Shown here: piece after piece, positions 1 through 64,000 of the stretch
How positions within the stretch are numbered: the stretch's first letter is position 1
Layout of the letters: every line of letters starts with the position of its first letter
Origin: a virus
Lineage: Duplodnaviria; Caudoviricetes
Length of the DNA stretch: 64,000 nucleotides
IMG/VR virus record: IMGVR_UViG_3300050123_000025
Coordinates: 300 to 64,299 of that record
Strand: one strand, 5' to 3'
Position numbers and translations under genes: made by a program
Notes under the pieces: model-generated
Databases searched by the model: none
Told to the model about the DNA's origin: nothing
Seen by the model: the letters and a program-made list of their open reading frames with translations, nothing else

Positions 1-1010
1 TCCAGCACACAGACGGTCTTTGCACCCTTGACAATAAAGGCGATCAAGGTGTATGTCGTTTTGTCCTCGGGGGCTTGGTTGATAGGTCGCTCGCCTTTAA
101 GGGTTGCATGGTATTGGGGCTTGGGTTCTGGTTCGGCAAGTTCAAGATATTCTGGTTCAAAACACCAGTAATAACCACGTTTACCCCCAACTCCTTTGTG
201 AATGCCTGCGTGCCCGTCAATGTTTTCGTTGAATTGTACCAAATAATAATTGTCGCCTACTTTTATAACGGTACCGATTTTGCCAACACATTCGCTTTTG
301 CCAAAATATTCTTTGATGTTACGCACCCGGTCGCCAACCTTAAACGGCTTGTCCTTAACCGGCGCAGGCTTGACTTCCGGCGGTTCGTCCACCACTAATT
401 CAAAACAATGTTCACTGCCACCCCAACCGCTTTGGTTTGGGAAGTCCGCTAGATAATCTCCATATAAATTAGATACATCGATAATAATGCCAATATCGCC
501 TTTTTTAACATCACCCCAACCATGATTTACCGCTATCGCCCGGACTTTATCGCCCACGGAAAACTTATGTTTCGGTAGTTCAACGTAGGGGATTAGGTCG
601 GATTTGAGGTAGTGATCGCCATGGGAGCTATCCTTTTTTGGCCAGCAAGAATAATAATCCCCATTGTCCTTTATGACATATAAATATCCTTGCTCTTTAC
701 CGCCTGCATATCCCCAACTGTTACAGGCTGTTAATAAACTGGCTTTCCTCTTGCTTACCGGGACAACCTTGTCCCCGATTGCAAATTTAGGGGCGGGTTC
801 CGCAGGCTCCAACATAGCATCCGTCCAGTTCCAGCCTCCTTTGTCAATGTCTAGTTCATAGCGGGTATTGTTAAATTGTATATGTTCGATAATGGCTACC
901 TTGCCACGGTATTGAGCCATTTCCGAATCGAAAAAGCAACCATCATTATATTGTTTATTAACCACCAAGTCCGCTCTGACCCTCACTTTATCTCCAACCT
1001 TATAATCCAT
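1..1010 (-). CDS. Phage protein with repeated SH3/KOW-like modules (3' end outside window)
   Basis: Read by eye: ATG at 1010, MDYKVGDKVRVRADL..., later KFAIGDKVVPV and KFSVGDKVRA repeats; not in ORF track. Confidence 0.7.
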   Translation of the reverse strand, partial: MDYKVGDKVRVRADLVVNKQYNDGCFFDSEMAQYRGKVAIIEHIQFNNTRYELDIDKGGWNWTDAMLEPAEPAPKFAIGDKVVPVSKRKASLLTACNSWGYAGGKEQGYLYVIKDNGDYYSCWPKKDSSHGDHYLKSDLIPYVELPKHKFSVGDKVRAIAVNHGWGDVKKGDIGIIIDVSNLYGDYLADFPNQSGWGGSEHCFELVVDEPPEVKPAPVKDKPFKVGDRVRNIKEYFGKSECVGKIGTVIKVGDNYYLVQFNENIDGHAGIHKGVGGKRGYYWCFEPEYLELAEPEPKPQYHATLKGERPINQAPEDKTTYTLIAFIVKGAKTVCVL

Positions 1011-1021
1011 TCCGATTCCTC

Positions 1022-1357
1022 CTATCCAATAATCAGTATTTTAATTAACGGTGCAACAGTCTCCACGAACCAATTAAACAGACAAACGCCCACAATAAAG
1101 CCCCCGATGATTAACCAGGGGCTTAGTGGCTTCCTCCGTATTTTGTTTTCTCGCTTAACCTTGGGCTTGTTTATGCCCAACTCGGTGATTTTAACTCGCT
1201 TGCTTTTGTGGCATGAATTAAATCCTTTGGGTTGGTTGCTTGCCCGATAAACAGAACTTACTCGTTCAATCGGCATGGTTTGTCCCCCTCTCCAATAATC
1301 CTCACATAAGCGGTCTGCGTCCCGAACATCGGCACTTTGCTCGGTGCATTGTACCAA
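1022..1357 (-). CDS. Small membrane protein (true start probably internal, MPIERV)
   Basis: C-terminal hydrophobic helix WLIIGGFIVGVCLFNWF. Confidence 0.55.
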   Translation of the reverse strand: MVQCTEQSADVRDADRLCEDYWRGGQTMPIERVSSVYRASNQPKGFNSCHKSKRVKITELGINKPKVKRENKIRRKPLSPWLIIGGFIVGVCLFNWFVETVAPLIKILIIG

Positions 1358-1665
1358 AGTTTAACTTCATCCTTTGCCAGTTTGTCCGACTTCGCAACCG
1401 CCTGACACTCGCCGTAAATATCAATGTCCAGCAGGGAGTATAGCGGTATTTCGCTTTGGTCGCTGATAATGCAATAACCGGGGCCAAAATCAATTCCTGT
1501 TTCATCTTGGCCGTATTGACAAAATGCCGTGGCGGTGACTTTGATGGGTTGCGGTTGTGGTTCGGGTGCCGGCTTACTGTCTATTTTGTCGGCGTTTAAT
1601 AGGGTTATGGCAAGCAGGGTTAGCATGATAAGCGTGAAGGCGATTCGGAATTGGTTATGACTCAT
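1258..1665 (-). CDS. Membrane-anchored 3D-domain-like (cell-wall) protein, degenerate
   Basis: N-terminal TM, Pro-rich linker, VTATAF...TG...IISDQSEIPLYSLLDIDIYG pattern. Confidence 0.6.
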   Translation of the reverse strand: MSHNQFRIAFTLIMLTLLAITLLNADKIDSKPAPEPQPQPIKVTATAFCQYGQDETGIDFGPGYCIISDQSEIPLYSLLDIDIYGECQAVAKSDKLAKDEVKLWYNAPSKVPMFGTQTAYVRIIGEGDKPCRLNE

Positions 1666-2017
1666 TAAGGGGTTCCTCAATATACCACTCGCCATGCCGT
1701 AATCCTTTAAGACAACCGAATCCATTGTTGGTTATGGGGTCTTTATAACACGGTCCACATACTCCACCATTTTCGCAATACACTGTTTTATCATCTTGCA
1801 AATAAGCCTTGATTGCTTCCCACACCGGAACGGGTTCGCGGACGAGGGACCAGTCAAAAGCCAAAAAAACTGGATTAATATGAACATCATTGCCACTTTT
1901 TTCATATGCCAAGTGACCGCTTGCCATTCCCACTGTGTCTTGCCCAATAAGAGTTATTACACTGAATCTTAAATTAGGGTTTTTCTCCAACATGGTTATC
2001 ATCGCGCTAGTTTTCAT
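1655..2017 (-). CDS. Hypothetical phage protein
   Basis: GGAG RBS, coupled to neighbours. Confidence 0.65.
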   Translation of the reverse strand: MKTSAMITMLEKNPNLRFSVITLIGQDTVGMASGHLAYEKSGNDVHINPVFLAFDWSLVREPVPVWEAIKAYLQDDKTVYCENGGVCGPCYKDPITNNGFGCLKGLRHGEWYIEEPLNES

Positions 2018-2178
2018 TATTTCTCCTCCACTCTGTCTATCGTTACGGTCAGCGTGCCATCCTCATCAATATCGAACAAGTCTATTTCCGGTGCTGATAT
2101 GTCAATAATTGTATCCTCCATATGGTTTGCGATAATTTCTTTAAGTTCCTCAAATGTGTAGGTGAAAACTGCTTTCAT
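2017..2178 (-). CDS. Small acidic hypothetical protein (53 aa)
   Basis: GGAGG RBS, MKAVFTYTFEELKE..., TAATG overlap with next gene. Confidence 0.6.
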   Translation of the reverse strand: MKAVFTYTFEELKEIIANHMEDTIIDISAPEIDLFDIDEDGTLTVTIDRVEEK

Positions 2179-2350
2179 ATTTATTCCTCCCGTATATAAT
2201 GTTTATAGGTGCCATCTTTGCGGTAATCGTTCTTGCTCCTTATATAGATACATTTACCGTTTTTAATTTCGATTGCCGCTTCCTTGCATTCCCCGTTTTC
2301 GTTACTGATACAGGTTTTTGTATCACATCCCATGAATATTGTTTTATGTT

Positions 2351-2548
2351 TCACCTCGGCATTCCTCCTTTCTTAGCGCAGTATCCGCTCTGCTTGCACT
2401 CCACAAAGTCCAGATAGCGACATCCTTCCCTAGAACAGTCAAGGCGGGTATAATTCCCGCCACAAACACACTGTTTTTCCTTTAGTTTTTCATGCTGTAG
2501 TTTTTTCCACTCGAATTGGGCGTGGCAGGATTTGCATATTATTAGCAT
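2351..2548 (-). CDS. Cys-rich (Zn-binding) hypothetical protein
   Basis: CxxC and CxC motifs; TAATG overlap. Confidence 0.55.
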   Translation of the reverse strand: MLIICKSCHAQFEWKKLQHEKLKEKQCVCGGNYTRLDCSREGCRYLDFVECKQSGYCAKKGGMPR

Positions 2549-3429
2549 TACTTAGTGGCCGGTTGGAGCTTTGATAAGTGGAGATACAACTCGCGCCCTT
2601 GCTCTACCGTCAAATCCTTTAGGCTGCCCACCTTATATTTTTCTTGTGCCAGCGCGGACAGTTCCTCGTGGCTCATACCTATTTCGCCGGCCTTGGCGTG
2701 AAGCGTGGCCATGTTCTTTGTACCTATCTTCTCCGGTTCTATTACTGGCTTGTCCTCGCCCGTATCAGCCCATTTACGTAACAGTTCTCCGTGTTCCTCG
2801 CATAGAACCTCATATTTACCGTCAAAGATATGCGTATTATCTTTCATGGGATTTGCTACATGATTGTCCTGGGATATCATAAGAGTGAGCATACATTCAT
2901 ATTCATAGCCCGCCCGCTGGTCTGCCCCTAGTCCTACTTTTTGAGGTACTTGCTTACCATTTTTTTCCTCTAATACATAAGTATCCTTACCTCTAAGACA
3001 AGATATAATATTAGCCTTACAATACAATTGAGCATCAATGAATTTGTTGTGTCTGGGGGTTATTTTCGCCCAATTAGTGTAGGAGTTGCCGGGCATACTG
3101 GAATGCACTTCTAATAGTCCGCCCTTGCCGCTCCATTCATGACTAGCAGAATCAATAATGATATTGTCGTATTTCTCTTTTTCACCATATTCTATGGCTT
3201 CAATGAACTTTTCCGGTGTGAATGGGGCTTCAATATCCGCTATGTCATAATCAAACTCATCTGCGTAGATATACCCCCTGTCCCCTTCGGTATTGACAAG
3301 CAGGGTTTTACCTCCCATTCCTTTACATAATCGTAAAGAGCTATACGTCTTGCCGCCTCCCGAAGGACTGATTAACGCCATTTTTATATTCAGTTTTCGT
3401 CTAATTGCTTTTTTGGCTTGAATCGCCAA
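2548..3429 (-). CDS. AAA-family ATPase, Sak4-like phage recombination protein
   Basis: Walker A SPSGGGKT, Walker B IIIDS, HEW motif; beside exonuclease. Confidence 0.8.
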   Translation of the reverse strand: MAIQAKKAIRRKLNIKMALISPSGGGKTYSSLRLCKGMGGKTLLVNTEGDRGYIYADEFDYDIADIEAPFTPEKFIEAIEYGEKEKYDNIIIDSASHEWSGKGGLLEVHSSMPGNSYTNWAKITPRHNKFIDAQLYCKANIISCLRGKDTYVLEEKNGKQVPQKVGLGADQRAGYEYECMLTLMISQDNHVANPMKDNTHIFDGKYEVLCEEHGELLRKWADTGEDKPVIEPEKIGTKNMATLHAKAGEIGMSHEELSALAQEKYKVGSLKDLTVEQGRELYLHLSKLQPATK

Positions 3430-4114
3430 TTGTGTTTCCTCCTTTTAATTTTGATGCGAAATTTTTATGTGTTTGTCTGCCATAATAACTTGGAACCGTT
3501 CTTCGATCTATCTCGCTTAACACTTCTTCTAGCGGCAACCCTTTATGGTATCTATAGCGTATTGTAGATTCTTGGATTCTTAATTCTTTGGCCCAATCCG
3601 CTAGGGTTTGTTTCTTGCCATTAAAGTAAATAAAAACGTTTTTACTTGTGTTTGATGCTTGTCGATAACCAGGAATCCATATGCAATTGTCAGGCTCATA
3701 ATTACCATTATTATCTTTTCTTTCAATTGTCAACGAATTGTTATAGCCATTAGTGTAAGCCCAATTTTTAAATAATGAAAAATCCAACCAATTATCATAA
3801 ACCCTAATGCCTTTTGCTCCATAATGCTTATAACCTGATGCGGTAGGTATATAACATCTAGCCTTCATTCCGCCCCAGATGCGATATAATCTTGTATGTG
3901 TATTGCCATGTGTAATGTTTCTTTTCATTAAAGCATCATGCCCCAAACACCCACAGCTTTTTGTTTTTCCGCTTCTTAACGAATTGGATTGAACAATAAC
4001 AATATTGCCGCATTCACATTGACATTTCCAATAAGCACTTCTTTTTATATAGGCTAATTCTATCACCGTGAGTCTACCAAATTTCAAACTAATCATTGGT
4101 TTTATAACGCCCAT
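3401..4114 (-). CDS. HNH homing endonuclease
   Basis: FGRLTV, WKCQCECG, KSCGC, YGAKGIRV, TIERKDNNGNYEPDNCIW. Confidence 0.85.
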   Translation of the reverse strand: MGVIKPMISLKFGRLTVIELAYIKRSAYWKCQCECGNIVIVQSNSLRSGKTKSCGCLGHDALMKRNITHGNTHTRLYRIWGGMKARCYIPTASGYKHYGAKGIRVYDNWLDFSLFKNWAYTNGYNNSLTIERKDNNGNYEPDNCIWIPGYRQASNTSKNVFIYFNGKKQTLADWAKELRIQESTIRYRYHKGLPLEEVLSEIDRRTVPSYYGRQTHKNFASKLKGGNTIGDSSQKSN

Positions 4115-4993
4115 TTATTCCTCCTTTAAACCTAATTCACAAAAGTTTGATACGTTGCAATAATTGAGACATTTTCTCCCGGGTCCTGGTCCGCCTGCCC
4201 ATCTTTCCTCATCCGAACATTCTGCCGGCAGAGTTTCCGTCTGCAAGTGCCACAAAAGGGCGTCACGTTTAGGCAAAAAATAAGCCAGCACGTCATCGTC
4301 TGGCAGGTATGGTACTTCTATTAGATATGCGTTTTTCGTTACGCCTCGGCTCGTAGCGGCTTGAATACCGCCATCCCGCACCGCAATATCAAGGAACATT
4401 TTTTTGATAAGGAATCCGCTATCTTTCAACATTAAGCGGTACATATTAAGCTGTAGGGCTTGTTCGTGTAAGTCTGGTTCGCCCTGTACTGTTTCCTTAC
4501 GGGTTTTCTCTAATCCTTTACGTGGTCCGGACTTAAAGATTTCGCCGGTAGGGATGTTAACCGATTGGTAACCCAAGCAGCGCATTACCTTGTAGCTCCC
4601 GAACGTCTTAGTATCATAAAGGTTGCTATCCTCGTCCATGTAATCAAACGCGCCGGTGATGCCCTCTAGCTCAAGCCGTATCTCGCCCAGTTCGTTGTCT
4701 CCTGTATGCTTGTCCAGCAGGCCATGCGCCTTAGTGCCGATAATGCGGAATATAGCGCCCTGTGGGTCAATAAAATAATCCTCGGTGATACCTAAATACG
4801 CTTCCCGTGTTCCCTTTTGTAGTTGTGTAACACTGGGTTTGCCCTGCCATTCTCGTTGCTCGGCTATCATGCGCAGGGAGCGAAGTGCCATGCATCTGCC
4901 GGCTGGATGTTGGTCTTTAATCCTGCACTCCTTGAAGCATTGCTCAAATATGCAAGTGTTTTCATCTGTACAAGTAAATCCTATAGCTGGCAA
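4115..4993 (-). CDS. PD-(D/E)xK / Cas4-like exonuclease
   Basis: GAFD...YDTKT, QLNMY, C-terminal CxxYC...FC; TTG start after GGAGG. Confidence 0.75.
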   Translation of the reverse strand: MPAIGFTCTDENTCIFEQCFKECRIKDQHPAGRCMALRSLRMIAEQREWQGKPSVTQLQKGTREAYLGITEDYFIDPQGAIFRIIGTKAHGLLDKHTGDNELGEIRLELEGITGAFDYMDEDSNLYDTKTFGSYKVMRCLGYQSVNIPTGEIFKSGPRKGLEKTRKETVQGEPDLHEQALQLNMYRLMLKDSGFLIKKMFLDIAVRDGGIQAATSRGVTKNAYLIEVPYLPDDDVLAYFLPKRDALLWHLQTETLPAECSDEERWAGGPGPGRKCLNYCNVSNFCELGLKEE

Positions 4994-4995
4994 TT

Positions 4996-5421
4996 TTATT
5001 CCTCCTTTGGTTTCAGGTATCGTGAAACAAACTCGCAAGCATTTTCCACATCTTCTAAAATCTGCGTTAGACTAAATGTCTTGCCCTCATCCCAACAATG
5101 ACGGTAATCACAGCCGACTTTTATTATTCTGCCATCTGAGTCTAAAAGTTGTTTACTGTAATAAGTGATGCCACAATGGAATGGGATTTCATTCAGAAAC
5201 TCCGACTTATAATAATCTGGACTTTCATATTCACTACTACCAAATTGTTTTAGTGTCGCAGGTATCCATAATGATTCTGCTAATTTAGCATCCTTTAAAT
5301 TGTCAAGAGCTATATACAGATACCAAGTCCACCCGTAATAATCGTGTGGTTGTTTAATTTCAAAAGAAACATTATTATGTGTTCCGTAATTCATAGTTAG
5401 CGTGTTAAATTTTTTTATCAT
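4996..5421 (-). CDS. Hypothetical phage protein
   Basis: AGGAG RBS before MIKKF; FHCGITY and GCDYRHCWD motifs. Confidence 0.7.
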   Translation of the reverse strand: MIKKFNTLTMNYGTHNNVSFEIKQPHDYYGWTWYLYIALDNLKDAKLAESLWIPATLKQFGSSEYESPDYYKSEFLNEIPFHCGITYYSKQLLDSDGRIIKVGCDYRHCWDEGKTFSLTQILEDVENACEFVSRYLKPKEE

Positions 5422-5592
5422 GTTATCTCTCCTTTTCGTCGGGATACAACAAGGCCGGGTCAATCTCCCGGCCATCCTCATCAACGATATAACGCTCATT
5501 ATTTAATTCATCTATGACTTCGTGGTATCGGGGTCTGATTGGCCCCCAGTGAGCATCGATTATCATGGGGTTGTCCACGTTGCTATCACGGT

Positions 5593-5808
5593 TCATGCGT
5601 CCTCCTTGCGCTCCGTATTGCCTTTAAGTTGATCGCTAAATTCCATTTGGCTTTTAGCGGCAACGTACCCCAAGAAAGTAAGATCGCTATATACCCCGCC
5701 TCCGAGCTTGCCGTCCGACTGGATCTCCAAGATAAACATTTCATTATTTTCATAAACCACTGGTTCTTCTTCCCAGCCCTCTATAGTTATCTTTATTTTT
5801 TTATTCAA
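5593..5808 (-). CDS. Hypothetical protein
   Basis: AGGAGG RBS, TTG start. Confidence 0.6.
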   Translation of the reverse strand: MNKKIKITIEGWEEEPVVYENNEMFILEIQSDGKLGGGVYSDLTFLGYVAAKSQMEFSDQLKGNTERKEDA

Positions 5809-5831
5809 TTTCGTTTCCTCCTTATTAATGA

Positions 5832-5925
5832 TGCAGGGCAGGTAGTCTAAGGGGTTTGAACCCTCGCGTATGAACTACCCTTTCGGGCCTATGCGCGCGC
5901 CTTTACTGGTGACTATCGCCCTGCA
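5832..5925 (-). ncRNA. tRNA-like structured RNA candidate
   Basis: Closing stems TGCAGGGC/GCCCTGCA and TAGTC/GACTA; T-arm AGGG-TTCAAAC-CCCT; CCC-GAAA-GGG hairpin. Confidence 0.55.
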
Positions 5926-5996
5926 AATATTTAAGCCCTCAACTGTCATAATCGAGGGCTTGCTAACATATGTTAAAATATAAGTGCCGTTTTGTT

Positions 5997-6236
5997 TTAG
6001 TTCTCTGTTTGCAGCAGGGGGCTTTCTTTTTGGGGCGCTTGAATTGTCCCGAATAAATCATAAATCCCGGAAGAATCATCATTGAAGGTGATTTTTAAGG
6101 TGTGTGGGTTAATATCTCCTAAATTAAAAATAAGTTGACTGGACTTGATTTTAAGATGCTCTTGTTCGTGGTCGAGACATTTATTCCAATCTTCAAATTG
6201 TTGTCCGCAACCATCACATTTATATATGGTTTTCAT
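5997..6236 (-). CDS. C2H2 zinc-finger-like protein
   Basis: YKCDGCGQQF...CLDHEQEH; AAGGAGG RBS. Confidence 0.7.
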   Translation of the reverse strand: MKTIYKCDGCGQQFEDWNKCLDHEQEHLKIKSSQLIFNLGDINPHTLKITFNDDSSGIYDLFGTIQAPQKESPLLQTEN

Positions 6237-6249
6237 GGGCTTGTCCTCC

Positions 6250-6477
6250 TTATTGCAATAATTCCGTGGTCGGAACCTCAATAGTCCTATTTAGCACCGA
6301 TGACCAGATCATATAGCTGTCCGGGTCTGACCCTTTATTGTTCCCGTTTTGCCTTCCCTCTAGGACTTTAAATGACTTCTTAAATTCATTGGCTAACTGC
6401 TCCATTCGCTCCGAATTGGTGAATAATTTTAATACTGCGGACTTCTGCTCTATTGTAAGTTTAATTTGCTTTAACAT
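6250..6477 (-). CDS. Hypothetical protein
   Basis: AAGGAGG RBS. Confidence 0.6.
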   Translation of the reverse strand: MLKQIKLTIEQKSAVLKLFTNSERMEQLANEFKKSFKVLEGRQNGNNKGSDPDSYMIWSSVLNRTIEVPTTELLQ

Positions 6478-6685
6478 GGCTTGTCCTCCTTCTAGTAAAA
6501 TAAACTCTCTTGCCTTCTTCTCCTATGCACCGGGACCCCACAGTCGTTTTTACACCGGGACAACCTCCCAGGCGGCTGGTTACCACCTGTATCAGCATGC
6601 ACGCAAACGGTTTGCCTTTCGGAGAGTAGGTTATTCAGTTGTTTCCTTTCTGGTAGATTTTAAGTATTAAAATAATATGGTTGGG

Positions 6686-6898
6686 TTACGCGGTTGCTCG
6701 TGTCTCGTCGATTAGTTTAGAGATTGGGATTTCTAGTGCTTTGGCAAGTTTCTCCAGAGTGAGTAGTGTTGGGTTCATCTGCTTGCCGTTTTCTAGCCGG
6801 GAAATCATGTCCGGTCTGATGCCGGTAAGTTTTGAGAGTTTTCCTTGCGATATGCCTAGTTTTTCGCGATTTTTCAATATGGCTGTATATCTTAGCAT
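6686..6898 (-). CDS. Cro-like XRE HTH regulator
   Basis: ISQGKLSKLTGIRPDMISRLENGK; divergent from repressor. Confidence 0.85.
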   Translation of the reverse strand: MLRYTAILKNREKLGISQGKLSKLTGIRPDMISRLENGKQMNPTLLTLEKLAKALEIPISKLIDETRATA

Positions 6899-6931
6899 TT
6901 TTGGTATGCCCTCCCTTCATAGGATAATATT

Positions 6932-6960
6932 AATCTAACTTTGTTTGCGGTTAATGTCAA
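6932..6960 (-). promoter_or_regulatory. SigA-type promoter for the cro operon
   Basis: TTGACA-17 bp-TAGATT on minus strand. Confidence 0.75.
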
Positions 6961-7101
6961 TAGCATAAAACGCATATTAATAAAATGACAAAATGAAAGA
7001 AAATTATAGAAAAACATTAAAAAACACTTGCAAACGTTAATAACATCATTTACTATTGACATATAAAGCAATAACATAAATAAAAAAGGGGGAAACAAGA
7101 G

Positions 7102-7494
7102 GTGATAGGAGAAAAAATACAGGAAATATTAAATGCCAAAGGTTTAACACAGGTCGATTTGGCAGAAATGGTAGGTATGTCAGGAACACAAATTAACCGA
7201 ATCTGCAAAGGGCATGGGATTCCCAATGGGAAGAATATTGATAAAATAGCAAAGGCATTAGACGTGCCAGCACATGCGCTTTATAGCGAAGAGGACGTAT
7301 ACAGCTCTGTTTTAGCTCTTAAAATATTAGAGCAATTACCAGAAGATATTGTTAGGGCTATTGGGAATAAAAAAAATTTAAACTATTTAATCATGGGCTT
7401 AAATTTGAGTGACAGCGAATTGTCGCCAGAAGAAATTAAAATGGTGGTGAGGAAACAAGAGGAACTAATAAAGGAGATAGAAGGAGGGAAGTAA
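7102..7494 (+). CDS. CI-like XRE HTH repressor (no S24 peptidase domain)
   Basis: LTQVDLAEMVGMSGTQINRICKG; upstream of integrase. Confidence 0.85.
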   Translation: MIGEKIQEILNAKGLTQVDLAEMVGMSGTQINRICKGHGIPNGKNIDKIAKALDVPAHALYSEEDVYSSVLALKILEQLPEDIVRAIGNKKNLNYLIMGLNLSDSELSPEEIKMVVRKQEELIKEIEGGK

Positions 7495-7513
7495 TTATTG
7501 GAAATTAAAAATT

Positions 7514-7539
7514 AATAAGGCTTAACGCCTTATTTTTTT
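7514..7539 (+). terminator. Intrinsic terminator
   Basis: AATAAGGC-TTAAC-GCCTTATT followed by T-tract. Confidence 0.7.
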
Positions 7540-7721
7540 CACATGGAGGTGATACATGACGCATGAAACAAATGTTCTGTAAGGTTTGAGGGAATAATGT
7601 AAAGGAAGTGAAATAATGGTTTTAGTATGTACAGAATTGCCTATAAACATAGCATTTGTTATTAATATTCAGGAGGACATGCTAACAATTAATAGTCTCA
7701 CGCTAGAGGAGGTTTTAGTTC

Positions 7722-8657
7722 GTGACGGACGAACAGTTACAGAAATATTTAAGGAAGTGTGCAGCCAGGGGCTTGGGGGACAAAACTATCCGAAATTATC
7801 ATATCAACTTATTGACCTTTGAAAAATGGCGCGGAGATAAGCTATTAATTGAATTGGTTGAGGATGATATTGATGATTATATTTTCTACCTTAAAAAAAT
7901 AACTACTATCAACGACACTACATTAAATAACAAACTACGTGATCTCCGAGCCTTTTTAAAATTTGCGCATTCGCGAGGTTGGTGTGATGAGATTGAGATT
8001 AGATTATTGAAAGTGCAGGAGCCGGACATAATACCGCTGGAAGATGACCAGTTGAGGGAAATTTACGATGCTTGTAATATGAAGAAAAAATTAGACAGGG
8101 TTAGAGATTATACTATTATGCGGTTACTGGAGGAAACGGGTATTAGGCTCTCGGAGTGTATGGGATTAGAGTTTAATGATGTTAACATCAAGGTCGGTAG
8201 CGTTAAGCTTAAGAAAACAAAAAACAAAAAGGCCAGGGAAGCTTATCTTACCCCGGCAATGAAAAAAGATTTGAATTTATACCTAGAAGCGCGCAAACAC
8301 TTCTTGGCAGCAAATGGATTGGAGAACAAAACTGATATATGGATAGCCGTTAAAGCTCCTAGTAAGGGCAAGGCTGTATCCGCAAGAACTATCCAAGAGC
8401 AATTGCATAAATATGGAGAAATGGCAGGGATACCCGTGAGGGTGTCCCCCCATACTTTTAGGCATACGTTCGCAAGAAACTTTCTGATTAACGGTGGTGA
8501 TATTTTTACCCTTCAAGAACTTCTGGGCCATTCATCTTTGGAAATGGTTCGTCGCTATGTCCGTCTATTTGACAAGGACAAGCAAAACTCTTATTTAAAG
8601 GTGATGGAAAAGCGTCAAAAAGACAGAAAAAGAAATGGGAAAAAACCTTTCCCATAA
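7722..8657 (+). CDS. int: Tyrosine integrase
   Basis: TGIRLSE, KTKN, SPHTFRH, LLGH, RRY catalytic motifs; next to tRNA. Confidence 0.92.
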   Translation: MTDEQLQKYLRKCAARGLGDKTIRNYHINLLTFEKWRGDKLLIELVEDDIDDYIFYLKKITTINDTTLNNKLRDLRAFLKFAHSRGWCDEIEIRLLKVQEPDIIPLEDDQLREIYDACNMKKKLDRVRDYTIMRLLEETGIRLSECMGLEFNDVNIKVGSVKLKKTKNKKAREAYLTPAMKKDLNLYLEARKHFLAANGLENKTDIWIAVKAPSKGKAVSARTIQEQLHKYGEMAGIPVRVSPHTFRHTFARNFLINGGDIFTLQELLGHSSLEMVRRYVRLFDKDKQNSYLKVMEKRQKDRKRNGKKPFP

Positions 8658-8674
8658 ACTAGTATTAAAAATTA

Positions 8675-8759
8675 TGGTGCGGGCGAGAGGTTTCGAACCT
8701 CCACGTCTTTCGACACCAGATCCTAAGTCTGGCATGTCTGCCAATTCCACCACGCCCGC
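8675..8759 (-). tRNA. tRNA-Leu (anticodon TAG), complete with CCA; likely overlaps attP
   Basis: GCGGGCG acceptor, GGAATTGGCAGAC D-arm, CCAGA-CTTAGGA-TCTGG anticodon arm, long variable arm, GGTTCGAAA T-loop, ACCA end. Confidence 0.93.
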
Positions 8760-8927
8760 TTGCTGTTTGCGCTATATAACATATTTGGTAATAACATTTA
8801 TGTCATATAGCATAAAATCCTAAGTCTTACGTTACAAAAAACATGGTTGTAACCGAAGATAGAACCGTGTTCATAAAATAAACAAAAATTAACATTTATG
8901 TTATATACATTTTATTCAAAAGGACAA

Positions 8928-8955
8928 GCAATTTCTTGATAATAGGCGCATACCT
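8928..8955 (+). promoter_or_regulatory. SigE-like sporulation promoter candidate
   Basis: GCAATTT-14 bp-CATACCT ahead of the FtsK module. Confidence 0.4.
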
Positions 8956-8998
8956 ATGGAATACACAGATAAATCTATATAGAAAAGGAGGTTTTAGT

Positions 8999-9253
8999 AT
9001 GTTCGCAAAATCCAAAGACAGTCTGTTAATTATGGCAATGGTAATTATTGGGCCATACGTTTTAGAGCTATTCCGGTTTCCGCTTGAGGAGCATCATAAA
9101 GTTGGTTTTTTCTTCATTGGCCTTGCTGCTATCCTGCAAATTTGGTTACAGCAAACATCCGAGATTGACAAAATAGGGCAGGTGTTCGAAGCCAAAAAAG
9201 TTGATGTAGGCGGGAAGTTCCCACGGCTCGTAAAGGAGGCCAGTAATGATTAA
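8999..9253 (+). CDS. Two-TM membrane protein, probable N-terminal anchor of FtsK
   Basis: AAGGAGG RBS; two hydrophobic helices; 8-nt overlap with FtsK. Confidence 0.7.
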   Translation: MFAKSKDSLLIMAMVIIGPYVLELFRFPLEEHHKVGFFFIGLAAILQIWLQQTSEIDKIGQVFEAKKVDVGGKFPRLVKEASND

Positions 9254-10211
9254 GAATCGGTATAGTTATATTCTCCCCATCGGTCTTGCTCCCAGTAAAA
9301 TAGAGGGTTGCAGGGAAGAGCTTGAAGCAGCTCTCGGTGGTCATTGCGATTTTGAAATTAATGGCCGGGTGGTTACAATTACCGCCTATAAAGGCAAATT
9401 GAAAAAGCGGATTAAGTACCGCCGCCCGGAAGTTGATGAAGGCTTAATTATCCCGATTGGTTACGGCATGGAGGGTGAGTTAATAATTCTAGATATGTCC
9501 TCTGACTCGCATTGCTATCTGCTCGCTGGCGGTAATCCTGGGACAGGGAAAAGCGTATTTCTAAATGGCTGTATTGACTGTATAAGCCAGTATCCGTCTG
9601 AACATGTGAGGTTTGTTTTTATTGACATGAAAATGGGCGTGGAGCTGGGGAGTTGGTATAGTCTACCGCACAAATGGTTAACAGCAGAAGATCCAACAAG
9701 GCCCGAACTAAAGCATGTATTAACTCAATTGTTAGCAGAGATTAAAAAGCGTATGAAGCTATTCAAGGCGGCAGGGGTCAAAAAAATATCAGATTACAAT
9801 AGGGCTTTCCCCGATAAAAAAATGAACTATATTATGGTTATTGTGGACGAATACGCGGAGATAAAAAACAGTGACAATGGGGACGAATATGAAGTGCTCA
9901 TGAAGTCTGCTTTACAGATTGGCAGGGCTGCGGGATTAAGAGCGATTGTGGCAACTCAAAGACCCACCACGGATTGTATTTCCGGCACAGTTAAAGCGGT
10001 GTTCACTGATCGCATAGCCTTTGCGGTATCAAGCGCGTTAAATAGCCGGGTGATACTAGATTCCGATGGAGCCGAGAAACTTCCTAATGATGTACCTGGC
10101 AGGGCGATATTCCTCACGGGCTCACGATTTCGAGAAGTGCAAGTCATGGACTACTCGTCCCCAGTTCTACAGGTTATACCTGATACGGAATACATGGAGT
10201 CCACGGTCTAA
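9246..10211 (+). CDS. FtsK/SpoIIIE-family ATPase
   Basis: AGGNPGTGKS, IDMKMGVE, VIVDEYAE, GRAAG, ATQRP, ILDSDGAEKL, PGRAI. Confidence 0.92.
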   Translation: MIKNRYSYILPIGLAPSKIEGCREELEAALGGHCDFEINGRVVTITAYKGKLKKRIKYRRPEVDEGLIIPIGYGMEGELIILDMSSDSHCYLLAGGNPGTGKSVFLNGCIDCISQYPSEHVRFVFIDMKMGVELGSWYSLPHKWLTAEDPTRPELKHVLTQLLAEIKKRMKLFKAAGVKKISDYNRAFPDKKMNYIMVIVDEYAEIKNSDNGDEYEVLMKSALQIGRAAGLRAIVATQRPTTDCISGTVKAVFTDRIAFAVSSALNSRVILDSDGAEKLPNDVPGRAIFLTGSRFREVQVMDYSSPVLQVIPDTEYMESTV

Positions 10212-10330
10212 TCATATCAGTAGTAGACAAGCATGGAATGGCTATAGAATGGGTTTTTAAAATGGCCTTAGAATAGGCGAGCGAGTTTGAAAAACGAGAG
10301 AGACTATTCTAGTAGACTGGAGGTAACAGT

Positions 10331-10951
10331 ATGCAGGCATACGGCAAGAGTAGGGATATAAAAGTATTGGAGGGGCTAGATGGGTTTAGATACATGACTA
10401 CCCCGCAAATTGCAGCTTTATATTTTACTACCATAAAAAAGCAAGAGTTCCGAATTAAGAAAACCTGTGAGCGAATGAAACGGATGTTTGATCGGGGCTA
10501 TGTCCAGCGATTTAGGTTCCCGTCCGAGCCTTATATATTTACTACCGGCGGGAACAAGTACAACCGACAAATACAACATTATTTAATGATCGTGGATTGC
10601 TGGATTACTTTGCAAAAATTAAGGCCATCTGGTGGGTCGCTGAATTACCAGGTGGAAATTAAACAGGATGGCGTACAAACTGATTTAGCCGTGGAATATA
10701 CGAACAATTTCCGAGGTGAGAAGAAGTTATATTGGATTGAAGTGGAGAATGAATCAACGGGGGACATAACAGAGAAGATTAAGAATTATGAGGGGCTACA
10801 GTGGTCAAGGCAGGTTAATAACTTGCCGGCGGGTGCATTGGTCATCGTCTACAAGAAACGTGCAACCTTAGCGAAACTACAAGGTGTTAGTTTTGAGATG
10901 CCGGTGAAATTGATACACTTTAGCGAGTTTGCGGAAAAATGGGAATGGTAG
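10331..10951 (+). CDS. Replication-relaxation (Replic_Relax)-like protein: wHTH + PD-(D/E)xK
   Basis: RDIKVLEGLDGFRYMTTPQIAALYF; HYL; TDLAV...WIEVEN. Confidence 0.75.
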   Translation: MQAYGKSRDIKVLEGLDGFRYMTTPQIAALYFTTIKKQEFRIKKTCERMKRMFDRGYVQRFRFPSEPYIFTTGGNKYNRQIQHYLMIVDCWITLQKLRPSGGSLNYQVEIKQDGVQTDLAVEYTNNFRGEKKLYWIEVENESTGDITEKIKNYEGLQWSRQVNNLPAGALVIVYKKRATLAKLQGVSFEMPVKLIHFSEFAEKWEW

Positions 10952-11021
10952 TCTTTGAAGCGGTTACATTGTAACAAATATAAAAAGAGAGAGCAAAAGC
11001 GCAGGCGAAACTGAAAGGAGA

Positions 11022-11255
11022 TTGTGGAATATGACAGGATTAGCGGTATTTATCGTTGCTTGCTTGGGTTTACAGGTGATACTTCATCGGGACAAGAATG
11101 ACCGTAAGAGATTTAAAGAGATTGGAATATTGATTGAAGCAGAAAAGAAAAGGCGACTCAAAGAGGAAAAACTTAGGACTGTCCGCATAAAACACCCTAA
11201 AGTAATTTACCTCGATGATTTTAAAGCCGCCCTTCCCACACAAAGAATAATATAA
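11022..11255 (+). CDS. Small single-TM protein
   Basis: AAGGAG RBS, N-terminal hydrophobic helix. Confidence 0.6.
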   Translation: MWNMTGLAVFIVACLGLQVILHRDKNDRKRFKEIGILIEAEKKRRLKEEKLRTVRIKHPKVIYLDDFKAALPTQRII

Positions 11256-11337
11256 TATGACCTGCGTTCTCTCCTGGGGTTTAAGGGTTTATCCCGCCCC
11301 ATACATATCATACCCCACTCACACATAATTATTCACA

Positions 11338-11369
11338 AAAAAAAATAAGCCCCATGTGCGGGGCTTTTA
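11338..11369. terminator. Bidirectional terminator between convergent units
   Basis: A-tract, AAGCCCC-ATGTGC-GGGGCTT, T-tract. Confidence 0.7.
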
Positions 11370-11371
11370 AC

Positions 11372-12052
11372 TTACAACCAATCTGTCTCCTTAACTTTTT
11401 TCCTTAAGTCAACGTCGCAAATTTCTGTATAAATTGTTGTAGTTTGAATATTCATATGCCCGAGCAAATGTTGTACTTCTCGGATATTATACCCGATATT
11501 GAGTAATGTTGTTGCAAAAGTATGGCGGAAATTGTGAGGGTGTACTTTGGTTCGTTGCCGCCCATCTTGTATATATACTTTTGCCCTTGCCCCTATCTCG
11601 TAACACATTTCCCTGACGTTACGGTCGTGTAGTCTACCGCCCTTTCGGTTACAAAAATACCAGTTAGATTCGGGCCGTATGGCCTCCCATACTTCTAGGG
11701 CGGCTTTAAGTTGTTCCCCTATAGGTATGTGCCTGTCAGCGTTGCATTTGCCTTCCTGCACGTATATGTCACCCTCTATCATGTCAACATCCGACTTAGA
11801 TAGATCGCATAGTTCATTCAGCCTTAACCCTGCCCGTAAAAAAGTTTGAATTATCGCGGCTTGGCGAATCCCTGTTGCTGTATCTGCATTAATTGCTGCC
11901 AAATATTTTTCTATTTGAGGTGGCTTTAGGATCTTGGGAAGTTTTCGGGTCTTATGCTTCTTTGCTAGCTCCGGCTGGCTTAGGTCGATACCCAGCAACT
12001 CCGCTACCTGCTGGGCTTTCTCGGGGTCTAGTTTGTTTAGGTCTATGTTCAT
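11372..12052 (-). CDS. Second tyrosine recombinase (short, Xer/resolvase-like)
   Basis: AGLRLNE, EGK, HPHNFRH, LLGH, TTTIY; lacks N-terminal arm/SAM domain. Confidence 0.9.
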   Translation of the reverse strand: MNIDLNKLDPEKAQQVAELLGIDLSQPELAKKHKTRKLPKILKPPQIEKYLAAINADTATGIRQAAIIQTFLRAGLRLNELCDLSKSDVDMIEGDIYVQEGKCNADRHIPIGEQLKAALEVWEAIRPESNWYFCNRKGGRLHDRNVREMCYEIGARAKVYIQDGRQRTKVHPHNFRHTFATTLLNIGYNIREVQHLLGHMNIQTTTIYTEICDVDLRKKVKETDWL

Positions 12053-12071
12053 GGTTTGGCCTCCTTACTTG

Positions 12072-12100
12072 CGCCGGGATTTACCGCCCGGCTCGGCGGG
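12072..12100 (-). repeat. Pseudoknot-like intergenic repeat, copy 4
   Basis: CCCGCCGA-GCCGGG-CGGTAAAT-CCCGGC-G then AAGTAAGGAGG. Confidence 0.7.
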
Positions 12101-12102
12101 AT

Positions 12103-12309
12103 CTATTTCGTTTCTTTTTTTATTGCTTTTTCCAAACACTCGGGGCATAGATTTTTACCCTTGTAATTCCTAAATCCTTTTTGTAATGCCCATTCTATGG
12201 AATTTGTTCTATCATCGGCATCTGCACCCGGACGACCGCAGTCATCACAATTAATTAAATAGACTACATATTTATCTTTTGTATGCAGTTTTTTATTTCC
12301 TTTTCTCAT
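12103..12309 (-). CDS. Zn-ribbon protein
   Basis: CDDC...CPEC. Confidence 0.65.
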   Translation of the reverse strand: MRKGNKKLHTKDKYVVYLINCDDCGRPGADADDRTNSIEWALQKGFRNYKGKNLCPECLEKAIKKETK

Positions 12310-13114
12310 AATCTAATCCTCCCTTTCTACCTGCTAACTTAGAGACTATTTCCTTCGCCAGCCTTTCCGCATCATGGCCCCTGTATCTCTGCCATGCTCC
12401 GTTGGTAGGGCTCCAGCGGAATCCGTTCTTTTTTAACTGTTCTCTAATGTTTGCGTCCGGCTTATTAGGGAATATGATCTGTAGCCTTTGAGCTTCGAGG
12501 TTGTCAATTATTTTGATGCCGTTAATTTCGACTGTCTGCTCCTCGATGGTGGTAGTTGCCGCCTGTTCCGCCAGTCGCTCAAGGTGCGCAATTCTGTCCC
12601 TAATACCTTTAATTCTGCCGTTGCCGTTACTTGTCATCCATGCCGGGTGAGGCTCTTGCCCTTCTTTGCGCAATTGTTTGTTTTCAGCTATTAAAGCGGC
12701 GTGGTTCTCTAATTCCTTGGCTAACTTTTCCTGCAGTTTTTCGATGGCGTTCGCATCGTCAGACTTGATTATTTTGTCACCGTTTACTATTGCCCATATT
12801 TTACTGTCAATGTCTTTAATATCGTCATATTCAGCCCATAACGTACGCTCGCGGCTTAAATATTTTTCATGCGCCCTCATGTTATAGTTTGATGGCCCGG
12901 AAATCATCATACTTACATGACTGGCTCCGTTAGAGTTGTATTTATTTGTCCAGCTGGCATAATTCGTTGTATAGCGGGCTAATAAGCTGTCTAAACGGGT
13001 TTGCGCTTCGGGTGATACTTTAGCCTTGGCCTGCTCTATTTTCTCCCTAGCGTCTTGGATGGTTGCGTTATATTCTGCGGTTGCGCTGCCTTCGTTGTAG
13101 TCACTAAAACTCAT
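12293..13114 (-). CDS. DUF3560-like protein (N-terminus possibly frameshifted, real start 13152)
   Basis: SFSDYNEGSATAEY, MISGPSNYN, RLQIIFPNKPD...GFRWSPTNGAWQR. Confidence 0.7.
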   Translation of the reverse strand: MSFSDYNEGSATAEYNATIQDAREKIEQAKAKVSPEAQTRLDSLLARYTTNYASWTNKYNSNGASHVSMMISGPSNYNMRAHEKYLSRERTLWAEYDDIKDIDSKIWAIVNGDKIIKSDDANAIEKLQEKLAKELENHAALIAENKQLRKEGQEPHPAWMTSNGNGRIKGIRDRIAHLERLAEQAATTTIEEQTVEINGIKIIDNLEAQRLQIIFPNKPDANIREQLKKNGFRWSPTNGAWQRYRGHDAERLAKEIVSKLAGRKGGLDYEKRK

Positions 13115-13151
13115 GTTTTCTTTGCTCTACGTGCCAATTGTTCGTTAATCA

Positions 13152-13658
13152 TTAGTCAAGCACCTCCCGGTTAAATTCCTGCCGGTCATGTATCGGGATG
13201 GGGTAGTTGTTAACTTCCCCAAAACGACTATCGCAAGAATAAATAAAATTGCCGCCCATCATCCAGCCGCTTCCCGTTGGTCTGTCTAATGGTTCACAGT
13301 GGATATAAGGATTACCGCAAATCTTACGCCTTACAAGTTTAACGCCCGGCGCATCTTCTGACGGTTCATACATTTGCGGAATGCCTTCGCCTATAACGGT
13401 TAATTGTTTTACTGTTGAGGATATGCCGTGATTAGTGCAATCGCCTAGTCTCTGCTCTTTAAATACGCTTACAATCATACCCATTGGAGGGCGTTCTACT
13501 TTTATACACTTCTGCATGTTGTCCTCTGGTTCTCCGTCTGCGCCGGTTCCAAGGTTAAAGATTCTATTCAGAAAATAAGCCTGTGCGTCCTCAAAGGTTC
13601 CATTAATTCGAGTGGTAATTGTGTCTCCGTTTTCATAAATACGTTTTACAGTTATCAT
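13152..13658 (-). CDS. Two-domain hypothetical phage early protein
   Basis: ITTRINGT...YF; DCTNHGISS; MMGGNF...DSRF...PIPIHDR. Confidence 0.75.
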   Translation of the reverse strand: MITVKRIYENGDTITTRINGTFEDAQAYFLNRIFNLGTGADGEPEDNMQKCIKVERPPMGMIVSVFKEQRLGDCTNHGISSTVKQLTVIGEGIPQMYEPSEDAPGVKLVRRKICGNPYIHCEPLDRPTGSGWMMGGNFIYSCDSRFGEVNNYPIPIHDRQEFNREVLD

Positions 13659-13769
13659 TTTCCCTACCGCCTTTCAATTCTGTTTATTTTGCGGTAGAAT
13701 GAGCTGTGGGGCTCTCTACCGCTTGCCGGTGTTGTGTTCTCTGGATTAGGCTGGTGTTAGCGCATCGGC

Positions 13770-14048
13770 CTAATCCGCATATTGGGTATTTACCTGAGCC
13801 AGTATGCTCCACGGAGTTATAACCGTATCCTTTAAAAATAGATGTTTCGGTAAATTCTCCCTCCCGCCGTTCATTTCGATATAGTCATTTCCAAAAATAA
13901 ACCGCCTATAAAGAGTCAAGACATAATCGGCCCGGGGTTCAATTTTAGCTATCAGCTCTGACAAGTTTTCCTGATTAAAGTCGCTGATTCTCTTAATTAA
14001 GTCTCCATCCTGAGTGGTGATTTGTACCTGATATTGTGTATTATTCAT
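13770..14048 (-). CDS. Hypothetical protein
   Basis: ATGA overlap with upstream gene. Confidence 0.6.
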   Translation of the reverse strand: MNNTQYQVQITTQDGDLIKRISDFNQENLSELIAKIEPRADYVLTLYRRFIFGNDYIEMNGGRENLPKHLFLKDTVITPWSILAQVNTQYAD

Positions 14049-14227
14049 TCCGCTTTCCCTCCAATTCCTTTAGTTCTCCAACACTGCCCGCCGACCGGGT
14101 CTCTGTGTGCATTGTCGCACCGGGGACACCAATAAATTATGTAACATTCTCCTAAAACAAAGTCCGGCGGGGTGATATATTCCTCCTCAAAGTCTTCGGC
14201 CTCAAATTGACAAAACGGACACAACAT
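14045..14227 (-). CDS. Zn-ribbon protein
   Basis: CPFC...CPRC; AGGAGG RBS. Confidence 0.65.
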   Translation of the reverse strand: MLCPFCQFEAEDFEEEYITPPDFVLGECYIIYWCPRCDNAHRDPVGGQCWRTKGIGGKAE

Positions 14228-14441
14228 AAAAATCCCTCCTATTTATTTTCCCTATTTTCTTGATACCCTACCTCGCTCCTTTTTAAAGCTGTCGGACTTC
14301 TTTTTCTAAGTCTTCAATCATGCTCCCGGTTTACTATGACCTCTCCGCCTTGCCTACTTCGCCAGGGCTGCTGCATCGCCATTAGATGCGGGGTGTCTGG
14401 CTTTCGGCTGCGGAGAGGAGTTAAGCTTTTCGGGGCTCTGG

Positions 14442-14464
14442 CGCCGGCTGGCCCGGCTGGCCTT
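14442..14464 (-). repeat. Pseudoknot-like intergenic repeat, copy 3
   Basis: AAGGCCA-GCCGG-GCCAG-CCGGC-G. Confidence 0.7.
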
Positions 14465-14480
14465 GGGTGCCACTGAGGGA

Positions 14481-14687
14481 TTAATTAACTGATATTGCTC
14501 CCCCTAATCCAATTAAAGGATTTGGCGCTTTTGAATAGCCTCTTGCTCGGGTGTTCCTGTTAATCCAGATTAACGCCTCAAATCTTGTCATGCTATTAAA
14601 ATCAGGGACTATGGTTTTACGGCTTTTTAATTTATAGGTATATTCTCCATAGGTTACTGTTGGCATTGGATTTGTTCTCTTCATCAT
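14481..14687 (-). CDS. Hypothetical protein
   Basis: ORF in early operon. Confidence 0.65.
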   Translation of the reverse strand: MMKRTNPMPTVTYGEYTYKLKSRKTIVPDFNSMTRFEALIWINRNTRARGYSKAPNPLIGLGGAISVN

Positions 14688-14709
14688 CCTCGCCGCCTCG
14701 CTTTCGTTT

Positions 14710-14734
14710 CGCCGGACTGGCTCCGGCGGGCCTT
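14710..14734 (-). repeat. Pseudoknot-like intergenic repeat, copy 2
   Basis: AAGGCCC-GCCGG-AGCCAGT-CCGGC-G. Confidence 0.7.
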
Positions 14735-14762
14735 CCTCCCCGGTATCGGCTGTTGTCTTGTG

Positions 14763-14957
14763 TCATATCGTTTCCTTCCAACGCAATGCCCTTGGATGGC
14801 TTTTTGCTTTCAACTCTTTTGCTTTAATGCAAAATATTCTTTGCAAGAAGGTTGGTTGTAATGTGAAATACCAATTGTCGGGGCTATAATACCTAGTTAC
14901 TGTTCCCCATGTTTTAAAATATTTCGAATAAAACCTCATTCCTGGCTTAATCTTCAT
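14763..14957 (-). CDS. Hypothetical protein
   Basis: GGGAGG RBS. Confidence 0.6.
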   Translation of the reverse strand: MKIKPGMRFYSKYFKTWGTVTRYYSPDNWYFTLQPTFLQRIFCIKAKELKAKSHPRALRWKETI

Positions 14958-14971
14958 TCCTATTCCTCCCT

Positions 14972-15298
14972 TTATAATCCTAAAGATATAAGTTTACGCC
15001 TGCCGTAATATTTAACTGCTCCTAACTTTTTGCCTTCTGCTTTAGTTAACACTTTATCTATCATATCTCGGATTGGTTTATCTACTCCCCTGCTAAAATC
15101 CTTACTTGTAATAGTTTCAAGCATTTCTAATGTGGACTTCAATGCTTCATACATATCGGGGGCGGTGACCATCAGCCCTATATCTCCGCCCTCTCCATAT
15201 ATACCACTAGAATCGGGTTCAACCCAAAAAACAGGTTTTCCATTACTGTCTAAAATATTATTGCCATTTCTTTCCCACGGTCCTTTTGTGTATTCCAT
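14972..15298 (-). CDS. Hypothetical phage protein (TxGPW...APDMYEAL type)
   Basis: YTKGPW and TAPDMYEALK motifs; AAGGAGG RBS. Confidence 0.75.
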   Translation of the reverse strand: MEYTKGPWERNGNNILDSNGKPVFWVEPDSSGIYGEGGDIGLMVTAPDMYEALKSTLEMLETITSKDFSRGVDKPIRDMIDKVLTKAEGKKLGAVKYYGRRKLISLGL

Positions 15299-15318
15299 TA
15301 TTTAGCCTCCTTACTTCT

Positions 15319-15343
15319 CGCCGGATAAGCCCCCGGCTGGGCT
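15319..15343 (-). repeat. Pseudoknot-like intergenic repeat, copy 1
   Basis: AAGCCCA-GCCGG-GGCTTAT-CCGGC-G then AGAAGTAAGGAGG. Confidence 0.7.
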
Positions 15344-15349
15344 TGCGTG

Positions 15350-15619
15350 TTAATTGAATCTTTTATTTACATATTCTTCAGTGATGTACCTTTCAGCTAT
15401 TTGCTGTGCGTCTAAACCTTCACCGTGATTGTATTTTTGACCTTTAATATTAAAGATGTTTATTATTTCTTCTCTTGTATTCGCAAAGTCAGTATAAACA
15501 GTTTCAGCATATTCTTCGGTATGTTCGTATCTGTATGCAGGCCATGATTTTAATTTACTATTTTCTCTCCGCAAAGCTTCGAACCGTTCGACCTTTTTAA
15601 GTAATTTAGCTTTTTCCAT
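15350..15619 (-). CDS. Hypothetical protein, first gene of early operon
   Basis: GAGG RBS downstream of strong promoter. Confidence 0.65.
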   Translation of the reverse strand: MEKAKLLKKVERFEALRRENSKLKSWPAYRYEHTEEYAETVYTDFANTREEIINIFNIKGQKYNHGEGLDAQQIAERYITEEYVNKRFN

Positions 15620-15714
15620 TCCGTCCGCCTCACTTTCATTTTATTTAAAATCTTTATGCAGTTCTCAAAGAGCTTTTTTCGGTTTGTTGCCGGTTGGTTT
15701 GTTTCCGTGATTTA

Positions 15715-15743
15715 AATATAAACCTTTGTTTTCGCCTTGTCAA
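15715..15743 (-). promoter_or_regulatory. Strong SigA-type early promoter
   Basis: TTGACA-17 bp-TATATT. Confidence 0.8.
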
Positions 15744-16061
15744 GTGTTTTGGGATAAATATTTTTATGTGCTTAAAACCTGCATTGTGTCGGGCTTTGCT
15801 CGCCACCTAGTCTTAGTATATGCAAATTATTTTAGGATTATTATAAAAAAGTTTTGGAATTTTATTAAAATTATAGCAAGTCGCAGGAATGGCTATGTAG
15901 TGGGGATTGTGGGAGTTAGTGCTCGATTACCTCCAATTTTTAGCCGCTCACCAGCCGTTTTGGAATTTTTTTTGTGCTATTGTAATATCATAGGCAAGAT
16001 AAATAAAGCATCGGATTTGCGTCTGGTGTTTTTTATTGCCTAAAATTAAATAAGAAAGAGG

Positions 16062-16751
16062 TTGGCTTTAGATATGCCGACTAGAATTACAACGTATGAT
16101 CAGGCGTTTAGGACAATTAATATGCCCTATAATGAAAAAGCAATTACCATTATTAAGGAATTGGAAAAAGAGGGTCATACTGAAAGAAGTATTTGCTATG
16201 CAATATGGCGGGACAGACCAAACCTATTTAAGCATAATAGAGATCAAAATTTTTGGGATTATTTTATTAATAGAATTAAGGTATGGTCCTGGGCTACCGA
16301 TGACCCACGTTGGGAATTACATTATAGAAAAAAAGTTGAAACGGAAAAAGCAGCAGCGGAACAAGAAAGATTACGCGAAGAAATGAACGCAAGAACTTTT
16401 AAAAAACCAACTTGCCATCTATATAATGGTTTTATTTATTTTATACAGGGTGAGAATGGCGGGCCAATAAAAATAGGTTTTGCGAAAAACATTAAAGATC
16501 GCATTAAAACCTTACAAACCGGCTATCCTGATGTGCTTAAATTGTTGCTAGCATTCCCGGGTAACCTTGAAATTGAACAAGAGATGCACAAACAATTTAA
16601 GCAGTATAAGTTAAATGGTGAATGGTTTAATCCGTTACCGGAATTAATAGATAAAATAAAAGAATTTACCAAGTATCATATTGAATTCGCTACCCCTAAT
16701 AAAGAAAATCCATTAAGAAGTTATATGAGACAAATGGCCGGAACTAATTAG
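16062..16751 (+). CDS. GIY-YIG (T5orf172/MUG113-like) domain protein
   Basis: FIYFIQ...IKIGF...RIKTLQTG...EMHKQF...GEWF. Confidence 0.8.
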   Translation: MALDMPTRITTYDQAFRTINMPYNEKAITIIKELEKEGHTERSICYAIWRDRPNLFKHNRDQNFWDYFINRIKVWSWATDDPRWELHYRKKVETEKAAAEQERLREEMNARTFKKPTCHLYNGFIYFIQGENGGPIKIGFAKNIKDRIKTLQTGYPDVLKLLLAFPGNLEIEQEMHKQFKQYKLNGEWFNPLPELIDKIKEFTKYHIEFATPNKENPLRSYMRQMAGTN

Positions 16752-16996
16752 TTGCCGGTTTTTTAATGAGGTGATTTCATGCGAGATGGATACAAGCTAA
16801 TCCTAGCAGATAGGATATTCCGGGATACCATAATCAGAATCTACCGCAAATTGTAATTAGCTTTGCCCGCACAGTTCCGGTCTGGGTTCCCTCCTTCTCC
16901 TGGGCCGGACAGTGGGCAAATTTTTAAAGTGGCGAAAAGCTACTATACAAGGTAATTTGCTGGCGATGAGCCGGCTTTTATATTTTCTGGAATTAT

Positions 16997-17060
16997 GTGG
17001 GCTAGATCGGGAAGTTGCTGTCCTGGTCGAAAAACTGGCAAGCCTTAGCCAGTCGCCCGC
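16997..17060 (+). ncRNA. C4/CI-like antisense RNA element
   Basis: GTGGGC/GCCCGC closing stem with two hairpins; loop GCCTTA complementary to TAAGGC (17071) and AAGGC (17087). Confidence 0.6.
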
Positions 17061-17101
17061 TTATTTTATTTAAGGCGAACGCTTAAAAGGCAGGTGTCGT
17101 A

Positions 17102-17503
17102 ATGGGTAAAAAAATATCAGATTATCAGCAGGAAATTGAATTATTGAAAGAGGAAGTTAATAGACTTACTAAACTAGTCGATAAATTAAGTAAACCAACT
17201 AAAACTAAACTTCCGATTCCGCCCTATATAATAAAGGAATCAATTAAAGTTAATGAAGAATGGCACAGTCGCGAATATCCCTATGAAGCTTATGACCAAA
17301 AACGCAATATAATGATGTTTAGTATTGTAGAGAATAAATGGATAAGATACGCGCGAGCCGTGTATATCGTTGAGCATGGAATAATACCAAAAGAATATTC
17401 GGTCTATCAACTGGACGGTGATAAAAACAATTATAACATAGATAACCTGGCTGCTATGGATATTGACTCATGGAACGCTATGCGCTCTCAAGAGGTGTAT
17501 TAA
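17102..17503 (+). CDS. Coiled coil + degenerate HNH-like protein
   Basis: RAVY...HGIIP...LDGDKNNYNIDNL; catalytic His residues replaced. Confidence 0.65.
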   Translation: MGKKISDYQQEIELLKEEVNRLTKLVDKLSKPTKTKLPIPPYIIKESIKVNEEWHSREYPYEAYDQKRNIMMFSIVENKWIRYARAVYIVEHGIIPKEYSVYQLDGDKNNYNIDNLAAMDIDSWNAMRSQEVY

Positions 17504-17504
17504 T

Positions 17505-17980
17505 ATGGCAAGAGCAAGAAACATTAAGCCCTCATTTTTTACGAATGAACAATTAGCAGAATGTAGTTCCTGGGCGCGGTTATTATTCATAGGATTATGG
17601 ACAATAGCAGACCGTGAAGGCAAATTAGAGGATCGGCCTAAAAGAATAAAAATTGAACTACTTCCTTATGACGATGTTAATGTTGATGAACTGCTAGACG
17701 AACTAAACGGTCAGGAACTAATTATTAGATATGAAGTTGAAGGAGAAAAATATATACTCATTCCTAAATTTGTGAAACACCAGAACCCGCACCAAAAGGA
17801 ACAAGCAAGGGATTATCCTTTCCCGAATGGATATGAATTATCAGAGTTATAATACAGAAACCCGATACTAGCACCAGACTAGCACCAGACAAGTCTGATA
17901 CAAAACTCATACTAGCCCAGCTGAATCCCTATTACTTTATATTGAATCCCTATTATTGAAAGATGAACCCTGAATCCTGA
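17505..17980 (+). pseudogene. Truncated phage replication-initiator-like gene (intact ORF to 17852) with repeat-rich remnant
   Basis: MARARNIKPSFF...RLLFIGLWTIADREG; after stop ACTAGCACCAG x2, TGAATCCCTATTA x2 and out-of-frame TSPAESLLL. Confidence 0.6.
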
Positions 17981-18117
17981 AAGAGGTTCCCTTTATATTG
18001 ATTTCTTTATTCTCTTTGCTTACTTTCTCTTTTTCTTTGAGGATTTAAAAAACAAAAAATATTTAGCCGGTGAGAATTAACTTGCCGGCTTTAGTATTGA
18101 TTATTGGAGGTGAATAA

Positions 18118-18276
18118 ATGAAGTTCGAAGTGGATATAAAAAATAGATTAAACCACCTTAAAGAATTAATTAATGATTTAGACGATGATAGATTGTATAC
18201 CGGCAAACAATTTAAGGTATTGCAGTTATCACTTGTGGACGTGTTTGAGACTTATGTAAATATTGGAGGTGAATAA
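18118..18276 (+). CDS. Small hypothetical protein
   Basis: GGAGGTG RBS, MKFEVDIKNRL... Confidence 0.55.
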   Translation: MKFEVDIKNRLNHLKELINDLDDDRLYTGKQFKVLQLSLVDVFETYVNIGGE

Positions 18277-18278
18277 AC

Positions 18279-18461
18279 ATGGAATCACCTTTTAATAATA
18301 AACAGCATCTATGTAAGTGTGGGGGTAAAGATTTCTATTTAATATTGGAATTGTTATTTGATGCTCAAGGCTCTTTTAATCACAAGGATGGCTGAAAGTT
18401 TAAATGTATTAAGTGCGGAACCGTTTATGATAAGAATGGACGGGAAATAGAAGGGAGTTGA
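18279..18461 (+). pseudogene. Zn-ribbon gene interrupted by in-frame TGA (18393)
   Basis: ...LCKCGG...HKDG*KFKCIKCGTVY... Confidence 0.55.
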
Positions 18462-18465
18462 GAAC

Positions 18466-18951
18466 ATGGGCAGGCCAGCAAAATGGACTGAATTAGATAT
18501 GCCATCACGACTGGAGAGCGTAACAGGATGGGCAAAACAAGGTTCAACAGATGAAGAAATGTGCACGATGTTAGGGATTAGCACTACAATATTTTATGAA
18601 TGGAAAAATAAATATGCGGAGTTCGCGGAGGCAATAAAAAAAGGCAAGGAAGTTTCTAACGGTGAGCTAATTAATGCTGCTTTCAAGCTGTCAACGGGCT
18701 ATAGAGAGGTAGTTACAGAGCCGATTAAGGTCAAAAAGCAACGATTTGAGGACGGCAAAGTACTTACAGATGAAGAAGTTGAGATAGTGGAGTATGAGAA
18801 ATACTATGCTCCGCAGCCAGTCTCCAACATATTCATGGTCAAAAACCGATTTAAGGAAGATTATAAAGACAAACATGAAGTTGATAGCAATGTTAGTGGC
18901 AATATCGAGGTAACATTCTCTGATCCGCAACTAGACGAGTGGGCGAAGTAA
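18466..18951 (+). CDS. terS: Terminase small subunit
   Basis: MGRPAKW, HTH (GSTDEEMCTMLGIS...YEWK...EFAEAIKKG), FMVKNR. Confidence 0.8.
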   Translation: MGRPAKWTELDMPSRLESVTGWAKQGSTDEEMCTMLGISTTIFYEWKNKYAEFAEAIKKGKEVSNGELINAAFKLSTGYREVVTEPIKVKKQRFEDGKVLTDEEVEIVEYEKYYAPQPVSNIFMVKNRFKEDYKDKHEVDSNVSGNIEVTFSDPQLDEWAK

Positions 18952-19475
18952 TTGTATATCTATGCAGTATTCAGTATATAGACTGCATATTATGCAGTAT
19001 TGACAGTTATTAGGTGATATATGGCTTAAAAGTAATCCGCATTGAACTCATTTAGGATAAACAGTATTGATTGATAGGATTAGTATGATGTGTGCTGCTA
19101 CTGTGATGATAGTATGCTGTTACTAGTCAAGGTTAGCGGCAAAGCCAGTTAATTAGTAGGACAGCAAAGCAGGTTCTAAGAGCCAGCGGTTAGCAGAGGT
19201 AGAGCAGGAGACAGCGGTGCAGGCTGACGGGAATGACCCCCCGTATGCCACCCCTGGGCCTCGCACACCAGCACTATACAGAGTATGTTGTCTGCGCAGT
19301 AAAATATATTTCCCACAGCAACCCCCCCTATGCTTACCTGGAAATAAAAGGAACCCCTATGGGGTAGGCATATTTTAATTATAAAGCATCTTCATGGCGA
19401 GGGTGTTTTTTAATGTCATAAATTGAGGAATTGCCGGATAACTACCGGCCCCCTCTTATATTTAGGAGGGATTTC

Positions 19476-20261
19476 ATGTTAATAGATCATACATTATTTG
19501 GAGTGGTTGACAAGGTAGCCATTGCTATTGAGCGACTAAAGGCGTTTAAGCCACCAGAGGGTTATTACGGCGCATTTTCAGGTGGTAAGGATTCAGTAAC
19601 TATTAAAAGACTTGCCCAGATGGCTGGTGTAAAAGTGGATTGGCATTACTCACTTACTACTGTTGACCCGCCCGAATTAGTTCAGTTCATCAAACGAGAG
19701 CATGGGGACGTGATTATTGAACGACCAAAGAAAACCATGTGGCAGTTGATCCCGCACAACCTAATGCCTCCGACGAGATTGGCCCGCTACTGTTGCCGGA
19801 TACTAAAAGAAGGTGGAGGGGAAGGGCGAGTTGTTATAACTGGAATACGGCAACAAGAAAGTGTTAAGCGGTCAAAGAGACAAATGGTTGAACAGGACAG
19901 GAAAGACAAAACAAAAACATACTTAAACCCAATTATAGACTGGTCAGAATCAGATGTTTGGGAGTTTATAAGGGGTTATGGAATACTGTATTGCAGTTTA
20001 TACGACGAAGACTTTACCAGATTAGGTTGCATTGGCTGCCCAATGGCAGGAACTAAAGGTCAACTAAAAGATTTCACTAGGTGGCCGAAATATAGAGCCG
20101 GATACCTAAGGGCTTTTGAAAAAATGATACAGGAGCAAAAAAAGCGAGGTAAAGAACCAAATTGGCACACGGGCGAAGAAGTCATGGCCTGGTGGCTTCA
20201 AATGTCAGGGCGTGGTGGAATATCGCAATGCAATGACGACCAGACCGTAATGTTTGAGTAA
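19476..20261 (+). CDS. PAPS-reductase-family (PP-loop, Fe-S) protein
   Basis: AFSGGKDS, RYCC, GIRQQES, PIIDW, RLGCIGCP. Confidence 0.88.
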   Translation: MLIDHTLFGVVDKVAIAIERLKAFKPPEGYYGAFSGGKDSVTIKRLAQMAGVKVDWHYSLTTVDPPELVQFIKREHGDVIIERPKKTMWQLIPHNLMPPTRLARYCCRILKEGGGEGRVVITGIRQQESVKRSKRQMVEQDRKDKTKTYLNPIIDWSESDVWEFIRGYGILYCSLYDEDFTRLGCIGCPMAGTKGQLKDFTRWPKYRAGYLRAFEKMIQEQKKRGKEPNWHTGEEVMAWWLQMSGRGGISQCNDDQTVMFE

Positions 20262-20452
20262 ATTCCGAACCAAATATTATACCCTATTCCCCAGCCATTA
20301 GCAAATCCCCCATCAATCTCAACTGTACAACTAATTTCCTGCCCCGTCACAAAGAGATATAATAAAACCTATGCCATGTATCCAGAATTAAACTGAACGT
20401 CGTGGTGGGGCAAATAAGAGGTAATAAGGAGAAGAAGGAGAGGAAAACCGGA

Positions 20453-20686
20453 ATGATAGAAGTCGAGCAAATTCCATTAAATTATCTACTTAATTTCTAT
20501 GACATTGAACTCATGGAAGAATTTGAGATAACGAACATGGCGGATAGCCCTTACCATTTCAATAATTGTGGTTCGCTTTGCAATTGCAATAATGAGATTA
20601 GAGATGAAATACTAAGTACTTTACTTACTGAACCTAAATGGTTTAAAAGAAGTCGTAAGATGTGGGCTAGTATGAAAAAGGATTAA
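20453..20686 (+). CDS. Hypothetical protein
   Basis: GGAGAGG RBS before MIEVEQ. Confidence 0.55.
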   Translation: MIEVEQIPLNYLLNFYDIELMEEFEITNMADSPYHFNNCGSLCNCNNEIRDEILSTLLTEPKWFKRSRKMWASMKKD

Positions 20687-20699
20687 GGAGGGAAAACCC

Positions 20700-21059
20700 G
20701 TGAAGCAAAGGATAAGCGTGGAGAATTTAAGCGAGTTGACTGCCGAGCAGAAGGATAGGCTAAGGGACTGGTGGAAACCGGTAAAGGGAGATTGGTATTG
20801 TTATCTGCCCATTAAATTTGTAGATGTAATAAACACTAGTTTAATTATGCACTTAGAGCGCATAAAAAAAGATCATTATCCCCTTTTATCTATAGGCCAG
20901 TGTATTGAACTATTAAAAAACAACAATGCCTTTAAGCGGGATTACGATGAAGGTAGTTTTGCGCAATTGCCGGGTGCATTTATTACGTTATGTTGGGATG
21001 AAAGAGATTGTCCTGAGTTCATAGATGCTCTTTGGCAAGCCGTCAAAAAAGTGTTGTAA
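20700..21059 (+). CDS. Hypothetical phage protein
   Basis: AAGGAGG RBS; PLLSIGQCIELL...DALWQAVK. Confidence 0.7.
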   Translation: MKQRISVENLSELTAEQKDRLRDWWKPVKGDWYCYLPIKFVDVINTSLIMHLERIKKDHYPLLSIGQCIELLKNNNAFKRDYDEGSFAQLPGAFITLCWDERDCPEFIDALWQAVKKVL

Positions 21060-21070
21060 GGAGGAAAACC

Positions 21071-21310
21071 ATGACTGACAATATATACCCCTTCCCAAAG
21101 ATAAACTACACAGACCTAGATATCGCCATGGAGTGCTGGAATAAAGCTTATGAAGCCGGCGAGATTAAAGGCTTGATGATACTGGTTAAGAACCATGACA
21201 ATTCCTTTGTGATGGAGCAGGCTGGCGAGTTGAGTTACTTCGAGAGGTTGGGGTTGCTGGAGCATTTGAAGTTTGAAGTGCTGATGGACAGCGAGCCGGA
21301 TGATTATTAA
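21071..21310 (+). CDS. Hypothetical phage protein
   Basis: AAGGAGG RBS; NIYPFP...LGLLEHLK. Confidence 0.65.
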   Translation: MTDNIYPFPKINYTDLDIAMECWNKAYEAGEIKGLMILVKNHDNSFVMEQAGELSYFERLGLLEHLKFEVLMDSEPDDY

Positions 21311-21439
21311 CCCCCGGCGTGATTTTTACCGGCAATGGTTTTAGGACTAGGGCATAAATTTTAAACAGATAACAATACGCCTTTTGTAAGGGCGTTATTT
21401 TTATGGCAAGGGCAAAGCAAGGTAGAGTGAAGCTGGAAG

Positions 21440-21775
21440 ATGAAAGGTGGAATTTTAGTGAGCGAGCAAGGCGAAGTTAAAGGTGTTTTTGATACTGAAA
21501 GTTTAGCAAACCTCGTAGGGCAGACAATATATAACCAAGGGAAGGCCAAAATATTCAACATATTAGAAGCTGCAATGCCACAGAATAATCAATTGGCGGC
21601 AACTAAACGGGTTAGTCAAAATATTTTATCCTCTATCGCTAAGGATGTTGCCGACCAACTAAGAGAGGTTCTTGGTGATTGGCAACAGGAAGTAACTGCT
21701 GGTGGCGAAGTATCTCCTGAAGACGAGAAACAAGCTCGTAAAGAATACGAGGAAATTAAGCAAATAATTAGATAA
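21440..21775 (+). CDS. Hypothetical protein flanked by terminators
   Basis: Open ORF between repeated terminator units. Confidence 0.65.
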   Translation: MKGGILVSEQGEVKGVFDTESLANLVGQTIYNQGKAKIFNILEAAMPQNNQLAATKRVSQNILSSIAKDVADQLREVLGDWQQEVTAGGEVSPEDEKQARKEYEEIKQIIR

Positions 21776-21989
21776 CCGGCTAGTCCTTGTCGGTAATTTT
21801 AAACAGATAAACACACCGTTTCTTTGAGGCGGTTTTTTAATGAGGATTTTTAATGAGGAGTTGACGGATTGAAGCAGATTTACAAGCGTGAATATATAGA
21901 ATTTTTACGAGCTGGGGTGAAAGTCGCGAGAACTAAAAACCGCTTCTGGTTAATTGATTCGAGAAAAGGATATTGAGGGAGGAAGTTAG

Positions 21990-22379
21990 ATGAAACCTTT
22001 GAAAATATTTATATCAGCTCCGTTATCTAACGGTGGGCAGGCTGATAATGAAACTATGATGGCTAACATGGAAAAGGCAGTTCTGGCAGGAATTGAGTGT
22101 ATTAAGAAAGGGCAATATCCGTTCATTCCGCACCTTCACCTGTTCACTCACACATTAGCGGAGTCGCAGGGATTAGAGATACCCTGGCAGACGTGGATGG
22201 ATATTGATGATGCGTTCTTACATTGTTGTGATGCTATCTTATGTCTCGGTAGTAGCAAAGGAAGCAATATTGAGTTATCGGTAGCAAGGGACATGAAGAT
22301 ACCAATTTATTATTCAGTTGATGAAGTGCCGGATTTTAAATCATTCGTGGTGAGTTCGTTCGAGGATAGTCCATATTGA
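21990..22379 (+). CDS. DUF4406/nucleoside-deoxyribosyltransferase-like protein
   Basis: IFISAPLS, PFIPH, CDAILCLGSSKGSNIE. Confidence 0.7.
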   Translation: MKPLKIFISAPLSNGGQADNETMMANMEKAVLAGIECIKKGQYPFIPHLHLFTHTLAESQGLEIPWQTWMDIDDAFLHCCDAILCLGSSKGSNIELSVARDMKIPIYYSVDEVPDFKSFVVSSFEDSPY

Positions 22380-22401
22380 ACTAGTAAGTAATCCTTACTA
22401 G

Positions 22402-23712
22402 TTGGAGGGGGGAGAGCCAATTAACAGATTAACTAGAGAATGCCTTGACTTGTATCTTAGCGGAAAACAGAACAAAGAGATTGCCGAGATAATTAGTAAG
22501 AAATATGCCGAACATTTCATATCAGCGCAAATACACGATAGGATTAAAAACTGCGCTGAATACCAGATGTATAACAGAGCGAGAAGGGGTGAGATTGAGC
22601 CGCCACAAGGTAAAGTTAGTTTTGAATATAAGGCCAACGGTGACAGCATATCGGAACGCATTATCGAGATAAGTCAAGCAGAAGAAATAACCCCCGAATT
22701 AATGATGAAAAAACATGGGTTAGTACCGCATTTATGGGAAGTCATAGCATATCGCAACAATTATTGGCAGGTTCAAAAGAAGGGCGGTAAAAGACTTACC
22801 CTTTATCAATCAAGACTAACCGTAAAACCAAGAAAACAGGGTTTGTCATTAGATGCGATAGATGAGCATTTTAAGGAATTAGACAGAAGGTTTGAACCCA
22901 TAAAGCCAATGAATTTCCATCCTAATAAGATAGTGAAACGCAATCGTATGGCAGAAGTAAATATTGCCGACCTCCATTTCGGTAAGATGTGCTGGCATGG
23001 GGATACGGGCAATAATTTTGATTATAAAATAGCGATGCAGGTTTTTAAGGACTTAATTGAACGAATTTATATTGAATTACCAAGGGATTTGGATTACATA
23101 ACTTTTGTTTGGGCAAATGACTTTTTTAATTGCGATGGGATAAATAACGCAACCACGGCAGGAACCCCGCAAAGTGTAGATATTCGTTGGCAGAAGTTAT
23201 TTAACAAAGGTGTAGAAATGCTAGTGCAAGCCATTACCTTGTTTTCGGAAATTGCACCTATTGAAACATTCTATACCGCTAGTAACCACGATGAATTGAC
23301 AGGGTATCATGCTCTTAAATATCTGGAAGCGTGGTTTAGAAAAGATAGTGATATTGAGATTGACACTTCGCCAATGGCTAGGAAATATATGCTTTACGGC
23401 AATACGTTACTGGGATTCACTCATGGCGATAAAGAAAAGCCTAATAGGTTGTCATCATTAATGCCTATTGAAGCGAAGGAAATGTGGGGTAAGGCAAAAT
23501 TCAGGGAGATGCACACAGCGCATTTACATTCTGAACATATGATTGAGGAAATTAATGGCGTGATTGTCAGAAGGATTGCATCGCCAACAGCAACCGATAA
23601 TTGGCATTACACTTCGGGTTATGTTGGAGCAGTTCGAAAGGCCCAAACTTTTATTTACGATAAAGAGATGGGATTAACAAATATAATTAATACGCCTGTT
23701 TTGGATTATTAA
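22402..23712 (+). CDS. HTH + calcineurin-like metallophosphoesterase
   Basis: ADLHFG, NDFF, SNHD, THGD, AHLH. Confidence 0.82.
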   Translation: MEGGEPINRLTRECLDLYLSGKQNKEIAEIISKKYAEHFISAQIHDRIKNCAEYQMYNRARRGEIEPPQGKVSFEYKANGDSISERIIEISQAEEITPELMMKKHGLVPHLWEVIAYRNNYWQVQKKGGKRLTLYQSRLTVKPRKQGLSLDAIDEHFKELDRRFEPIKPMNFHPNKIVKRNRMAEVNIADLHFGKMCWHGDTGNNFDYKIAMQVFKDLIERIYIELPRDLDYITFVWANDFFNCDGINNATTAGTPQSVDIRWQKLFNKGVEMLVQAITLFSEIAPIETFYTASNHDELTGYHALKYLEAWFRKDSDIEIDTSPMARKYMLYGNTLLGFTHGDKEKPNRLSSLMPIEAKEMWGKAKFREMHTAHLHSEHMIEEINGVIVRRIASPTATDNWHYTSGYVGAVRKAQTFIYDKEMGLTNIINTPVLDY

Positions 23713-23995
23713 GGTTGCAATAATTCGCTTTTGGGAGCCTTATAGAAGGTTGGATAGCCGGGTGTGGAGTGGCGAAGTGAATTTTAAGGGGTGATTCAAT
23801 TGGAAAGATCGCGAGCGTATTTGCCATAGTGATTTTATCATATATGATCTACCTGGTGTTGACCGGGGAGAAGTAAGTTTGGTAACAGATACCCGAAAGG
23901 TATTCGATTATATGGAGGCTCCCTATCCTTGTCGAAAGGCTAAAGTTCATAGACGTTGCGCCTGCGGCTGTAAGGGAGAAAAGGCGTACAATTTA

Positions 23996-24136
23996 TGAGT
24001 GGTGGCGGAATAGGTAGACGCTAACCCCGACTTGCTCCGTGTTCGGGGATATGAGGAGAGTTAACGGTGTGCGTAGAACCTTCCGAGATGAAGCAAAACT
24101 ATACTCTATGTAAGGTGTAAATCCTTACCCACTCAC
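23996..24136 (+). ncRNA. tRNA-like RNA with expanded central domain
   Basis: TGAGTGG/CCACTCA acceptor, GCG-GAATAGGTAGA-CGC D-arm, GTAAGG-TGTAAAT-CCTTAC T-arm, about 88-nt core. Confidence 0.7.
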
Positions 24137-24237
24137 AAATTCTTACTCGACTGAAACATACTCAAATTAAATAAACATGCTCACGAACGCCTGAATTGGG
24201 GTGTTCTTTTACTTGACGGTCAGTTGACTAGTCAAAG

Positions 24238-26931
24238 GTGGTGATAAATATAGCAACCGCACAAGCTAGGGCTAAATCAAAATCTAAAAACAAAATAGAC
24301 ATACCCTGGAAACCACAGGATAGGCAATTAACCTTTCTAAGGGCTTGCGGGATGTCGCACCCTTTTGATGGTGGAGGACCAAAGCCGCCGGTTGCTGTAT
24401 TTATTGGCTATGGTGGAGCGGCGGGCGGCGGAAAATCGGACTCTCTTGTAGGCGTAGCGGTGATTGCAGGTTTGACATTTCCGGGCATTAACATTGGTCT
24501 TTTTAGGCGTACCTACTCGCAGTTAGAAGGACCGGGGGGTATCATCTTAAGAAGTCAAGAATTGATGGCTGGTTGGGCTTCTTATAACGGTGGTATGCGT
24601 AGATGGACAATGCCTAATGGGTCTTTGCTACAGTTCTGCCATTGCGAAAATGAAAACGATGTTTATAATTATCAATGTTTTACACCGGACACGGAGGTAT
24701 TGACACTTGACGGTTTTAAATTCGTATCTGCTGTAAAAGTAGGGGAAATGATAGCAACCATGAATCCTGAAACTAGGATAATGGAATATAAGCCAGCAAG
24801 TAAAGTGTATAAATATCATTTTGATGGAGAGTTGGTTGTGTCCGATAGTAAGCGCAGAGGAGTTTCTTTTGCAGTTACACCTAATCATACTATGTGGGCA
24901 GGAACCGTAAGAAAACCTAAGATAAGACCATTTAGGGCAGATGAATTGCCTAAAGAAGCTGTGTTCCCTACTTATGCAAAATGGGAAGGAAATAAACCGT
25001 TAGAAGTTATCACTTTTAACAAGATTGGCAATAACGGTAAATCTTACTCATTTAAAAGTCAAGATTGGGTAAGATTTTTGGGTTGGTATATTTCAGAAGG
25101 TTCTCGCAGGAATAGTTTAAAGGGTGGATATAGGATATATATTTCCCAAAAGAACGAGGAAGGTAGAAACGAAATTCGTGACCTTCTTGATAAAATGGCG
25201 ATTAATTATTATGAAGGCAATGAAGATTTTGTTTTAGCTTCAAAACCAATATGCGAATATTTGGGGAAATTTGGCATTAAAGCAGATTGTAAAGAACTAA
25301 CGCCTGAGTTAAAAACACTGGATATTGAACACTTGGAAATACTATTGGATTCCTTGGTAGCAGGGGATGGAACTTGGTATAAACGGGGCTATCAAGGCCA
25401 TTTTGTTTCGTCCTCAAAAAAACTTGCTGATGATGTTATGGAAATTGCTATAAAATGCGGATATCGGGCAAGTATTACCGAACAACAAGGTAATGATGAA
25501 AAAAGTCCGTATGGAACTAAGCCAAGATACCATGTTTCTCTTTATAACAAACAAGGGGATACCCGGACAAGGAATATTAAACGTGAGAAATATTGTGGGG
25601 ATGTTTATTGCTTAACCGTCCCCCCACACCACACTGTTCTCATTAGACACAAGGGTAAAACAATGTGGACAGGGCAGTCTCAACAATTCGATATTTTACT
25701 GTTTGACGAAATGACGCAGTTTAGCGGCACTCAAATAAGATATTTATTATCCCGAAATAGGGCCACAAAAAATGGAGTAGTTCCATTTACGGCAGGGGCA
25801 ACAAACCCTGGCGGAATAGGGCATTTATTTTTCAAGGAACAATTTGTAGACCCTGGTGAACCGGAACAAGTTCATGATGTTGAAGTTGAACCGGGTATAT
25901 TTGAGAAACATATCTTTGTTCCTGCGAGGTTAGAGGATAACCAAATACTAGAACGCCGTGACCCTGGATACAGAGCTAAGTTAGAAGCACAACCAGAAGA
26001 AGTAAGAAGGGCCTTGTTGTATGGCGATTTTGATGTATATAGCGGTAGGTTTTTTACGGAATACGATAAGCGCATTCACGTTATTCCTTCCTTCCAAATC
26101 CCCGTATGGTGGAAGAGGGCAAGGAGTCTTGACTATGGACTTGATATGACCGCCTGTATCTGGTGGGCAATATCTGATTCCGGTCAATGCTACGCATATA
26201 GGGAATTGCATCAACCAGGATTAAATTTGACAATGGCGGCAAAGAAGATAGTCGAAATGACCCCGGCAGACGAGCATATATCATACACTACCGCTTCCCC
26301 TGATTTATGGAATCGTCGGCAAGAGACGGGGGCCTCGGGCATGGAATTGATGTCAAAGGCCGGTCTTAAGGGGTTAGTGAAGGCTAGGCATGATAGGATA
26401 CAGGGTTGGAGGGTCATGAGGGAACATTTGCAACCCTACGAGATAATTAGCGAAGATGGCGGGGTTATTCTTGACGAATACGGTAATTCAAAGAAAATGG
26501 CACAGATGCAGATATTTGAGAACTGCAAAAACATGATTAAATATATCCCATTATTGCAACATGACGAACACAATGTGGAGGACGCATCCAATACACCACA
26601 CATCGTTTCGCATATTAATGAAAGTTGTTTAACTGGTGATACCATAGTAAATACCGTTGATGGTGATATTCCAATTAAAGAACTGGTTGGCAAAAGCGGT
26701 CAAGTTTATTGTTTCAACCTTCAAAATAATTCCCCTGTTATTGGGGAATTTTCTTTTGTCCATCTTGCCCGGTCAAATGCAGAGATATATGAGGTTGAAC
26801 TAGAAGATGGGCGGATATTTAAAGGTACACCTGATCACAAGGTATTAACTCAATGCGGGTGGAGGGAAATTCAGTATTTGTTACCGGGTGATGATATTGT
26901 CGAAATCGGTTTACCGCAAGGGGGGATTTAA
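24238..26931 (+). CDS. terL: Terminase large subunit, N-terminal part (cis intein + N-half of split intein)
   Basis: GGAAGGGKS, LLFDE, ATNPGGIGH, LDYG, SPD motifs. Confidence 0.93.
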   Translation: MVINIATAQARAKSKSKNKIDIPWKPQDRQLTFLRACGMSHPFDGGGPKPPVAVFIGYGGAAGGGKSDSLVGVAVIAGLTFPGINIGLFRRTYSQLEGPGGIILRSQELMAGWASYNGGMRRWTMPNGSLLQFCHCENENDVYNYQCFTPDTEVLTLDGFKFVSAVKVGEMIATMNPETRIMEYKPASKVYKYHFDGELVVSDSKRRGVSFAVTPNHTMWAGTVRKPKIRPFRADELPKEAVFPTYAKWEGNKPLEVITFNKIGNNGKSYSFKSQDWVRFLGWYISEGSRRNSLKGGYRIYISQKNEEGRNEIRDLLDKMAINYYEGNEDFVLASKPICEYLGKFGIKADCKELTPELKTLDIEHLEILLDSLVAGDGTWYKRGYQGHFVSSSKKLADDVMEIAIKCGYRASITEQQGNDEKSPYGTKPRYHVSLYNKQGDTRTRNIKREKYCGDVYCLTVPPHHTVLIRHKGKTMWTGQSQQFDILLFDEMTQFSGTQIRYLLSRNRATKNGVVPFTAGATNPGGIGHLFFKEQFVDPGEPEQVHDVEVEPGIFEKHIFVPARLEDNQILERRDPGYRAKLEAQPEEVRRALLYGDFDVYSGRFFTEYDKRIHVIPSFQIPVWWKRARSLDYGLDMTACIWWAISDSGQCYAYRELHQPGLNLTMAAKKIVEMTPADEHISYTTASPDLWNRRQETGASGMELMSKAGLKGLVKARHDRIQGWRVMREHLQPYEIISEDGGVILDEYGNSKKMAQMQIFENCKNMIKYIPLLQHDEHNVEDASNTPHIVSHINESCLTGDTIVNTVDGDIPIKELVGKSGQVYCFNLQNNSPVIGEFSFVHLARSNAEIYEVELEDGRIFKGTPDHKVLTQCGWREIQYLLPGDDIVEIGLPQGGI
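24676..25677 (+). mobile_element. Cis intein (334 aa) with LAGLIDADG endonuclease, C-terminal Gln
   Basis: YQ|CFTPDT, VTPNH, FLGWYISEG, LVAGDG, VYCLTVP...WTGQ|SQQFD. Confidence 0.9.
26626..26928 (+). mobile_element. Split intein N-fragment (101 aa)
   Basis: ES|CLTGDTIV, GTPDHKVLT, GW...LLPGDDI then stop. Confidence 0.9.
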
Positions 26932-27572
26932 TGTCACAAATAATTATTTATGATGACATAAGCTTCTATCAATGTGCAAACGGATATTATTCCAATGGGC
27001 GGGCACAAAGACTACACCGTTATAAATGGGAAAAAGAAAAAGGACCCATCCTACCGGGTTATCATATTCATCATAAAGATGAAAATAAAGATAACAACGA
27101 ACTAGATAACTATGAAATGTTGCCAGGTAAAGAGCATCTTAGTTTACATGGTAAAAGTCCTGAACACATTAAAACGTTGTTGAAATACGGAGAGATGGGT
27201 CGCAAACTTGCGGAAGAATGGCATCATTCTAAAGAAGCAAGTGAATTTTCTAAACAAAATTGGCCCAACTCTCTTGGATTGCATATGAACAAGAAAATAA
27301 TAAAACAATGTGAACATTGTGGAAAAGACTTTGAAACAATAGAAATGTTTACTAACCACGATAAATGGTGTGGCAACAACTGTAAATCAAAGGCAAGGCG
27401 GGCCAGTGGAATTGATAACATAACCAAAACTTGCGTTGTGTGTGGAAAAGAGTTTTTGGGCAATAAATATGAAAAAACACAAACGTGTTCAAGAAAGTGT
27501 GGTTCAGAATTAAGTCGAATAAAGAGAACCGGGGTTAAACAGCCTTCTAGGAGAGTGGTGTCACATGGTTAG
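26931..27572 (+). CDS. Free-standing HNH endonuclease with Zn-finger repeats
   Basis: LHRYKWE...HIHHKDENKDNN...EHLSLH; CEHC/CGNNC, CVVC/CSRKC. Confidence 0.88.
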   Translation: MSQIIIYDDISFYQCANGYYSNGRAQRLHRYKWEKEKGPILPGYHIHHKDENKDNNELDNYEMLPGKEHLSLHGKSPEHIKTLLKYGEMGRKLAEEWHHSKEASEFSKQNWPNSLGLHMNKKIIKQCEHCGKDFETIEMFTNHDKWCGNNCKSKARRASGIDNITKTCVVCGKEFLGNKYEKTQTCSRKCGSELSRIKRTGVKQPSRRVVSHG

Positions 27573-27840
27573 GGTAAAATCAGTTTCCTTTGCAGGAACA
27601 GAGGATACATACGACTTGACTGTAAGGGACCATCACAACTTTAGCATTTGCGGTGGTCTTATTGTTCATAACTGCAGATATTTCTGTATGTCCCGCCACC
27701 CCGAGTATTCGCGCCAAGAGCAGTTATTATTTCCTAAAGGCACGTCCGCGGCTGATGCCGAGCGTATCCGCACGAACATGGACTTCGCCAAGGTGTACGC
27801 CAAGATGCAGAATCAACAGCAGATAAGAGGAGGGTGGTGA
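27565..27840 (+). CDS. terL: Split intein C-fragment (36 aa) + TerL C-extein (55 aa)
   Basis: MVRVKSV...TYDLTVRDHHNF...IVHN|CRYFCMSR. Confidence 0.92.
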   Translation: MVRVKSVSFAGTEDTYDLTVRDHHNFSICGGLIVHNCRYFCMSRHPEYSRQEQLLFPKGTSAADAERIRTNMDFAKVYAKMQNQQQIRGGW

Positions 27841-28044
27841 TCAAATGTTTAAATGGTTTTTAGCCGAAAGTAAAAGCTATATGAATTATGGCAAGAGTTA
27901 TCCAAAGTGGAAGTTTTGGTTACGTTTCCCAGTAGCCTATATTAGATTTAGTTATTATCTAGCAATTAATTAGCCCCGCAACCATCCGGTAATTCCGGTA
28001 AGTTGACGGGGTTTATTTATGAGTAAAAATAAGGAGGAATTGGA

Positions 28045-28287
28045 ATGTCGAAATGCGACAAGTGTATTCACGATGGAGTTTGTTCCCTAAAGGAAAAATA
28101 TAACGGGTTGGTTGAAAGATTGAAAAATGAGTTTGATTTTTCGGAACAAAATGAGCCTTTTAATATAGTGGTGGATTGCCGAAAATATACCAACAAGGTG
28201 CAGTGTTATCCGTATTCTCCGTACTACTACCAGCAACAACAGTGTTATCCGTATCCTGTTACTTGTAACCAATACAAATATATTTAA
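28045..28287 (+). CDS. Cys-containing hypothetical protein
   Basis: CDKCIHDGVC; AAGGAGG RBS. Confidence 0.65.
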   Translation: MSKCDKCIHDGVCSLKEKYNGLVERLKNEFDFSEQNEPFNIVVDCRKYTNKVQCYPYSPYYYQQQQCYPYPVTCNQYKYI

Positions 28288-28329
28288 CCCTGCTTCGGCG
28301 GGGTTTTTCTTTTGAAGGCAGGTGAATAG

Positions 28330-28521
28330 GTGAATAAATTAATAATAACCAATCTATTCCAAAAAGAAGTGACAGAGCATTTAGCGTTGTTAGGTGAACA
28401 CCATTTACAAAGCAAGGGAATAAAACCGGACTCAGAAATTAAACAGGAATATTTTTATATGTTAGAAGCTGCATTTATGGCAGGAGTGAGGATTGAGAGA
28501 GTTTTAAGAGATATAGAATAA
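28330..28521 (+). CDS. Hypothetical protein
   Basis: AGGTGA RBS. Confidence 0.55.
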   Translation: MNKLIITNLFQKEVTEHLALLGEHHLQSKGIKPDSEIKQEYFYMLEAAFMAGVRIERVLRDIE

Positions 28522-28581
28522 ATAACCATACCGCTACGGCGGTTATTTTTATTGCCCAAAAGTAAAGGCAGGTGAAGTTTA

Positions 28582-30666
28582 TTGAGTCTATTAGACACCC
28601 TAATGCGACCCGTAAAGGCGGTGAGAAAGAAATTGGCAGAACGCAAACAGACCAAAATGGCAGAGGACAAAAAGACCGAGTTAATCGATAAATGGAAGAT
28701 TCAGTTTGAGTCCGACAGAAGGGCTAAGAGTCCTATAGATTCGGAAATAAACGAAAACGAAGAATATTATCAGGGCAAACGCACCTTCGGCAATCTCCGT
28801 GACGAAGGCTACAACCAAAGCCGCGAAGTTCGGACAGTCATTAATCTAGTGCGTACACCCATCGAAGCCCTTATTGACCTATCCGTACCTCAACCCGACC
28901 TGTCAGCAGTAGCCCGAGACGATGAATACGCAGTTAAAGTGATGAACAGATATGTTGATTATGTCTGTAAGTCGCAGGACTTAGAGGAAATCAACCTAGA
29001 GAATGAGCGCAGAGTCAAGAAGTTCGGCGGCGCGTTCTACAAAGTGCATTGGAATAACGCCATCAAATACGGCTCGTATGTGGGCGATATAGAGATAAGT
29101 AATCCTCATCCGAAGCATATTATTCCGAACGCTGGCTGTATCAGTATGGATGCTATGGAGCATTACCATCATGTGATTAATCAGACCCAGAAATATACGC
29201 TTCGTCGGTGGAAGGGTGTAACTAAAGAGGACTTGGAAGATAAAGCAATCCTCTACACCGAGTATGACGAACTGGCAGATGGAACCAATAAGGTTACGGT
29301 TGACGGAACCACAACGTCAAGCTCCAATGAGTCTGGTTTAAAGCGATATACCATTATCGAAACGTCATACTTAGACGATGATGGCGATATGGGCAAGCTC
29401 TGGTGGTCTGGTGAGTTACTGCTTGACCATACCCCAAAGTTCTATTGGCACAGGGATGATAATGGCGAACCTACCGATGTTGAGATATTGGAATTAGGAA
29501 CATTAATCAGAACCGGCATAGATGACGCAGGGCAGCCGATAATGAAGGCAATCGAGGAAATATCTACCGACACTGATATGCAGGTGCTTGATGCTGCCGG
29601 CAATCTGATAGGTATTAAAGTGGACTATTACATACCTACCGGCTGGGACATAATCTATCAGCCTTACCTGCCCAAAGACTTATCTTTCTGGGGTACTTCG
29701 ATGATAGACGATATTAAAGATTTGTATGAGTCAATCCTAAAGGCCGTCTATATTCAGGAAGAGTCGTTCCTTAGAGGACGTAAAAAGATAATTACCGATA
29801 ATGATGAGGATGCCAAAAAGATAATGGACCCTGGTACAGAGGTTATTAGACTCGTCGGAACTGTCAAGGAGATTGACATCGGCACCACTATCGACGGTAT
29901 CGGCTGGATAAACTGGCTATGGTCGCAGATACAGCTTATCACAGGAGCGACTAACTCTGCGATGGGCATACATGACCCCGGCGTTAAGTCTGGCAAGCAA
30001 GCTCAATTATATGTGTCGCAGGCTAACTTTAAAGCTAACCTAGCCAGTACCTATAAGGCGATAGCTTATAGGAAACTGTATCGGACGGTAAGCGATTTTG
30101 CTATGGCATTTTGTGACGATGACAGACCGTTTAGGTTAAGCGGTGAGAAGAATAAGCCGGAATATGGGAAGTTCTCTCGGCTGTCAATGCTCCGGGATGA
30201 TAGTGGAAATGTTATCTATCCGAACTGGGATATAAGCGTATCGGCGCAAGCTGGATTCTTGCAAAATAAGAGCGAAGTTTTTAACCAAATAGTTCAACTG
30301 GCTTCACAACATGCTTTTGAACCTACTGCGGGCAATGTCGCTTATCTTAAGGTTCTGCAGAAACTTGGAGTACCATATATGGAGTCTATTGTCAGAGATT
30401 TGGAAGAAGCCTTGAAGAAGCAGGAGGAAATGGTCAAACAACAACAAGACTTACAAAGACAACAGATGAAAATACAACAGCAGAATCAGGGACAGAATCA
30501 GCAGAATCAACCACAAGCACCACAGGCTCAACCGCCTAGCCCGGAAGAAATCATTAAGCAACTTCCGGTTCAACAGCAAGCGCAGATGATGCAGATGTTA
30601 CAGACCGACCCACAGCAAGCAATGGCGATGATTCAAAAAATTATGGGAGGAATACAGAATGGATAG
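28582..30666 (+). CDS. Portal protein (P22-like) with Q-rich tail
   Basis: 694 aa after TerL; YYQG, INLVRTPIEA, FWGTSMIDDI, ITGA...MG...SG pattern. Confidence 0.85.
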   Translation: MSLLDTLMRPVKAVRKKLAERKQTKMAEDKKTELIDKWKIQFESDRRAKSPIDSEINENEEYYQGKRTFGNLRDEGYNQSREVRTVINLVRTPIEALIDLSVPQPDLSAVARDDEYAVKVMNRYVDYVCKSQDLEEINLENERRVKKFGGAFYKVHWNNAIKYGSYVGDIEISNPHPKHIIPNAGCISMDAMEHYHHVINQTQKYTLRRWKGVTKEDLEDKAILYTEYDELADGTNKVTVDGTTTSSSNESGLKRYTIIETSYLDDDGDMGKLWWSGELLLDHTPKFYWHRDDNGEPTDVEILELGTLIRTGIDDAGQPIMKAIEEISTDTDMQVLDAAGNLIGIKVDYYIPTGWDIIYQPYLPKDLSFWGTSMIDDIKDLYESILKAVYIQEESFLRGRKKIITDNDEDAKKIMDPGTEVIRLVGTVKEIDIGTTIDGIGWINWLWSQIQLITGATNSAMGIHDPGVKSGKQAQLYVSQANFKANLASTYKAIAYRKLYRTVSDFAMAFCDDDRPFRLSGEKNKPEYGKFSRLSMLRDDSGNVIYPNWDISVSAQAGFLQNKSEVFNQIVQLASQHAFEPTAGNVAYLKVLQKLGVPYMESIVRDLEEALKKQEEMVKQQQDLQRQQMKIQQQNQGQNQQNQPQAPQAQPPSPEEIIKQLPVQQQAQMMQMLQTDPQQAMAMIQKIMGGIQNG

Positions 30667-30928
30667 TTATAGTTCTATGCGAGAAGAAGTGTTAAGTTAT
30701 GGTTTTAATCGTGAAACTTGTAGGTTTAGTGTATTAAAAAACGACCAAGAAGTTTTTTCATTTTCGGGACACCAAGCGGTTGTTTTTAGTGATTTCGTGG
30801 CTTCTGCTATTAAAGATTTTAAGGATTTTGGTTGTTTAGTTACGGAACAATTATCCAAAGAGCAACACGACCATTTCAGACAACTACATGAGGAACAGGA
30901 GTACGGAGGAGTACAGAATGGCAACTAA
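30659..30928 (+). CDS. Hypothetical protein
   Basis: GGAGG RBS, overlaps portal stop. Confidence 0.6.
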   Translation: MDSYSSMREEVLSYGFNRETCRFSVLKNDQEVFSFSGHQAVVFSDFVASAIKDFKDFGCLVTEQLSKEQHDHFRQLHEEQEYGGVQNGN

Positions 30929-31091
30929 GAAACCAGCACCAAAGAAGGTTGATAAAATAGAAAAGCAATTCATGGACAGCAAATTTCCACCTAAAGGGAC
31001 GAAAAAACCCGTGTTGACAATAAGCATAATTCCAATGGGCAAACCTCCTATACCAAAGGGTGGTAAAGCAACTAAGAAAGGCGGCAAATAG
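30918..31091 (+). CDS. Small basic K/P-rich protein
   Basis: GGAGGAG RBS, MATKKPAPKK. Confidence 0.6.
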   Translation: MATKKPAPKKVDKIEKQFMDSKFPPKGTKKPVLTISIIPMGKPPIPKGGKATKKGGK

Positions 31092-31262
31092 ATGGTTAAA
31101 TCCAAGAAACATCCAGGGTTTAATGCCGTGAGCAATAAAATTCAAAAGTCGGAGGGGGTTAGTGCACAGGCGGCAGATGCGATTTTAGCCGCGAGTTCTC
31201 GTAATGCCTCTAGTTCCGCGAAGAAGAAAAATCCTAACTTAAAGAAAGTGACTGGTAAATAA
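31092..31262 (+). CDS. Small basic phage protein (56 aa)
   Basis: Read by eye: HPGFNAV...AILAASSRNAS...KKNPNLKKV. Confidence 0.7.
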   Translation: MVKSKKHPGFNAVSNKIQKSEGVSAQAADAILAASSRNASSSAKKKNPNLKKVTGK

Positions 31263-31274
31263 GGGGGAATGTAA

Positions 31275-31454
31275 TTGACTGAACTTAAGTCAGAACCCAA
31301 CCGATTTTCAGATATACAGAACACTTTATCGGCGGAGGAAATCCGAGTAATAAAGGAGCTCCGCAAGGTGGACTGGGGCAAGTTGACGGTGATTAAAAAA
31401 GGCGGAGTCATTAAGTTGGTGGCATCCGAAACCAATGTGACATTTGACAACTAA
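31275..31454 (+). CDS. DUF2292/YezD-like small protein (59 aa)
   Basis: Read by eye: IKELRKVDWGKLTVIKKGG; AAGGGGG RBS, TTG start. Confidence 0.65.
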   Translation: MTELKSEPNRFSDIQNTLSAEEIRVIKELRKVDWGKLTVIKKGGVIKLVASETNVTFDN

Positions 31455-31478
31455 ATAACATTCCGACCAGGACGAACC

Positions 31479-31537
31479 GGCGGTATGTAGAGACTAGGGG
31501 CTCATGGCTCTTATTTTCTGCGTACCGCCTTTCTTTA
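31479..31537 (+). terminator. Long-stem terminator/attenuator before scaffold-capsid genes
   Basis: GGCGGTATGTAGAGA...TTTCTGCGTACCGCC-TTTCTTT. Confidence 0.7.
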
Positions 31538-31650
31538 GTTTCTGAACCTTTTAAGGTTTGACATAGCCCGTTTTGGGCATGAGGGAGTTCACATCTGGAC
31601 GTATCGCCGAGAACCGTCCACGGACATCAATTGAGGGGAGGTGAAAATCA

Positions 31651-31794
31651 ATGGCAGGTAAAAATCTCGACAAAGGGATGCCATGTACGGCTAGTTTCCA
31701 GTACGGAAGTTCCGGTAAAACCGAGGCTAGTGCCACTAAGATTCAAAAAGGTGGCGATCTTAGAGCCAAGAAAGGCATGAACAATGGCAAATAA
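31651..31794 (+). CDS. Small phage protein (47 aa)
   Basis: GGAGGTG RBS; MAGKN...KGGDLRAKK. Confidence 0.65.
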   Translation: MAGKNLDKGMPCTASFQYGSSGKTEASATKIQKGGDLRAKKGMNNGK

Positions 31795-31828
31795 CCCAGC
31801 AAAATAAAACGAATTGGAGGAAATAAAC

Positions 31829-32782
31829 ATGAACGAAACACCCGTAAACGAGGGTCAGGAGCAGGTCGTGGCTGCGTCCAGTGGAGATGAAATTAACACT
31901 GGTGCGGATACAAGCGTAGACGAAAACGACAGTGAAGTCACCGTTGGTGATGAAGCTGATTCTGGAAGCGTTGACCAGGATGAAAGTGAAGTACCAGGTG
32001 CAGTTAAGGAACAGTCTGCCGAGGCCAACAAAGCCTTTGCCGATATGCGCAAGCGAACAGAATCAGCAGAGAAAGCGGTTCAGAAGGCTAGGAATGATGT
32101 CCAAAAACAGAGAGATTCCGACTATGCAAGTAGATTTGGAGATGATCTCGGGATATTCACTGAACAGCAGTATTGGGCGGCTATGGACAGAGAAATAAAG
32201 CAGAAGGCAGAACAGGCGAAACAACAGCAGGTCGAACTACCTAAACAGTTCTACCAAGAACTCATAACCAAGGGCTATGACCCACAAGTAGCTGAATCAA
32301 TGGCTGATGGACTGGCAACCAAGCTCGAACTGCAACAGCTTAGGCAAGAGTCAGCCTCCGACAAGCGGAAACAGCAGGAAGAAATGGTCAAGCAACAGCA
32401 AGACGCCCAAAGGGAAAAGTTTGCTAAACAAATAGAGACTGACCATGAAGCGTTGAGCAAGAAATACGGCGAGTTAGTACCTGCCTTGGATGCTATGGAT
32501 AGCGATACCATTGAGTTGATGAAGCAGGGCATACCTTTGAAGGCCGCGTGGTTATCGGCGCATGAGGACGATGTGATTGAGTTTGCCAAGAGTAGCGGAG
32601 CCAAAAAGATGGCTAAAAACGTTAGTTCCAAGGCTCATCTGCAAAGCGAGAAATCGGGTGCGGGAGACTTTGGGAAAGAGGTGAACTTGTCGCCAGAGCA
32701 GTTAAAGGTTTGGCGAGGAATGGGATACAGCGACAAAGAAGCCCGAAAGAGAGAGGCTAAATACGTAAAGCAGGGCAAGTAG
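31829..32782 (+). CDS. Capsid scaffolding protein
   Basis: Acidic N-terminus, ANKAFADMRKR, coiled coil, SKAHL; precedes capsid. Confidence 0.8.
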   Translation: MNETPVNEGQEQVVAASSGDEINTGADTSVDENDSEVTVGDEADSGSVDQDESEVPGAVKEQSAEANKAFADMRKRTESAEKAVQKARNDVQKQRDSDYASRFGDDLGIFTEQQYWAAMDREIKQKAEQAKQQQVELPKQFYQELITKGYDPQVAESMADGLATKLELQQLRQESASDKRKQQEEMVKQQQDAQREKFAKQIETDHEALSKKYGELVPALDAMDSDTIELMKQGIPLKAAWLSAHEDDVIEFAKSSGAKKMAKNVSSKAHLQSEKSGAGDFGKEVNLSPEQLKVWRGMGYSDKEARKREAKYVKQGK

Positions 32783-32817
32783 TCCCTGCTAATTTTATTT
32801 AAGGGAGATGAGAAGAA

Positions 32818-33237
32818 ATGGCATTGAAACATAACGGAAGCATTTGCGGAGAATACCGCAGCCAGTATGTTACCAATATCTACATGACTGATTCAGAGGC
32901 CGGCGTAGTCGGACAAGGCTACTACCTGGCTAGTGGTCGATGGACAAAATCTGCGACTACTGCGGCAGTGGAGGCTATTTGCTATAAGGCTACTGCCCTT
33001 GGAACTAATGTGCTTGGCTATATGGAACTAATAGGTCCGGGGGACATCATCGAGGCCGATTATACCGGCACCGCTGATGCGGCTTTCCTGCCCGGCCTGA
33101 CTGTGGCCGTGTTGGATGCTAATGGCGCAAATGTTGCTTCTGCAACCGTGACTGGTGGGCATTTACGGATTTTAACCAAGGATGTCTTAAACCTCAAAGT
33201 CAATATGATTGCAAATAAAAACTTTATTTCAATATAA
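32818..33237 (+). CDS. Head decoration/cement protein
   Basis: Size and position between scaffold and capsid. Confidence 0.65.
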   Translation: MALKHNGSICGEYRSQYVTNIYMTDSEAGVVGQGYYLASGRWTKSATTAAVEAICYKATALGTNVLGYMELIGPGDIIEADYTGTADAAFLPGLTVAVLDANGANVASATVTGGHLRILTKDVLNLKVNMIANKNFISI

Positions 33238-33253
33238 CGGGAGGTGAAATGTA

Positions 33254-34225
33254 ATGGGTGTAATGGTACAGAGTTCAGGTAATTTTCAGAAACTAGTCGG
33301 TTTGTATGAAAACCCGATTCTTGAATACTGGCAGGACATGTATGCTGATGAAGTCAAGGACAGTATGATTCCTATTCTGTTTGATAAGGTTCAGTCCGAT
33401 AATCCCACAGAGGCCATTTCTAGTTTGGCAGGTGCGATTGATTTCAAAGAGTGGAATGGTGAGTTTACTTATTCCAGTCAGAAAGAAGGAGACACCAAAG
33501 TATGGACTCCTATTATTTGGCAAGCGGGTAGGGCTTATGATCGGTTCCTGTTGTCCAATGCTAAGTTAGTAAATCTCAAAAACGATCATGGTGGATTCGC
33601 GATAGGTGCGGCAAGAACGCGGGAGAACTGCGCGGCTGGCATCTTTATGTATGCCGACCAGACTTCATATACGGTTAATGGGGTAAATTTAAACTGGACA
33701 CTGACTGCTGATGGGTTACCCTTGGCGAGTCATGTTCATACAATGCCTAACGCAACTGGTGTTCAGGACAATCTTTTACATCTTGATTTGACAGAGGAAA
33801 ATCTTGAAACCGCTTGTCAGACCATGTTTGGGATGAAAGACAATGACGGGAACTACGGGACATTAAACCCAGACACCTTGGTTGTGCCTCTATCTCTACG
33901 GAAAAGAGCATTGGAGATTATTGGTGCTGATGGCAAGGCTGATACTGCCGACAATAATCCCAATGTGTTCGCCGGAAGTCTTAAATTAGTAATTTGGGAT
34001 AAATTCCGCAAACAGACCGCTAACGCATTACAACCTTGGTGCGTTGTTGATTCTAAACAGGCGAAACAATCTGCTAAATTTGTGAATCGCCTTGAATCAG
34101 GTGATGACTATGATCTACAGAGTTGGAAAAATGAAGAGACCCAGAGCTGGAAAATAGGTTCTATACTTTGGTACTCTGCTGGGATGTATACTTACCAGCC
34201 TTACGTTTTTAGTATTCCAGCATAG
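33254..34225 (+). CDS. Major capsid protein (Mu gpT-like HK97 fold)
   Basis: ADGLPLASHVH, LTEENL, PDTLVVP..L...A, NNPN. Confidence 0.87.
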   Translation: MGVMVQSSGNFQKLVGLYENPILEYWQDMYADEVKDSMIPILFDKVQSDNPTEAISSLAGAIDFKEWNGEFTYSSQKEGDTKVWTPIIWQAGRAYDRFLLSNAKLVNLKNDHGGFAIGAARTRENCAAGIFMYADQTSYTVNGVNLNWTLTADGLPLASHVHTMPNATGVQDNLLHLDLTEENLETACQTMFGMKDNDGNYGTLNPDTLVVPLSLRKRALEIIGADGKADTADNNPNVFAGSLKLVIWDKFRKQTANALQPWCVVDSKQAKQSAKFVNRLESGDDYDLQSWKNEETQSWKIGSILWYSAGMYTYQPYVFSIPA

Positions 34226-34379
34226 ACTACTTAGTATAACCAATAGTTATTCAACAAGTCCCAATGGGGCTTATTTCATTTTCTGACCTACGGGGCAGGC
34301 TACGGTCTGCCCTTTTAATTTGAACACAATCGTCTGGGGCTTCGGCCCTGCCAAAAAAAAGAAAGAGGTGGATTTTAAT

Positions 34380-34583
34380 ATGGCCGGATACACTCACCAC
34401 AATGGCATTGACACTAAGAATCTAAGGATTAATGGAACTAATGTTACAGTCGGCTTAACCGCCACTCCCCACGTTCACGTTGCCAATCCAACTGGCGGCA
34501 CAACTACGGACGCAGAGGCCAGAACTGCTATAAACGCTATTCTTGTCGCCTTGGAGACTTTCGGAATTAACGCTAGCTCGTAA
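34380..34583 (+). CDS. Head-fibre-like small protein
   Basis: VANPTGG..TDAEARTAINAILVALE. Confidence 0.65.
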   Translation: MAGYTHHNGIDTKNLRINGTNVTVGLTATPHVHVANPTGGTTTDAEARTAINAILVALETFGINASS

Positions 34584-34629
34584 ACAACCGGGGGACACAA
34601 TGTCCCCCTTTTCTATTAAGGAGGATCTT

Positions 34630-34947
34630 ATGAATCTGAATTTAACTTGCAGCAATCCTGCGAACATGACCGATACCAATAAATTGCTCTATCTTATCTA
34701 CGGTGAAGTCCAACAAATAAGACAAGTATTAGATACAGCAAATCTAGACTCACTGCTAAAGGAACTGGGGCAGGATGATACAATCAGTCAACCCGAACCG
34801 CAAAACGTCACCACGGGGCAAATAGAACTCACTCAATCAAAAGAGGGCTTAAAGTGTAAATACTGCGGTGAAATCGTGACGGGTAACAGAGGAAATCTCT
34901 TGGCACACATACGGAAATGTCCAAAACGAACGAAAGAGGGTGAATAA
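34630..34947 (+). CDS. Zn-finger virion-associated protein
   Basis: CKYCG...LLAHIRKC. Confidence 0.65.
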   Translation: MNLNLTCSNPANMTDTNKLLYLIYGEVQQIRQVLDTANLDSLLKELGQDDTISQPEPQNVTTGQIELTQSKEGLKCKYCGEIVTGNRGNLLAHIRKCPKRTKEGE

Positions 34948-35224
34948 TTTGCGGCAAAGCAATACCTATAAAGCGACGAGTGTAATTGTCGATAGTCTGG
35001 TTGCCACTGCCAAGGATCAGGCAATTAACGGTAGACCGTTTATGATAGCCAACACCGGGGGGCAACCTTTGTATATTAATCCGACTATTACGGCAACGGC
35101 GGCCAATGGTTTTCTAGTACCTGCTGGAACCGTACTGCCAATCAAGTTTACGGTATCCGCTAACTTATCGGCAATATCTAATGCAACCGGGACAAGCCTG
35201 GCTATCATGTTCTTTGATTTATAG
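34940..35224 (+). CDS. Small beta-rich structural protein
   Basis: IANTG...LYI...NGFLVPAG. Confidence 0.65.
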   Translation: MNNLRQSNTYKATSVIVDSLVATAKDQAINGRPFMIANTGGQPLYINPTITATAANGFLVPAGTVLPIKFTVSANLSAISNATGTSLAIMFFDL

Positions 35225-35229
35225 AGGGG

Positions 35230-36177
35230 GTGAACCCTATGATTTATAGCACTTTTAATGACCTTGTTTTAAAGCTGCTCAATAAGTATTCAGCTCGTGG
35301 CACAGAACTAAACCCCACTAAAACGGCAGACATAAGGCTAAAAATACAAGACTTTATCAATGCCGAATTGATGGACTTAGCTTCAACCACTGGCAAATTA
35401 CCGGCGAAGAAGAGTTATGTTCAAAAGCCGGTGTGTAACGGTCTGTCATATGACACTAGTTCAATAAAACAGCATTTACCCGGCTTAGACTTCGTGGTAA
35501 CATTAGTTGGAGCCAAGGCTTATTTCTTCGAGGCGGTAGGGCCAGCCACGGTGACAATTGACGAATCTGTTGGTGGCGTATGGACTAATCTCGAAACCAT
35601 CACTATTCTCGACACAGTGACGGAAATGACGGAGTACAAGAAACTTATAACCGCTAGTGACGTAACCAACCCGGTAAGGATGAATTTCTCCGGCAGTTAT
35701 GTTTATTCGTTTCAGAATTATATCCTTTATCCGTATGCCTTCCCTGCTGATGCGAGTGTTCAGCAACATAGGCCGAGATTTATCTATGCCTTACCGATTG
35801 ACTATTTAAAAATGAATAGTTTAACGGTTCGCAGGGACTCGCGGCAAGAGGTAGAGGACAAGACATATATCTTAGACTTGACCGGAAAGACCATGAGTCT
35901 TAACCGCTATGTCGAAGGTGAGTATATCTTAAACTACTGGCGCAAGCCGATTGATATTATCATTACCGACGTTGATGCTACGGACGATGCGCAGACAGTG
36001 GACGCCAACGCTGATGGGATTTATGTCATGGCTTTGGGCGTTGCTTCACTTGTGACGGCCAAGAACGACCCTGCAACTGCGGTATTGCTGAACAACCTGT
36101 ATGAAGCGAAGAAAGCGAACCTGACTAGTTCTGATGGGGTATATGTGCAATCGCAAGTACCATTGAGTGGGTGGTGA
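35230..36177 (+). CDS. Head-tail adaptor (tail tubular A-like)
   Basis: FINA...D, YALPIDYLKM, YWRKP; position. Confidence 0.7.
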   Translation: MNPMIYSTFNDLVLKLLNKYSARGTELNPTKTADIRLKIQDFINAELMDLASTTGKLPAKKSYVQKPVCNGLSYDTSSIKQHLPGLDFVVTLVGAKAYFFEAVGPATVTIDESVGGVWTNLETITILDTVTEMTEYKKLITASDVTNPVRMNFSGSYVYSFQNYILYPYAFPADASVQQHRPRFIYALPIDYLKMNSLTVRRDSRQEVEDKTYILDLTGKTMSLNRYVEGEYILNYWRKPIDIIITDVDATDDAQTVDANADGIYVMALGVASLVTAKNDPATAVLLNNLYEAKKANLTSSDGVYVQSQVPLSGW

Positions 36178-36183
36178 TAGAAG

Positions 36184-36507
36184 ATGGCAGGATACCAACC
36201 GGCATTCATGAAAGCTCCCTCTGCTCCACAAATTCAGACTTTCACATTCAATGATGGTAAGAATACCAACGGCAATAACGGGGGCATGAACACAAGATTA
36301 CAGGCTGACCAGATACGAATTGATCAATCGCCCGATATGCTCAACATGAATTATCGGGAGGGCGTACCGTCTAATCGGTTCGGGTTCAACCGGATAGCAG
36401 AAACTAGTTACGGGATCGGTGCCATTCGGGGTTTAATTGAGCATAGACCGATAATCGGAACGAGCGAGATGTTGATGGTTCACGGCGGCAAAATATTAAT
36501 TCTTTAA
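36184..36507 (+). CDS. N-terminal fragment of tail nozzle/stabilisation protein
   Basis: GGMNT...IRIDQSPDMLNM...RFG...IRG...VHGGK. Confidence 0.6.
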   Translation: MAGYQPAFMKAPSAPQIQTFTFNDGKNTNGNNGGMNTRLQADQIRIDQSPDMLNMNYREGVPSNRFGFNRIAETSYGIGAIRGLIEHRPIIGTSEMLMVHGGKILIL

Positions 36508-36522
36508 AGGAGTGAAAAAAAT

Positions 36523-36909
36523 ATGAGCAAAATGAGTAATTATCTAGAGGATAAACTGGTTAATCATGTGTTAAGAAATGCGGCATATACTCCGGCGGCT
36601 ACAATTTATGTAGGGCTTTATACTTCTGACCCGACTGACGCAAACATAGGGGCAGAGGTAAGCGGAGGGGCTTATATTAGACAAGCGGTAACATTTAATG
36701 CTTCTGCCAATGGGGTTACTGCCAACAGTGCAACTGTTACTTTTCCGGTCGCTACAGCTTCATGGGGGACGGTATCACATTTAGGTATTCTTGATGCGTC
36801 TACGATAGGGAACCTTCTGTTATATGGAGCCTTGAATGTCGCGAGAACAATCAGCATCGATAATCAACTCGTGTTTCTTGCGGGGGAGATTACTGTTACC
36901 TTTGATTAA
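36523..36909 (+). CDS. Tail-fibre-associated beta protein
   Basis: MSNYLE...YVGLYTSDP...EVSGGAY.RQ...WGTVSH.GILDA...GNLL. Confidence 0.8.
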   Translation: MSKMSNYLEDKLVNHVLRNAAYTPAATIYVGLYTSDPTDANIGAEVSGGAYIRQAVTFNASANGVTANSATVTFPVATASWGTVSHLGILDASTIGNLLLYGALNVARTISIDNQLVFLAGEITVTFD

Positions 36910-36931
36910 CCCCAAGTAAAGGGGGGAGAAA

Positions 36932-39238
36932 ATGTATTACTTTGATTTTAGCAATATAGATTTCAGTAATTTTTCCTTTCGACCATATAGCCTTTATAAC
37001 GAGGGACATTCGGATATTGTAGGAAGCGCAACAGTAGTTGCCAATGCTAAAACGATTATGTATTGTAGTTCGGATATTGCTGGAAACGCTTCCATAGTCG
37101 TAACAGGAAGCCATATATATTTTAGAATCTATGGTGATTCTGATATAGCAACCGGAGGGACAATAACTTCCGATTCCTTATTAAAGCATTACGGAAGGCT
37201 TAACACTTTGCAGGGTACTGGTGGAGTAACTGCCAATGCGAAAAGAACTGCCTTTGTTTACTGCGACATTGATATTGCTGGAAATGGCTCGCTACTCGTA
37301 ATTGGCAGTAGTTTAAGTAGCATTTTGCGCGGTGTTTCTGATATAGCGAGCACGGGGGAATTAAACTCTTATAGTCTATTGAAACATTATGGCAAAATAA
37401 GCCCTTTGCAAGGCACAGGCGTACTTGTTAGTGATGGGATGGTTAAGGTATACGCAATAGTCGGTATATCTGGTCATGCAGACATGAATCTGGACAGTAT
37501 CGAAAAGATGTTTGAAGAAGCAAGAATTGTCGGAACGGGCAATGTTCAATCTAATTCGGTTTTAAGGTGGATGGGAAACAGTGACATAACTGCAACTGCT
37601 TCCGTGGGAGGTGATTCCAAATTGACAATAACAGGAAATGTAGCAATTATAGCTACAGCTAATTTACAAGCCAACAATATTATGTATTTAAGGGCAGACT
37701 TGACCGATGCCGACACATATTCATTCCCCTTTGATGACAAAACATTCATTTATAACGGCACAGACTTTCTTTATTACGATGGCACCAAGATAGGCAAAGT
37801 GATTGATATTGCTTATGTACCGACTGTCAGCAACAAGCGCACACCGGCAGGAGTAGGGGTAATAGGTGAGCAATTAAACTTCCTGTCACCCTCATGGAAA
37901 GATAGTTTTAACGGTACGGCGAGCGATACGGCCTATAAATTGAGTTATGTCGCTGATTCGGTGGCAGTTTACACTAATGGCGTGTTGGTGGCACCTGCTG
38001 ACTATACCTTCCCTACTGGTGGTACGGATTACACGGTCGTTACCTTTGGTGTTGCACAGGGCGAAGGCGTTGACAATGTAGTGATAACCGGTACTAAAGC
38101 AGAATTGACAGACCCAACAGTGATAACTAGATGCACTCAATTTATTGTTTACGGTGGCAAGAATGACAACCGAGTATTCGCCTGTAGGCTAAATGTTCGC
38201 TATCACAGTGGGCTTGAAGATGCAACCTATTGGCCCATAGATGCCTTTGAGATCATAACCAGTGATGCGGAGGATATAACCGGCTTCGGCAAGATGATAG
38301 ACTATTTGATTAACCTTAAAAAGCGAAGTTTGACCTACACTGATATTGAACAAGACAGCGGGCTATTTAACGGCACCACTATCTGGCCTGTCTACCCGCT
38401 CAACGATGAGTTTGGCTGCATAGCCAAAGACACCATAAAGTCCGTGAATAACGGGCTTATTTTTTTGGCAGGAACAAACGAGGGTTCTCCGGCTGGCGTG
38501 GCTTTTCTGTCAACCTCCGCGGTAAGGGATCAGTTGAATGTCCAGATTATTAGCAGGGACATAAACACTTCGGTGGACTTGACATTACTTGGTTTATTGG
38601 ACTACACAGATGCCGAACTGACAGGGGCTAAAGCTTATATTTACGACGATAAATACTGGCTCAAAGTTGGTGATCGGTGCTGGATATTGGACTTAAGGAT
38701 GAGCAACTTCTCACAGGGCTTGTTTTGCTGGTATCCGTATGATGGAAAACCTGCTGATGCTAACTGCTTCCTTAATTACAGCGGGCATTTGTATTTAGGT
38801 GATGATACAACAGGGTTAATCTACAAGGATAACGCAGGATTGGCAAGTAATGAAGCGGCCAATGAGGATGGAGCGGCACTAGACTTCTATTGGACTTCTC
38901 CCCTCGTCTCATGTGGCACTCGCACATGGACCAAGGACTTCGAGGAACTATTTATCAGTTTTGGCCGGGAAATCAGTGGGCATAATGCACTAACCTTTAT
39001 CACTGATGATGGCAAAGAAGTAGTCATAGTTACTGTTCAGGCTGCTCAAATATTCGATTTTGGTAATATTGACTTTGCCAATTGGTCATTCGGGTCAAAT
39101 CCTTATCCATCGACACAGCCCGAGATAGTGGGTTATTCATCTGAATACCTACAGTGGAAGATACAGAATAACGTATTGGACGAGGGGCTTATTATTCTGG
39201 CACAAGAACTGACATATCGCATAGGAGAAAGAGTTTAA
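36932..39238 (+). CDS. Repeat-rich N-domain fused to remainder of tail nozzle (beta-propeller)
   Basis: About 250 aa G/S/I/A repeats then DKTFIYNG, AYVPT, YGGKNDNRVF, GCIAKDT, YWL. Confidence 0.75.
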   Translation: MYYFDFSNIDFSNFSFRPYSLYNEGHSDIVGSATVVANAKTIMYCSSDIAGNASIVVTGSHIYFRIYGDSDIATGGTITSDSLLKHYGRLNTLQGTGGVTANAKRTAFVYCDIDIAGNGSLLVIGSSLSSILRGVSDIASTGELNSYSLLKHYGKISPLQGTGVLVSDGMVKVYAIVGISGHADMNLDSIEKMFEEARIVGTGNVQSNSVLRWMGNSDITATASVGGDSKLTITGNVAIIATANLQANNIMYLRADLTDADTYSFPFDDKTFIYNGTDFLYYDGTKIGKVIDIAYVPTVSNKRTPAGVGVIGEQLNFLSPSWKDSFNGTASDTAYKLSYVADSVAVYTNGVLVAPADYTFPTGGTDYTVVTFGVAQGEGVDNVVITGTKAELTDPTVITRCTQFIVYGGKNDNRVFACRLNVRYHSGLEDATYWPIDAFEIITSDAEDITGFGKMIDYLINLKKRSLTYTDIEQDSGLFNGTTIWPVYPLNDEFGCIAKDTIKSVNNGLIFLAGTNEGSPAGVAFLSTSAVRDQLNVQIISRDINTSVDLTLLGLLDYTDAELTGAKAYIYDDKYWLKVGDRCWILDLRMSNFSQGLFCWYPYDGKPADANCFLNYSGHLYLGDDTTGLIYKDNAGLASNEAANEDGAALDFYWTSPLVSCGTRTWTKDFEELFISFGREISGHNALTFITDDGKEVVIVTVQAAQIFDFGNIDFANWSFGSNPYPSTQPEIVGYSSEYLQWKIQNNVLDEGLIILAQELTYRIGERV

Positions 39239-39254
39239 GAAATGAGGTGACTAA

Positions 39255-41237
39255 ATGGCATTGACAAAACAAGGGACTTTTATCGATAGGTTTACAACTT
39301 TAACGGATAAACCCAATAAGACTGCGACAGAGATGAAGGCATTATTCGAGAGTCAACCGGCAGAATTAAAAACTACATTGAATAATGCACTTGACCTACT
39401 AATGGCAACTACAGATGGGGCTAGTGGTGCGGATAATATCGGGGTAACTGCAATAACCGGCTGGGCGGGCGTGACGCCACAGGCGATATTGGAGAGTGCA
39501 AAAACTGATGTTGACGGTAAAATAGCTAAGACGTTACTTTCGGCACAGGGCGATATGTTATATGCTTCGGGTGCTGGAACTCCTGCGAAGTTAGCGAAGG
39601 GCACAGCTGGGCAGGTATTAGAGATGAATCCGGGAGCTACCGCGCCACAGTGGGGAAATACTGCGCTTGGTGTACATCAGGCTGATAGTGCGACAGACAT
39701 AAAAAATCAAGGGGCAGTTGCTACGTTAGATAGTACAACAGCAGTACAAAATTCCATTAATTTGGGTAACAATGTTAATGTTCCGTTTGGAAAATACCCA
39801 ATAACTGCTGTTGACAATAAATATGGAATACCATTTGAAGGGATAGGGGCTATTGTTTTAAATAGCGTGGATGAGATAAAAGTAAATAGTCTCTCTAAAA
39901 AGGATTTGATATTTGGGTTAGAATACTTATCTTATTTCCATAAAAAAATAATGGCACGAACCTCGGCGTTTGAAATTTTAAAAATAGTTTTTAGTGGAGA
40001 CAGTACAACATTAGGCACAAGTATAGTTGATCCAAATAACACACTTAGTAATTTAATGGCATTTATGTGTAAAGTTAAGGGTATCCCGAATGTTACAACG
40101 ATTAATAATGGACAAAGCGGCATGGATACTGAGCATTGGAATCAAACTTATTATAATACAGACTTAACCTCCGCTCCTGATGTATTAGTTTTAAGATGGG
40201 GTCTGAATGATCCGGGTCTTTCTATTGCTACAAATATAGCTTTGGGAAGTGTTGATGTAATTACTCCTGCCTTAGATGCACAAAGACGTGGAGTAATTGA
40301 GTTTACAACATCTTTAAGAGCAGGATTAACAAAGGTTAGAGCAAGTAAAACTTCAACACAAATGTCGATTATTTTAATGACACCAAATAGTACGAGCGAT
40401 ACACCGAACAGAAGAAACGAAATATGGCACGAATCAATTAACAATGTAATTCGTCAAGCTGCAAGGGATTTCCAATGTGTTTTTATCGATACCTACCAAT
40501 TATTTCAAGATAGTAGAAATGCTCCTGCTAGTAATTACATGGATTTATCTTACACTGGCTTACCTTCTCCACTTAGACATGTTCATCCCCTTGATGTTAT
40601 GAATTATTGGATAACTTCTAAGATATTTGATGTTTTGTTCCCAACCGCTATATTAGCGAAATTTGGTGTAAATAATGTTACTAATATTAGTAGTGCTAAC
40701 TTGATAAAAAGTGTAAATGATTTACCTTCAACTTATCCATACGGAATAAGTATGTATAGATGCCTTGATGCTCCTTTTTCTGGGGAATTACTCACCTTTA
40801 AAAGTGCAGATGATATTGTATATCAAATTAATTCTGGTTATATAGACACACTTGGGTTACAACAAATGGCGCACAGAATTAAATTAATGTCGGTCAGTGG
40901 AGTTGGTGATACATGGGGAGGATGGATAACTGCTACTCCAATTTTGCAAACACCAACATTGACAAATAGTTGGACAAATGATGTATCTCCTTGGCAAGCT
41001 ACACAATATTACAAAGATAATAATAATATTGTGCATATACAAGGTAGATTGATAGGTGGAACCCCTGGAACTTCTAGTATGGCTTTTTTATTGCCAGCAG
41101 GATTTATGCCCTTAGGTAATCAAATGTTTAATATAGGTAGTAATAAAGTATGGGTTACTAAAGATGGCTGGGTAGTAATGTATTCTGGAGCATTGCCATT
41201 TGACTTGGGGGGAATTAGTTTTTTTGCTGAACATTAG
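39255..41237 (+). CDS. Tail fibre/spike with SGNH esterase domain
   Basis: N-terminal LTDKP...EMKALFE anchor; GDST, NNGQSG, WGLND, HVHP. Confidence 0.8.
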   Translation: MALTKQGTFIDRFTTLTDKPNKTATEMKALFESQPAELKTTLNNALDLLMATTDGASGADNIGVTAITGWAGVTPQAILESAKTDVDGKIAKTLLSAQGDMLYASGAGTPAKLAKGTAGQVLEMNPGATAPQWGNTALGVHQADSATDIKNQGAVATLDSTTAVQNSINLGNNVNVPFGKYPITAVDNKYGIPFEGIGAIVLNSVDEIKVNSLSKKDLIFGLEYLSYFHKKIMARTSAFEILKIVFSGDSTTLGTSIVDPNNTLSNLMAFMCKVKGIPNVTTINNGQSGMDTEHWNQTYYNTDLTSAPDVLVLRWGLNDPGLSIATNIALGSVDVITPALDAQRRGVIEFTTSLRAGLTKVRASKTSTQMSIILMTPNSTSDTPNRRNEIWHESINNVIRQAARDFQCVFIDTYQLFQDSRNAPASNYMDLSYTGLPSPLRHVHPLDVMNYWITSKIFDVLFPTAILAKFGVNNVTNISSANLIKSVNDLPSTYPYGISMYRCLDAPFSGELLTFKSADDIVYQINSGYIDTLGLQQMAHRIKLMSVSGVGDTWGGWITATPILQTPTLTNSWTNDVSPWQATQYYKDNNNIVHIQGRLIGGTPGTSSMAFLLPAGFMPLGNQMFNIGSNKVWVTKDGWVVMYSGALPFDLGGISFFAEH

Positions 41238-41399
41238 ACTAATGGTAGTATAATAGTCGGAGCGTCCAACTGGACGGTATAGATGTTAATTTTGCAGGAG
41301 TTAGCTTTTATACTATCTATGTCGTAGTCGGATTAAATTAGCATGTAAAATAAAGGATTTTCACCTCATATGTAAAATAATATGTATGAGGTGAAATGT

Positions 41400-42131
41400 A
41401 TGAAAATTACTAATTTAAAACGAAAACTAATAGTGGAAATAGTATTAATTTTATTGCTATTTGGAAGTATATTTTGTTATAGCAGAGGGGGAACATCTTA
41501 TGTTACATTTGAAGTTTTAACTAAGACATACTATAGAGTCAACAATCACAATAATATTGATGGCGGAATCGTGTTTTTAGGTGACAGTATAACTTCTAAT
41601 GTTAACTGGAATGCATTGTTTAATAACGGTAATATTGTAAATAGGGGTGTTTCTGGAAATAAAATCACTGATATTATTGAAAGATTAGATGAGGTTACAA
41701 AATCAAAACCTAAAAAAATATTTTTATTAATAGGAATAAATGATATAGAAAATCCTATAAATTCGATTAATCAGATTTCTTCTATTCAAATGAACAATGC
41801 AATAAATAATTATAGTGTTTTAATCAGCAATATTATGAAAGAATCTCCTCAAACTAAACTATATCTTGAAAGTATAATGCCAGTTAACAATGAAATGATT
41901 GAAGAAAGCTATAGTAAAAATAAAATGTACAACTTCCATATTAATGAATTGGATGTAAAAGAATTCAATACTAATATTAAACAGATAGCATTAAAAAATA
42001 ATTTAACTTTTCTTGATTTACATTCAGCATTTTTACCAAATTTACAAACTAAATATACTTATGATGGATTGCACCCAAATACAACAGGATATTTAGTCAT
42101 AGAAAAATACTTAAAACAATATGTGCATTAA
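41400..42131 (+). CDS. Membrane-anchored GDSL/SGNH hydrolase (AT-rich moron)
   Basis: TM helix; FLGDSIT, NRGVSG, IGIND, DGLHP. Confidence 0.88.
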   Translation: MKITNLKRKLIVEIVLILLLFGSIFCYSRGGTSYVTFEVLTKTYYRVNNHNNIDGGIVFLGDSITSNVNWNALFNNGNIVNRGVSGNKITDIIERLDEVTKSKPKKIFLLIGINDIENPINSINQISSIQMNNAINNYSVLISNIMKESPQTKLYLESIMPVNNEMIEESYSKNKMYNFHINELDVKEFNTNIKQIALKNNLTFLDLHSAFLPNLQTKYTYDGLHPNTTGYLVIEKYLKQYVH

Positions 42132-42166
42132 TACACAGTAGACAGTTTAAGCGCACTACCAGTCCC

Positions 42167-42189
42167 GAGCCTAACGGGCTCTTTTTTTA
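42167..42189 (+). terminator. Intrinsic terminator
   Basis: GAGCC-TAACG-GGCTC-TTTTTTT. Confidence 0.7.
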
Positions 42190-42219
42190 TGCCCATTTTT
42201 CCCGAAAGGAAGTGATTAA

Positions 42220-43026
42220 ATGGCAACAAATACTTACGCATCGGCTATGAACTTAGCCAACCAAGTAAACCCAGTTAACTATGACGAACTGAAAAACCAG
42301 ATAACTTCGGCCAATACCGCTTACACCCCGAAATACCAAGACACTAACACGATCAGCCAAATCACGCAGGATTACATGAAGAACCTGCAACCTGTCTATG
42401 ATGCGAGTGCCAACAAGATAAACCAGAACTATGATGTTACTCAAAATCAAGGTTTGCAGTTCATGGCAGACAAAGGGCTTTCTCGGTCTGGTGCGAATTT
42501 CGATAATCTTAGTACCAATAATCAGAACCGGAATAACGCGCTAAACGAAGCCAATGCCAACTTGACACAGCAGGCGGTATCTAATGCTACCAACGTAGCG
42601 AATCTAGGATTGTCGGAGCAGAATCAAGTGCAGAATCAAAAGAACACGGCGGTTAGTCAGTTGTCCGACCTACTAAGTCAGTACAATAATGCTCAACAGC
42701 AGAATCAGCAGAATCAGTACACGGAGGCGGGGTTGACTGGTAATTATGGTGGTGCACAGACTTTACCGGCGCAACAGTTAGCCAGCCAGATAGCAAGTGC
42801 CAATGCGGGACTTACAGGCACCTACAATGGACAGCAGACACTAGATGCACAGAATCAGGCGGCCACCATAGCCTATAACCAGCAACAGCAGAAGTTAGCG
42901 CAGTTGCAGGCATTGTTGAGCTATAACCTGGGAGTTGGTGGGATAACCGATAACCTGCCTACTACTAGCGGTTTTACTTATGGTGATAGTATGACCCAAC
43001 TTTTGAAACAGTTGGGGTTGGCTTAG
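42220..43026 (+). CDS. Internal virion/ejection protein (N/Q/A-rich)
   Basis: KGLSRSG, AGLTG.Y.G..TL repeats; position. Confidence 0.7.
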   Translation: MATNTYASAMNLANQVNPVNYDELKNQITSANTAYTPKYQDTNTISQITQDYMKNLQPVYDASANKINQNYDVTQNQGLQFMADKGLSRSGANFDNLSTNNQNRNNALNEANANLTQQAVSNATNVANLGLSEQNQVQNQKNTAVSQLSDLLSQYNNAQQQNQQNQYTEAGLTGNYGGAQTLPAQQLASQIASANAGLTGTYNGQQTLDAQNQAATIAYNQQQQKLAQLQALLSYNLGVGGITDNLPTTSGFTYGDSMTQLLKQLGLA

Positions 43027-43098
43027 AATTGTTTTTCAAAAATAGCAGGATATTTTTACATTAATATCGTATACTATCCCTAAAGGAGAGTGACTTAT

Positions 43099-43719
43099 AT
43101 GAAGAAAATCCTGCTGGCGGTAATAATGGTGCTGATGTTTGCTAGTCCGGTGATGGCTGGTACACCTACAATAATCAATGGTGTGGGTATGAATTTGGAG
43201 ACTGTTAATGTTGACAATAGATTATATCTGCCATTAAGAACCATAAGTGAGTTATTGGGATTTGATGTGCAATGGGACGGTACTTTCGTTAGGGTTAATT
43301 CTGCTAAAATGCGTCCTGTTATAACTGGGGATGATAATTTCAAGGATATGATAAATCAGGCATTGGATTTGCTGAAAACTAATGACCCTCCTGACTATGA
43401 AACGATATGTAAGAGTACGAAGGAAATTGTTATAAGGACCGTCAACATTGATACTGAATATGGGGAAGCATATGCCCTTGCAGTGGTTCCGGGGAATATT
43501 GAAATAAGCCCAAAGATATTTACAAGATCCATTGCTTATATCGCAGGCACATTAGTACACGAATCGGCACATTTATGTAATTATAACAATGGTTTTGCTG
43601 ACCGAAAATTAAATGAAAATATTGGCTATCTGCGCGAAATAGCAACTTTGCGAATACTCGGTGCGTCACAGCAAGACATAGACGATACGGAAAGAACCAG
43701 ATTAATAGGAATAAAATAA
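43099..43719 (+). CDS. Secreted Cu-amine-oxidase-N-like domain + HEXXH metallopeptidase (moron)
   Basis: Signal peptide; RLYLPLRTISELLGFDVQWD; LVHESAH. Confidence 0.78.
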   Translation: MKKILLAVIMVLMFASPVMAGTPTIINGVGMNLETVNVDNRLYLPLRTISELLGFDVQWDGTFVRVNSAKMRPVITGDDNFKDMINQALDLLKTNDPPDYETICKSTKEIVIRTVNIDTEYGEAYALAVVPGNIEISPKIFTRSIAYIAGTLVHESAHLCNYNNGFADRKLNENIGYLREIATLRILGASQQDIDDTERTRLIGIK

Positions 43720-43802
43720 TCTTAAAACGAAACAAAGTCTAATTGAGAGTCTTAACGAGGCTCTTTTTTTGTGTCCTTTTTTAAAGGAAAGGAAGTGAAT
43801 AA

Positions 43803-45116
43803 ATGGCGATTAACACAAGTGGTTTAAGTGGATATGCGCTGGCTTATGCCAATGCTGCAAATAAGGGTGCTAATTCTACGCAGGCTACTCAAGCGGCTAA
43901 TACTACAAGTTATGGCAACTCCGCAGGACCGACAACTAATGCCCAAAAATCCCAAGCTCTAACAGGCAGTAATTATTCCGTAGTCCCTGGAACGACTGGA
44001 CTCATTGCAAGTTCATTAATTCCGCCTAGTAATTCAAGTAATAGTTCTTCGCTAATTCCGCAGTCTCAATCTTGGCAACAGGCACTAGAATCTTATAAAA
44101 ATAATCCGTCAGCTGCCACCGCCGAGATTCAGAGGGCAGGGGTTGTATATAATCAGAAAATGGCAACAGGGGATATCGTTGGAGCCAATGCCGCTCATAC
44201 ATGGGCTAACCAAATCAGGGATGCTTCTGGATTAGTGGCGGGCAAAGACTATAACCCTATGAGTGGTGCGTCTCTTGCTCCTATTTCCCTAATTCCTCCA
44301 GCCCCACTGGCACCTCCCCCATTAGTCCCTGACCCGATTTTGCCGCCACTAACAGAATTGCCGAAGTTCGACTATCAACAGCAACCGTTTCAATATACGC
44401 CGCCTAACTACAGCATAACTGCAGACCCGAGCAAGACCAGTTTTATCCCGACTTCGCACGCAAAGGATAGATGGGTACAGCAGGAGCAGTTGAACGCTGA
44501 TAATGCGTACAAGGGCTATACTGCCGGTACAGGGGCATGGGATAGGGCGTACAAGGCTGGGCAGGATACTTACGCTAACAATGTGTCTCTCCTACCTTAT
44601 GAGAAATTAACGGTAGCACAACAGGCAGACGTGGCCATGAATGATGCTAAGGCTAAGACAGATGCTACAAATACAGCATATACAGCAGCGGCTAACAGGT
44701 GGACCGCCCTCGGGTATGTGGGCAATGATACCGATGCAGCAATACTAGGAGTAGCAAAGGGAACACAAACTAATGATGCCAGTTACCGAGATGCAACACT
44801 GGCGGCACAGCAGGTAAAAAGTAGTGGTTCTGGCGGTGGTTCGTCAAGTGGCGGCGGTTCGTCAAGTGGAGATAGTAGCGCAGTTAGTGTAAAAGCCAGC
44901 AAGGATATGGCAGATGGAATTGTCGCTGATATGCAAAATGAAAGACTATACTACCTTAAAAATGGTGGCACAGAGAGCGGCATAAACCCAGATTACTCAA
45001 GGTATATCTATGATGCACAAAAGAACGGTGCTTGGGATTCCATAAGTACAACCGATAAGGCGAGGGTACTTGCGCTGGCTAATACTTTAGCAAGTGGTCA
45101 ATCAAGTGGTCAATAA
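43803..45116 (+). CDS. Internal virion/ejection protein
   Basis: Low complexity; AHTWANQIR, LGYV...AAILGV; SGGG linker. Confidence 0.7.
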   Translation: MAINTSGLSGYALAYANAANKGANSTQATQAANTTSYGNSAGPTTNAQKSQALTGSNYSVVPGTTGLIASSLIPPSNSSNSSSLIPQSQSWQQALESYKNNPSAATAEIQRAGVVYNQKMATGDIVGANAAHTWANQIRDASGLVAGKDYNPMSGASLAPISLIPPAPLAPPPLVPDPILPPLTELPKFDYQQQPFQYTPPNYSITADPSKTSFIPTSHAKDRWVQQEQLNADNAYKGYTAGTGAWDRAYKAGQDTYANNVSLLPYEKLTVAQQADVAMNDAKAKTDATNTAYTAAANRWTALGYVGNDTDAAILGVAKGTQTNDASYRDATLAAQQVKSSGSGGGSSSGGGSSSGDSSAVSVKASKDMADGIVADMQNERLYYLKNGGTESGINPDYSRYIYDAQKNGAWDSISTTDKARVLALANTLASGQSSGQ

Positions 45117-45141
45117 ATTTCACCTCAAGGGAGGGGATTAA

Positions 45142-48100
45142 ATGGGAAGTTATTTAGACGAAGCTATGCAGAGACATGGTGTGCCGGATAGAACAGATGA
45201 AATAGCGGCGCAGCTGGCACAACAGCAGGCAGTACAACAGCAAGAATTAGCGCAACAATCCGAAGCCGCTAATCTCCAAAACAATGCTAATTTTAAACAG
45301 TTTGAGGCAAGTCAACCGGGGCCAATTGACACGAGTTTTAGTCATTTTGTGGCGCAAGAAAATCCAACCTTTGTGGCAGAACACCCTACACTGTCAAAGG
45401 CACTAGCGACTCCCGGTTATGCCTTACAATCACTAGCCGACTTATTACCGCAACCAGTACAAAACTGGGCGAACCGTGCAGGACAATCTGGTGGCGAAGT
45501 AATGACTTTGGTTGACAATCCGAACAAGGTTGATACGGGAAGTGGACTTGGTAATACTACCGCTGACTTGTTTGGTGGCTTAATGGGTTTTGTTGGCAAT
45601 CCTACTCCCGGCGGGGTAGAAAGCGCAGGGGCTAAATTGTGGCAAGGTGGAGAGCAGGCGATTGGCAAAGTTTTTCCTAGAGTTCTTCCCAATGCCCCTA
45701 AGTTGGCGCAGGACGCATTGAAGATTACGGGAGCTACAATTCCTTATGAATTAACTAATGCCTATGTAAATAACCGTCCTATTAACCCTGCGGAGATGGG
45801 AACGGCAGTGGGTGCGAATGTCTTATTGGCGGGGTTGACTCATGGAATAGGTAAACTCGGCAAGGGTGCCACTAGGGTAGAGCCTGCGGTTGACGGGGTG
45901 GCGCCTACCGCAATAGAAACACCAACAGTAAAGCCAGCAGCTCCTAGTTATATTGAACCGCCTAGTTTTACCAGCGTTGTTGAAGAAATGAAGCCCCGTA
46001 TAAATGAATTGATTACTCCGCCGCTGGAAAGCACAAAAGGGCTAGTTGATTATGTCCATGAGTATTTCGGTGGGCAAATGAGCAAAAACGAGATCCGCAA
46101 AGCTAGTTATGAAGAACTGACAGGCATTGCAGAGAATATAGCCACAGAACGCAAGAAAGATATTTATGGACTTCTGAAAACTGAGGGCGAGAAAAAAGGC
46201 TATAACATTGACCAGTTGTATAAGTTGGAAACTGACCCAGCTTACAAGGCAGAGCATGATCGACTCGCGGAAGTGTCAGGGTTAAGCGATAATGTTCCTC
46301 TCGGAAAAGGTGCAAACCCCGATAGGTCAGTTGCCGCTGACATGGGAACACCATCGGCACAAATGACTGTTGGCTTGGGCAGGGGTGTGAACCCTACTTC
46401 ATCGCTTATACCGCAAAGACCGATTAGGGTGCCGGGGGCTACTCCTGACATTCCACTGGGAAAAATGGAAAGGGGCGTATCTGAAAATATACGAACTGAT
46501 TTTAACCGTCCCCAAGAGATACGAGACAGTTACTCCACTAATCCTGAAATGTACGATCCTTTACGTAATGCCGACAGTCTAGCCAAGGCACAGGTAATAT
46601 TTGATAAAGGACTAGAATCAGCAGCAACCGAACTGAATGGGCTTATAGATACTTACCAACCAGAAGCTGCACCATTAGTCAAGATGATTGCTGATCAATT
46701 GGTGGCTGATGGCAATATAGTAAGGGCAAGAGAATTGTTGTCTAATGCGGCAGTAAAGGCGACCGAAGCAGGACAATTCGGGCAGGCTTTCAGAATACTC
46801 CGAGATTCAGACCCAACAACTTTCCTCCAAACTATTGGCAAGCAATTAAAGAAGCTGAATAAGGAAGGCTTGGAATCTTACGGCAAAAAGTGGAAAGATT
46901 TTGACTTAACGCCCGAAGAATTGGACATGGTAAGTAAAATAGAACGCGGTAATCAACAGTCTTACGAATCAGCATTTGAAACCATAGGCTCAAGAATAGC
47001 CAATGAAATGCCGGCTGATGGATGGGAAAAAGTAAACGCATGGCGGCATATTAGTATGTTACTTAATCCCAAAACGCAAATTCGTAATGTTGGTGGCAAT
47101 TTTATCATGATGGGGATGCGCAGAAGTGCCAAGCAGGTGTCAGCAGTGTTGCAAAATGTATTGTTAAAACCAGAGGAAAGGACGCAGGTATTCAAAATAA
47201 ACAGTGACTACAAACAGGCGGCTACAGCCCACTTTGAAGCTAATAAAAAAGATTTACTAAGCGGGGGCAACAAATATAACGAAGGTGTAAAACTTGGCAT
47301 GTCTGACAAGAGAGTATTCGCAGACCATATAATACCTGATGCAGTTCCTTTGATTGGTGGGAAAAATGTTTCTCTAGAACCTGTTCGGAAATTCACTTAC
47401 AAACTATTAGAGATGGGAGATACGCCGTTTTACAAAGATGCCTATATTAATAGGTTGGCATCATATGCCCAAGCAAGAGGCATAAAGGATTTTTCCAAAT
47501 TGCCACAAGAAGCATTAGCTATTGCAAAGATGGAGGCAGAACAGGCAACGTACAAAGATGCTAGTATTATTGCGGATTTCATTAATAAGTCCAAAAATCC
47601 TAGTAAAAATGCAGGATTGGGAAGAAAGGCGGGTGCTTTGTTAACTGAGGCAGCTTTGCCTTTTACCAAGACCCCTATTAATATCATTGCGCGTGGTGTG
47701 CAGTATAGTCCGATCAGTATATTTACTAACATTTCTAAATGGAAATCGGCAGCAGGAATTGACGAATTAGCTAAAGGATTAACCGGTACAGGTATATTAG
47801 GATTGGGGTATTTGTTGGCAAGCAAAGGGATACTAACGGGCAAGGCTTCAAGTGATCCCGACTTAAAAGCATATGATACAAACACTGGTAATTCGCCCTT
47901 TTCAATCATGGGTAAATTTACCTACGATTGGGCACAACCCTTCAGTGTTCCCCTATCAGTCGGCGTAGAAATCTATAATGCAGTAAAGGATAACCCACAA
48001 GACACCGCGAAAATGAATAGCGTAATTGCAAATAACGATACTTCAAGGCTTCAACAAATGGCCTTAACGGCAGCAAATGGAATAATGGAAGGACTTAATG

Positions 48101-48798
48101 CTTCGGGCGATACAGTATTTAATATGTCTATTATGAAAGGTATAAAGACCTTGCTTGGTAGTGGTACAAAAGGATTTATGGAGGGTTTGGCGCAGTTACC
48201 GCAAGGTTATGCGACACAATTCATTCCTACGTTATCAAGCCAAATAGCTGGAGCAATTGATCCTCTCGTTAGAAATACTTATGTTCCCGGTAACCTACCT
48301 GCATCATTCAAAAACACCTTAATCTCGAAGATACCTATTGCAAGCAAAACCTTACAGCCTAAGCAAACGCCTTATGGTGAAAATATGAAGAAGATTGAGA
48401 ACCCATTAGGCCGGGCGTTCTCACAGTTCCTAAGCCCCGGTATTATCGCCAAGGATCAAGGGAATGTAAGCCCTAAGATAGATACCGAACTAAGGAGATT
48501 AAATGAATCGGGGTTAGTAAACCAGTTCCCGACGATGGTCCCGAACTATATTGAAAAAACCCAAACTCATCCAAAAATATCACTATCACCAGCAGAAACG
48601 ACACAATATCAACAACGAGTAGGCCAATTAACATTAACTGCTTTTGATAAACTTATGAACCAAGGGAAGTATATCAACGCTCATCAAGCAAAATTAAAAT
48701 CCCCCGATGAAGTAAAGGCCGATTTATTAGCAACGGCAATCTCTGATTCAAAGGCAACGGCGAAGAAGGAGATGCTAAAAAGCAGAGGGTTGAAATAG
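45142..48798 (+). CDS. Large ejection (DNA delivery) protein
   Basis: 1218 aa; MLLNPKTQIRNVGGN, LPFTKTPINI, YSP, YDWAQP. Confidence 0.78.
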   Translation: MGSYLDEAMQRHGVPDRTDEIAAQLAQQQAVQQQELAQQSEAANLQNNANFKQFEASQPGPIDTSFSHFVAQENPTFVAEHPTLSKALATPGYALQSLADLLPQPVQNWANRAGQSGGEVMTLVDNPNKVDTGSGLGNTTADLFGGLMGFVGNPTPGGVESAGAKLWQGGEQAIGKVFPRVLPNAPKLAQDALKITGATIPYELTNAYVNNRPINPAEMGTAVGANVLLAGLTHGIGKLGKGATRVEPAVDGVAPTAIETPTVKPAAPSYIEPPSFTSVVEEMKPRINELITPPLESTKGLVDYVHEYFGGQMSKNEIRKASYEELTGIAENIATERKKDIYGLLKTEGEKKGYNIDQLYKLETDPAYKAEHDRLAEVSGLSDNVPLGKGANPDRSVAADMGTPSAQMTVGLGRGVNPTSSLIPQRPIRVPGATPDIPLGKMERGVSENIRTDFNRPQEIRDSYSTNPEMYDPLRNADSLAKAQVIFDKGLESAATELNGLIDTYQPEAAPLVKMIADQLVADGNIVRARELLSNAAVKATEAGQFGQAFRILRDSDPTTFLQTIGKQLKKLNKEGLESYGKKWKDFDLTPEELDMVSKIERGNQQSYESAFETIGSRIANEMPADGWEKVNAWRHISMLLNPKTQIRNVGGNFIMMGMRRSAKQVSAVLQNVLLKPEERTQVFKINSDYKQAATAHFEANKKDLLSGGNKYNEGVKLGMSDKRVFADHIIPDAVPLIGGKNVSLEPVRKFTYKLLEMGDTPFYKDAYINRLASYAQARGIKDFSKLPQEALAIAKMEAEQATYKDASIIADFINKSKNPSKNAGLGRKAGALLTEAALPFTKTPINIIARGVQYSPISIFTNISKWKSAAGIDELAKGLTGTGILGLGYLLASKGILTGKASSDPDLKAYDTNTGNSPFSIMGKFTYDWAQPFSVPLSVGVEIYNAVKDNPQDTAKMNSVIANNDTSRLQQMALTAANGIMEGLNASGDTVFNMSIMKGIKTLLGSGTKGFMEGLAQLPQGYATQFIPTLSSQIAGAIDPLVRNTYVPGNLPASFKNTLISKIPIASKTLQPKQTPYGENMKKIENPLGRAFSQFLSPGIIAKDQGNVSPKIDTELRRLNESGLVNQFPTMVPNYIEKTQTHPKISLSPAETTQYQQRVGQLTLTAFDKLMNQGKYINAHQAKLKSPDEVKADLLATAISDSKATAKKEMLKSRGLK

Positions 48799-48816
48799 TC
48801 CTCTGCTTCCTTATTT

Positions 48817-49227
48817 TCAGTTATTCCCTTCATAATTATTATCATCTAGTTTCTTATGATATAAATCTTTAAAGAATTTTTCACTATTTCTGGTCTCTCT
48901 TTTGTTCCAATAATATTCTTCAAGGAATTTATTCGTACCTTGTATAATACTCACGGCAACAAGTACGCTAACGGCAATTGCAAATAGGATTATTAATATA
49001 TTCTGCCCTCCTGTCCCAATATAACCTAGGGCGAGAAGATATAATACAAAAACAATCCCTGCAAACCAATCTGTGGCATCTTGCCACCAATCCGTGACAT
49101 TTTTCCAGTTAATCATTTTCATCACCTCGCGAATAGTATATGCCACTTTAGCGAAAAAAGCACGGGGGCGGTTAACACCGTCCCTTTTTCTATGGAAGTG
49201 CAGACAACCCCCAGGAAGGGAAAGCAC
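48817..49227 (-). CDS. Counter-oriented two-TM moron (start probably near 49123)
   Basis: GAGGTG RBS before MKMINW; two TM helices. Confidence 0.6.
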   Translation of the reverse strand: MLSLPGGCLHFHRKRDGVNRPRAFFAKVAYTIREVMKMINWKNVTDWWQDATDWFAGIVFVLYLLALGYIGTGGQNILIILFAIAVSVLVAVSIIQGTNKFLEEYYWNKRETRNSEKFFKDLYHKKLDDNNYEGNN

Positions 49228-49293
49228 TCACGATGCTAATTACGTCTGCAAGGCTAGTCTATCAAAAAACAATAAATTTTACCAGGAAAGGGC

Positions 49294-49557
49294 GTGTTGC
49301 GGTTGAGTTTTGAAGAAATTGCTGAAAGAAGGTTGAACGATCATGGTGAGCGGCTAAGGGCATTGGAGATTAAAGACGCCACGCAGAATGCGAAAATTGA
49401 TTCACTGTGTGAGAAGCTAGAGAAATTGTCCGATGACATAAAGGCTTTGGTAGAATTTATGAAGGCTATCCTTTGGAAAACCATCGGCGGTATGGGCGGG
49501 TTGCTGGTTATATTTCTAGGGTTCTTCGTCTGGTATGTTCAGAACTTAGCAAAGTGA
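49294..49557 (+). CDS. XhlA-like holin/haemolysin
   Basis: RLNDHGERLRALE coiled coil + C-terminal TM ending FFVWYVQ. Confidence 0.8.
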   Translation: MLRLSFEEIAERRLNDHGERLRALEIKDATQNAKIDSLCEKLEKLSDDIKALVEFMKAILWKTIGGMGGLLVIFLGFFVWYVQNLAK

Positions 49558-49568
49558 GGGAGGTAAAT

Positions 49569-50552
49569 ATGGATTATAAATTTGGTTCAATCCAATCCCC
49601 GGTAGATTACCGGGATTTTTTGTATAGGGCGATATTTGATACACAAGTATTACCCCGCAAGTTCAGTCGCCGGTCTGAAATGGGGCCGGTTCGCAACCAA
49701 GGCAGTTTTGGATCTTGCGTAGCATTTGCCAGTGCAGGGGTCAAAGACAGTCAAGAGCGCAGGGAATACGGCGCAAACATTCAGACTAGCCCTTTGTATA
49801 TCTACAAGCGGTGCAAGGAGCAGGACGGCATACCAATACAAGAGGGGACTTATCCAAGGACGGCAATGAAGGTATTGACTGACTTGGGAGTGTGTCCAGA
49901 GGAAGTATTTCCTTACAGATTAATGAGTTGGCCCACGATGCCAAGCGTGCCTGCTGATGCTGATAAGAGGGCTGCTGTCTACAAGATAGGAGCCTATGCT
50001 CGCATCGGTACAGTGGACGAAATCAAACAGGCCATATTTAAGGACGGGCCGGTATTGGGCGCAGTATTGGTCTGTGACAGTTTTATTAATGCGAAGGGTG
50101 GGTTCATACCTATGCCCGGCAGCATGGGTCGTGATAACATTTGTGGCGGTCATGCCATTTGTGTTACTGGCTATGATGATGACCTGCAATATGATGGGCA
50201 TACTGGCTACTTGGAGTTTAGAAATAGTTGGGGCGACGGCTGGGGCAATGGGGGCTATGGTTATATTTCTTATGATTTTGTTAATTATAGAGATTCCATT
50301 GGTATGCCATATTGGCAGGAATCGTGGAGTAGTATCGATATCGTTCTACCGTCTATAGCTTGCAAAGAAGGATGGCTGTATATAGGTAAAACTGATGCCA
50401 TACTTGATGGAGCATTGACACAACTAGACCAAGCACCCTTTGTCGATCCAGATAGTAACCGGACATTAGTACCCATGCGGTTCATGGCTGAACACATGGG
50501 TTATAAGGTGGATTGGGATGGAACTAATCAGTCAATTCACTTCTACCGGTAG
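49569..50552 (+). CDS. Papain-like (C1) cysteine peptidase + Cu-amine-oxidase-N-like domain
   Basis: NQGSFGSCVAF, GGHA, FRNSWGDGWG; RTLVPMRFMAEHMGYKVDWD. Confidence 0.88.
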   Translation: MDYKFGSIQSPVDYRDFLYRAIFDTQVLPRKFSRRSEMGPVRNQGSFGSCVAFASAGVKDSQERREYGANIQTSPLYIYKRCKEQDGIPIQEGTYPRTAMKVLTDLGVCPEEVFPYRLMSWPTMPSVPADADKRAAVYKIGAYARIGTVDEIKQAIFKDGPVLGAVLVCDSFINAKGGFIPMPGSMGRDNICGGHAICVTGYDDDLQYDGHTGYLEFRNSWGDGWGNGGYGYISYDFVNYRDSIGMPYWQESWSSIDIVLPSIACKEGWLYIGKTDAILDGALTQLDQAPFVDPDSNRTLVPMRFMAEHMGYKVDWDGTNQSIHFYR

Positions 50553-50562
50553 GGAGGCAGAT

Positions 50563-51135
50563 ATGAATAAAACATTTATACTCCTGCATCACTCGGCAAC
50601 ATGGGATGATAAAACTAAAAGGGATTTTGACGCTATTAAGGCCGGGCATATTGCTATTGGTGATCGAGACATAGGCTATCACTGGGTTATTGAGTTTGTT
50701 GATGGACAATTGGTAGTTGAACAGGGTAGGCAGGAAACAGATAGCGCAGCGGCCTGTCCGGGCAAGAACTTTGACGCTATCCATGTTTGTCTAATAGGCA
50801 ACTTTGAAGAATCCACGCCTACAGAAGAGCAATATCAGGCTGTAGCCGACAAGTGCAAGGACATAATGACCCGCTGGCCTATAACTACAATCGGGAGGCA
50901 TAAGGACTATTACGCCACTGCCTGTCCGGGTGCTAACTTCGATGTTGAGCACGTGAAGGAATTAATGAAAGGAGGAGATGAAGTGCTGACTGATATAAAA
51001 GTAATCGTCAAGGGGCAGGAGTTAACCGGCAAGTTGATTGACAATGTGACCTATGCACCGGCTAGGGCGTTGGTGGATTTACTGAACTATCAGGTGAGCT
51101 ATGATGCGACTGACAAGGTTGTAAATATTAAATAA
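50563..51135 (+). CDS. Endolysin, N-acetylmuramoyl-L-alanine amidase (Amidase_2)
   Basis: LHHSAT, DIGYHW, CLIGNF, HKD...TACPG. Confidence 0.9.
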   Translation: MNKTFILLHHSATWDDKTKRDFDAIKAGHIAIGDRDIGYHWVIEFVDGQLVVEQGRQETDSAAACPGKNFDAIHVCLIGNFEESTPTEEQYQAVADKCKDIMTRWPITTIGRHKDYYATACPGANFDVEHVKELMKGGDEVLTDIKVIVKGQELTGKLIDNVTYAPARALVDLLNYQVSYDATDKVVNIK

Positions 51136-51148
51136 GGGAGGTTTTAAG

Positions 51149-51334
51149 ATGGTTGAAAAACTAGGTGGCACTAGGGCAATATTGGCATATGCGCTAGTTG
51201 GCGCGTTTATTGCGGGCTGTTTTGTTACCGGTATGTCTGATGTAAAATTTACGGCATTGGGAACGCTGGCGACAACCGGAGTAGTATTTTATTTCTCTAA
51301 CAAGGCTACGCTAGATAAACCAGTAGACAAGTAA
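51149..51334 (+). CDS. Holin
   Basis: 61 aa, two TMs, VVFYF. Confidence 0.75.
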   Translation: MVEKLGGTRAILAYALVGAFIAGCFVTGMSDVKFTALGTLATTGVVFYFSNKATLDKPVDK

Positions 51335-51349
51335 TACTCATAGCGGATT

Positions 51350-51389
51350 ACTCCCCGGTTAGGTGTTTGTGCCTGCCGGGGAGTTTTTT
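51350..51389 (+). terminator. Terminator at late/early convergence
   Basis: ACTCCCCGG...CCGGGGAGT-TTTTT. Confidence 0.75.
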
Positions 51390-51413
51390 GCGTCTAGGGG
51401 TTAAAATGTCTCC

Positions 51414-51962
51414 TTAAGCTACCTTCTCTTTCAATTGCTTCATGCAATATCCAAATTGCTCTTTGCTAATCCGTATGACCGGGTGTAGGCTTACAACAGC
51501 TTCTTTGCCAATCCATTTAGCTGATCCACTCGTTAACCGCATTTTGTCTCCCACCTGCTGCCATGTCCGCTTTCGGAAGTAAAATTCCGTCACGCAAATT
51601 AATTGTTCCTCTGTCAAGCATATTAATCCCATAGCAATTTTCTCTACCACGTCCCCTATGTTAGCTATTTCTAAGATGAGTTCTCTTATGAGGTTGCCAT
51701 ATTCGGTGTCTACAATCTTCTTGTAATTCGCTATGATATTAGTGTCCTTCGCTCCGGGCGATGGTGCGCAACCTGGCATATCTGTCAATACCCTATTGCC
51801 AAGAGAAAGGGCATAGAGGATATCGGCTTTGTTGCCTAACATGCCCTCTTTGCCCCTTGTGCAGACTGTTTGTAATTCTATTTGTAGGTTGCCCAACAAT
51901 GACCTTAGCATCGGGTATTTTGCCAGCAGGACTTTTAGTTCTGGCGGTGATATGTTGTCCAA
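51414..51962 (-). CDS. Late transcription regulator (RinA/ArpU-like)
   Basis: Last early gene; LTEEQ...FYF...TWQQVG sigma4-like HTH; TTG after AGGAGG. Confidence 0.7.
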   Translation of the reverse strand: MDNISPPELKVLLAKYPMLRSLLGNLQIELQTVCTRGKEGMLGNKADILYALSLGNRVLTDMPGCAPSPGAKDTNIIANYKKIVDTEYGNLIRELILEIANIGDVVEKIAMGLICLTEEQLICVTEFYFRKRTWQQVGDKMRLTSGSAKWIGKEAVVSLHPVIRISKEQFGYCMKQLKEKVA

Positions 51963-51963
51963 G

Positions 51964-52413
51964 TTATACCTCCTTTGTGGCAACGCCCTTTGCTGTATCC
52001 GTTGCTCCACTAATTGCCCTATGATACCTTTCTATTCGGTTAATGCTCCGCTCCTCGCTGAAACCTTCGGGTGCCTTCTCTTCTTCCACCCGCAACACGT
52101 ACTTGTCGCCATCCCTAGTTACTTCGTTATTGTCATAGGTGAATTTGTCAGGATCGCAGTCAAATAGGATAAATTCACACGGGTTAAAACAGAAACCCAA
52201 TGCCTTGTCCGTGCCCATGACCTTTCGCAATTCTGTTGATGTTCGCCTTAACCGATTGTTGTACAGGTTTTCAAAAATGGTATTCATTTCCTCTGGTGGA
52301 ATATCCATTTGCTTGACAATATCCATGGCTCCCGTGTAATGACCAAGTTGGAACACAAATGGCGCGAGTTCTTTTGTTACTTCAATTCGGCCACACTCTG
52401 GTATAATTCTCAT
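51964..52413 (-). CDS. Hypothetical protein
   Basis: ATGA overlap. Confidence 0.6.
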   Translation of the reverse strand: MRIIPECGRIEVTKELAPFVFQLGHYTGAMDIVKQMDIPPEEMNTIFENLYNNRLRRTSTELRKVMGTDKALGFCFNPCEFILFDCDPDKFTYDNNEVTRDGDKYVLRVEEEKAPEGFSEERSINRIERYHRAISGATDTAKGVATKEV

Positions 52414-52745
52414 ATCACTAAATTCCTCGCTTTCATTTCATAATGTTCCTTCAAACAGGCAATGCACCCGCCTTTCTTCAAGTTCTCCGGTGTGCATGGA
52501 GTCTCTAGCGGGCAGAAGTCTTTACTCTCCATGTCCTGTACTAACATTTCAAACATTAAGCAGATGATCTTACCACCCTCTTTAATCCACTCTAAATACA
52601 TAAGTCCGTCCGATAACTCCTGTGCTAGGTGTTCTAATCGGTAGTTAACGTCGCCGTGGTTGTCCTCAAGGATAACGCCGTATTTCAGCACGCCCTTGGC
52701 TTCCTGACTGCGGAATCGGTTGATTATTCGGTCTAGGTAGCGCAT
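52410..52745 (-). CDS. All-alpha NTP-pyrophosphatase-like protein
   Basis: KGVLKYG...HLAQELSDGLMY. Confidence 0.6.
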   Translation of the reverse strand: MRYLDRIINRFRSQEAKGVLKYGVILEDNHGDVNYRLEHLAQELSDGLMYLEWIKEGGKIICLMFEMLVQDMESKDFCPLETPCTPENLKKGGCIACLKEHYEMKARNLVI

Positions 52746-52857
52746 TAAGATTCCTTCCTCTCTGTATAATCACAACCCGGAAAAGGGCACATATAACATT
52801 CATAAAAATTACTCCATATTAATACTGAATCACAAATAGGGCAATGCTTTTCCATTC

Positions 52858-53301
52858 CTATCCCTCCATCCTTCTCTTCGGTGAATACTCGTAGATCCCA
52901 ATCTGAAAGTATCCAACGTCGCTGACAACTTTTAAATAGTCCTTTGCCGGCACGTCTTTAATCATCCACTCAATCACCTTGTAAACCATTGTATTAGCGG
53001 TTCTCAGTGCGCCCAAAACAAAGGACGGTCTATTCCGTAAACCGTCCCACTCGTCTATGATGTTCTGTAAGCTCTGTGTAACTGCCGATAGCATGATTAC
53101 CGCGTCCCTGTCCTGCTTATTTAAATAGGTTATGACTTTCGGCTTCCTGCGATTCTGCTTGTTCTTGGCATTGGTGTCCCTGTCCTCGACCTGCTTGTTG
53201 AAGCAGATTTTTAATATATCATCCTCGGTGACTGTCCCATATTCTTGCCGATGGACTGCGATTTCATTTCGGGCTTCTAGTATTTCTCGGATTGTTGGCA
53301 T
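52858..53301 (-). CDS. Hypothetical protein
   Basis: AAGGAGGAG RBS. Confidence 0.65.
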   Translation of the reverse strand: MPTIREILEARNEIAVHRQEYGTVTEDDILKICFNKQVEDRDTNAKNKQNRRKPKVITYLNKQDRDAVIMLSAVTQSLQNIIDEWDGLRNRPSFVLGALRTANTMVYKVIEWMIKDVPAKDYLKVVSDVGYFQIGIYEYSPKRRMEG

Positions 53302-53584
53302 GGGTCTCCTCCTTTGGCCTGATTGACCTATAGACTTCGATGATTTTCAATATTCTCTCGCTTGGCCTTGACGCATTGGCTTCTTTCCATAAAATATCTT
53401 CTTCCACCAAGTCAATCAACAAATCCCTGTCGTCGCGTTCTGCTGGGCTAGATACCACCATCTGATTAATTTCCTCTTGCAACAGTTGATTATTCCATTC
53501 GAGTTCCTTGTTGATATCAAGTAGGTTGTCTATTGAATGTTTTAATTTCGACATATACAGTTCATCTTCAAGCATTGGAGTCAC
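53264..53584 (-). CDS. Coiled-coil hypothetical protein
   Basis: ORF in operon. Confidence 0.55.
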   Translation of the reverse strand: MTPMLEDELYMSKLKHSIDNLLDINKELEWNNQLLQEEINQMVVSSPAERDDRDLLIDLVEEDILWKEANASRPSERILKIIEVYRSIRPKEETHANNPRNTRSPK

Positions 53585-53734
53585 CGGCCTTGCGGGGAGG
53601 ACACCATGCGGGGGAAGTTTTAATATCCTTTATCATGCGTTTTTTGTTGGCATCTTGATGTTTGCAAAACCATTTGTCTTTTTGAATAGTTGCTTCATAA
53701 CAAAACTCGCACTCCTTACACTTTGGTACTGGCA

Positions 53735-54013
53735 TCACTTCTCACCTGCCTTGGCTTGGGCTAGAAAATAATCACATTTACATTCTGGACATTCCCTGTA
53801 TTCGTCGATTATACAGGGCAAATCGTCATGTTTTAATTTACCATAGGGACATTCAGAATCAGTTTGAGAAAATAATTCCAACGCCCGCCTGTACCATTCC
53901 TCGCGTGTCAACCCAGGAGTTTCTCTGGCGTGTATCATGTCCTGCGTCAATTCCTCTAATTCCCAATTCATATAGTGGACATCCTTATCAAATTTTATTA
54001 CAGCTTTAACCAT
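53735..54013 (-). CDS. Cys-rich hypothetical protein
   Basis: GGAGGGAG RBS. Confidence 0.6.
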   Translation of the reverse strand: MVKAVIKFDKDVHYMNWELEELTQDMIHARETPGLTREEWYRRALELFSQTDSECPYGKLKHDDLPCIIDEYRECPECKCDYFLAQAKAGEK

Positions 54014-54487
54014 TATATTTCTCCCTCCTCTTCTCCAAATGATAATTTATTATAATAATTTCTCATGGGCTAGTTCTGTCTCCAGCCGTCCGATTCTTGC
54101 GGACAAGTAATATCCTTCCTCTAAGATTTGGTTGTGGTCGCGCAGGTATTGGTGCATTTTATATGCCCGGCATAGAGAACAAAATCCTTTTTTTGTGCTG
54201 GAAATAGCTGTTTCCAATAAGTCACAGTCAATGGACTTACAAAAGTCTAATGTTTTATAGGCTTGCATTTTCTCTCCTTTCTGATAAAGGCAAATCGCCA
54301 TTTCCGTTACAAACCGGGCAGTTAAACCGGGTGTACTCGTTCCATATAATCCCGCCACCTTTGCATTTCGGGCAGGTTTCAAAGTTTACTTCCATCTGCT
54401 CTATTTTCTCGATGTTGAAGTCGTTAGGGTTCATGCTAGACCTCCCTTTCTCTCACTAAATATTAAAGCCAGTCCCTAAAACATTTA

Positions 54488-54661
54488 TCAGGACTGGCTC
54501 TTGAAAATCCGTTTGTCGATTAGGTAAAACAGACAACCACCAATTAGGTTGCTTACGCCGGCAATTAGCCAGACATTGAACCCCTGCAACCCCCACATAA
54601 TAGGGGCTAACACCAAGGTTGATAATTGCCAGCGAAATAGGTATGTTAAAAAGCGTTTCAT
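54488..54661 (-). CDS. Small GtrA-like membrane protein
   Basis: YLFRWQLST...NLIGGCLFYLIDKRIF. Confidence 0.6.
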   Translation of the reverse strand: MKRFLTYLFRWQLSTLVLAPIMWGLQGFNVWLIAGVSNLIGGCLFYLIDKRIFKSQS

Positions 54662-54846
54662 TTGACTAATCCAATTCCCATAACCTGTCTTAAATTTTTG
54701 TCCCCATGATCCCATGTTCCCTTTGCTCTTTCACCGGCCTCTATGAGATCAGCGACTTCTCCAGCATAAGGTTCATCCGTATTCACAATTAGGTAGGTAT
54801 GGCCTGTTATATCTTTTCCGTCAGTTCTTCTTAATTCGTATTTCAT
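54658..54846 (-). CDS. Hypothetical protein
   Basis: YLIVNTDEPYA motif, RBS. Confidence 0.65.
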   Translation of the reverse strand: MKYELRRTDGKDITGHTYLIVNTDEPYAGEVADLIEAGERAKGTWDHGDKNLRQVMGIGLVK

Positions 54847-54864
54847 TTCTTGCCCTCGCTTTCT

Positions 54865-55470
54865 CTAAACCACTTTTATTTGCATATTTCTATAAAACAT
54901 CGCATAAGATTCCACTATGTCCCAACGATTCAAATACTTGTCGTAAATACTTTGTTTTCCTACAGATAATTGGGTAATTTTTAAGGCGAAACCAGGAATA
55001 ATAAGTAATTTTTTAATATTTTCCTCGAAATCCAATATAAACATCATATAAATATCACAAGTGGAATTTTTCTTTTCTAGATTAAATGTATGAAAAGTGC
55101 TGTTTCCGGCGTAGGAGTAAGGTTTTGCAACCTTTACATCTATTTTTATTCCATCGTTAACTAAAAGATCGTATGGGTGCTTGGTGCTCATATGAATAAC
55201 ACTGTATCCCTTGGAAGTTAAAAGTTCTTTTGCCACCACTTCAAATCCATTGCCAGTTTTTGTTGCACTTTCCTTTGTGGGTAAATTTAATTTATTCGCC
55301 CAATATCGAAAGCCGCCATGTTTGCCTATATGACAACCTAGTCCACATCCTGCAACTATTTTTATCTCATTGTTACTCGGCATCCTATCAATACATAAGG
55401 CAGACATAACATTTCTAATCTCGGCTTCTGTCATAGCATCATCCCATTTTTGTCCATGTGTGTATCCCAT
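54865..55470 (-). CDS. Putative PD-(D/E)xK endonuclease
   Basis: GNGFE...PYDLLV...IDVK. Confidence 0.65.
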   Translation of the reverse strand: MGYTHGQKWDDAMTEAEIRNVMSALCIDRMPSNNEIKIVAGCGLGCHIGKHGGFRYWANKLNLPTKESATKTGNGFEVVAKELLTSKGYSVIHMSTKHPYDLLVNDGIKIDVKVAKPYSYAGNSTFHTFNLEKKNSTCDIYMMFILDFEENIKKLLIIPGFALKITQLSVGKQSIYDKYLNRWDIVESYAMFYRNMQIKVV

Positions 55471-55485
55471 TTCTTAACCCTCCAA

Positions 55486-55905
55486 TCAAAAAGGTATGAT
55501 ATCTTCGTCCGGCAAATTCATGTCCTCCAGCTTGATCTCTTTTCCGATATCGTCCCATTGGTCAAGGGGCTTGTCGACTGGCTTGTCGCCGGACTTTTTG
55601 CTATCAAGGAACTGCACTGAATCGGCAACTACTTCCGTGATATATACCTTGCGCCCTTCGTTGTTTTCATAATCTCGTGTATTAATGCGTCCATCTACCG
55701 CTACTAAAGAACCCTTTCCAATATATTGAGCACAAGATTCAGCTGGCTTGCCCCATACGGTGCAGTTAATCCAATGGGTTTTCTCCTTATTGAAATTATC
55801 GTTTACCGCAAGGGTGAATGACGCTACGGACTTGCCTGATTGCGTATATTTTAACTCCACGTCCTTGCCTAAACGACCAGTTAAGACTACTCTGTTTATG
55901 CTCAT
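55486..55905 (-). CDS. ssb: Single-stranded DNA-binding protein
   Basis: INRVVLTGRL..D.ELKYT, TEVVA, acidic tail DIIPF. Confidence 0.95.
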   Translation of the reverse strand: MSINRVVLTGRLGKDVELKYTQSGKSVASFTLAVNDNFNKEKTHWINCTVWGKPAESCAQYIGKGSLVAVDGRINTRDYENNEGRKVYITEVVADSVQFLDSKKSGDKPVDKPLDQWDDIGKEIKLEDMNLPDEDIIPF

Positions 55906-56322
55906 CTATTTAGCCTCACTTTCTAATAATTCGGGGTTATCCCAACGATTGCCGATAACTCCACCGTCAATAAACCTATCAAAGTGCTTGTCAAGACGAT
56001 GGATTTCATTCCTACGAAGGTTCTTAACATACCATGAACCTTGCTCATCATTCCAAAATACAAGTGTTAGCACTTTCCCGTTTCCTGCAAGAAAAATGTC
56101 TCCGTCAAACAAGTTCTTCTTGCCGGTGTACTGTCCTACGGTGGCAGGGTCAATGTCATAAACGCCTTGAAGAGTCATAACTTCGTTGCTCGCTTTAAAA
56201 ACCTTTGTCTTGGACTGCGCAATGGAAGCCATGCCGTTATCAAAGAACAATAGACTTCCCTTAATCCACTCGCCATTATCAAGGCTTTTGCCTCGGAATT
56301 TAGCCATACTCATGCACAACAC
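55906..56322 (-). CDS. YopX-family protein
   Basis: KFRGK..DNGEWIKG, TVGQYTG, GDI, VIGN..DNPELL. Confidence 0.85.
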   Translation of the reverse strand: MLCMSMAKFRGKSLDNGEWIKGSLLFFDNGMASIAQSKTKVFKASNEVMTLQGVYDIDPATVGQYTGKKNLFDGDIFLAGNGKVLTLVFWNDEQGSWYVKNLRRNEIHRLDKHFDRFIDGGVIGNRWDNPELLESEAK

Positions 56323-56528
56323 TTCCTTTTCTTCTTCTTAACTTTGCTCTCCGGCCTGCTGGCACACTGCGCTACCACATCTGATTTTTGCACCCGATAT
56401 TTGTTACCAGCGGAATCTTTGCAAAAATAAACCACCTGACGGGTCTGCGCATCAAGTGGCTCTATCACGGTTTGGATTATGTCTGCAACCAGGCAAATGC
56501 TGCCTCGCCGGAACATTATGGTTGTCAT
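56310..56528 (-). CDS. Hypothetical protein
   Basis: AGGAGGG RBS before MTTIMF. Confidence 0.5.
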   Translation of the reverse strand: MTTIMFRRGSICLVADIIQTVIEPLDAQTRQVVYFCKDSAGNKYRVQKSDVVAQCASRPESKVKKKKRKCCA

Positions 56529-56529
56529 G

Positions 56530-57630
56530 CTATCCCTCCTTAAATAATGATGGTTCAATACTTGCCATTCTTGGCCTAATAATGTCCTCACAATAATTAA
56601 GGCTTAATTCAATGCCTATACTGTCAACGCCCAATTGTTCAGCAACCCATAACGTGGTTCCGGATCCGGCAAACGGTTCTAATACTGTACACGGTATGGT
56701 TTCATCTATATCACATGAACAAGTTGGTTGCCATTTATCAGTTGTTCTTGTTGTCGGTGCCCATCCGGTGCTATCTGTTTTGGTTGGGCAATTATTAGGG
56801 GCGTGGGCGGGTTCGCGTTTATTGATGTGGCCGGTGAGTTCCGTTATTCTTTTCCAAGGGGATCCGCACTTCGGACAACAACCTTTCTCGCTTGTTCCTG
56901 CCTTAATGCATGTTTCCGGTATCTCTGGTGGGAAGGTTGCAAAATGTGCTTCACTAAATGGCTTTGTGGATATATTCCAGACGGTGCGTTTGTTTTTACC
57001 TTGCTCTCTACGGTCCTCGAGTGATTTAATATCAACTGGCTTTATCCCTCGATAATCTTTTATACAGGTTTGTTTTCCCCATCGTTCCCATTTTACTTCT
57101 TCTTTTATAGCCTCTGCATCGTAGTAATATCTCTCGCTTTTGGACAGCAGGAAAATATACTCATGCGCCTTTGTTGGCCTATCAGTAACGCTTTCCGGCA
57201 TTGGGTTTGGTTTGCTCCATATAATGTCCGAGCGAAGATACCAACCGTCTGCCTGTAGGGCAAAGGCTATGCGCCAAGGAATACCTACTAGGTTTTTAGG
57301 CTTAATGCAGTCGGTTCGGCATCTATCGCCAGGTGCGCGCCTTGGAGCTTTGGGATCAGAAAAATTATCTGTCTGCGCCTTACTTGCATAAGAATCTCCG
57401 AGGTTAAGCCATAGCGTTCCATCGTCCCGTAACACTCGTTTGACTTCCCTGAACACCTCGACCATCTTGGCAACATATTCCTCGGGTGTAGATTCCAACC
57501 CCATCTGACCATCTATTCCGTAATCGCGTAGTCCCCAATATGGTGGACTTGTTACGCAACAATGGACTGATTCATCCGGCAAGGTTTTAAGCATTTCCAA
57601 ACTATCGCCTTGATATAGTTGCCATGTCAC
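56530..57630 (-). CDS. DNA methyltransferase (N4/N6, beta class) with Zn-ribbon insertion
   Basis: TSPPY, PNPMPES..DR, HFATFP, EPFAGSGTT. Confidence 0.92.
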   Translation of the reverse strand: MTWQLYQGDSLEMLKTLPDESVHCCVTSPPYWGLRDYGIDGQMGLESTPEEYVAKMVEVFREVKRVLRDDGTLWLNLGDSYASKAQTDNFSDPKAPRRAPGDRCRTDCIKPKNLVGIPWRIAFALQADGWYLRSDIIWSKPNPMPESVTDRPTKAHEYIFLLSKSERYYYDAEAIKEEVKWERWGKQTCIKDYRGIKPVDIKSLEDRREQGKNKRTVWNISTKPFSEAHFATFPPEIPETCIKAGTSEKGCCPKCGSPWKRITELTGHINKREPAHAPNNCPTKTDSTGWAPTTRTTDKWQPTCSCDIDETIPCTVLEPFAGSGTTLWVAEQLGVDSIGIELSLNYCEDIIRPRMASIEPSLFKEG

Positions 57631-57668
57631 TTAATCACCTCCTTAAAATAATGTCTCTTATTCGATTT

Positions 57669-58460
57669 TTATTGGATTTGCGTTCCTTCCCAAAGGTTAG
57701 GCATAATGCTGTTTGTAACAGTCTGAATTGGAGCAGCGAGAGGATATAATATTTCATTGAACGACTTAATGTATTCTTTCTTTATTTCAAAACCATAAGA
57801 TTTTCGACCCAGCATCTCAGCGGCAATTAATGTGGTTCCGCTTCCAGCGACCGGGTCAATCACAACGTCCCCAACATCCGTAAATATTTCAATAAGATTT
57901 TTCAAAACATGGATTGATTTTTGTGTCGGATGAATTTTAGGGGTTATGTTGTCCCGTTCATATTCCATACAGTTAAAAACCATTTTGCCGTTATTATTAA
58001 ATTTAGGTAGTTTATCCCGATACAGCACTAATCCATATTCACAGTTACCAACAACCCGCATGTTCGCTTTTAAAACCTGTGCAGAATAATTTTTGCGAAA
58101 AACAAGATTTATATAGTTAGGAAAACCGTATTTTTTACCTTGTTCTATAAGCAAAAACTGTTGTTCAAACTCGCAAAAAACCAACATGCATCCAGCTTGT
58201 CCTCTCTCTTTCGGCTCTTTTTTGAGCATTGTATTAACAAAGTGCATAAACTCGGGTATTTTGAAATCATTATCTGTGTCAAAAAAAGATGTTTTAGCCA
58301 ACTTACTTTCACCGTTTTTATTGTCACCATCCTTATACCATTTTGGGCTGGAAGCGAAAGCATTTGTTGAAAGATTATAAGGAATGTCCGCTATAATCAG
58401 TTGTGCTTTGGGAATACCGTATCTTTTATAATTTTGAAAGTGGTCATTGTATAAATTCAT
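57669..58460 (-). CDS. DNA methyltransferase (N6/N4)
   Basis: ADIPY, HPTQK, DPVAGSGTT. Confidence 0.92.
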   Translation of the reverse strand: MNLYNDHFQNYKRYGIPKAQLIIADIPYNLSTNAFASSPKWYKDGDNKNGESKLAKTSFFDTDNDFKIPEFMHFVNTMLKKEPKERGQAGCMLVFCEFEQQFLLIEQGKKYGFPNYINLVFRKNYSAQVLKANMRVVGNCEYGLVLYRDKLPKFNNNGKMVFNCMEYERDNITPKIHPTQKSIHVLKNLIEIFTDVGDVVIDPVAGSGTTLIAAEMLGRKSYGFEIKKEYIKSFNEILYPLAAPIQTVTNSIMPNLWEGTQIQ

Positions 58461-58515
58461 AGCCTCACCACCTTTTGCCCTTCTTTCTTGTCATAATTAT
58501 CAATAGACATCCCTC

Positions 58516-59067
58516 CTATCCCATACATACCATCGGTCGCAGTTTCTTCCTAGCTTCTCCATAAGCCAAGCTGACCGTCTTTTGTCTACACCCTACTCGC
58601 TCGGCTATTTCCATCTGCGTTAAATCCGGCTCATGGTAGTGCGTTTTAATAATTACCTTGTAAGCTTTACCCATTTTGATGTTGTCCAAGGCAGCCATAG
58701 CCTGCTCACCTAGCATCTTATAAACTACCTCATCGTCCATGGACTCGGCAGTACCGACAATGTCCTGCCAAAAGGTTACGCCCTCTTTATTTACAATGTC
58801 CTCTAGGTATGTTGGCTCTATCACTTGTTTACGGGGGATTAGTTCCCTTATTATCGTGCGGTACATCGTTTTAGTGGCGTAGGTGCCAAGGGTTGTACCC
58901 AGTTCAGGATTATAGCCTTGTACCGCCTTACAAAGTCCGATAAAACAAGCTGACAGAATATCGTCGGGGTCAAGATAGTCAAAGTGTTCGTGATATTTAC
59001 TAAAGGCAAAGTAGGCGAGTCTGATGTTGTCCTCGACCATCTGTGACTGTTCGGGGGTTAGGGGCAT
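58516..59067 (-). CDS. Sigma-70-family sigma factor (regions 2 and 4)
   Basis: NIRLA, DDILS...IGLCKAV..YNPELG...TYA; LTQMEIAERVG. Confidence 0.85.
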   Translation of the reverse strand: MPLTPEQSQMVEDNIRLAYFAFSKYHEHFDYLDPDDILSACFIGLCKAVQGYNPELGTTLGTYATKTMYRTIIRELIPRKQVIEPTYLEDIVNKEGVTFWQDIVGTAESMDDEVVYKMLGEQAMAALDNIKMGKAYKVIIKTHYHEPDLTQMEIAERVGCRQKTVSLAYGEARKKLRPMVCMG

Positions 59068-59303
59068 GAGAGCACCTTCTCGGATTCTTCTGCCGTGAAA
59101 AAAGAAACACTCTTGCCCTTGACTGGTTGCACCGTCATATACTTAAATCCCATTTCATTGCCCAATCTAGCCCATGCCCTATTGGCGTTTTCTCTTGGGG
59201 ACGATGGTTCGTGACCACCAAAAACCATATAAGGGACAGGTTTACTGGCTTCCATTAAGCCGTCTAATTGTTCCTTGTTTAACTCATATTCTTTACGCAT
59301 CAT
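59058..59303 (-). CDS. Hypothetical phage protein
   Basis: ORF in operon. Confidence 0.7.
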   Translation of the reverse strand: MMRKEYELNKEQLDGLMEASKPVPYMVFGGHEPSSPRENANRAWARLGNEMGFKYMTVQPVKGKSVSFFTAEESEKVLSCP

Positions 59304-59758
59304 TTCGCCTTCTTCCTTGTTTTCTTTGCTGGCCTCTCGCCTTTGAGACTGGTTATGACTTCTTGCCCGATAAGTTCAACTACTATTCTCGGTTCTTCCG
59401 AATACCATTTATAAACCGTTCCGCTTACCACATGACTGTCATCGCCATAAGCCAAGTTATTGAGTGCGTCACAAACAACCTTGCCGATATTATCCCAATC
59501 GGGCTTTTTGGTTGGTCGAATATCTCCGCTTAACATCTTCGCTTTTTTAACTTGGCTGGCACTCTTGGGAATTGAGAAGAACGCTTGTATAAAGGCTTCT
59601 ATTTGACCTTCCAAGCGTTCTTCTTTGCAAGATGACGTATAACATTGTCTGATTAAATTCTCGTAGTCTACGGTGTTTTTAGGGGTGTATGTTCGTCCTG
59701 TTTTAGTGGTTCGGTGCCTTGCTTTGCCTTGCGGTTCGCCGGGGATTGTGAATCTCAT
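59300..59758 (-). CDS. rusA: RusA-like Holliday junction resolvase
   Basis: PGEPQGKARHR, KPDWDNIGK..CDALN..AYGDD. Confidence 0.9.
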   Translation of the reverse strand: MRFTIPGEPQGKARHRTTKTGRTYTPKNTVDYENLIRQCYTSSCKEERLEGQIEAFIQAFFSIPKSASQVKKAKMLSGDIRPTKKPDWDNIGKVVCDALNNLAYGDDSHVVSGTVYKWYSEEPRIVVELIGQEVITSLKGERPAKKTRKKAK

Positions 59759-60468
59759 ATTTTTATCACCCCCGGATATTGTCTTATCTGCTCGGGATAA
59801 CCCACGTTATCTTTGACAAATACAGGAACATTGGCTTCCATACACTGACTAATTGCATTGTCTATCCATTCCGCATTAGGTTTAACTGCTCCGGGGCCGG
59901 TCTGCGCGCCGATAATGAGCCAGTTAATTTTATTTAGCGTTCTTTTGACTCCTTGATCATAATAATCCCAATAGTAACTATCAAAATTTATTGGTCCTAA
60001 CGCTGGCTCATAGCTCACAAACAGGGTTTTACAGTTCACTTTAAGTAATTCCGGTCTCCGCTCGTCTGCCTTCTCCTGATTCTCAACACTAGTTCCGCAC
60101 CAGCAATTATCAGGGAAATCGAAGCCTTGCATACCTTTGGGATTCTTGGTGAGGAAAATGAAAGTATGCTGCGGGCATTGTTTTACCACGTCGAGTATTT
60201 CCTCAACTACATAATTCCGTGGCAAATATATCTCGCTAACTTTCCACTCCCAATCCCCAAACAAGTCTGATACGCTACCCACAAATATCCTGCTTGGTTT
60301 TTTGACCTTCAATGGTTGCTGTAATCTCTCGGGATGAAACGTAGGTTCAAACTTACCATCACCAAAACGCTTATCAATTCGTCTTGCATAACAAAAATCA
60401 CAGGCGTGTAGACAGCCCGTGACCGGATTCCATGTATAGTCGCACCATTCAATTTTACTTTTATTCAA
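59755..60468 (-). CDS. DUF5131 (phage Gp37/Gp68, radical-SAM-like) protein
   Basis: SKIEWCDYTWNPVTGC...CDFCYA, LTK, SYEP. Confidence 0.88.
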   Translation of the reverse strand: MNKSKIEWCDYTWNPVTGCLHACDFCYARRIDKRFGDGKFEPTFHPERLQQPLKVKKPSRIFVGSVSDLFGDWEWKVSEIYLPRNYVVEEILDVVKQCPQHTFIFLTKNPKGMQGFDFPDNCWCGTSVENQEKADERRPELLKVNCKTLFVSYEPALGPINFDSYYWDYYDQGVKRTLNKINWLIIGAQTGPGAVKPNAEWIDNAISQCMEANVPVFVKDNVGYPEQIRQYPGVIKI

Positions 60469-60595
60469 TTTATTCCCTCCTTCGCTCGCTTAAGAAAGTA
60501 TTCTTTCCACGACTCAACCGTTCCCTTATGGTCAGCGGCTATCCACTGGCAAGCCAATTCAAGGGCTTTTAGTAGCTCCATGTGTTCGGTGTTCA

Positions 60596-61006
60596 TCATT
60601 TGCCCTCCACCACCTTCACAAGTTCTGCCCACTCTCCGTTTGTAGTTAAATCTTCAACCCTGTTTTGCAACCTGTGCCATACCGTGCTAGGTGCGCCCGT
60701 GTACTCATAACCGCACTTCGCAAGGTACTTAACTCGTTCTTTCCAAGTCGGCAACTCGAAATAGCTCTTAACAAGACAGATATTTTCCATTCGCTGTAAA
60801 ATTCGCTTGTTCTCGCGGGTCGTGTAGATTGTTTTGTTGGTCGGCATCGGCTCCAGTTGGTGCTGGTGTTCCTTTTCGCGCTCGGTGACGTATCGGGCAT
60901 TGAGTTTAGCTTCTACCTTGTCTAGCGTTTCCCAGATGTCGCTGCACCCTTCGGGGTAAGTGATTTTGCCATCGCAGTCGCATTGCATGATTAAACCATC
61001 GTTCAA
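60596..61006 (-). CDS. Hypothetical protein
   Basis: GGAG RBS, TTG start. Confidence 0.55.
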   Translation of the reverse strand: MNDGLIMQCDCDGKITYPEGCSDIWETLDKVEAKLNARYVTEREKEHQHQLEPMPTNKTIYTTRENKRILQRMENICLVKSYFELPTWKERVKYLAKCGYEYTGAPSTVWHRLQNRVEDLTTNGEWAELVKVVEGK

Positions 61007-61142
61007 TTATCGTTATCTCCTTTCCATCTCATATTTCCAGAACACGAAAAAACACGGCCAAGTTTTGATTAAAATTTCTTGGCCGTGTTTCTTATAGATT
61101 TTCTCTAATGCCATCCATGGGCTTATTGCTATCACATAACCC

Positions 61143-62969
61143 TTATTCTTCAATGCGTATCCTCCCTAATTCCTCCCAACTCTTATTGTTATCGGAAGTT
61201 GAAGTTTTGCCGATTGCTTTTACCCAACTATAAGCCCAGTTGGGATTACTGTCCTTGGCGATATAAAAACGTTTACTAGTTTCTTCAAAGGCCAGCATGA
61301 AAACTTTGTCTTGCTTGCCCATTAGCCGGTTCTTTTTAATATTAAGACTACTGACTATTCCTAGTCCTTTTGTATTTTCGTCCGCTTCAATTAATTTGAG
61401 TTCTTTTCGGTTAAACCGTTTTATTTCAAATACGTTATCTGTCCAATTAGTGATATTGGCACTACCGGCAACGTCTAGCTCTTTACTGCCCGCACTGGGT
61501 TTGCGGGGGTGGGCTACTATGTGTAGGTGAACATTGTACTTTTTGGCAAAGGCTTTGCACATTCCGATAAAATCAGCTTGTTTCCGGTAGAAGTCTGAAT
61601 CGCTATGGGAGTTTAAAGCAAGACTCATAAGGTTATCTACCATAAATACCTTGCAGTCGTGACGCTGTACGGCATATTCAAATACTTCCAGTATCTTCTC
61701 TTGACCTACTGCTTCCTGCGTGTCATAGAGCCAGAATTTGCCGTTATACCAATCTCGAATATGAGGTAGCATTTTAAAATCTGTTTTGCTGACTGGATAA
61801 CCGTATTTATTGGTTTCTTGTTTGATGTACTCTGGACCTGCTGCTTGCAATTCAATCCAGTAGCGGAAAATCCTATCTGGTAGTTCACCTGAATAGGCAC
61901 ACACTTTATATTTGTTTTCAATCGCATTAAGTAATACCTGGCCTAATAATGTGCTTTTCCCGGATGAATTAAAGCCTGTCCAGATTGACGTTTCGCCTAG
62001 TCTTAGTCCACCAGCGAATACCTCATCAACTTCCGCTATGCCTGTGGGGATTAATTCATCCTTAGCAAGATCGTACTCTGGAAGTTCTGCCATATTTTTA
62101 AGTCCGACAAGCGGTATCCCTCTGGCACTACTGATACAACTAGCTACCCCTTCTGCATGCTTGGAATATAAAACTTCATTAGCATCTTTATATTTTTCAT
62201 GCTCAACAATTAAACATTTACCTATGCCTAATTTTTTAATTAATTCATTCCGGGCTTTAATTCCACCGACGTCGGTGTCAGTCCATATATAATACTGTTT
62301 AAATTGCTGTAGCCAGTCCCAGCATAAGTCAACGCATCCTAGAGACTCGCATCCGTTCGGCAGACTGACAGCATTAGTTATTCCCGCTTCGGCCAATGCA
62401 GCTGTATCAAATTCACCTTCGGTAATCACAAGTGGCATAGAAGGATCACAGTTGTCCATGTTCCAAAAGACTAGCTTGCCACCGGGTTCCATGCTAAATT
62501 GTTTCCATTTACCATCTTCGTTTTTAGCCCTAAACTTGACCGCCACTAGTTGTCCATTTTCATAGTAAGGAAAAACTATTTTACCTTCACTTTCACCTAT
62601 ACGCAAATAATCGCAAGTCTCCTTTGATAACCTGCGAGTTTCAGTAAGATATTTTTCAATTTCCGAGGTAATGGGTTTGGCTTTAGTCAACGGCAGGACA
62701 TAGGTTTTTGGTTTGTCTTTTTTCCGGGGTTCATATTCTTTTTTATCAAGTCGTATTCCGAAGTGCTTACACAATTGTTCTAAATTTCCTTTTTCCTGGC
62801 ATTTACCTCTTCGGCAAAAATATAAACCTGTGCTGATGTTTAACTGAAATGTGTCCCTGTCTCCTGACTGACCTCCTTTACAGAATGGACAATAAGAGGG
62901 AACTATCTCATCGTCCTTGATCTTAAACTGACCGGGAAAAGCCCGGTATGCAACTTCAATAGGGGTCAA
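61143..62969 (-). CDS. Primase-helicase (T7 gp4/Twinkle-like)
   Basis: Zn finger CPFC, TOPRIM ITEGEFD...DTD, KDANE; GFNSSGKST, VDNL, VAHPRK. Confidence 0.92.
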   Translation of the reverse strand: MTPIEVAYRAFPGQFKIKDDEIVPSYCPFCKGGQSGDRDTFQLNISTGLYFCRRGKCQEKGNLEQLCKHFGIRLDKKEYEPRKKDKPKTYVLPLTKAKPITSEIEKYLTETRRLSKETCDYLRIGESEGKIVFPYYENGQLVAVKFRAKNEDGKWKQFSMEPGGKLVFWNMDNCDPSMPLVITEGEFDTAALAEAGITNAVSLPNGCESLGCVDLCWDWLQQFKQYYIWTDTDVGGIKARNELIKKLGIGKCLIVEHEKYKDANEVLYSKHAEGVASCISSARGIPLVGLKNMAELPEYDLAKDELIPTGIAEVDEVFAGGLRLGETSIWTGFNSSGKSTLLGQVLLNAIENKYKVCAYSGELPDRIFRYWIELQAAGPEYIKQETNKYGYPVSKTDFKMLPHIRDWYNGKFWLYDTQEAVGQEKILEVFEYAVQRHDCKVFMVDNLMSLALNSHSDSDFYRKQADFIGMCKAFAKKYNVHLHIVAHPRKPSAGSKELDVAGSANITNWTDNVFEIKRFNRKELKLIEADENTKGLGIVSSLNIKKNRLMGKQDKVFMLAFEETSKRFYIAKDSNPNWAYSWVKAIGKTSTSDNNKSWEELGRIRIEE

Positions 62970-62988
62970 AGGGCTTCACCCTCTCTCG

Positions 62989-63741
62989 TTACGTTACATC
63001 GCATCCGTCAAAACCTAGCTCTATCATAAGATCCTCATGAGTTTTCTTTTTTGACTTAGCTTCCATAAATTCTTCGTAATATGCTTTTTCTCCGAAGAAG
63101 TTATTACTGGCGTATGCAAATTCCTTTTTATCTTCCGGCAGAGAATTGTAATGGGCTATATAATTTTGAGTGCATCTATTGATTATTTCTAGTCCGTGTT
63201 CCTTGCGTACCTTCTCGAAGTTTTTAAATGAATCTCGCTTAGATTGAGTTCTTGGATATTCGGAATACCATTTTTCAAACTCGGGAGTGTATATATCGTT
63301 AAGTTTAGTTTTGTTTGGTTTAGTAATGGACGCAGTTTGCGTCGTAGTTTGTGTAGCGGTTTGTGCGCGGTTAGCGTTGTGGTTAGTGTCGCACTTAGCT
63401 TCGTTTAAAACGACGCAATTTTCGGAAGTGCCATTTCCGTAAAGCTCAAGGGGCATGATTTTGTATACTGCCGATTGCATTCCTGTACGACTTTTAAATG
63501 ATATTCTGTTAGTTTTTTGTAGTGTTTTGCGTGCTCTAATTAGTGCGTCTTTTTTAAGGCCGGTCTTAGATTCAAGTACCGATAATGCAACTGTAAATTC
63601 ATTCTTCCAGCCTGTCTTATTATTGATGTGCATTAATGCGTGCCATAAAGATATTGCAGAATCGGATATTGTGTTGGTTTCCAACCAGTCATAAAAAGCA
63701 TTTATTTCTCGGATATAATTCATATCAGTTTCGTCCCCCAA
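62989..63741 (-). CDS. Phage replication initiator
   Basis: MNYIREINAFYDW...LWHALM; FEKWYSEYPR. Confidence 0.85.
   Translation of the reverse strand: MGDETDMNYIREINAFYDWLETNTISDSAISLWHALMHINNKTGWKNEFTVALSVLESKTGLKKDALIRARKTLQKTNRISFKSRTGMQSAVYKIMPLELYGNGTSENCVVLNEAKCDTNHNANRAQTATQTTTQTASITKPNKTKLNDIYTPEFEKWYSEYPRTQSKRDSFKNFEKVRKEHGLEIINRCTQNYIAHYNSLPEDKKEFAYASNNFFGEKAYYEEFMEAKSKKKTHEDLMIELGFDGCDVT
63328..63420. repeat. Degenerate about 12-bp repeats inside initiator gene (candidate origin iterons)
   Basis: CGCAGTTTGCGT CGTAGTTTGTGT AGCGGTTTGTGC GCGGTTAGCGTT GTGGTTAGTGTC. Confidence 0.6.
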
Positions 63742-63857
63742 TTCTAATTCACTTCCTTTCTATAATACCATACATATATGGAAAGTACAAGGAAAATAAA
63801 TAACTTGACTCACTTATTCATGTATGTTATGCTAGTAAAAACAAAGGGGGTGTTAAG

Positions 63858-64000
63858 ATGGCTACTGTTAATCGCGGTAGATATACAACCACAATTGATT
63901 TGGAGTTAATTAAACAGATTAAAGAATTATCAGATAAAACCAGGATTGCTCAAAGCAAACTTATGGATGAAGCAATAAAAGATTTGTTGGAGAAGTTTAA
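63858..64000 (+). CDS. Ribbon-helix-helix protein (runs off window end)
   Basis: RYTTTIDLEL...LSDKTRIAQSKLMDEAIKDLLEK. Confidence 0.8.
   Translation, partial: MATVNRGRYTTTIDLELIKQIKELSDKTRIAQSKLMDEAIKDLLEKF

Follow-up and report, generated by a model that had tools for sequence, protein, structure and literature searches.

The virus record IMGVR_UViG_3300050123_000025 is 64,299 bp long, has direct terminal repeats and is estimated to be 100% complete; the window analysed here is the 64,000-nucleotide stretch from base 300 to base 64299. Between an integrase/tRNA-Leu pair and a second Xer-like recombinase this uncultured temperate phage carries a cassette of four genes encoding, in order, a putative membrane anchor (orf1), an FtsK-type ATPase, a protein with a winged helix and a nuclease fold (hereafter the nuclease) and a further membrane protein (orf4) (Table 1). 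The original prediction had placed this unit between two recombinases and beside a tRNA, and the annotation agrees: both flanking genes encode PF00589 tyrosine recombinases, and ARAGORN found a tRNA-Leu(TAG). A cI-like repressor gene lies on the same strand as the integrase and the cassette.

Table 1. Features of the cassette and its surroundings (positions in the window)
Feature	Position	Strand	Basis or remark
cI-like HTH repressor	7102..7494	+	PF01381 HTH_3, E 1.5e-14; phrog_8
Bidirectional terminator-like hairpin	7514-7534		
Phage tyrosine integrase (XerC/D-like)	7722..8657	+	PF00589, E 7e-34; SAM-like N-terminal domains; phrog_1
Complete tRNA-Leu(TAG) gene	8675..8759	-	ARAGORN; Rfam RF00005, 52.3 bits
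11-mer ATCCTAAGTCT of the tRNA anticodon loop, second copy	8817..8827		First copy at 8720-8730
Promoter-like region 5' of orf1	8915..8956	+	Two overlapping patterns
orf1 (84 aa), putative membrane anchor detached from the ATPase	8999..9253	+	Hydropathy; homologues before ATPase gene
FtsK/SpoIIIE/TcpA-type P-loop DNA translocase, 321 aa	9246..10211	+	PF01580, phrog_1358
119-nt spacer between ATPase and nuclease genes	10212..10330		Direct and inverted repeats
Replic_Relax / MOB_C-family protein, 206 aa	10331..10951	+	PF13814, phrog_2190, structure model
orf4, small single-pass membrane protein	11022..11255	+	Hydropathy; conserved after nuclease gene
G+C-rich terminator-like hairpin	11347..11366		Between convergent orf4 and recombinase genes; A/T runs both sides
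Xer-like tyrosine recombinase, short (226 aa, consisting of the catalytic domain)	11372..12052	-	PF00589, E 4.8e-39

The left flank is shared with the closest syntenic relative (L015; related loci carry L numbers throughout). The tRNA gene lies 18 nt from the integrase stop codon, and L015 has both a tRNA-Leu(TAG) at the same place and a 47% identical integrase homologue in the same position. The 11-mer ATCCTAAGTCT has just two sites in the window, a frequency that is not rare by chance (two matches in 28 of 100 shuffles). It falls within an island that is also conserved to the right of the tRNA in L015, and its second copy may be the core of attP. On the right flank, the short recombinase scored far under the cut-offs of the XerA, XerC and XerD models. 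A 49% identical counterpart is retained in L004, where the cassette has been lost, and we assign this gene to the phage backbone rather than to the cassette.

The original identification of an FtsK ATPase was upheld by profile searches, with matches to PF01580 FtsK_SpoIIIE (E 9.9e-21) and phrog_1358 (E 4.9e-68). Among structures in the PDB the protein matched the FtsK motor (2ius, E 4.1e-29) and, over residues 51-300, TcpA of pCW3 (6o1w, E 7.2e-21). Its motor domain contains Walker A and B motifs as in FtsK/SpoIIIE translocases, and residues G96, G99, G101, K102 and S103 (Walker A), D201 and E202 (Walker B) and R239 were invariant in seven relatives. The protein was rejected as an FtsK/SpoIIIE chromosome translocase proper: it is short, it has neither a gamma domain (no FtsK_gamma match at E <= 0.1 in the Pfam profile search) nor a long multi-pass N-terminal domain, and hydropathy indicated no TM segment. 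Against the FtsK equivalog of NCBIfam it reached 101 bits, where the cut-off is 1566. In PADLOC, the SspH, mad8 and HerA models matched through the generic FtsK domain only.

A candidate for the missing membrane segment is encoded immediately upstream. The orf1 reading frame spans 8936-9253, and its most likely start is the ATG at 8999, preceded by AAAGGAGG; its stop and the start of the ATPase gene overlap over 8 nt, with AAGGAGG standing before the latter. Of the two TM helices originally proposed for this protein one is strong (residues 9-27, Kyte-Doolittle 1.95), while the second hydrophobic stretch (approximately residues 35-50) is shorter and lies under the 19-residue threshold. The anchor is split from the ATPase in the window, in L015, L011 and L009, where orf1 homologues lie directly 5' of the ATPase gene (that of L015 being 58% identical), and in L013, where a TM ORF takes this place; in L003 and three Bacillus phages a TM helix is fused to the ATPase. 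Complex prediction for orf1 with the ATPase gave a score of 0.36 (runs 0.39, 0.36 and 0.35; best of three controls 0.00). Of 80 solved complexes 58 reached the mark, just 7 of them with scores of 0.60 or under; 2 of 110 mismatched pairs reached it, both within that low range. The runs agreed in at least 86% of contacts, with a partner pLDDT of at least 70, and the models weakly suggest that the two proteins may associate.

The third gene product had been described from the sequence as a wHTH/PD-(D/E)xK protein resembling Replic_Relax, and the family and structure searches recovered this identity as well as that of the ATPase. PF13814 Replic_Relax matched only the N-terminal 57 residues (14-70; 29.4 bits, cut-off 25.3), and phrog_2190 matched over the full length (residues 6-187, E 4.3e-9). 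The AlphaFold model (pLDDT 90.8) consists of a winged helix (residues 5-74) and a restriction-endonuclease fold (residues 77-206). Its best fold match was BstEII (Z 10.0, rmsd 3.0, 122 aligned); the nickase N.BspD6I aligned with Z 8.7 (rmsd 4.0, 120 aligned), and the N-terminal domain resembled winged helices of the MarR/ArsR type (Z 9.6, rmsd 1.5-1.7, ~60 aligned). A Foldseek search with the model returned no PDB match at E <= 0.001, and the first row of the Atlas structure comparison had a TM of 0.85 to a cluster in which 97% of members carry PF13814. Precomputed PF13814 annotation was present on 14 of 19 homologues (query excluded), and D118, E137, E139 and K149, among other residues, were invariant in 17/17 homologues. 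The protein shares with MOB_C relaxases PF13814 over the gathering score and a winged helix joined to a PD-(D/E)xK domain bearing conserved acidic residues and a lysine. Among the anti-phage defence models of PADLOC 2.0, no family matched the nuclease, orf1 or orf4.

The last gene, orf4, encodes a small protein in which a single TM helix at the N-terminus (residues 4-22, score 2.07) is followed by a charged helical tail, as anticipated when another TM protein was noted here. Its true start is probably the ATG at 11031, 9 nt after AGGAG. Homologues were located by tblastn directly 3' of the nuclease gene in nine loci (L002, L009-L015 and L020); these are all the loci with downstream sequence and a nuclease at least 55% identical, and none was found in seven more distant loci. 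No family matched orf4 in Pfam, PHROGs, PADLOC or NCBIfam.

The spacer between the ATPase and nuclease genes contains two 17-nt direct repeats (10237-10253 and 10261-10277) at a spacing of 24 and an 8-bp inverted repeat (10269-10276 / 10304-10311). Its best 14-mer repeat (12/14) was equalled in 2 of 200 dinucleotide shuffles. Direct repeats exceeding nearly all shuffles were present in 4 of 10 related spacers and not in the other six, and blocks of sequence are common to the spacers of L008, L011, L015, L016, L017 and L019; no consensus RNA structure was found in the spacer. The spacer is a candidate binding or nick site, a candidate promoter and leader of the nuclease gene, or both. The MOB_C relaxase TraX, as described in PMC12857230, binds direct repeats within its oriT.

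A SigE-like promoter had been proposed upstream of orf1. The pattern on which it was based, GCAATTT (8928-8934), 14 nt and CATACCT (8949-8955), does exist, overlapped by a sigma-70-like TTCAAA-17-GATAAT at 8915-8943. However, matches to a SigE consensus that are this good or better number 49 on both strands of the window, where 43.2 +/- 8.2 are expected from 100 first-order Markov randomisations, and the stretch bearing CATACCT has no counterpart in L015. A SigE-dependent sporulation promoter is not supported on these two grounds. Sigma-70-like sites showed no enrichment either, with 13 found between 6500 and 12500 against 15.7 +/- 3.7 expected. Neither pattern 5' of orf1 is above chance.

Taken together, the cassette very probably belongs, in divergent form, to the FtsK/SpoIIIE plus replication-relaxation pairs, or "DNA translocation operon", of Bacillus-group phages. 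Both protein families are present and, within a phage genome, the ATPase gene lies directly 5' of that for the nuclease, with both on one strand. Eoghan (gp66/67), Pony (26/27) and Tavor_SA (gp26/27) keep the same order, as do 10 of the 13 related loci whose upstream sequence extends to 300 nt or more; in L014, L019 and L020, which have upstream sequence, the nuclease gene is without an FtsK gene. Conservation of the cassette was seen across 19 related loci. With Pony_27 as the tblastn query, nuclease homologues were detected in no fewer than 105 phage records, of which 97 are from Bacillus, 6 from Geobacillus and 2 from Staphylococcus; an FtsK-type gene overlaps in 35 of 40 cases among the matches listed, the other five being unannotated or "hypothetical". 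The statement in the original prediction that similar pairs without a known function occur in Bacillus phages was correct. Of the 105 nuclease records, 103 are from Bacillus or Geobacillus phages, a count that is biased because the query came from a Bacillus phage. ATPase homologues occur in at least 409 phage records, and FtsK-like genes were also seen in 52 records of Mycobacterium phages, 10 of Listeria phages and 8 of Staphylococcus phages. When the window nuclease itself was the tblastn query there were 0 matches in 50,697 phage records, and the window ATPase is at most ~34-40% identical to those of the Bacillus and Geobacillus siphoviruses.

The cassette itself was already described in 2012 and in many Bacillus phages. 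In the account of Pathria et al. 2012, the phage "DNA translocation operon" comprises a MobC-family relaxase, a translocase and membrane anchors; HHpred tied the relaxase family to MobC of CloDF13 (4.4e-22), the anchors are separate genes, and recombination genes adjoin the operon in lysogenic phages (PMC3357382). What is new here is a divergent clade outside the cultured Bacillus phages, an anchor as its own gene beside the ATPase gene, a conserved fourth gene and phased direct repeats in the spacer.

Our best guess at the function, to which we give a probability of roughly 0.4, is site-specific nicking coupled to membrane-anchored pumping of phage DNA. The nuclease would bind a specific site on the circular phage DNA, likely the repeat-bearing spacer 5' of its own gene, and would nick or cut there, as MOB_C relaxases do at oriT. 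A hexameric FtsK/TcpA-type ATPase, held at the membrane by orf1 and possibly also by orf4, would then pump the nicked DNA at or through the membrane or septum, and the phage genome could thereby reach a sister cell, a forespore or, via a resident conjugative pore, a recipient without a virion. The sequence shows the domains, the conserved Walker and catalytic residues and the order and coupling of the genes; we infer the binding of spacer DNA, the nicking, the anchoring, and in which direction and to what end DNA is pumped. Virion-independent DNA transfer would fit the anatomy of the cassette.

The narrower proposal of virion-independent export, in which the nuclease opens the circular genome at an oriT- or clt-like spacer and the pump drives it across a septum or into a forespore, or passes it to a resident conjugative pore, seems to us doubtful. 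It corresponds to a published hypothesis, "propagation-by-translocation" (Pathria et al. 2012, PMC3357382). Several observations count against the broader reading of nicking and pumping. The genome search found no T4SS ATPase (AAA_10) in the phage, and a conjugative route would therefore depend on a helper. In the survey of Coluzzi et al. 2017, no streptococcal integrative mobilizable element combined a TcpA-type coupling protein with a PF13814/MobC relaxase (PMC5357655), and a pairing of FtsK with PF13814 is therefore not a recognised mobilisation module in those elements. By tblastn, relatives of the nuclease lie on 14 plasmids, 13 of which are typed non-mobilizable; pBkBDGP4A of Cytobacillus, which has the same HTH / small ORF / FtsK / RR cassette and the MOB-suite type "mobilizable, relaxase MOBC", speaks for the reading instead. 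Also against it are the nuclease genes without an FtsK gene in L014, L019 and L020, the loss of the cassette in L004, the published 0305phi8-36 deletion that left plaques without a phenotype, the six related spacers whose repeats do not stand out from shuffles, and the confinement of the PF13814 match to the winged helix together with the absence of a Foldseek match in the PDB. A rather unlikely alternative is maintenance of an episome, either a plasmid-prophage or the excised circle: the nuclease would be a plasmid-type replication or nicking protein, and the ATPase would act with Xer-like recombinases to segregate and resolve the circular prophage. The Pfam family is indeed named for plasmid replication and relaxation (PMC3424549), the pair has been read in this way in papers on Bacillus phages (PMC9658697, PMC11526630), Replic_Relax proteins occur in several putative plasmid prophages (PMC8026635), and both recombinases of the window are Xer-like. 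Moreover, a 41.6-kb circular "plasmid" of Priestia carries a holin, a lysin and AimR together with HTH / small ORF / FtsK / RR / integrase genes. However, the phage looks integrative, with cI, integrase and tRNA adjacent to one another and with L011 representing the end of an integrated prophage, and its genome contains no ParA-type ATPase (AAA_31). Since the phage also encodes a primase-helicase of its own (phrog_239, 1.7e-87), it is unlikely to rely mainly on the cassette for replication. The gamma domain, which the ATPase lacks, is the route by which FtsK activates XerD. The cassette is further present in phages described as lytic, 0305phi8-36 and SPO1 (PMC3357382).

That occurrence also weighs against an exclusion or defence moron expressed in the lysogen, in which the anchored ATPase and nuclease would intercept foreign DNA entering at the membrane; we consider this unlikely. 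Morons are typically placed as the cassette is, with attP/integrase on one side and the remaining genome on the other, and in L011 it sits at the very end of a prophage beside lysis genes, within a 138.7-kb contig. The unit has its own promoter-like region and terminator-like hairpin on the strand of cI and int, in L011 and L003 it is preceded by an Xre-type regulator of its own, an ATPase with a nuclease recalls many defence systems, and the ATPase domain matches the SspH, mad8 and HerA models. It is also dispensable, being lost in L004, and deletion of the 0305phi8-36 operon caused no plaque phenotype and no growth defect in the laboratory (PMC3357382). Yet no PADLOC model covers the other three proteins, the ATPase matched generically, and the FtsK-like gene of phage Fah is, according to a review, delayed-early in ordinary infection (PMC4113786). 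The Fah gene also disfavours the sporulation system originally envisaged, under SigE control and moving phage DNA from mother cell to forespore, which we regard as quite improbable. Several authors have speculated on a forespore role of the FtsK/SpoIIIE homologues found in phages of the B. cereus group (PMC4113786, PMC4197329, PMC3359378), and the nuclease records come largely from Bacillus and Geobacillus phages, subject to the query bias noted above. Among the phage's own products is a sigma-70-family factor (58516-59067, minus strand); the specific models nearest to it, SigK, SigB/F/G and SigE, were all matched far under their cut-offs. SpoIIIE-type pumps do move DNA into forespores. But the SigE-like motif is at chance level and not conserved in L015, FtsK-like genes also occur in Mycobacterium, Listeria and Staphylococcus phages, with two nuclease homologues in the last, and the tRNA 3' half has no exact match in 185,579 species genomes. 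Finally, it is very improbable that the cassette forms a small integrative mobilizable element in its own right within the phage genome, even though a compact layout of coupling protein, relaxase and integrase defines such elements (PMC5357655), recombinase genes lie on both sides and the same cassette occurs on plasmids. No direct repeats flank 8830-11370, both copies of the att-like 11-mer lie to the left of the cassette, its G+C is like that found elsewhere in the phage, and the right-hand recombinase stays in L004 without it. It occupies the same position behind the phage integrase even where the integrases are of unrelated types, a tyrosine enzyme in the window and L015 and a serine enzyme in L003. 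All four public runs (4/4), one of which may be the source sample, gave contigs with the region unchanged and no excision joint.

Pairs of FtsK and nuclease genes are among the most widespread unexplained gene pairs in phages of Gram-positive spore-formers. The window copy alone is a data point rather than an answer; it places the cassette in uncultured phages well outside the cultured Bacillus set, indicates that the membrane anchor can be a separate subunit and offers the spacer as a concrete candidate cis site. If the cassette did move phage DNA without virions, views of phage spread, of carriage in spores and of the overlaps between phages, plasmids and conjugation would change. Were the export reading true, a second means of spreading would be open to Bacillota phages far outside Bacillus.

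Among the closest known systems is the operon of the Bacillus thuringiensis phage 0305phi8-36, which has homologues in SPO1, GBSV1, Bacillus virus 1 and Gamma/Cherry/Fah/Wbeta (PMC3357382). It shares a MobC-family relaxase-like protein with an N-terminal HTH beside a translocase, membrane attachment through separate small proteins (putative in the window) and, in lysogenic phages, the adjoining integration/recombination genes. It differs in having a VirD4/TraG-like ATPase (AAA_10) and VirB6- and MreB-like genes, whereas the window has an FtsK/TcpA-like ATPase as in the Gamma group, no AAA_10, and an orf4 of no known family. The pair of Bacillus and Geobacillus siphoviruses (Wbetavirus, Andromedavirus, Pagevirus) likewise consists of phrog_1358 and phrog_2190 in the same order in coupled genes, often after lysis genes and near a recombinase. 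Unlike that pair, the window has a separate TM anchor, the spacer in place of a gene overlap, the extra conserved orf4, an uncultured host and lysins with a Cu_amine_oxidN1 domain.

Outside phages, the MOB_C relaxases TraX of pAD1 and MobC of CloDF13 share small size, PF13814, a winged helix with a restriction-endonuclease-type domain and, close to the gene, direct repeats that mark the cis site, in the window a candidate one. They work with a VirD4-type coupling protein and a T4SS, whereas the nuclease here is partnered by an FtsK-type ATPase in a phage that encodes no T4SS, and its Pfam match covers the winged helix only. TcpA coupling proteins (pCW3; Tn916/ICEBs1; streptococcal IMEs) are, like the window ATPase, FtsK-like proteins encoded just 5' of a relaxase gene; they carry an N-terminal membrane anchor, whereas the putative window anchor is a separate polypeptide; their partners are Rep-type or tyrosine-recombinase-type relaxases and, in the 144 elements reported, never PF13814 (PMC5357655). 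The Streptomyces TraB/clt system presents a further parallel. There, a membrane FtsK-type pump moves the dsDNA of a circular element to a neighbouring compartment via a repeat-bearing cis site. Membership of the window ATPase in the TraB family is not supported (NCBIfam plasmid_TraB, E 2e-4, 20 bits, cut-off 800), and TraB carries its own winged-helix recognition domain and needs no nuclease, whereas in the window the winged helix resides on a separate nuclease.

At the att-proximal end of temperate phages lies a conserved, co-transcribed-looking gene set that encodes a membrane anchor, a winged-helix nuclease whose active site is intact and a motor of the FtsK/TcpA type, likewise intact. In the window this set lies in the lysogeny region, where four plus-strand genes occupy the interval between tRNA-Leu(TAG) and a hairpin. 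The window derives from a tailed phage, with genes for terminase, portal, major head protein, primase-helicase, a Sak4-like protein and an exonuclease, along with lysis proteins bearing Peptidase_C1 or Amidase_2 domains, one of which has a Cu_amine_oxidN1 wall-binding domain. The source record (64,299 bp), of which the window covers bases 300-64299, has direct terminal repeats and a completeness estimate of 100%.

Features of the lysogeny region and the cassette, in window positions
Feature	Position	Strand	Remark
cro-like gene	6686-6898	-	lysogeny region
cI-like repressor	7102-7494	+	
tyrosine integrase	7722-8657	+	
tRNA-Leu(TAG), complete	8675-8759	-	18 nt past integrase stop
orf1 (anchor)	8999-9253	+	
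ATPase	9246-10211	+	
spacer	10212-10330		between ATPase and nuclease genes
nuclease	10331-10951	+	
orf4	11022-11255	+	
hairpin	11347-11366		after four cassette genes, before short recombinase
short Xer-like tyrosine recombinase	11372-12052	-	

The ATPase matches PF01580 (E 9.9e-21) and phrog_1358 (E 4.9e-68), and a PDB search returned the FtsK motor (E 4.1e-29) and the pCW3 coupling protein TcpA (E 7.2e-21 over residues 51-300). Its Walker A and B motifs and further motor residues are invariant across seven relatives; neither a TM segment (by hydropathy) nor a gamma domain (in Pfam) was found in the protein. Of the two TM helices originally assigned to orf1, one is strong (residues 9-27), and the second hydrophobic stretch is shorter (hydropathy). 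The start of orf1 is most likely the ATG at 8999, which is preceded by AAAGGAGG. Homologues of orf1 stand ahead of the ATPase gene in three related loci, namely L015 (58% identity), L011 and L009, and in a further locus, L013, a small TM ORF lies directly ahead of it. In the more distant locus L003 and in the Bacillus phages Eoghan, Pony and Tavor_SA, a TM helix is fused into the ATPase protein itself. The division into anchor and ATPase genes is real rather than a sequencing error, because L015 carries an extra ORF between the two (L015 6717-6971); this very acidic 84-aa ORF gave no PADLOC match and could be a protein of the DNA-mimic type. The evidence for a split gene is colinearity together with L003. 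Sequence similarity to the Bacillus phages contributes nothing here: when orf1 was compared by BLASTP with the N-terminal part of the FtsK-like protein of Tavor_SA, no alignment was significant (E 0.074, to an unrelated part). A predicted anchor-ATPase complex scored 0.36 (best control 0.00), a level at which a prediction is likelier to be wrong than right except for pairs that were probable beforehand, as this one is because fused forms exist. Runs agreed on at least 86% of contacts and partner pLDDT was at least 70; the model weakly supports binding of the ATPase by the orf1 anchor.

The nuclease matches phrog_2190 over its full length and passes PF13814 narrowly (29.4 bits, cut-off 25.3), through its N-terminal winged helix only. 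In an AlphaFold model built from 17 homologues (pLDDT 90.8, pTM 0.87), residues 5-74 resemble winged helices of the MarR/ArsR type (Z 9.6, rmsd 1.5-1.7, about 60 aligned), while residues 77-206 resemble restriction enzymes and nickases, with BstEII (Z 10.0, rmsd 3.0, 122 aligned), the small subunit of R.BspD6I (Z 9.0) and N.BspD6I (Z 8.7) among the fold matches. Foldseek found no match to the model in the PDB at E <= 0.001, and its list of weak matches consists mostly of PD-(D/E)xK nucleases, including BamHI. All 17 homologues keep D118, E137, E139 and K149; a D...ExE triad is the arrangement of BamHI. At the sequence level, the nuclease profile found nothing meaningful among PDB sequences (best E 0.96), tblastn found no match in 50,697 phage records, a scan of 185,579 species genomes for the pattern of its alignment gave 64 pattern matches, none of them confirmed, and hhalign against single Bacillus-phage sequences gave probabilities of only 0.9-1.7%. 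The MOB_C motifs were taken from reviews only. The product of the fourth gene, orf4, has a single TM helix at its N-terminus and also a charged tail, and had no family match in four libraries (Pfam, PHROGs, PADLOC, NCBIfam). The four genes are as the original prediction named them, and this includes its wHTH/PD-(D/E)xK Replic_Relax-like protein.

The SigE-like promoter that had been proposed ahead of orf1 fared differently. The sequence GCAATTT-14-CATACCT is present at 8928-8955, but SigE-consensus sites at least as good number 49 in the window versus 43.2 +/- 8.2 in randomised sequence, and the segment bearing CATACCT has no counterpart in L015, which shares the window's gene order. The promoter was rejected, being a match at chance frequency that is absent from this relative. 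An overlapping sigma-70-like TTCAAA-17-GATAAT is also without statistical weight. Apart from the promoter, the original observation is sound.

In the 119-nt spacer ahead of the nuclease gene, a 17-nt direct repeat occurs in two copies with a spacing of 24 nt, and there is also an 8-bp inverted repeat. Its best 14-mer repeat was reached in 2 of 200 shuffles, and repeats this unusual occur in four of ten related spacers (window, L009, L011 and L015) and not in the other six. Several sequence blocks are common to the spacers of loci with only 45-70% protein identity. An inverted repeat that appeared by eye to covary among the spacers was not borne out by their consensus RNA structure (RNAalifold, 0 pairs), and the 7-mer RGACAAG, found in the orf1 upstream region and in the spacer, is too short to mean anything (23 occurrences in the window, 12.3 expected). 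The spacer is a reasonable candidate, and no more than that, for a binding or nick site, a promoter or a leader. Contigs tend to be interrupted in or around the spacer and the beginning of the nuclease gene: in public run X2 one contig ends at window position 10334 and the next starts at 10352, and run X3 has a gap at 10006-10093. These breaks may stem from strain variation.

Protein searches with the nuclease gave 20 proteins at E <= 0.001 among 49 candidates, all metagenomic, and the scans yielded 3 viral and 17 metagenome loci, or 19 distinct loci as one record is in both sets. Upstream sequence of 300 nt or more is available for 13 loci; by tblastn, 10 of them have an FtsK gene immediately before the nuclease gene, and L014, L019 and L020 do not. 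By the same method, orf4 follows the nuclease in all nine loci that have a nuclease at least 55% identical and downstream sequence, and is absent in seven more distant loci. The order in L015 is that of the window (cro, cI, integrase, tRNA-Leu, anchor, ATPase, nuclease, orf4), with lysis genes after orf4 in place of the second recombinase. The L003 cassette comes after a cI-like gene and the gene for a large serine integrase, with a tyrosine recombinase encoded 3.4 kb further along on the opposite strand. L011 is the end of an integrated prophage within a 138.7-kb contig and reads glycosyltransferase, Xre regulator, anchor, ATPase, nuclease, orf4, then lysis and tail genes. L004 (also L023) keeps the backbone (exonuclease, cro, short recombinase); cI, integrase, tRNA, anchor, ATPase and most of the nuclease gene are lost, and an HNH-like gene occupies the gap. 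All that is left of the cassette there is a purine-rich leader and about 29 nuclease codons (5288-5590), right beside the cro operator region. These four arrangements indicate that the cassette is a dispensable unit close to att, and that the short recombinase is part of the backbone. In L017 (2196-3054) an integrase match ends at residue 156 and an ATPase match begins two bases later at residue 173, which looks like a deletion fusing the two truncated genes.

The host group is probably Bacillota. An exact search for the 45-nt 3' half of the tRNA in 185,579 species genomes returned nothing. The 11-mer of the tRNA anticodon loop, ATCCTAAGTCT, occurs twice, at 8720-8730 and 8817-8827, about 97 nt apart; the second copy falls in an island also kept in L015, and the tRNA-Leu sequences of the two phages differ at many positions (region compared: window 8675-8830, L015 6191-6330). 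This second copy is possibly an attP core aimed at the anticodon loop of a host tRNA-Leu, with the phage supplying a replacement tRNA. No integrated junction was seen in contigs of four public runs. A sigma-70-family factor (58516-59067, minus strand) exceeds the TIGR02937 cut-off (E 3.1e-19); its nearest specific models, SigK, SigB/F/G and SigE, are each far under theirs. It hints at a spore-forming host and at possibly unusual promoters in the phage. Both the window (49473-51135) and prophage L011 (10634-12612) encode lysis enzymes of one unusual composition, papain-family Peptidase_C1 with Cu_amine_oxidN1 plus an Amidase_2, which in L011 bears Cu_amine_oxidN1 as well; this offers a clue to the host group. 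The large terminase ORF (24238-26931, 897 aa) has a stretched match (residues 58-653 to profile positions 171-472) and weak matches to other families within and beyond it, suggesting an insertion, of an intein for instance, or a fused domain. A PAPS-reductase-domain protein and two DNA methyltransferases (19431-20261, 56530-57630 and 57669-58460) look like anti-restriction or DNA-modification functions.

Megablast of window 7000-12200 found no near-identical DNA in phages or plasmids. The ATPase, by tblastn, matched 409 phage records (Bacillus 277, Mycobacterium 52, 'Bacteriophage sp.' 30, Listeria 10, Staphylococcus 8, Geobacillus 8, and others). The Pony nuclease matched 105 (Bacillus 97, Geobacillus 6, Staphylococcus 2), and an FtsK-type gene overlaps the match in 35 of the 40 listed. 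The cassette is also found on Bacillaceae plasmids, including a phage-like 41.6-kb Priestia circle with AimR and a 137-kb Cytobacillus plasmid typed by MOB-suite as 'mobilizable, MOBC', while 13 of 14 plasmids with nuclease relatives were typed non-mobilizable.

We put at roughly 40% the probability that the nuclease opens phage DNA and the anchored motor pumps it. The nuclease would recognise and open the circular phage DNA at a nearby site, and the motor would then pump this DNA at a membrane. Several points count against this reading: the phage genome has no T4SS ATPase and no ParA, the nuclease has no defence-model match, its gene stands alone in three loci, TcpA-type proteins are described as never paired with MobC relaxases in one account of streptococcal elements (PMC5357655), and the sole published deletion is presented as without phenotype (PMC3357382).

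Other roles are conceivable. Pairs of FtsK and replication-relaxation genes have been interpreted as serving plasmid replication or segregation (PMC9658697, PMC11526630, PMC8026635), and we regard replication, segregation or dimer resolution of an episome as an unlikely alternative; exclusion or defence seems somewhat less probable still. The FtsK/SpoIIIE gene of the Gamma/Wbeta group is given a speculative role in sporulation or DNA translocation (PMC4113786, PMC4197329, PMC3359378), and a sporulation-specific route into the forespore we consider improbable for the window. That the cassette is a separately mobile element nested in the phage is very improbable: no repeats flank it in the window, and the region is unchanged in contigs of four public runs, one of which may be the source sample, with no joint removing the cassette. 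In run X4, one joint, present in a single contig, leaves out 12079-13338; this stretch lies outside the cassette, and the shorter side of the joint has 26 nt.

PF13814 is described as the MOB_C relaxase family (PMC5357655), and TraX of pAD1 as a protein with a winged helix and a restriction-enzyme-like active site that binds direct repeats in oriT without forming a covalent intermediate (PMC12857230). Pathria et al. (2012) described a 'DNA translocation operon' in phage 0305phi8-36, composed of a CloDF13 MobC-related relaxase, a translocase and separately encoded membrane proteins, with homologues in SPO1, GBSV1, Bacillus virus 1 and Gamma/Cherry/Fah/Wbeta; in lysogenic phages, integration/recombination genes adjoin it (PMC3357382). 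According to that account, its deletion caused no growth defect, and the operon was proposed to allow propagation by DNA translocation without a phage particle (PMC3357382). Virion-independent DNA transfer, as put forward in the original prediction, is a reasonable interpretation that was already in print as a hypothesis. Taken together, the cassette of the window is a new, divergent member of a known phage cassette of hypothetical function.

Follow-up and report, generated by a model that had tools for sequence, protein, structure and literature searches.

A candidate minimal H-type pseudoknot, apparently undescribed, between early cistrons of a Bacillota phage and its possible role in protecting message 5' ends

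INTRODUCTION

In Bacillus subtilis, a hairpin stands 3' of the intercistronic RNase Y sites in the cggR-gapA and glnRA messages. The amount of cleaved product depends on the pairing of this hairpin, provided that RNase J1 is active, and RNase Y in this species is reported to act in an AU-rich/GA context (PMC11780869). The xrRNAs of flaviviruses and plant viruses block 5'-to-3' exonucleases mechanically and independently of protein, and purified RNase J1 can be halted by a folded pseudoknotted viral RNA in vitro (PMC5760640). In phages T4 and T2, the leader of gene 32 contains an H-type pseudoknot of two coaxial helices located 5' of the ribosome-binding region (PMC3014915). Here, we describe a window of 64,000 nt from a Caudoviricetes phage (positions 300 to 64,299 of IMG/VR record IMGVR_UViG_3300050123_000025), in which four short elements between early cistrons are predicted to fold as H-type pseudoknots.

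RESULTS

Four elements within one early operon

The four elements are all located inside one predicted operon on the minus strand, which runs from a promoter-like site to a T-run terminator. Each comprises a GC-rich hairpin (S2) and an upstream segment (S1a) that can pair with the hairpin loop (S1b).

15715..15743, minus strand, sigma-70-like promoter (TTGACA, 17 nt, TATATT; 11/12, consensus match only), preceding the first ORF of the operon
11372..15619, minus strand, operon body with ORFs of 89, 108, 64, 68, 60, 92, 168, 273, 68 and 226 aa
15320..15344, minus strand, pseudoknot copy 1: S1a 15344-15339, L1 15338, S2a 15337-15333, S1b 15332-15327, L3 15326-15325, S2b 15324-15320
14710..14732, minus strand, pseudoknot copy 2: S1a 14732-14730, L1 14729-14728, S2a 14727-14723, L2 14722, S1b 14721-14719, L3 14718-14716, S2b 14715-14711
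14443..14462, minus strand, pseudoknot copy 3: S1a 14462-14460, L1 14459-14458, S2a 14457-14453, S1b 14452-14450, L3 14449-14448, S2b 14447-14443
12073..12097, minus strand, pseudoknot copy 4: S1a 12097-12094, L1 12093, S2a 12092-12087, S1b 12086-12083, L3 12082-12079, S2b 12078-12073
11347..11366, minus strand, intrinsic terminator-like hairpin with a nine-T run, directly 3' of the recombinase gene

The places of the four copies, their quoted pairings and their location between ORFs are as the first-pass annotation had reported them. Copy 1 pairs as AAGCC(C)/(G)GGCTT in S1 and GCCGG/CCGGC in S2; it begins 5 nt past the stop codon of the 89-aa ORF, and its S2b lies 7 nt from the Shine–Dalgarno sequence (SD) of the gene starting at 15298. 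Copy 4 pairs as GCCG/CGGT (with one G.U wobble, G.T in DNA) and GCCGGG/CCCGGC, begins 5 nt past the stop of the second 68-aa ORF and leaves 6 nt between S2b and the SD of the recombinase gene, which starts at 12052. Both copies continue into the same tail, AAGTAAGGAGGC, followed by the start codon, as had been noticed from the letters; a 12-nt tail and S2 are common to them. Copies 2 and 3 both pair as GGC/GCC in S1 and GCCGG/CCGGC in S2. Copy 2 is found between the 64-aa and 68-aa ORFs and has a possible sixth S2 pair (14728/14710), and copy 3 lacks a following SD and heads a structured non-coding stretch of ~215 nt. The GCCGG/CCGGC stem, which had been called invariant, is so only within the window and varies in relatives.

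Chance occurrence of the hairpin is excluded. The pattern GCCGGN{1,14}CCGGC has eight matches in the window against 0.27 expected, a number reached in 0/100 shuffles, and the remaining four sites (5454, 18066, 19433 and 21295) are inside ORFs or have no upstream pairing. When the entire window was searched with filters off, a covariance model built from the hairpin plus flanking bases returned the four copies as its four best matches. With model R1, copies 1, 3, 2 and 4 scored 40.4, 31.5, 30.3 and 11.7 bits, respectively, and all further matches scored at most 9.6 bits (E >3); copy 4 reached 38.7 bits with model R2.

The operon ends in a recombinase, as had been proposed: its last gene (11372-12052) encodes a 226-aa product of the Phage_integrase family (E 4.8e-39), the only one of the 10 operon proteins with a Pfam assignment. 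Among the operon proteins, only the 273-aa product (12293-13114) is conserved in relatives. Since relatives of its gene occur in Oscillospiraceae, Bacillota and Desulfosporosinus assemblies, the host is probably a member of the Bacillota. Two small ORFs of the operon appear zinc-ribbon-like, judging from Cys pairs spotted by eye.

Antitermination and type III toxin systems both make use of small RNAs folded as hairpins or pseudoknots, and the elements had been proposed as antitermination signals or as decoys for pseudoknot-binding type III toxins. The anatomy of the operon speaks, if weakly, against both. The scan from promoter to terminator found the final site at 11347-11366 as the sole terminator-like site on the operon strand, and the elements are located at four gene junctions rather than in a leader, unlike nut or put sites. 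Nor do the copies resemble ToxI-like RNA, as they lie 268 to 2370 nt apart and not in tandem, they lack a conserved sequence, and the 10 operon proteins include no recognised ToxN-like or other toxin family. We consider either role scarcely credible.

Anatomy of the element in relatives

The element recurs in prophage-like loci of Bacillota and in a group of ~65-kb phages that have direct terminal repeats; it is confined to the variable early region. Its order is S1a, 1–2 nt, S2a, 0–1 nt, S1b, 2–6 A-rich nt and S2b, with a whole length of 19–30 nt. S2 is a GC-rich hairpin of 4–7 bp, the 5' part of whose loop pairs with a partner of 3–6 nt located 1–2 nt 5' of the hairpin. The element usually follows an A-rich, ACAA-like stretch a few nucleotides past the stop codon of a small gene (stop to S1a mostly 5–9 nt, range 2–27 nt) and stands 12–24 nt from the next start codon. 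S2b is followed by a strong SD after 0–7 nt, mostly 1–4 nt, and the SD is outside both helices in every case; in one weak case (L117), the SD is ~27 nt away. Elements are present only where cistrons do not overlap, and all 22 model matches in loci oriented by the 273-aa gene are on the coding strand.

Among the 47 curated elements, neither the length nor the sequence of L1, L2 and L3 is constant, and no loop letters are conserved; A is found at –1 in 35/47 and at –2 in 30/47, and is also frequent at L1. Among relatives with at least 45% identity, an element follows the 273-aa gene at 9 of 40 unique junctions (10 with one weak case), and the element is optional at this position. The small ORFs flanking or following the elements are unrelated and all differ between relatives, while the element persists. 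The identity of its core is linked to neither flank (background 0.61), and the knots and genes that come after one and the same upstream gene end differ (L003 and L087 versus L183:2023). Other phages carry simple GC hairpins after A/T-rich runs at the equivalent spot before the SD.

Covariation in both helices

Within the 47 curated elements, which were hand-picked from a relaxed scan that also yields many chance matches (203 raw matches, 51 of them on the other strand; 148 unique), there are 30 distinct S1 and 27 distinct S2 helices with compensatory changes in both. S1 variants include AAGCCC/GGGCTT, AAGGC/GCCTT, GGTC/GACC, GCG/CGC and GCTG/CAGC, and S2 variants include GCTGG/CCAGC, GCAGGG/CCCTGC and GGCGG/CCGCC; 14 G.U pairs occur on the sense strand.

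A competing account is that the hairpin alone is real and that its loop complements the upstream bases only because the sequence is rich in GC and nearly palindromic, or because the elements share an ancestor. Such an account draws on the simple hairpin–SD class, on copies 2 and 3 with their S1 of GGC/GCC and marginal energies, and on control GC hairpins, ~21% of which (114/541) reach 3 bp by chance. It is countered by 64 unique GC hairpins from low-GC loci, taken without selection, each of which precedes an SD, a start codon and an ORF: S1 of at least 4 bp is present in 16/64, versus 5.9 by partner permutation (0/5000 permutations reach 16), and in 14 versus 5.5 (1/5000) when the window copies are removed. 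The excess is specific to SD-linked hairpins, as the 541 GC hairpins without an SD have no S1 excess over permutation. Furthermore, S1 variants containing A or U exist (GGTC/GACC, AGGT/ACCT, GGCT/AGCC, TAGC/GCTA and TTCT/AGAA). In alignment A5 (29 distinct rows), which is model-fitted, its S1 included, 94.3% of cells are paired versus 77.2% when shuffled, with two-sided changes at 8/10 pairs (equalled in 0/500 shuffles), and pairing falls to 20–51% when the partner is slid. We therefore regard the hairpin-only account as highly improbable.

S1 is 94–100% and S2 96–100% paired in alignments A5 and A4. Out of sample, a pattern scan fixing only S2 and the SD recovered new S1 variants in low-GC phages, and S1 pairing is also present in model matches from outside the seed set. 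The order S1a-S2a-S1b-S2b and the covariation in each helix place the elements in the predicted H-type pseudoknot class, in agreement with the earlier proposal of a conserved, co-varying RNA element. Because related phages keep the fold with different letters, the fold is probably real.

Energies and loop geometry

By a crude estimate of the pseudoknot against the nested fold, the knot is preferred for copy 1 (–15.0 versus –9.7 kcal/mol) and copy 4 (–13.3 versus –10.9) only; copy 2 (–8.9 versus –10.5) and copy 3 (–9.1 versus –9.1), which have an S1 of 3 bp, are marginal. None of the minimum free energy z-scores of the four regions is significant. In H-type knots, an L1 of 1–2 nt can span 5–7 bp, and an L3 of at least 2–3 nt can span 3–4 bp. 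The observed loops (L1 1–2 nt, L3 2–6 nt) are adequate for the S1 of 3–4 bp found in 41/47 elements. In copy 1 and L011:7385, S1 has 5–6 bp and L3 only 2 nt; this L3 probably cannot reach across the whole helix, and in these two elements the outer A-U pairs may thus not form.

Comparison with Rfam

Rfam 15 returned only a tRNA in the window at the gathering threshold. With E up to 10, the region 11300-15800 gave two unrelated weak matches elsewhere and none at the elements. Given this lack of an Rfam match, the elements appear to represent a real 19–30 nt H-type pseudoknot motif that is apparently undescribed.

DISCUSSION

The covariation bears on what is selected. A primary role at the DNA level would make the element a short conserved linker for recombinational cassette shuffling, like T4 PeSLs or lambdoid boundary sequences; the annotation had similarly suggested crossover points. 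The exchange of flanking ORFs around a persisting element, the tail and S2 common to copies 1 and 4, and the gene end shared by L003, L087 and L183:2023 would fit. However, compensatory changes in both helices and sense-strand G.U pairs indicate selection on the RNA fold rather than on DNA identity, the knot sequences are too diverse to supply long identical stretches, and no promoter or terminator accompanies the knots. As a primary role this is quite improbable; crossover may occur as a side effect, since the flanking genes differ between relatives.

The elements might alternatively be operators bound in trans by an RNA-binding protein, encoded by phage or host, that switches early cistrons together, off or on; T4 RegA, gp32 and RegB control early messages in such a way. 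Several copies in one early operon, the frequent A at L1, –1 and –2, and the two zinc-ribbon-like ORFs are compatible with such a protein. By comparison, helix sequence and loop length vary freely with no conserved unpaired letters to be read, and the 273-aa protein had no match in 5/5 knot-bearing records of the pattern scan, a search run without a positive control. An operator is thus improbable.

Translational control is the leading alternative, if a rather unlikely one. The knot could couple or uncouple the translation of neighbouring cistrons, with S1 melted by a terminating ribosome; it could insulate the SD from any sequence 5' of it; or it could bind to the 30S platform, serving as a standby or enhancer structure. 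The tight spacing of S2b to the SD and of the stop codon to S1a, and the restriction to non-overlapping cistrons, are in line with such roles, and a pseudoknot next to a ribosome-binding site also acts in translation in IncI-alpha repZ. Knots beside ribosome-binding sites act likewise in T4 gene 32 and rpsO (PMC3014915). On the other hand, the SD is never within either helix, the stop-to-knot distance ranges widely, and the SD of L117 is remote. Copy 3 heads a non-coding RNA stretch and not an SD, which argues that the element is not purely translational.

We consider an intercistronic barrier that shields the 5' end of the downstream cistron from decay to be the most likely role, with a probability of about 0.4. 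An exonuclease roadblock or processing site was among the functions first suggested, and it fits the anatomy best of those listed, as a proposal. The polycistronic early RNA would be cut in the single-stranded stretch 5' of the knot, or would decay from its 5' end; the knot and the ribosome-bound SD would then stop RNase J, the 5'-to-3' exonuclease of the Bacillota host, and every downstream cistron would retain a protected 5' end. The knot may also halt 3'-to-5' decay into the upstream cistron. It would act mechanically rather than through sequence-specific recognition, and because no particular sequence is needed, it could travel with any gene cassette in a fast-shuffling region. A mechanical role is supported by the absence of conserved loop letters, the unrelated downstream ORFs and the independence of core identity from the flanks, and 5' protection by the short distance to the SD, the A-rich single-stranded stretch immediately 5' and the simple GC hairpins at the equivalent site in other phages, as well as by copy 3 with its non-coding stretch, the B. 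subtilis hairpins, the halting of RNase J1 by a viral knot and the Bacillota host. Against 5' protection, the stretch 5' of the knot is A/C-rich (ACAA), S1 has only 3 bp in copies 2 and 3, the z-scores are nonsignificant, and a knot is present at only 9–10 of 40 junctions. A look-up of RNA runs containing this sequence listed none. In Bacillus, a plain hairpin is sufficient to stabilise the 5' end, which leaves the need for a pseudoknot unaccounted for.

If the fold is confirmed, the element, which is absent from Rfam 15, would be among the smallest covariation-supported cis-acting RNA motifs. Such a motif would reveal a way for phages of RNase J/Y hosts to preserve or tune single messages of a polycistronic early transcript without sequence-specific factors, and would account for the expression of freshly shuffled ORFans whatever their neighbours. 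Synthetic operons for Gram-positive hosts could also use a sequence-flexible pre-SD module of 20–30 nt as an insulating or stabilising part.

Comparison with known systems

The preQ1-I riboswitch is likewise a very small H-type pseudoknot against an SD; the present element differs in having no Rfam match (E up to 10), no conserved ligand-contact letters and several copies before unrelated genes. Integron attC sites, imperfect inverted repeats of 57–141 nt with conserved outer core sites, came into question in view of the tyrosine recombinase at the end of the operon, and were rejected, as the elements are 19–30 nt and variable in sequence, and the recombinase lies downstream of them in the same orientation. 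T4-type PeSLs likewise recur as short structured units among the small, non-essential ORFs of a hyperplastic early region and are associated with modular shuffling; they consist of a sigma-70 promoter and a terminator stem-loop (PMC2839356). By comparison, the present element is a covarying pseudoknot, and identity with PeSLs was rejected, no copy having a promoter-like site beside it on the operon strand or a T-run after its stems. The knot of the T4/T2 gene 32 leader is, like ours, an H-type pseudoknot in phage mRNA; it stands 67 nt upstream of the start across an A+U-rich spacer and serves one gene as the operator for its own product (PMC3014915), whereas the present knots are 12–24 nt from the start, multi-copy and before unrelated genes.

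As in cggR-gapA and glnRA, where the pairing and not the sequence matters in a host phylum with both RNase Y and RNase J (PMC11780869), the elements are intra-operon and intercistronic, and each places a stable structure right before the cistron that follows. They differ in being predicted pseudoknots rather than hairpins, in numbering up to four per operon, in belonging to a phage, and in an upstream stretch that is ACAA-like rather than AU/GA-rich. The likeness to xrRNAs lies in a viral pseudoknot that would block 5'-to-3' exonucleases mechanically. The xrRNAs exceed the present element in size and encircle their own 5' end with a ring, while ours is predicted to be a minimal H-type knot with two helices in 19–30 nt. 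An unlikely possibility is that these knots represent the first natural equivalent of xrRNAs in bacterial viruses, namely minimal, sequence-free, portable 5' 'caps' that stall RNase J for early-region cassettes; each horizontally acquired cassette would then obtain its own protected, context-independent message.

Pseudoknots at the gene junctions of the early operon

The window covers almost the whole of the 64.3-kb virus record. The minus-strand early operon within it comprises the following features.

15743–15715, minus strand: sigma-70-like promoter with 11 of 12 consensus letters, ahead of the operon
15619 to 11372, minus strand: ten operon ORFs, downstream of the sigma-70-like promoter
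15320–15344, minus strand: knot, copy 1
14710–14732, minus strand: knot, copy 2
14443–14462, minus strand: knot, copy 3
12073–12097, minus strand: knot, copy 4
11366–11347, minus strand: hairpin and a run of nine T after the last operon ORF, the sole terminator-like site on this strand

Only the last of the ten operon products, the recombinase (226 aa), is assigned to a Pfam family (Phage_integrase, E 4.8e-39). The 273-aa product (12293–13114, minus strand) is without one and carries the PHROGs label 'primase' on its N-terminal half. The first-pass annotation described four H-type pseudoknot-like elements in this operon, and all four are borne out when the minus strand is read. Each follows the order S1a, L1, S2a, L2, S1b, L3, S2b from 5' to 3', where S2 is a GC-rich hairpin stem and S1 is the helix between its loop and the bases upstream. 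The copies occupy four of the nine operon junctions, four more are overlaps or short gaps, and the ninth (13659–13769), 111 nt between the 92-aa and 168-aa ORFs, holds two other hairpins of non-pseudoknot type, whose stems measure 9 bp and 6 bp by eye.

The pattern GCCGGN{1,14}CCGGC occurs eight times in the 64 kb against 0.27 expected, a count reached in none of 100 shuffles. Four of these hairpins are the reported copies, and the other four lie in coding sequence or lack upstream pairing. When the whole window is searched, filters off, with a covariance model (R1) that spans the hairpin plus its flanking sequence, the copies come out as the top four matches, every one inside the early operon, and all else scores at most 9.6 bits. 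Among control GC hairpins, loop-to-upstream pairing reaches 3 bp by chance in about a fifth (114 of 541); pairing in all four copies is therefore unlikely by chance, yet not convincing on its own. Single-sequence MFE z-scores (–0.4 to +0.2) are uninformative for pieces so short and GC-rich. By a crude estimate that adds a pseudoknot penalty of 9.6 kcal/mol to ViennaRNA stacking energies, the knot is favoured over the nested fold in copy 1 (–15.0 versus –9.7 kcal/mol) and copy 4 (–13.3 versus –10.9), and is without advantage in copy 3 (–9.1 versus –9.1) or copy 2 (–8.9 versus –10.5). An S1 of 5–6 bp goes with an L3 of only 2 nt, so its outer A–U pairs may stay unformed.

Between copy 3 and the 60-aa ORF lie about 215 nt of non-coding sequence (14228–14442, minus strand). 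The fold of 14228–14480 (253 nt) reaches –85.6 kcal/mol (z –3.0), and none of 200 shuffles is equally stable. The stretch has no Rfam match and could represent either a non-coding RNA of the phage or a long, structured leader. No blastn match to it, or to the non-coding stretches 13659–13769 and 15620–15725, was found among the collected related loci.

Several other features surround the operon. On the plus strand, FtsK_SpoIIIE-domain and Replic_Relax-domain proteins (9246–10211 and 10331–10951) converge on its end; such proteins are found more typically on plasmids and integrative elements than in phages. Just beyond the divergent promoter region, T5orf172/MUG113-domain and HNH_3-domain proteins (16062–16751 and 17102–17503, plus strand) look like homing endonucleases. 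A tRNA-Leu gene with anticodon TAG (8675–8759, minus strand) also lies within the virus record. At 18066–18089, outside the pseudoknot family, a GCCGG..CCGGC hairpin, its loop 14 nt long, is flanked by an A-run and a short T-run and may be a weak two-way terminator.

Relatives of the operon

A blastn search of 11000–16000 against the phage collection gave no match, and relatives were gathered with the 273-aa protein as bait, which yielded 51 viral loci, 29 bacterial-assembly loci and 80 metagenome loci. The assemblies closest by this protein belong to Oscillospiraceae, an unclassified Bacillota and Desulfosporosinus; together with the AGGAGG-type ribosome-binding sites, they point to a Bacillota host. 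The 273-aa product alone of the ten has close relatives in the gathered loci (25–75% identity). The recombinase matched six loci at 25–27%, the 168-aa product matched one locus and had no relatives in viral contigs, and the other seven products had no match in the gathered loci. Judged by these comparisons, the operon is a region of small ORFans that changes rapidly.

Recurrence and covariation of the knot

The relatives show the same knot architecture in different letters. Their S1 helices include AAGCCC/GGGCTT (copy 1), AAGGC/GCCTT, AGGCC/GGCTT, GGTC/GACC, AGGT/ACCT, GGCT/AGCC, GCG/CGC, GTG/CGC, GCCG/CGGC, GCCG/CGGT (copy 4), GCTG/CAGC, TGCC/GGCA and TAGC/GCTA, and their S2 helices include GCCGG/CCGGC, GCCGGG/CCCGGC, GCCCGG/CCGGGC, GCTGG/CCAGC, GCAGGG/CCCTGC, GGCGG/CCGCC, GGTCGG/CCGACC and GTGACCG/CGGTCAC. 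A curated list of 47 unique elements, chosen by eye from a relaxed scan rich in chance matches (148 unique; 203 raw, 51 of them on the other strand) and thus describing the family rather than testing it, holds 30 different S1 helices and 27 different S2 helices. These elements span 19–30 nt, with an L1 of 1–2 nt that is often A, an L2 of 0–1 nt and an L3 of 2–6 nt that is 55% A. Position –1 is A in 35 of the 47 and position –2 in 30, and purines follow S2b.

The S1 helix was assessed, without choosing hairpins for it, by permutation over all-GC 5-bp hairpins with loops of 5–14 nt, taken from low-GC loci and followed by a Shine–Dalgarno (SD) sequence, start codon and ORF. A generic score, counting any loop helix with the upstream 12 nt, had too high a background, and a score constrained to the pseudoknot register was used. 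Among the 64 unique cases, S1 reaches at least 3 bp in 28 and at least 4 bp in 16, against 15.1 and 5.9 when upstream segments are re-dealt among the hairpins; none of 5000 permutations reaches the observed values. With the window copies removed, 14 cases of at least 4 bp remain against 5.5 permuted (1 of 5000), and an earlier version of the test had the same outcome. No S1 excess is seen among the 541 hairpins that lack an SD.

Alignments of the elements point the same way. In three MAFFT alignments (A1–A3) the S1 arms fell out of register, and pairs were counted only on a gapless alignment (A4) and a model-fitted one (A5). A4 holds six elements that share one geometry and were picked for having S1; in it, all cells pair and eight of ten pairs vary on both sides. 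A5 comprises 29 distinct sequences and was built with a model that takes S1 as pairs and S2 as sequence only, so that it leans by construction to S1, not S2; 94.3% of its cells pair against 77.2% in shuffles, S2 is 96% paired, and again eight of ten pairs vary on both sides. None of 500 shuffles reaches these values, and sliding the partners lowers pairing to 20–51%. The non-seed matches of R1 also show S1 pairing, and both helices occur among them in wobble and compensatory variants; in loci oriented by the 273-aa gene all 22 R1 matches lie on its strand. A pattern scan of IMG/VR in which S2 and SD alone were fixed returned 92 stretches, the majority in GC-rich phages and resembling chance or coding sequence; those in low-GC phages include further knots whose S1 helices are also new (AGGTC/GACCT, GGTC/GACC, GCCG/CGGC, GGCC/GGCC and GCTG/CAGC). 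The fold is well supported by these comparisons. No Rfam family matched at E up to 10, and no account of such a motif was found in a literature library that holds few subscription journals.

Placement of the knot

The knot mostly starts 5–9 nt past the upstream stop codon (range 2–27) and ends 0–7 nt before the SD, with 12–24 nt from S2b to the start codon. In complete relatives of 65–68 kb, of which three have direct terminal repeats, the model matches fall in one small region each. The knot is optional at junctions after the 273-aa gene: among 40 unique junctions from relatives of at least 45% identity, the knot is clear in nine and weak in one, and the rest go straight to an SD or hold hairpins of other kinds or terminators. 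Core identity is 0.54–0.88 between knots sharing the same upstream gene end and 0.56–0.74 between those sharing the same downstream gene, against a background of 0.61; on this measure, neither flank predicts the knot sequence. The 273-aa protein had no match in five knot-bearing records of the pattern scan, in a search that carried no positive control.

Three further arrangements were seen. Several phages share a small ORF (about 45 aa, start MQVVLN), and every copy lies behind a knot whose S1 and S2 letters differ (related loci L003:4934, L087:2268, L150:1174, L089:2264, L169 (rc 1184) and L183:2669). One distant relative carries two knots of the same architecture and an unrelated sequence family (L146:5081 and L146:7112), in which S2 is GTGACCG or GTGACTG with CGGTCAC, the two S1 helices are TGTTT/AGACA and TTCT/AGAA, and ACGGAGGG and a start codon follow each. 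In other low-GC phages (L166, L178, L190, L193, L211 and L233), an A/T-rich run precedes a plain GCCGG hairpin with a loop of 5–6 nt and no S1 helix, directly followed by GAAGGAGG, at the knot's usual site before the SD.

Several other readings lack support. The knot is not a terminator, as no T-run follows it and the next SD is immediate, and it is not tied to a promoter. Antitermination is unlikely, as the operon strand has no terminators downstream of the knots for them to override before the final one. Knot-stimulated stop-codon read-through is rejected since two in-frame stops intervene between the copy 1 ORFs, which share a frame, and a switch in which S1b pairs with the SD is rejected because most S1b arms are not complementary to GGAGG.

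Possible role and comparison with known systems

The knots have no conserved unpaired letter, their helices and loop lengths vary freely, and the genes downstream are unrelated, which together speak for steric or mechanical action and against a ligand or sequence-specific protein. Among known layouts, operon maturation in Bacillota fits best as the closest precedent. A knot together with a strong SD occupied by a ribosome would form a 5' barrier, and such a barrier would give each downstream cistron a protected end. This 5'-barrier reading draws on three observations: copy 3 is followed by structured non-coding sequence and not by an SD, an A-rich single-stranded stretch stands 5' of the knot, and in other phages the same site holds simple GC hairpins after A/T runs. 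Counting against this reading are an upstream context that is ACAA-like and not AU/GA, the apparent sufficiency of a plain hairpin, and the optional nature of the knot. The main rival is a translational role, by coupling, insulation or platform docking, which is favoured by the very tight spacing of the knot to both SD and stop codon. Recombination may well occur at the knots as a side effect in a mosaic region, but it cannot account for the covariation.

For the 5'-barrier reading, a report on B. subtilis (PMC11780869) describes a parallel in cggR-gapA and glnRA, where RNase Y cleaves behind the first gene and the hairpin directly downstream determines how abundant the cleaved product is; pairing in this hairpin matters only with RNase J1 active. 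Purified RNase J1 can be halted by folded viral pseudoknot RNAs (PMC5760640), and the knot could conceivably act like a miniature version of an xrRNA. The T4 gene 32 leader knot shares topology and nearness to a ribosome-binding site with the window knots, but it precedes a single gene by 67 nt and binds that gene's own product (PMC3014915). The T4 PeSLs, which are promoter-terminator cassettes, share the genomic setting (PMC2839356). Beyond the general class 'intercistronic stabilising structure', the knots show none of these families' defining features; in action, they would be most like the hairpin stabilisers that follow RNase Y sites.

Follow-up and report, generated by a model that had tools for sequence, protein, structure and literature searches.

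The fractured genes described in Dassa et al. (2009; PMC2677866) include gp41, NrdJ, NrdA, IMPDH, DnaE, ligase and one gp17-like terminase locus. As presented there, these loci are of phage origin and consist of a host gene carried on two open reading frames (ORFs) with split-intein ends, a free-standing endonuclease gene between them and a break at the loop in which endonucleases usually insert; the endonucleases described are GIY-YIG or Vsr-like, and the terminase shows an unusual break with a long C part of 122 aa. Naturally split inteins of the phage large terminase subunit (TerL) also include the characterised tools GOS-TerL, AceL-TerL and Cat-TerL, for which trans-splicing has been shown and which are described as atypically split, with IntN of 25-37 aa and IntC of 104-115 aa (PMC11766414). 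In the Pseudomonas jumbo phage MIJ3, split-intein halves surround an HNH homing-endonuclease ORF within the gene for DNA polymerase B, and trans-splicing is, in that account, a prediction (PMC6892783). Two GenBank phages, Lactobacillus phage CL2 and Brochothrix phage BL3, carry homologous IntN, HNH and IntC segments in the terminase nuclease motif; their C-half is unannotated in CL2 and named 'gp3' in BL3, in which the HNH gene is only a remnant. The cyanobacterial split DnaE inteins (Npu and Ssp) are split canonically, into about 100 + 36 aa, and their halves are encoded far apart. To our knowledge, no endonuclease gene lies between them.

The locus described here lies in a 64,000-nt stretch of phage DNA, the whole of which we call the window. 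It corresponds to what Dassa et al. (2009; PMC2677866) call a fractured gene and shares the features listed above, although its endonuclease is an HNH protein with zinc fingers and its intein is split canonically, into 101 + 36 aa, within the nuclease motif. The size of its halves resembles that of cyanobacterial DnaE and sets it apart, by description only, from the atypically split TerL inteins; its HNH gene between intein halves recalls MIJ3, whose host gene is not a terminase. Its IntN is 54-56% identical to that of CL2 and 44-45% identical to that of BL3 (tblastn / alignment), in both of which the insertion precedes that of the window by one step of the motif (H / C-x-D-x-x-RY, with the slash marking the insertion point here and below). 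A preliminary description of the window, made from its letters alone, rightly recognised that fractured phage genes are known and placed them mostly in replication genes; terminases are already among the eight enzyme types that Dassa et al. (2009; PMC2677866) report. With split TerL inteins already characterised, the case is less novel than that first reading implied. What is new here is that one intein family occupies three staggered points of one motif, with the window at the rarest of them, and that the insertion point appears to have shifted repeatedly. A literature search with little coverage of subscription journals yielded no account of a terminase intein that is split canonically and accompanied by an HNH gene, nor of staggered insertion points.

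Results

Anatomy of the interrupted terminase gene

The features of the locus are collected in Table 1. ORF1 encodes the ATPase and the larger part of the TerL nuclease domain, with a LAGLIDADG intein (intein-1) internally and IntN at its C-terminal end, and stops at a TAA codon (26929-26931). The match to PHROG 979 and the identity to P0011 given below identify the protein as a large subunit, with Walker motifs and an RNase-H-like nuclease ending in H-x-x-D/E-x-x-R-Y; the Pfam model Terminase_6N matched only weakly (19 bits, below the cut-off of 22). After removal of both inteins in silico, TerL is 75% identical to the intein-free homologue P0011 (505 aa). ORF1 and ORF3 share a reading frame, and the HNH gene occupies another; its ATG overlaps the stop codon of the N-half gene by 1 nt (TAATG), and its 3' end overlaps the start of IntC by 8 nt (ATGGTTAG). 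The preliminary description had read SHINES followed by CLTGDT, a TPDH block and a stop 101 aa on, then a 213-aa HNH/zinc-finger ORF with a TAATG overlap and a third ORF, overlapping by 8 nt, with intein blocks F and G before CRYFCMSR; every one of these elements was found in its place.

Table 1. Positions of the features of the split terminase locus within the window.
Feature	Position	Strand	Basis or remark
TerL N-half gene (ORF1), 897 aa	24238..26931	+	PHROG 979 terminase large subunit, E 8.5e-39
Intein-1, LAGLIDADG, complete, 334 aa (ORF1 aa 147-480)	24676..25677	+	LAGLIDADG_3, E 9e-8
IntN, 101 aa, with Cys1 (CLTGDT) and block B TPDH	26626..26928	+	TIGR01445
Whole mobile unit IntN + HNH + IntC, 1047 nt / 349 codons	26626..27672	+	Skipped exactly by one run-X6 contig
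Shine-Dalgarno-like AAGGGGGG	26918..26925	+	5 nt upstream of HNH ATG
Free-standing HNH endonuclease gene, 213 aa	26931..27572	+	Pfam HNH_3, PHROG 15471
Shine-Dalgarno-like AGGAGAG	27549..27555	+	9 nt upstream of ORF3 ATG
ORF3 (IntC + C-extein), 91 aa	27565..27840	+	TYDLTV..HHNF..IVHN then CRYFCMSR
IntC, 36 aa, blocks F + G, ends His-Asn	27565..27672	+	TIGR01443
TerL C-extein, 55 aa + stop codon, Cys+1 first (CRYFCMSR..)	27673..27840	+	Aligns to C-termini of P0011, P0015, P0017 without gaps

Both halves scored above cut-off in the intein profile search that the preliminary description had proposed: NCBIfam intein_Nterm (TIGR01445) matched ORF1 at 65.9 bits (cut-off 24.5; best stretch 797-871), and intein_Cterm (TIGR01443) matched ORF3 at 17.8 bits (cut-off 15.6). 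The Pfam model Intein_splicing (PF14890) is divided between the two ORFs, ORF1 aligning with its positions 10-92 and ORF3 with its positions 121-155; the separate halves (32.4 and 24.5 bits) fall below its gathering score of 35.8 bits, whereas a six-frame read-through of the region reaches 49.6 bits. Among solved structures, IntN has its nearest relatives in the Npu DnaB mini-intein (4o1r, E 5e-7) and Npu DnaE IntN (4lx3, E 7e-6) and also matches 4qfq; ORF3 matches the cyanobacterial split DnaE-C model PRK07373 (residues 1-37). The class-1 splicing residues are complete, comprising Cys1, TxxH, His-Asn and Cys+1. The Thr and His columns of TPDH are invariant in a seven-row alignment (A3), and none of the six close C-halves departs from H35, N36 or C37. 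Structure prediction for an IntN:IntC complex gave an ipSAE of 0.65 (best of three controls, 0.00), a value that may reflect only likeness to, or memory of, the solved split-intein complexes that exist; contact agreement between runs was at least 91% and partner pLDDT at least 60. The prediction passes a mark that 58 of 80 solved complexes attain, as do 2 of 110 mismatched pairs, counts that are rough here because custom alignments were used.

The HNH protein matches Pfam HNH_3 (PF13392; E 6e-9, 35.8 bits, cut-off 24.8) and the PHROG 15471 family 'HNH endonuclease' (E 9e-38), and it combines an HNH core with two CxxC..C..C zinc fingers. Residues H47, H48, D50, N55, N56, N60, H69 and H73, together with eight cysteines, are invariant in an alignment of seven homologues. 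A sequence search of solved structures with this protein returned nothing at E<=0.1.

Precision of the insertion and the empty site

When the two exteins are joined in silico, the product aligns without gaps at both junctions to nine homologues that lack an intein at the site, consistent with the earlier suggestion that SHINES-CRY completes the terminal motif of the terminase. Three of the intein-free homologues (P0011, P0015 and P0017) read ..HINES-CRYF.. and are colinear with the join, and the last N-extein residue shared with intein-free homologues is followed immediately by CLTGDT. The break falls between the fifth and sixth positions of a conserved motif of the nuclease domain, H-x-x-E-x-x-R-Y (..HINES / CRY..). 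Furthermore, one contig from run X6 joins position 26625 to 27673; this empty-site contig is a single record of 151 nt at depth 2 that is about 91% identical to the window and comes from a relative, and such joints can stem from other organisms. Judged from the sequences, the contig and the three intein-free homologues demonstrate that empty-site alleles exist. The proposal in the preliminary description that the three-ORF unit homes as one element is consistent with this contig, which lacks the unit exactly, and with the co-occurrence of the HNH gene and the split described below.

Conservation of the split among relatives

Since ORF1 and ORF3 share a frame from which the HNH gene departs, two compensating indels could fuse all three into a single intein, and in-frame HNH inteins do occur in phages, as reported in a preprint (10.1101/2025.01.02.630785). 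An assembly or sequencing artefact of this kind, which the preliminary description had named as its own refutation, is contradicted by relatives and by contigs of other runs. Locus L003 (a relative about 67% identical; aa identity 62-72%) has the same three ORFs in the same relative frames, with the 1-nt and 8-nt overlaps and a start codon and Shine-Dalgarno site for each ORF; at the equivalent place before its HNH gene it reads AAAGGGGGG followed by TAGTG. Contigs of runs X5 and X6, which belong to other studies, contain no inserted or deleted letters at the overlaps, whereas the contigs of X1 and X2 are identical to the window and possibly the source of its DNA. A search for C-halves gave seven hits, comprising the window's own two and five other protein clusters that encode a free-standing IntC plus C-extein of 91-95 aa at 65-82% identity. 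In L108 and L061, the HNH gene lies on the minus strand between the halves, which excludes a single polypeptide. The chance that the split is an error in the data is therefore negligible, and at the level of sequence the split is conserved and heritable.

Relatives place the break at the canonical point. L104 carries a contiguous mini-intein of 125 aa at the same site, and in L108 an intein of this type is split exactly at a loop (..DEILT / AKIVAIRY..), which puts the break in the loop that accepts endonuclease domains, after the N-terminal blocks and before block F. The IntN of the window is 56% identical to that of CL2 in alignment, whereas the N-exteins are 17% identical, which argues for horizontal spread of the intein.

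Searching the six-frame ORFs of loci L001-L118 (blastp, E<=1e-5), we found HNH homologues exclusively beside split terminase inteins, namely in the window, L003, CL2, L061, L108, L007 and L034, partially in L004 and as a remnant in BL3; the 77 intein-free loci and L104 yielded no homologue. This distribution bears on whether the HNH protein serves homing alone or (also) assists the terminase in packaging, like the HNH proteins encoded beside the terminase genes of HK97-like phages. HNH proteins are reportedly packaging components, and the gene does adjoin the terminase genes. However, it sits exactly in the intein break, is missing from the intein-free relatives, the contiguous intein and the empty-site contig, occurs on either strand, and has decayed in BL3, L004 and L005, where the intein is retained; in addition, the protein matches HNH_3 and the genome has terminal repeats. 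We therefore give a cofactor role a very small chance and regard the protein as a putative homing endonuclease.

Both intein halves are under purifying selection, with dN/dS values relative to L003 of 0.15 (IntN) and 0.12 (IntC). The HNH gene has a dN of 0.29 and a saturated dS, so that no ratio can be given, and dS is likewise saturated for the exteins. Two inteins are a heavy load for one essential gene, and one could suppose that the terminase is dead and the contig defective or dependent as a satellite. Such decay is extremely unlikely given the selection on parts of the element and the state of the genome, a complete peat phage of 64.3 kb with direct terminal repeats and with portal and major-capsid matches downstream of the terminase locus. 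Six sequencing runs contain at least half of the sampled words of the stretch, and word depths of 19-49 are seen in several runs (none of the sequencing runs listed with the stretch is an RNA run), and the phages CL2 and BL3, which have named hosts, share the layout. From its completeness and recurrence across runs, the phage looks viable. A blastn search of positions 24238-27840 against 50,697 phage records gave no matches.

Proposed trans-splicing and homing

Taken together, these results suggest that a composite selfish element, consisting of a canonically split class-1 intein around a free-standing HNH gene, very probably fractured the phage's only TerL gene; its halves would act by trans-splicing, and the unit would spread by homing. 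The plus-strand layout, the stop/start overlaps and the separate Shine-Dalgarno sites suggest that the three ORFs would be expressed from one transcript by coupled translation. Within 21500-29000, promoter-like sites are at chance level (22 versus 21.0 +/- 5.4), and terminator-like sites, which are consensus matches only, number 14 versus 5.8 +/- 2.2 in shuffled sequence; four of the latter consensus matches lie on the plus strand within IntN (26728-26750). Translation would yield an N-piece of 897 aa, which must also cis-splice intein-1, and a C-piece of 91 aa. IntN and IntC would together form a HINT fold and, by trans-splicing, give a TerL of 517 aa with a native peptide bond at Ser-Cys, a reaction for which the HNH enzyme is expected to be dispensable. 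During co-infection, the HNH enzyme may attack terminase alleles that lack the intein, cutting or nicking them close to the motif, and their repair would copy the 1047-nt unit into them. Because an essential, single-copy packaging enzyme would be assembled after translation from two proteins, packaging should depend on trans-splicing.

An alternative is that the intein halves only dimerise, or that the N-piece alone packages DNA. The N-piece retains the acidic Glu of the motif, which we take to be a catalytic metal ligand of the nuclease; the part encoded separately amounts to the last 55 aa, and the complex prediction concerns association rather than chemistry. Nevertheless, we consider the absence of covalent splicing very unlikely, as Cys1, TxxH, His-Asn and Cys+1 are invariant across the six close C-halves and the aligned IntN set, and dN/dS is about 0.12-0.15 for both halves. 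The R-Y and the helix that follows are kept in every intein-free homologue examined, and for this reason the C-piece is probably needed in cis.

A protein assembled by splicing in this way has consequences for annotation, since the short C-half is easily overlooked and such terminases appear truncated. Free-standing C-halves account for 83 of the best 150 cluster representatives, and this large and diverse family of canonically split, Cys-dependent TerL inteins is therefore a ready source of candidates for orthogonal split inteins. The relatives also form a series for testing the gene-breaking model, which runs from the empty site and the contiguous mini-intein to split inteins with a sense or antisense HNH gene and to those with a degraded one.

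Three insertion points in one nuclease motif

The intein family occurs at three staggered points of the same terminase nuclease motif (H/x, H-x/x and H-x-x-E-x/x), and the point used in the window is the rarest (2 of the 83 short C-halves). In a tree of the inteins, those of site C do not form one clade (AU p about 1e-6), and a site-B intein groups as sister to inteins of site C (support 97/97). Site B is represented by N-halves and, separately, by C-halves, never by both halves on one contig. In searches for a site-B locus, a scan with P0012 gave one locus without an intein, and the 83 loci that P0101 and P0039 retrieved likewise had none (19 intein-free by pattern and 64 off-pattern). A genome scan gave three loci, of which only L034, from a Lachnospiraceae MAG, is located in a terminase. 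The C-half profile retrieved 21 loci from metagenomes; a motif script assigned all of them to inteins in other long genes, with C-exteins resembling SHSAAYA.., and none to a terminase.

One split-intein and HNH family may have moved between the three points of this eight-residue motif more than once, an idea that we hold only tentatively and think somewhat doubtful. With a free-standing endonuclease whose cut falls close to the insertion point without coinciding with it, homing could bring the cassette to any nearby codon where Cys is tolerated. If so, inteins would have a route by which to change site and escape resistant alleles while the host gene stays unchanged. The insertion point would also determine whether the acidic residue lies on the N-piece or the C-piece, so that the nuclease could be conditional on splicing at some sites only. 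The series of relatives spans the three neighbouring points and can be used to ask how inteins change site.

A second intein in the terminase gene

Intein-1 is a second intein of ORF1 that does not appear in the preliminary description. It lies between ..NYQ and SQQFD.., immediately before Walker B, and its C-terminus is Gly-Gln, not His-Asn. Its junction is gap-free relative to P0011, P0009 and P0017, and the same intein is present in P0014.

The terminase gene is split between two of three consecutive open reading frames

The source record of the window comprises 64,299 bases with direct terminal repeats and is rated complete; the window holds nearly all of it, and this stretch was found in public runs labelled peat metagenome. 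The gene for the large terminase subunit (TerL), which is followed by portal and major-capsid matches, lies in a locus of three consecutive open reading frames on the + strand. ORF1 reads ..SHINES and then CLTGDT.., contains TPDH, and stops 101 aa past the Cys, which yields the N-half of a split intein (IntN). ORF2 begins in a TAATG stop/start overlap with ORF1 and is followed by ORF3, whose first 36 aa form the C-half (IntC), in which ..HHNF..IVHN marks intein blocks F and G; CRYFCMSR comes after it. The preliminary description had set out this anatomy, including the ORF calls, motifs and overlaps, correctly in every detail. The splicing residues are conserved, and the NCBIfam intein N-terminal and C-terminal models, which provided a profile check on the two halves, both scored above their cut-offs. 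Positions 10-92 of the Pfam Intein_splicing model are supplied by ORF1 and positions 121-155 by ORF3, and among solved structures IntN matches the Npu DnaB and Npu DnaE inteins. Taken together, we regard the gene as a real and well-supported fractured terminase gene of an already known type.

Features of the window and of related terminase loci
Feature	Location	Strand	Details
ORF1, TerL N-half	window 24238-26931	+	897 aa; PHROG 979 terminase large subunit, E 8.5e-39
Intein-1, complete LAGLIDADG intein	window 24676-25677		334 aa; directly before Walker B (..NYQ / C...GQ / SQQFD..)
ORF2, HNH endonuclease	window 26931-27572	+	213 aa; Pfam HNH_3 E 6e-9; PHROG 15471 E 9e-38
ORF3, IntC and C-extein	window 27565-27840	+	91 aa; 8-nt overlap with ORF2
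PAPS-reductase-domain ORF	window 19431-20261		upstream of packaging genes; Pfam PF01507, E 5e-24
Walker-A duplicate	L003 2136-2735		199-aa ORF directly upstream of terminase N-half (2892-4367); duplicates terminase-like Walker-A region (..GDAGTGKSWALRRK..)
P-loop intein	L004 853-1464	-	at terminase P-loop (..GGNR / C...HHN / T..); encloses antisense HNH-like ORF, 203 aa
Extended IntN	L005/L006 3254-5174		IntN continues in frame 140 aa into zinc-finger remnant of HNH gene

ORF1 and ORF3 share one frame, the HNH gene lies in another, and several stops of the ORF1 frame fall between them. The alternative raised in the preliminary description, that indel errors produced the split, was evaluated by comparing Logan contigs of four runs over window 26400-27950. 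Contigs from runs X1 and X2 are identical to the window and may be its source; contigs from X5 and X6, which belong to other studies, jointly span both overlaps with no inserted or deleted letters. The same overlaps, of 1 nt and 8 nt, are kept in the IMG/VR contig L003, which has the same three ORFs in the same relative frames and G-rich Shine-Dalgarno-like sites at equivalent places, at an amino-acid identity to the window of only 62-72%. The split is therefore genuine and long-lasting. Relative to L003, IntN has a dN/dS of 0.15 and IntC one of 0.12, and the HNH gene shows a dN of 0.29 with saturated dS. A protein search with ORF3 returned seven matches, two of them the window's own and the others five clusters of 91-95 aa (65-82% identity) that all begin at the same Met.

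The insertion is precise and an empty allele exists

Removing both inteins by script and joining the exteins in silico gave a TerL of 517 aa. When aligned with nine homologues that lack an intein at the split site, this product showed no gap at either junction, in line with the proposed SHINES-CRY joining. In P0011 (505 aa, 75% identical), P0015 and P0017, the junction reads ..HINES-CRYF.., which is the exact predicted ligation product, +1 Cys included; the +1 position is Ala in P0009 and Thr in P0014.

One contig of run X6 (151 nt, depth 2) joins position 26625 straight to 27673, with 65 and 75 letters on either side and 12 differences. The 1047 skipped bases correspond exactly to IntN, HNH and IntC, the joint being ambiguous by 2 nt because TG is common to both Cys codons. 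At about 91% identity, the contig therefore derives from a relative; the joint is a single low-depth record, of a kind that the contig-mapping method flags as needing caution. Taken together with the intein-free P0011, P0015 and P0017, this contig demonstrates that the split site occurs both filled and empty in public metagenome data, and such co-existence is a requirement for homing.

Homing would be driven by the HNH enzyme. The three ORFs would be translated in a coupled fashion, intein-1 would cis-splice first, and trans-splicing between IntN and IntC would then yield the 517-aa TerL. Structure modelling predicts that IntN and IntC associate, through an interface that includes the +1 Cys and, within IntC, residues 1-35. 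The complex scored 0.65 vs 0.00 for the best of three controls, with contact agreement of at least 91% between runs and a partner pLDDT of at least 60. Of the solved complexes used for calibration, 58 of 80 pass the same mark, as do 2 of 110 mismatched pairs; the calibration is rough here because our own alignments went into the prediction. The pass may also reflect likeness to split-intein complexes that have already been solved.

Intein-1 ends in Gly-Gln rather than His-Asn. Inteins with a C-terminal Gln are uncommon, although splicing is known for them. P0014, an 813-aa homologue that lacks the split intein, carries this intein too, with an identical ending.

The HNH gene is linked to the split

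Both intein halves were found in the terminases of Lactobacillus phage CL2, Brochothrix phage BL3, the IMG/VR loci L003-L007, L104 and L108, and the Lachnospiraceae MAG L034; in L061, IntN and an HNH gene are present before the contig ends. Across all six-frame ORFs of L001-L118 (blastp, E<=1e-5), HNH homologues occurred only beside terminase split inteins, and neither L104 nor the 77 P0112-like loci that lack an intein yielded one. All seven full-length homologues share the residues of the HNH core and a pair of four-Cys fingers. The window and CL2 have IntN sequences that are 56% identical, vs 17% for their N-exteins, which indicates that the cassette moved between very distant terminases.

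The relatives present a series of arrangements. L104 encodes a contiguous 125-aa mini-intein within one 645-aa ORF, and P0144 and P0216 are likewise terminases with contiguous mini-inteins. In L108, the L104 intein (IntN 89% identical) is broken at the loop and the HNH gene lies on the opposite strand, as it does in L061. The HNH gene is reduced to remnants in BL3, L004 and L005, and in P0197 IntC is fused to a GIY-YIG endonuclease. These mini-intein, split, antisense and remnant arrangements fit the gene-breaking model outlined in Dassa et al. (2009; PMC2677866), by which a free-standing endonuclease gene enters the loop of a mini-intein.

Other oddities were observed in these terminases. In L005/L006, the IntN and IntC ORFs share about 140 nt; the terminase is split there, and an intact endonuclease gene is absent. 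L004 carries a site-A split intein with Ser at +1 in addition to its P-loop intein. In its ATPase part, L003 is like P0010 and not like the window, so its terminase is a mosaic of ATPase and nuclease domains.

The intein family occupies three points of one catalytic motif

An exhaustive search with a profile of 11 C-halves returned 5266 proteins at E<=0.001, and 83 of the best 150 were free-standing proteins of at most 160 aa. We assigned these 83 to sites according to how far R-Y lies from the +1 residue.

Insertion points within the nuclease motif H-x-x-D/E-x-x-R-Y (counts are of the 83 short C-halves among the best 150 of 5266)
Site	Break	Members	Short C-halves
A	H/x (after H)	CL2, BL3, L004-L007, L034; close C-halves P0002, P0003, P0006	65
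B	H-x/x (after H-x)	N-halves P0012, P0039, P0101, P0112, L061	13
C	H-x-x-E-x/x (after H-x-x-E-x)	window, L003, P0013, L104, L108	2
R-Y not found			3

By these counts, site C of the window is the rare one. Both halves of a site-B intein were never found on one contig among the loci examined. Of the nuclease-region relatives, among the 120 listed, 6 have IntN, 91 match our pattern for a motif free of inteins and 23 do not match it. A tree of 16 IntN sequences as retrieved (94 columns; the sequences are short and 8 of 13 inner branches are unsupported) placed the site-B intein of L061 as the sister group of L104/L108, a site-C pair (support 97/97), and an AU test on the 16 sequences rejected monophyly of the site-C inteins (p about 1e-6). 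Sequence comparison thus provides evidence that one intein family may have moved between insertion points inside one catalytic motif.

A 1170-nt contig of run X2, in which the window phage also occurs, matches window 26626-26675, the first 50 nt of IntN, with 6 differences; its upstream extein DNA differs from the window and translates to ..PHELTHS. It is a related intein at site B of another terminase in the same run.

Comparison with known systems

Fractured genes have been known since 2009, one gp17-like terminase among them (Dassa et al., 2009; PMC2677866). The split terminase inteins GOS-TerL, AceL-TerL and Cat-TerL are described as characterised and atypically split (PMC11766414), whereas the window split is canonical. 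For phage MIJ3, a split intein in PolB together with an HNH gene is predicted (PMC6892783), and a 2025 preprint describes contiguous actinophage inteins with out-of-frame or antisense endonuclease genes and extein switching (10.1101/2025.01.02.630785). Our literature search, which was incomplete in coverage, found no paper on a canonical split TerL family or staggered sites. The system is of modest additional interest for the contig with an exact empty site, the series that leads from mini-inteins to split inteins, and the evidence for a shift of insertion point within one catalytic motif.

Among 50,697 phage records, terminase-located IntN-like sequences were only those of CL2, BL3 and one fragment (5 of 35 matching records), and the C-halves in the CL2 and BL3 terminase loci are without annotation or without a name. 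IntN-like matches also occurred in Salmonella S16-like, Proteus PM2 and Campylobacter phages, in gene pairs annotated as 'DNA helicase' or 'ribonucleotide reductase' with 'hypothetical protein'; for CPt10, one record note states that the gene 'has been disrupted'. Judged by sequence, these pairs look like more unannotated fractured genes.
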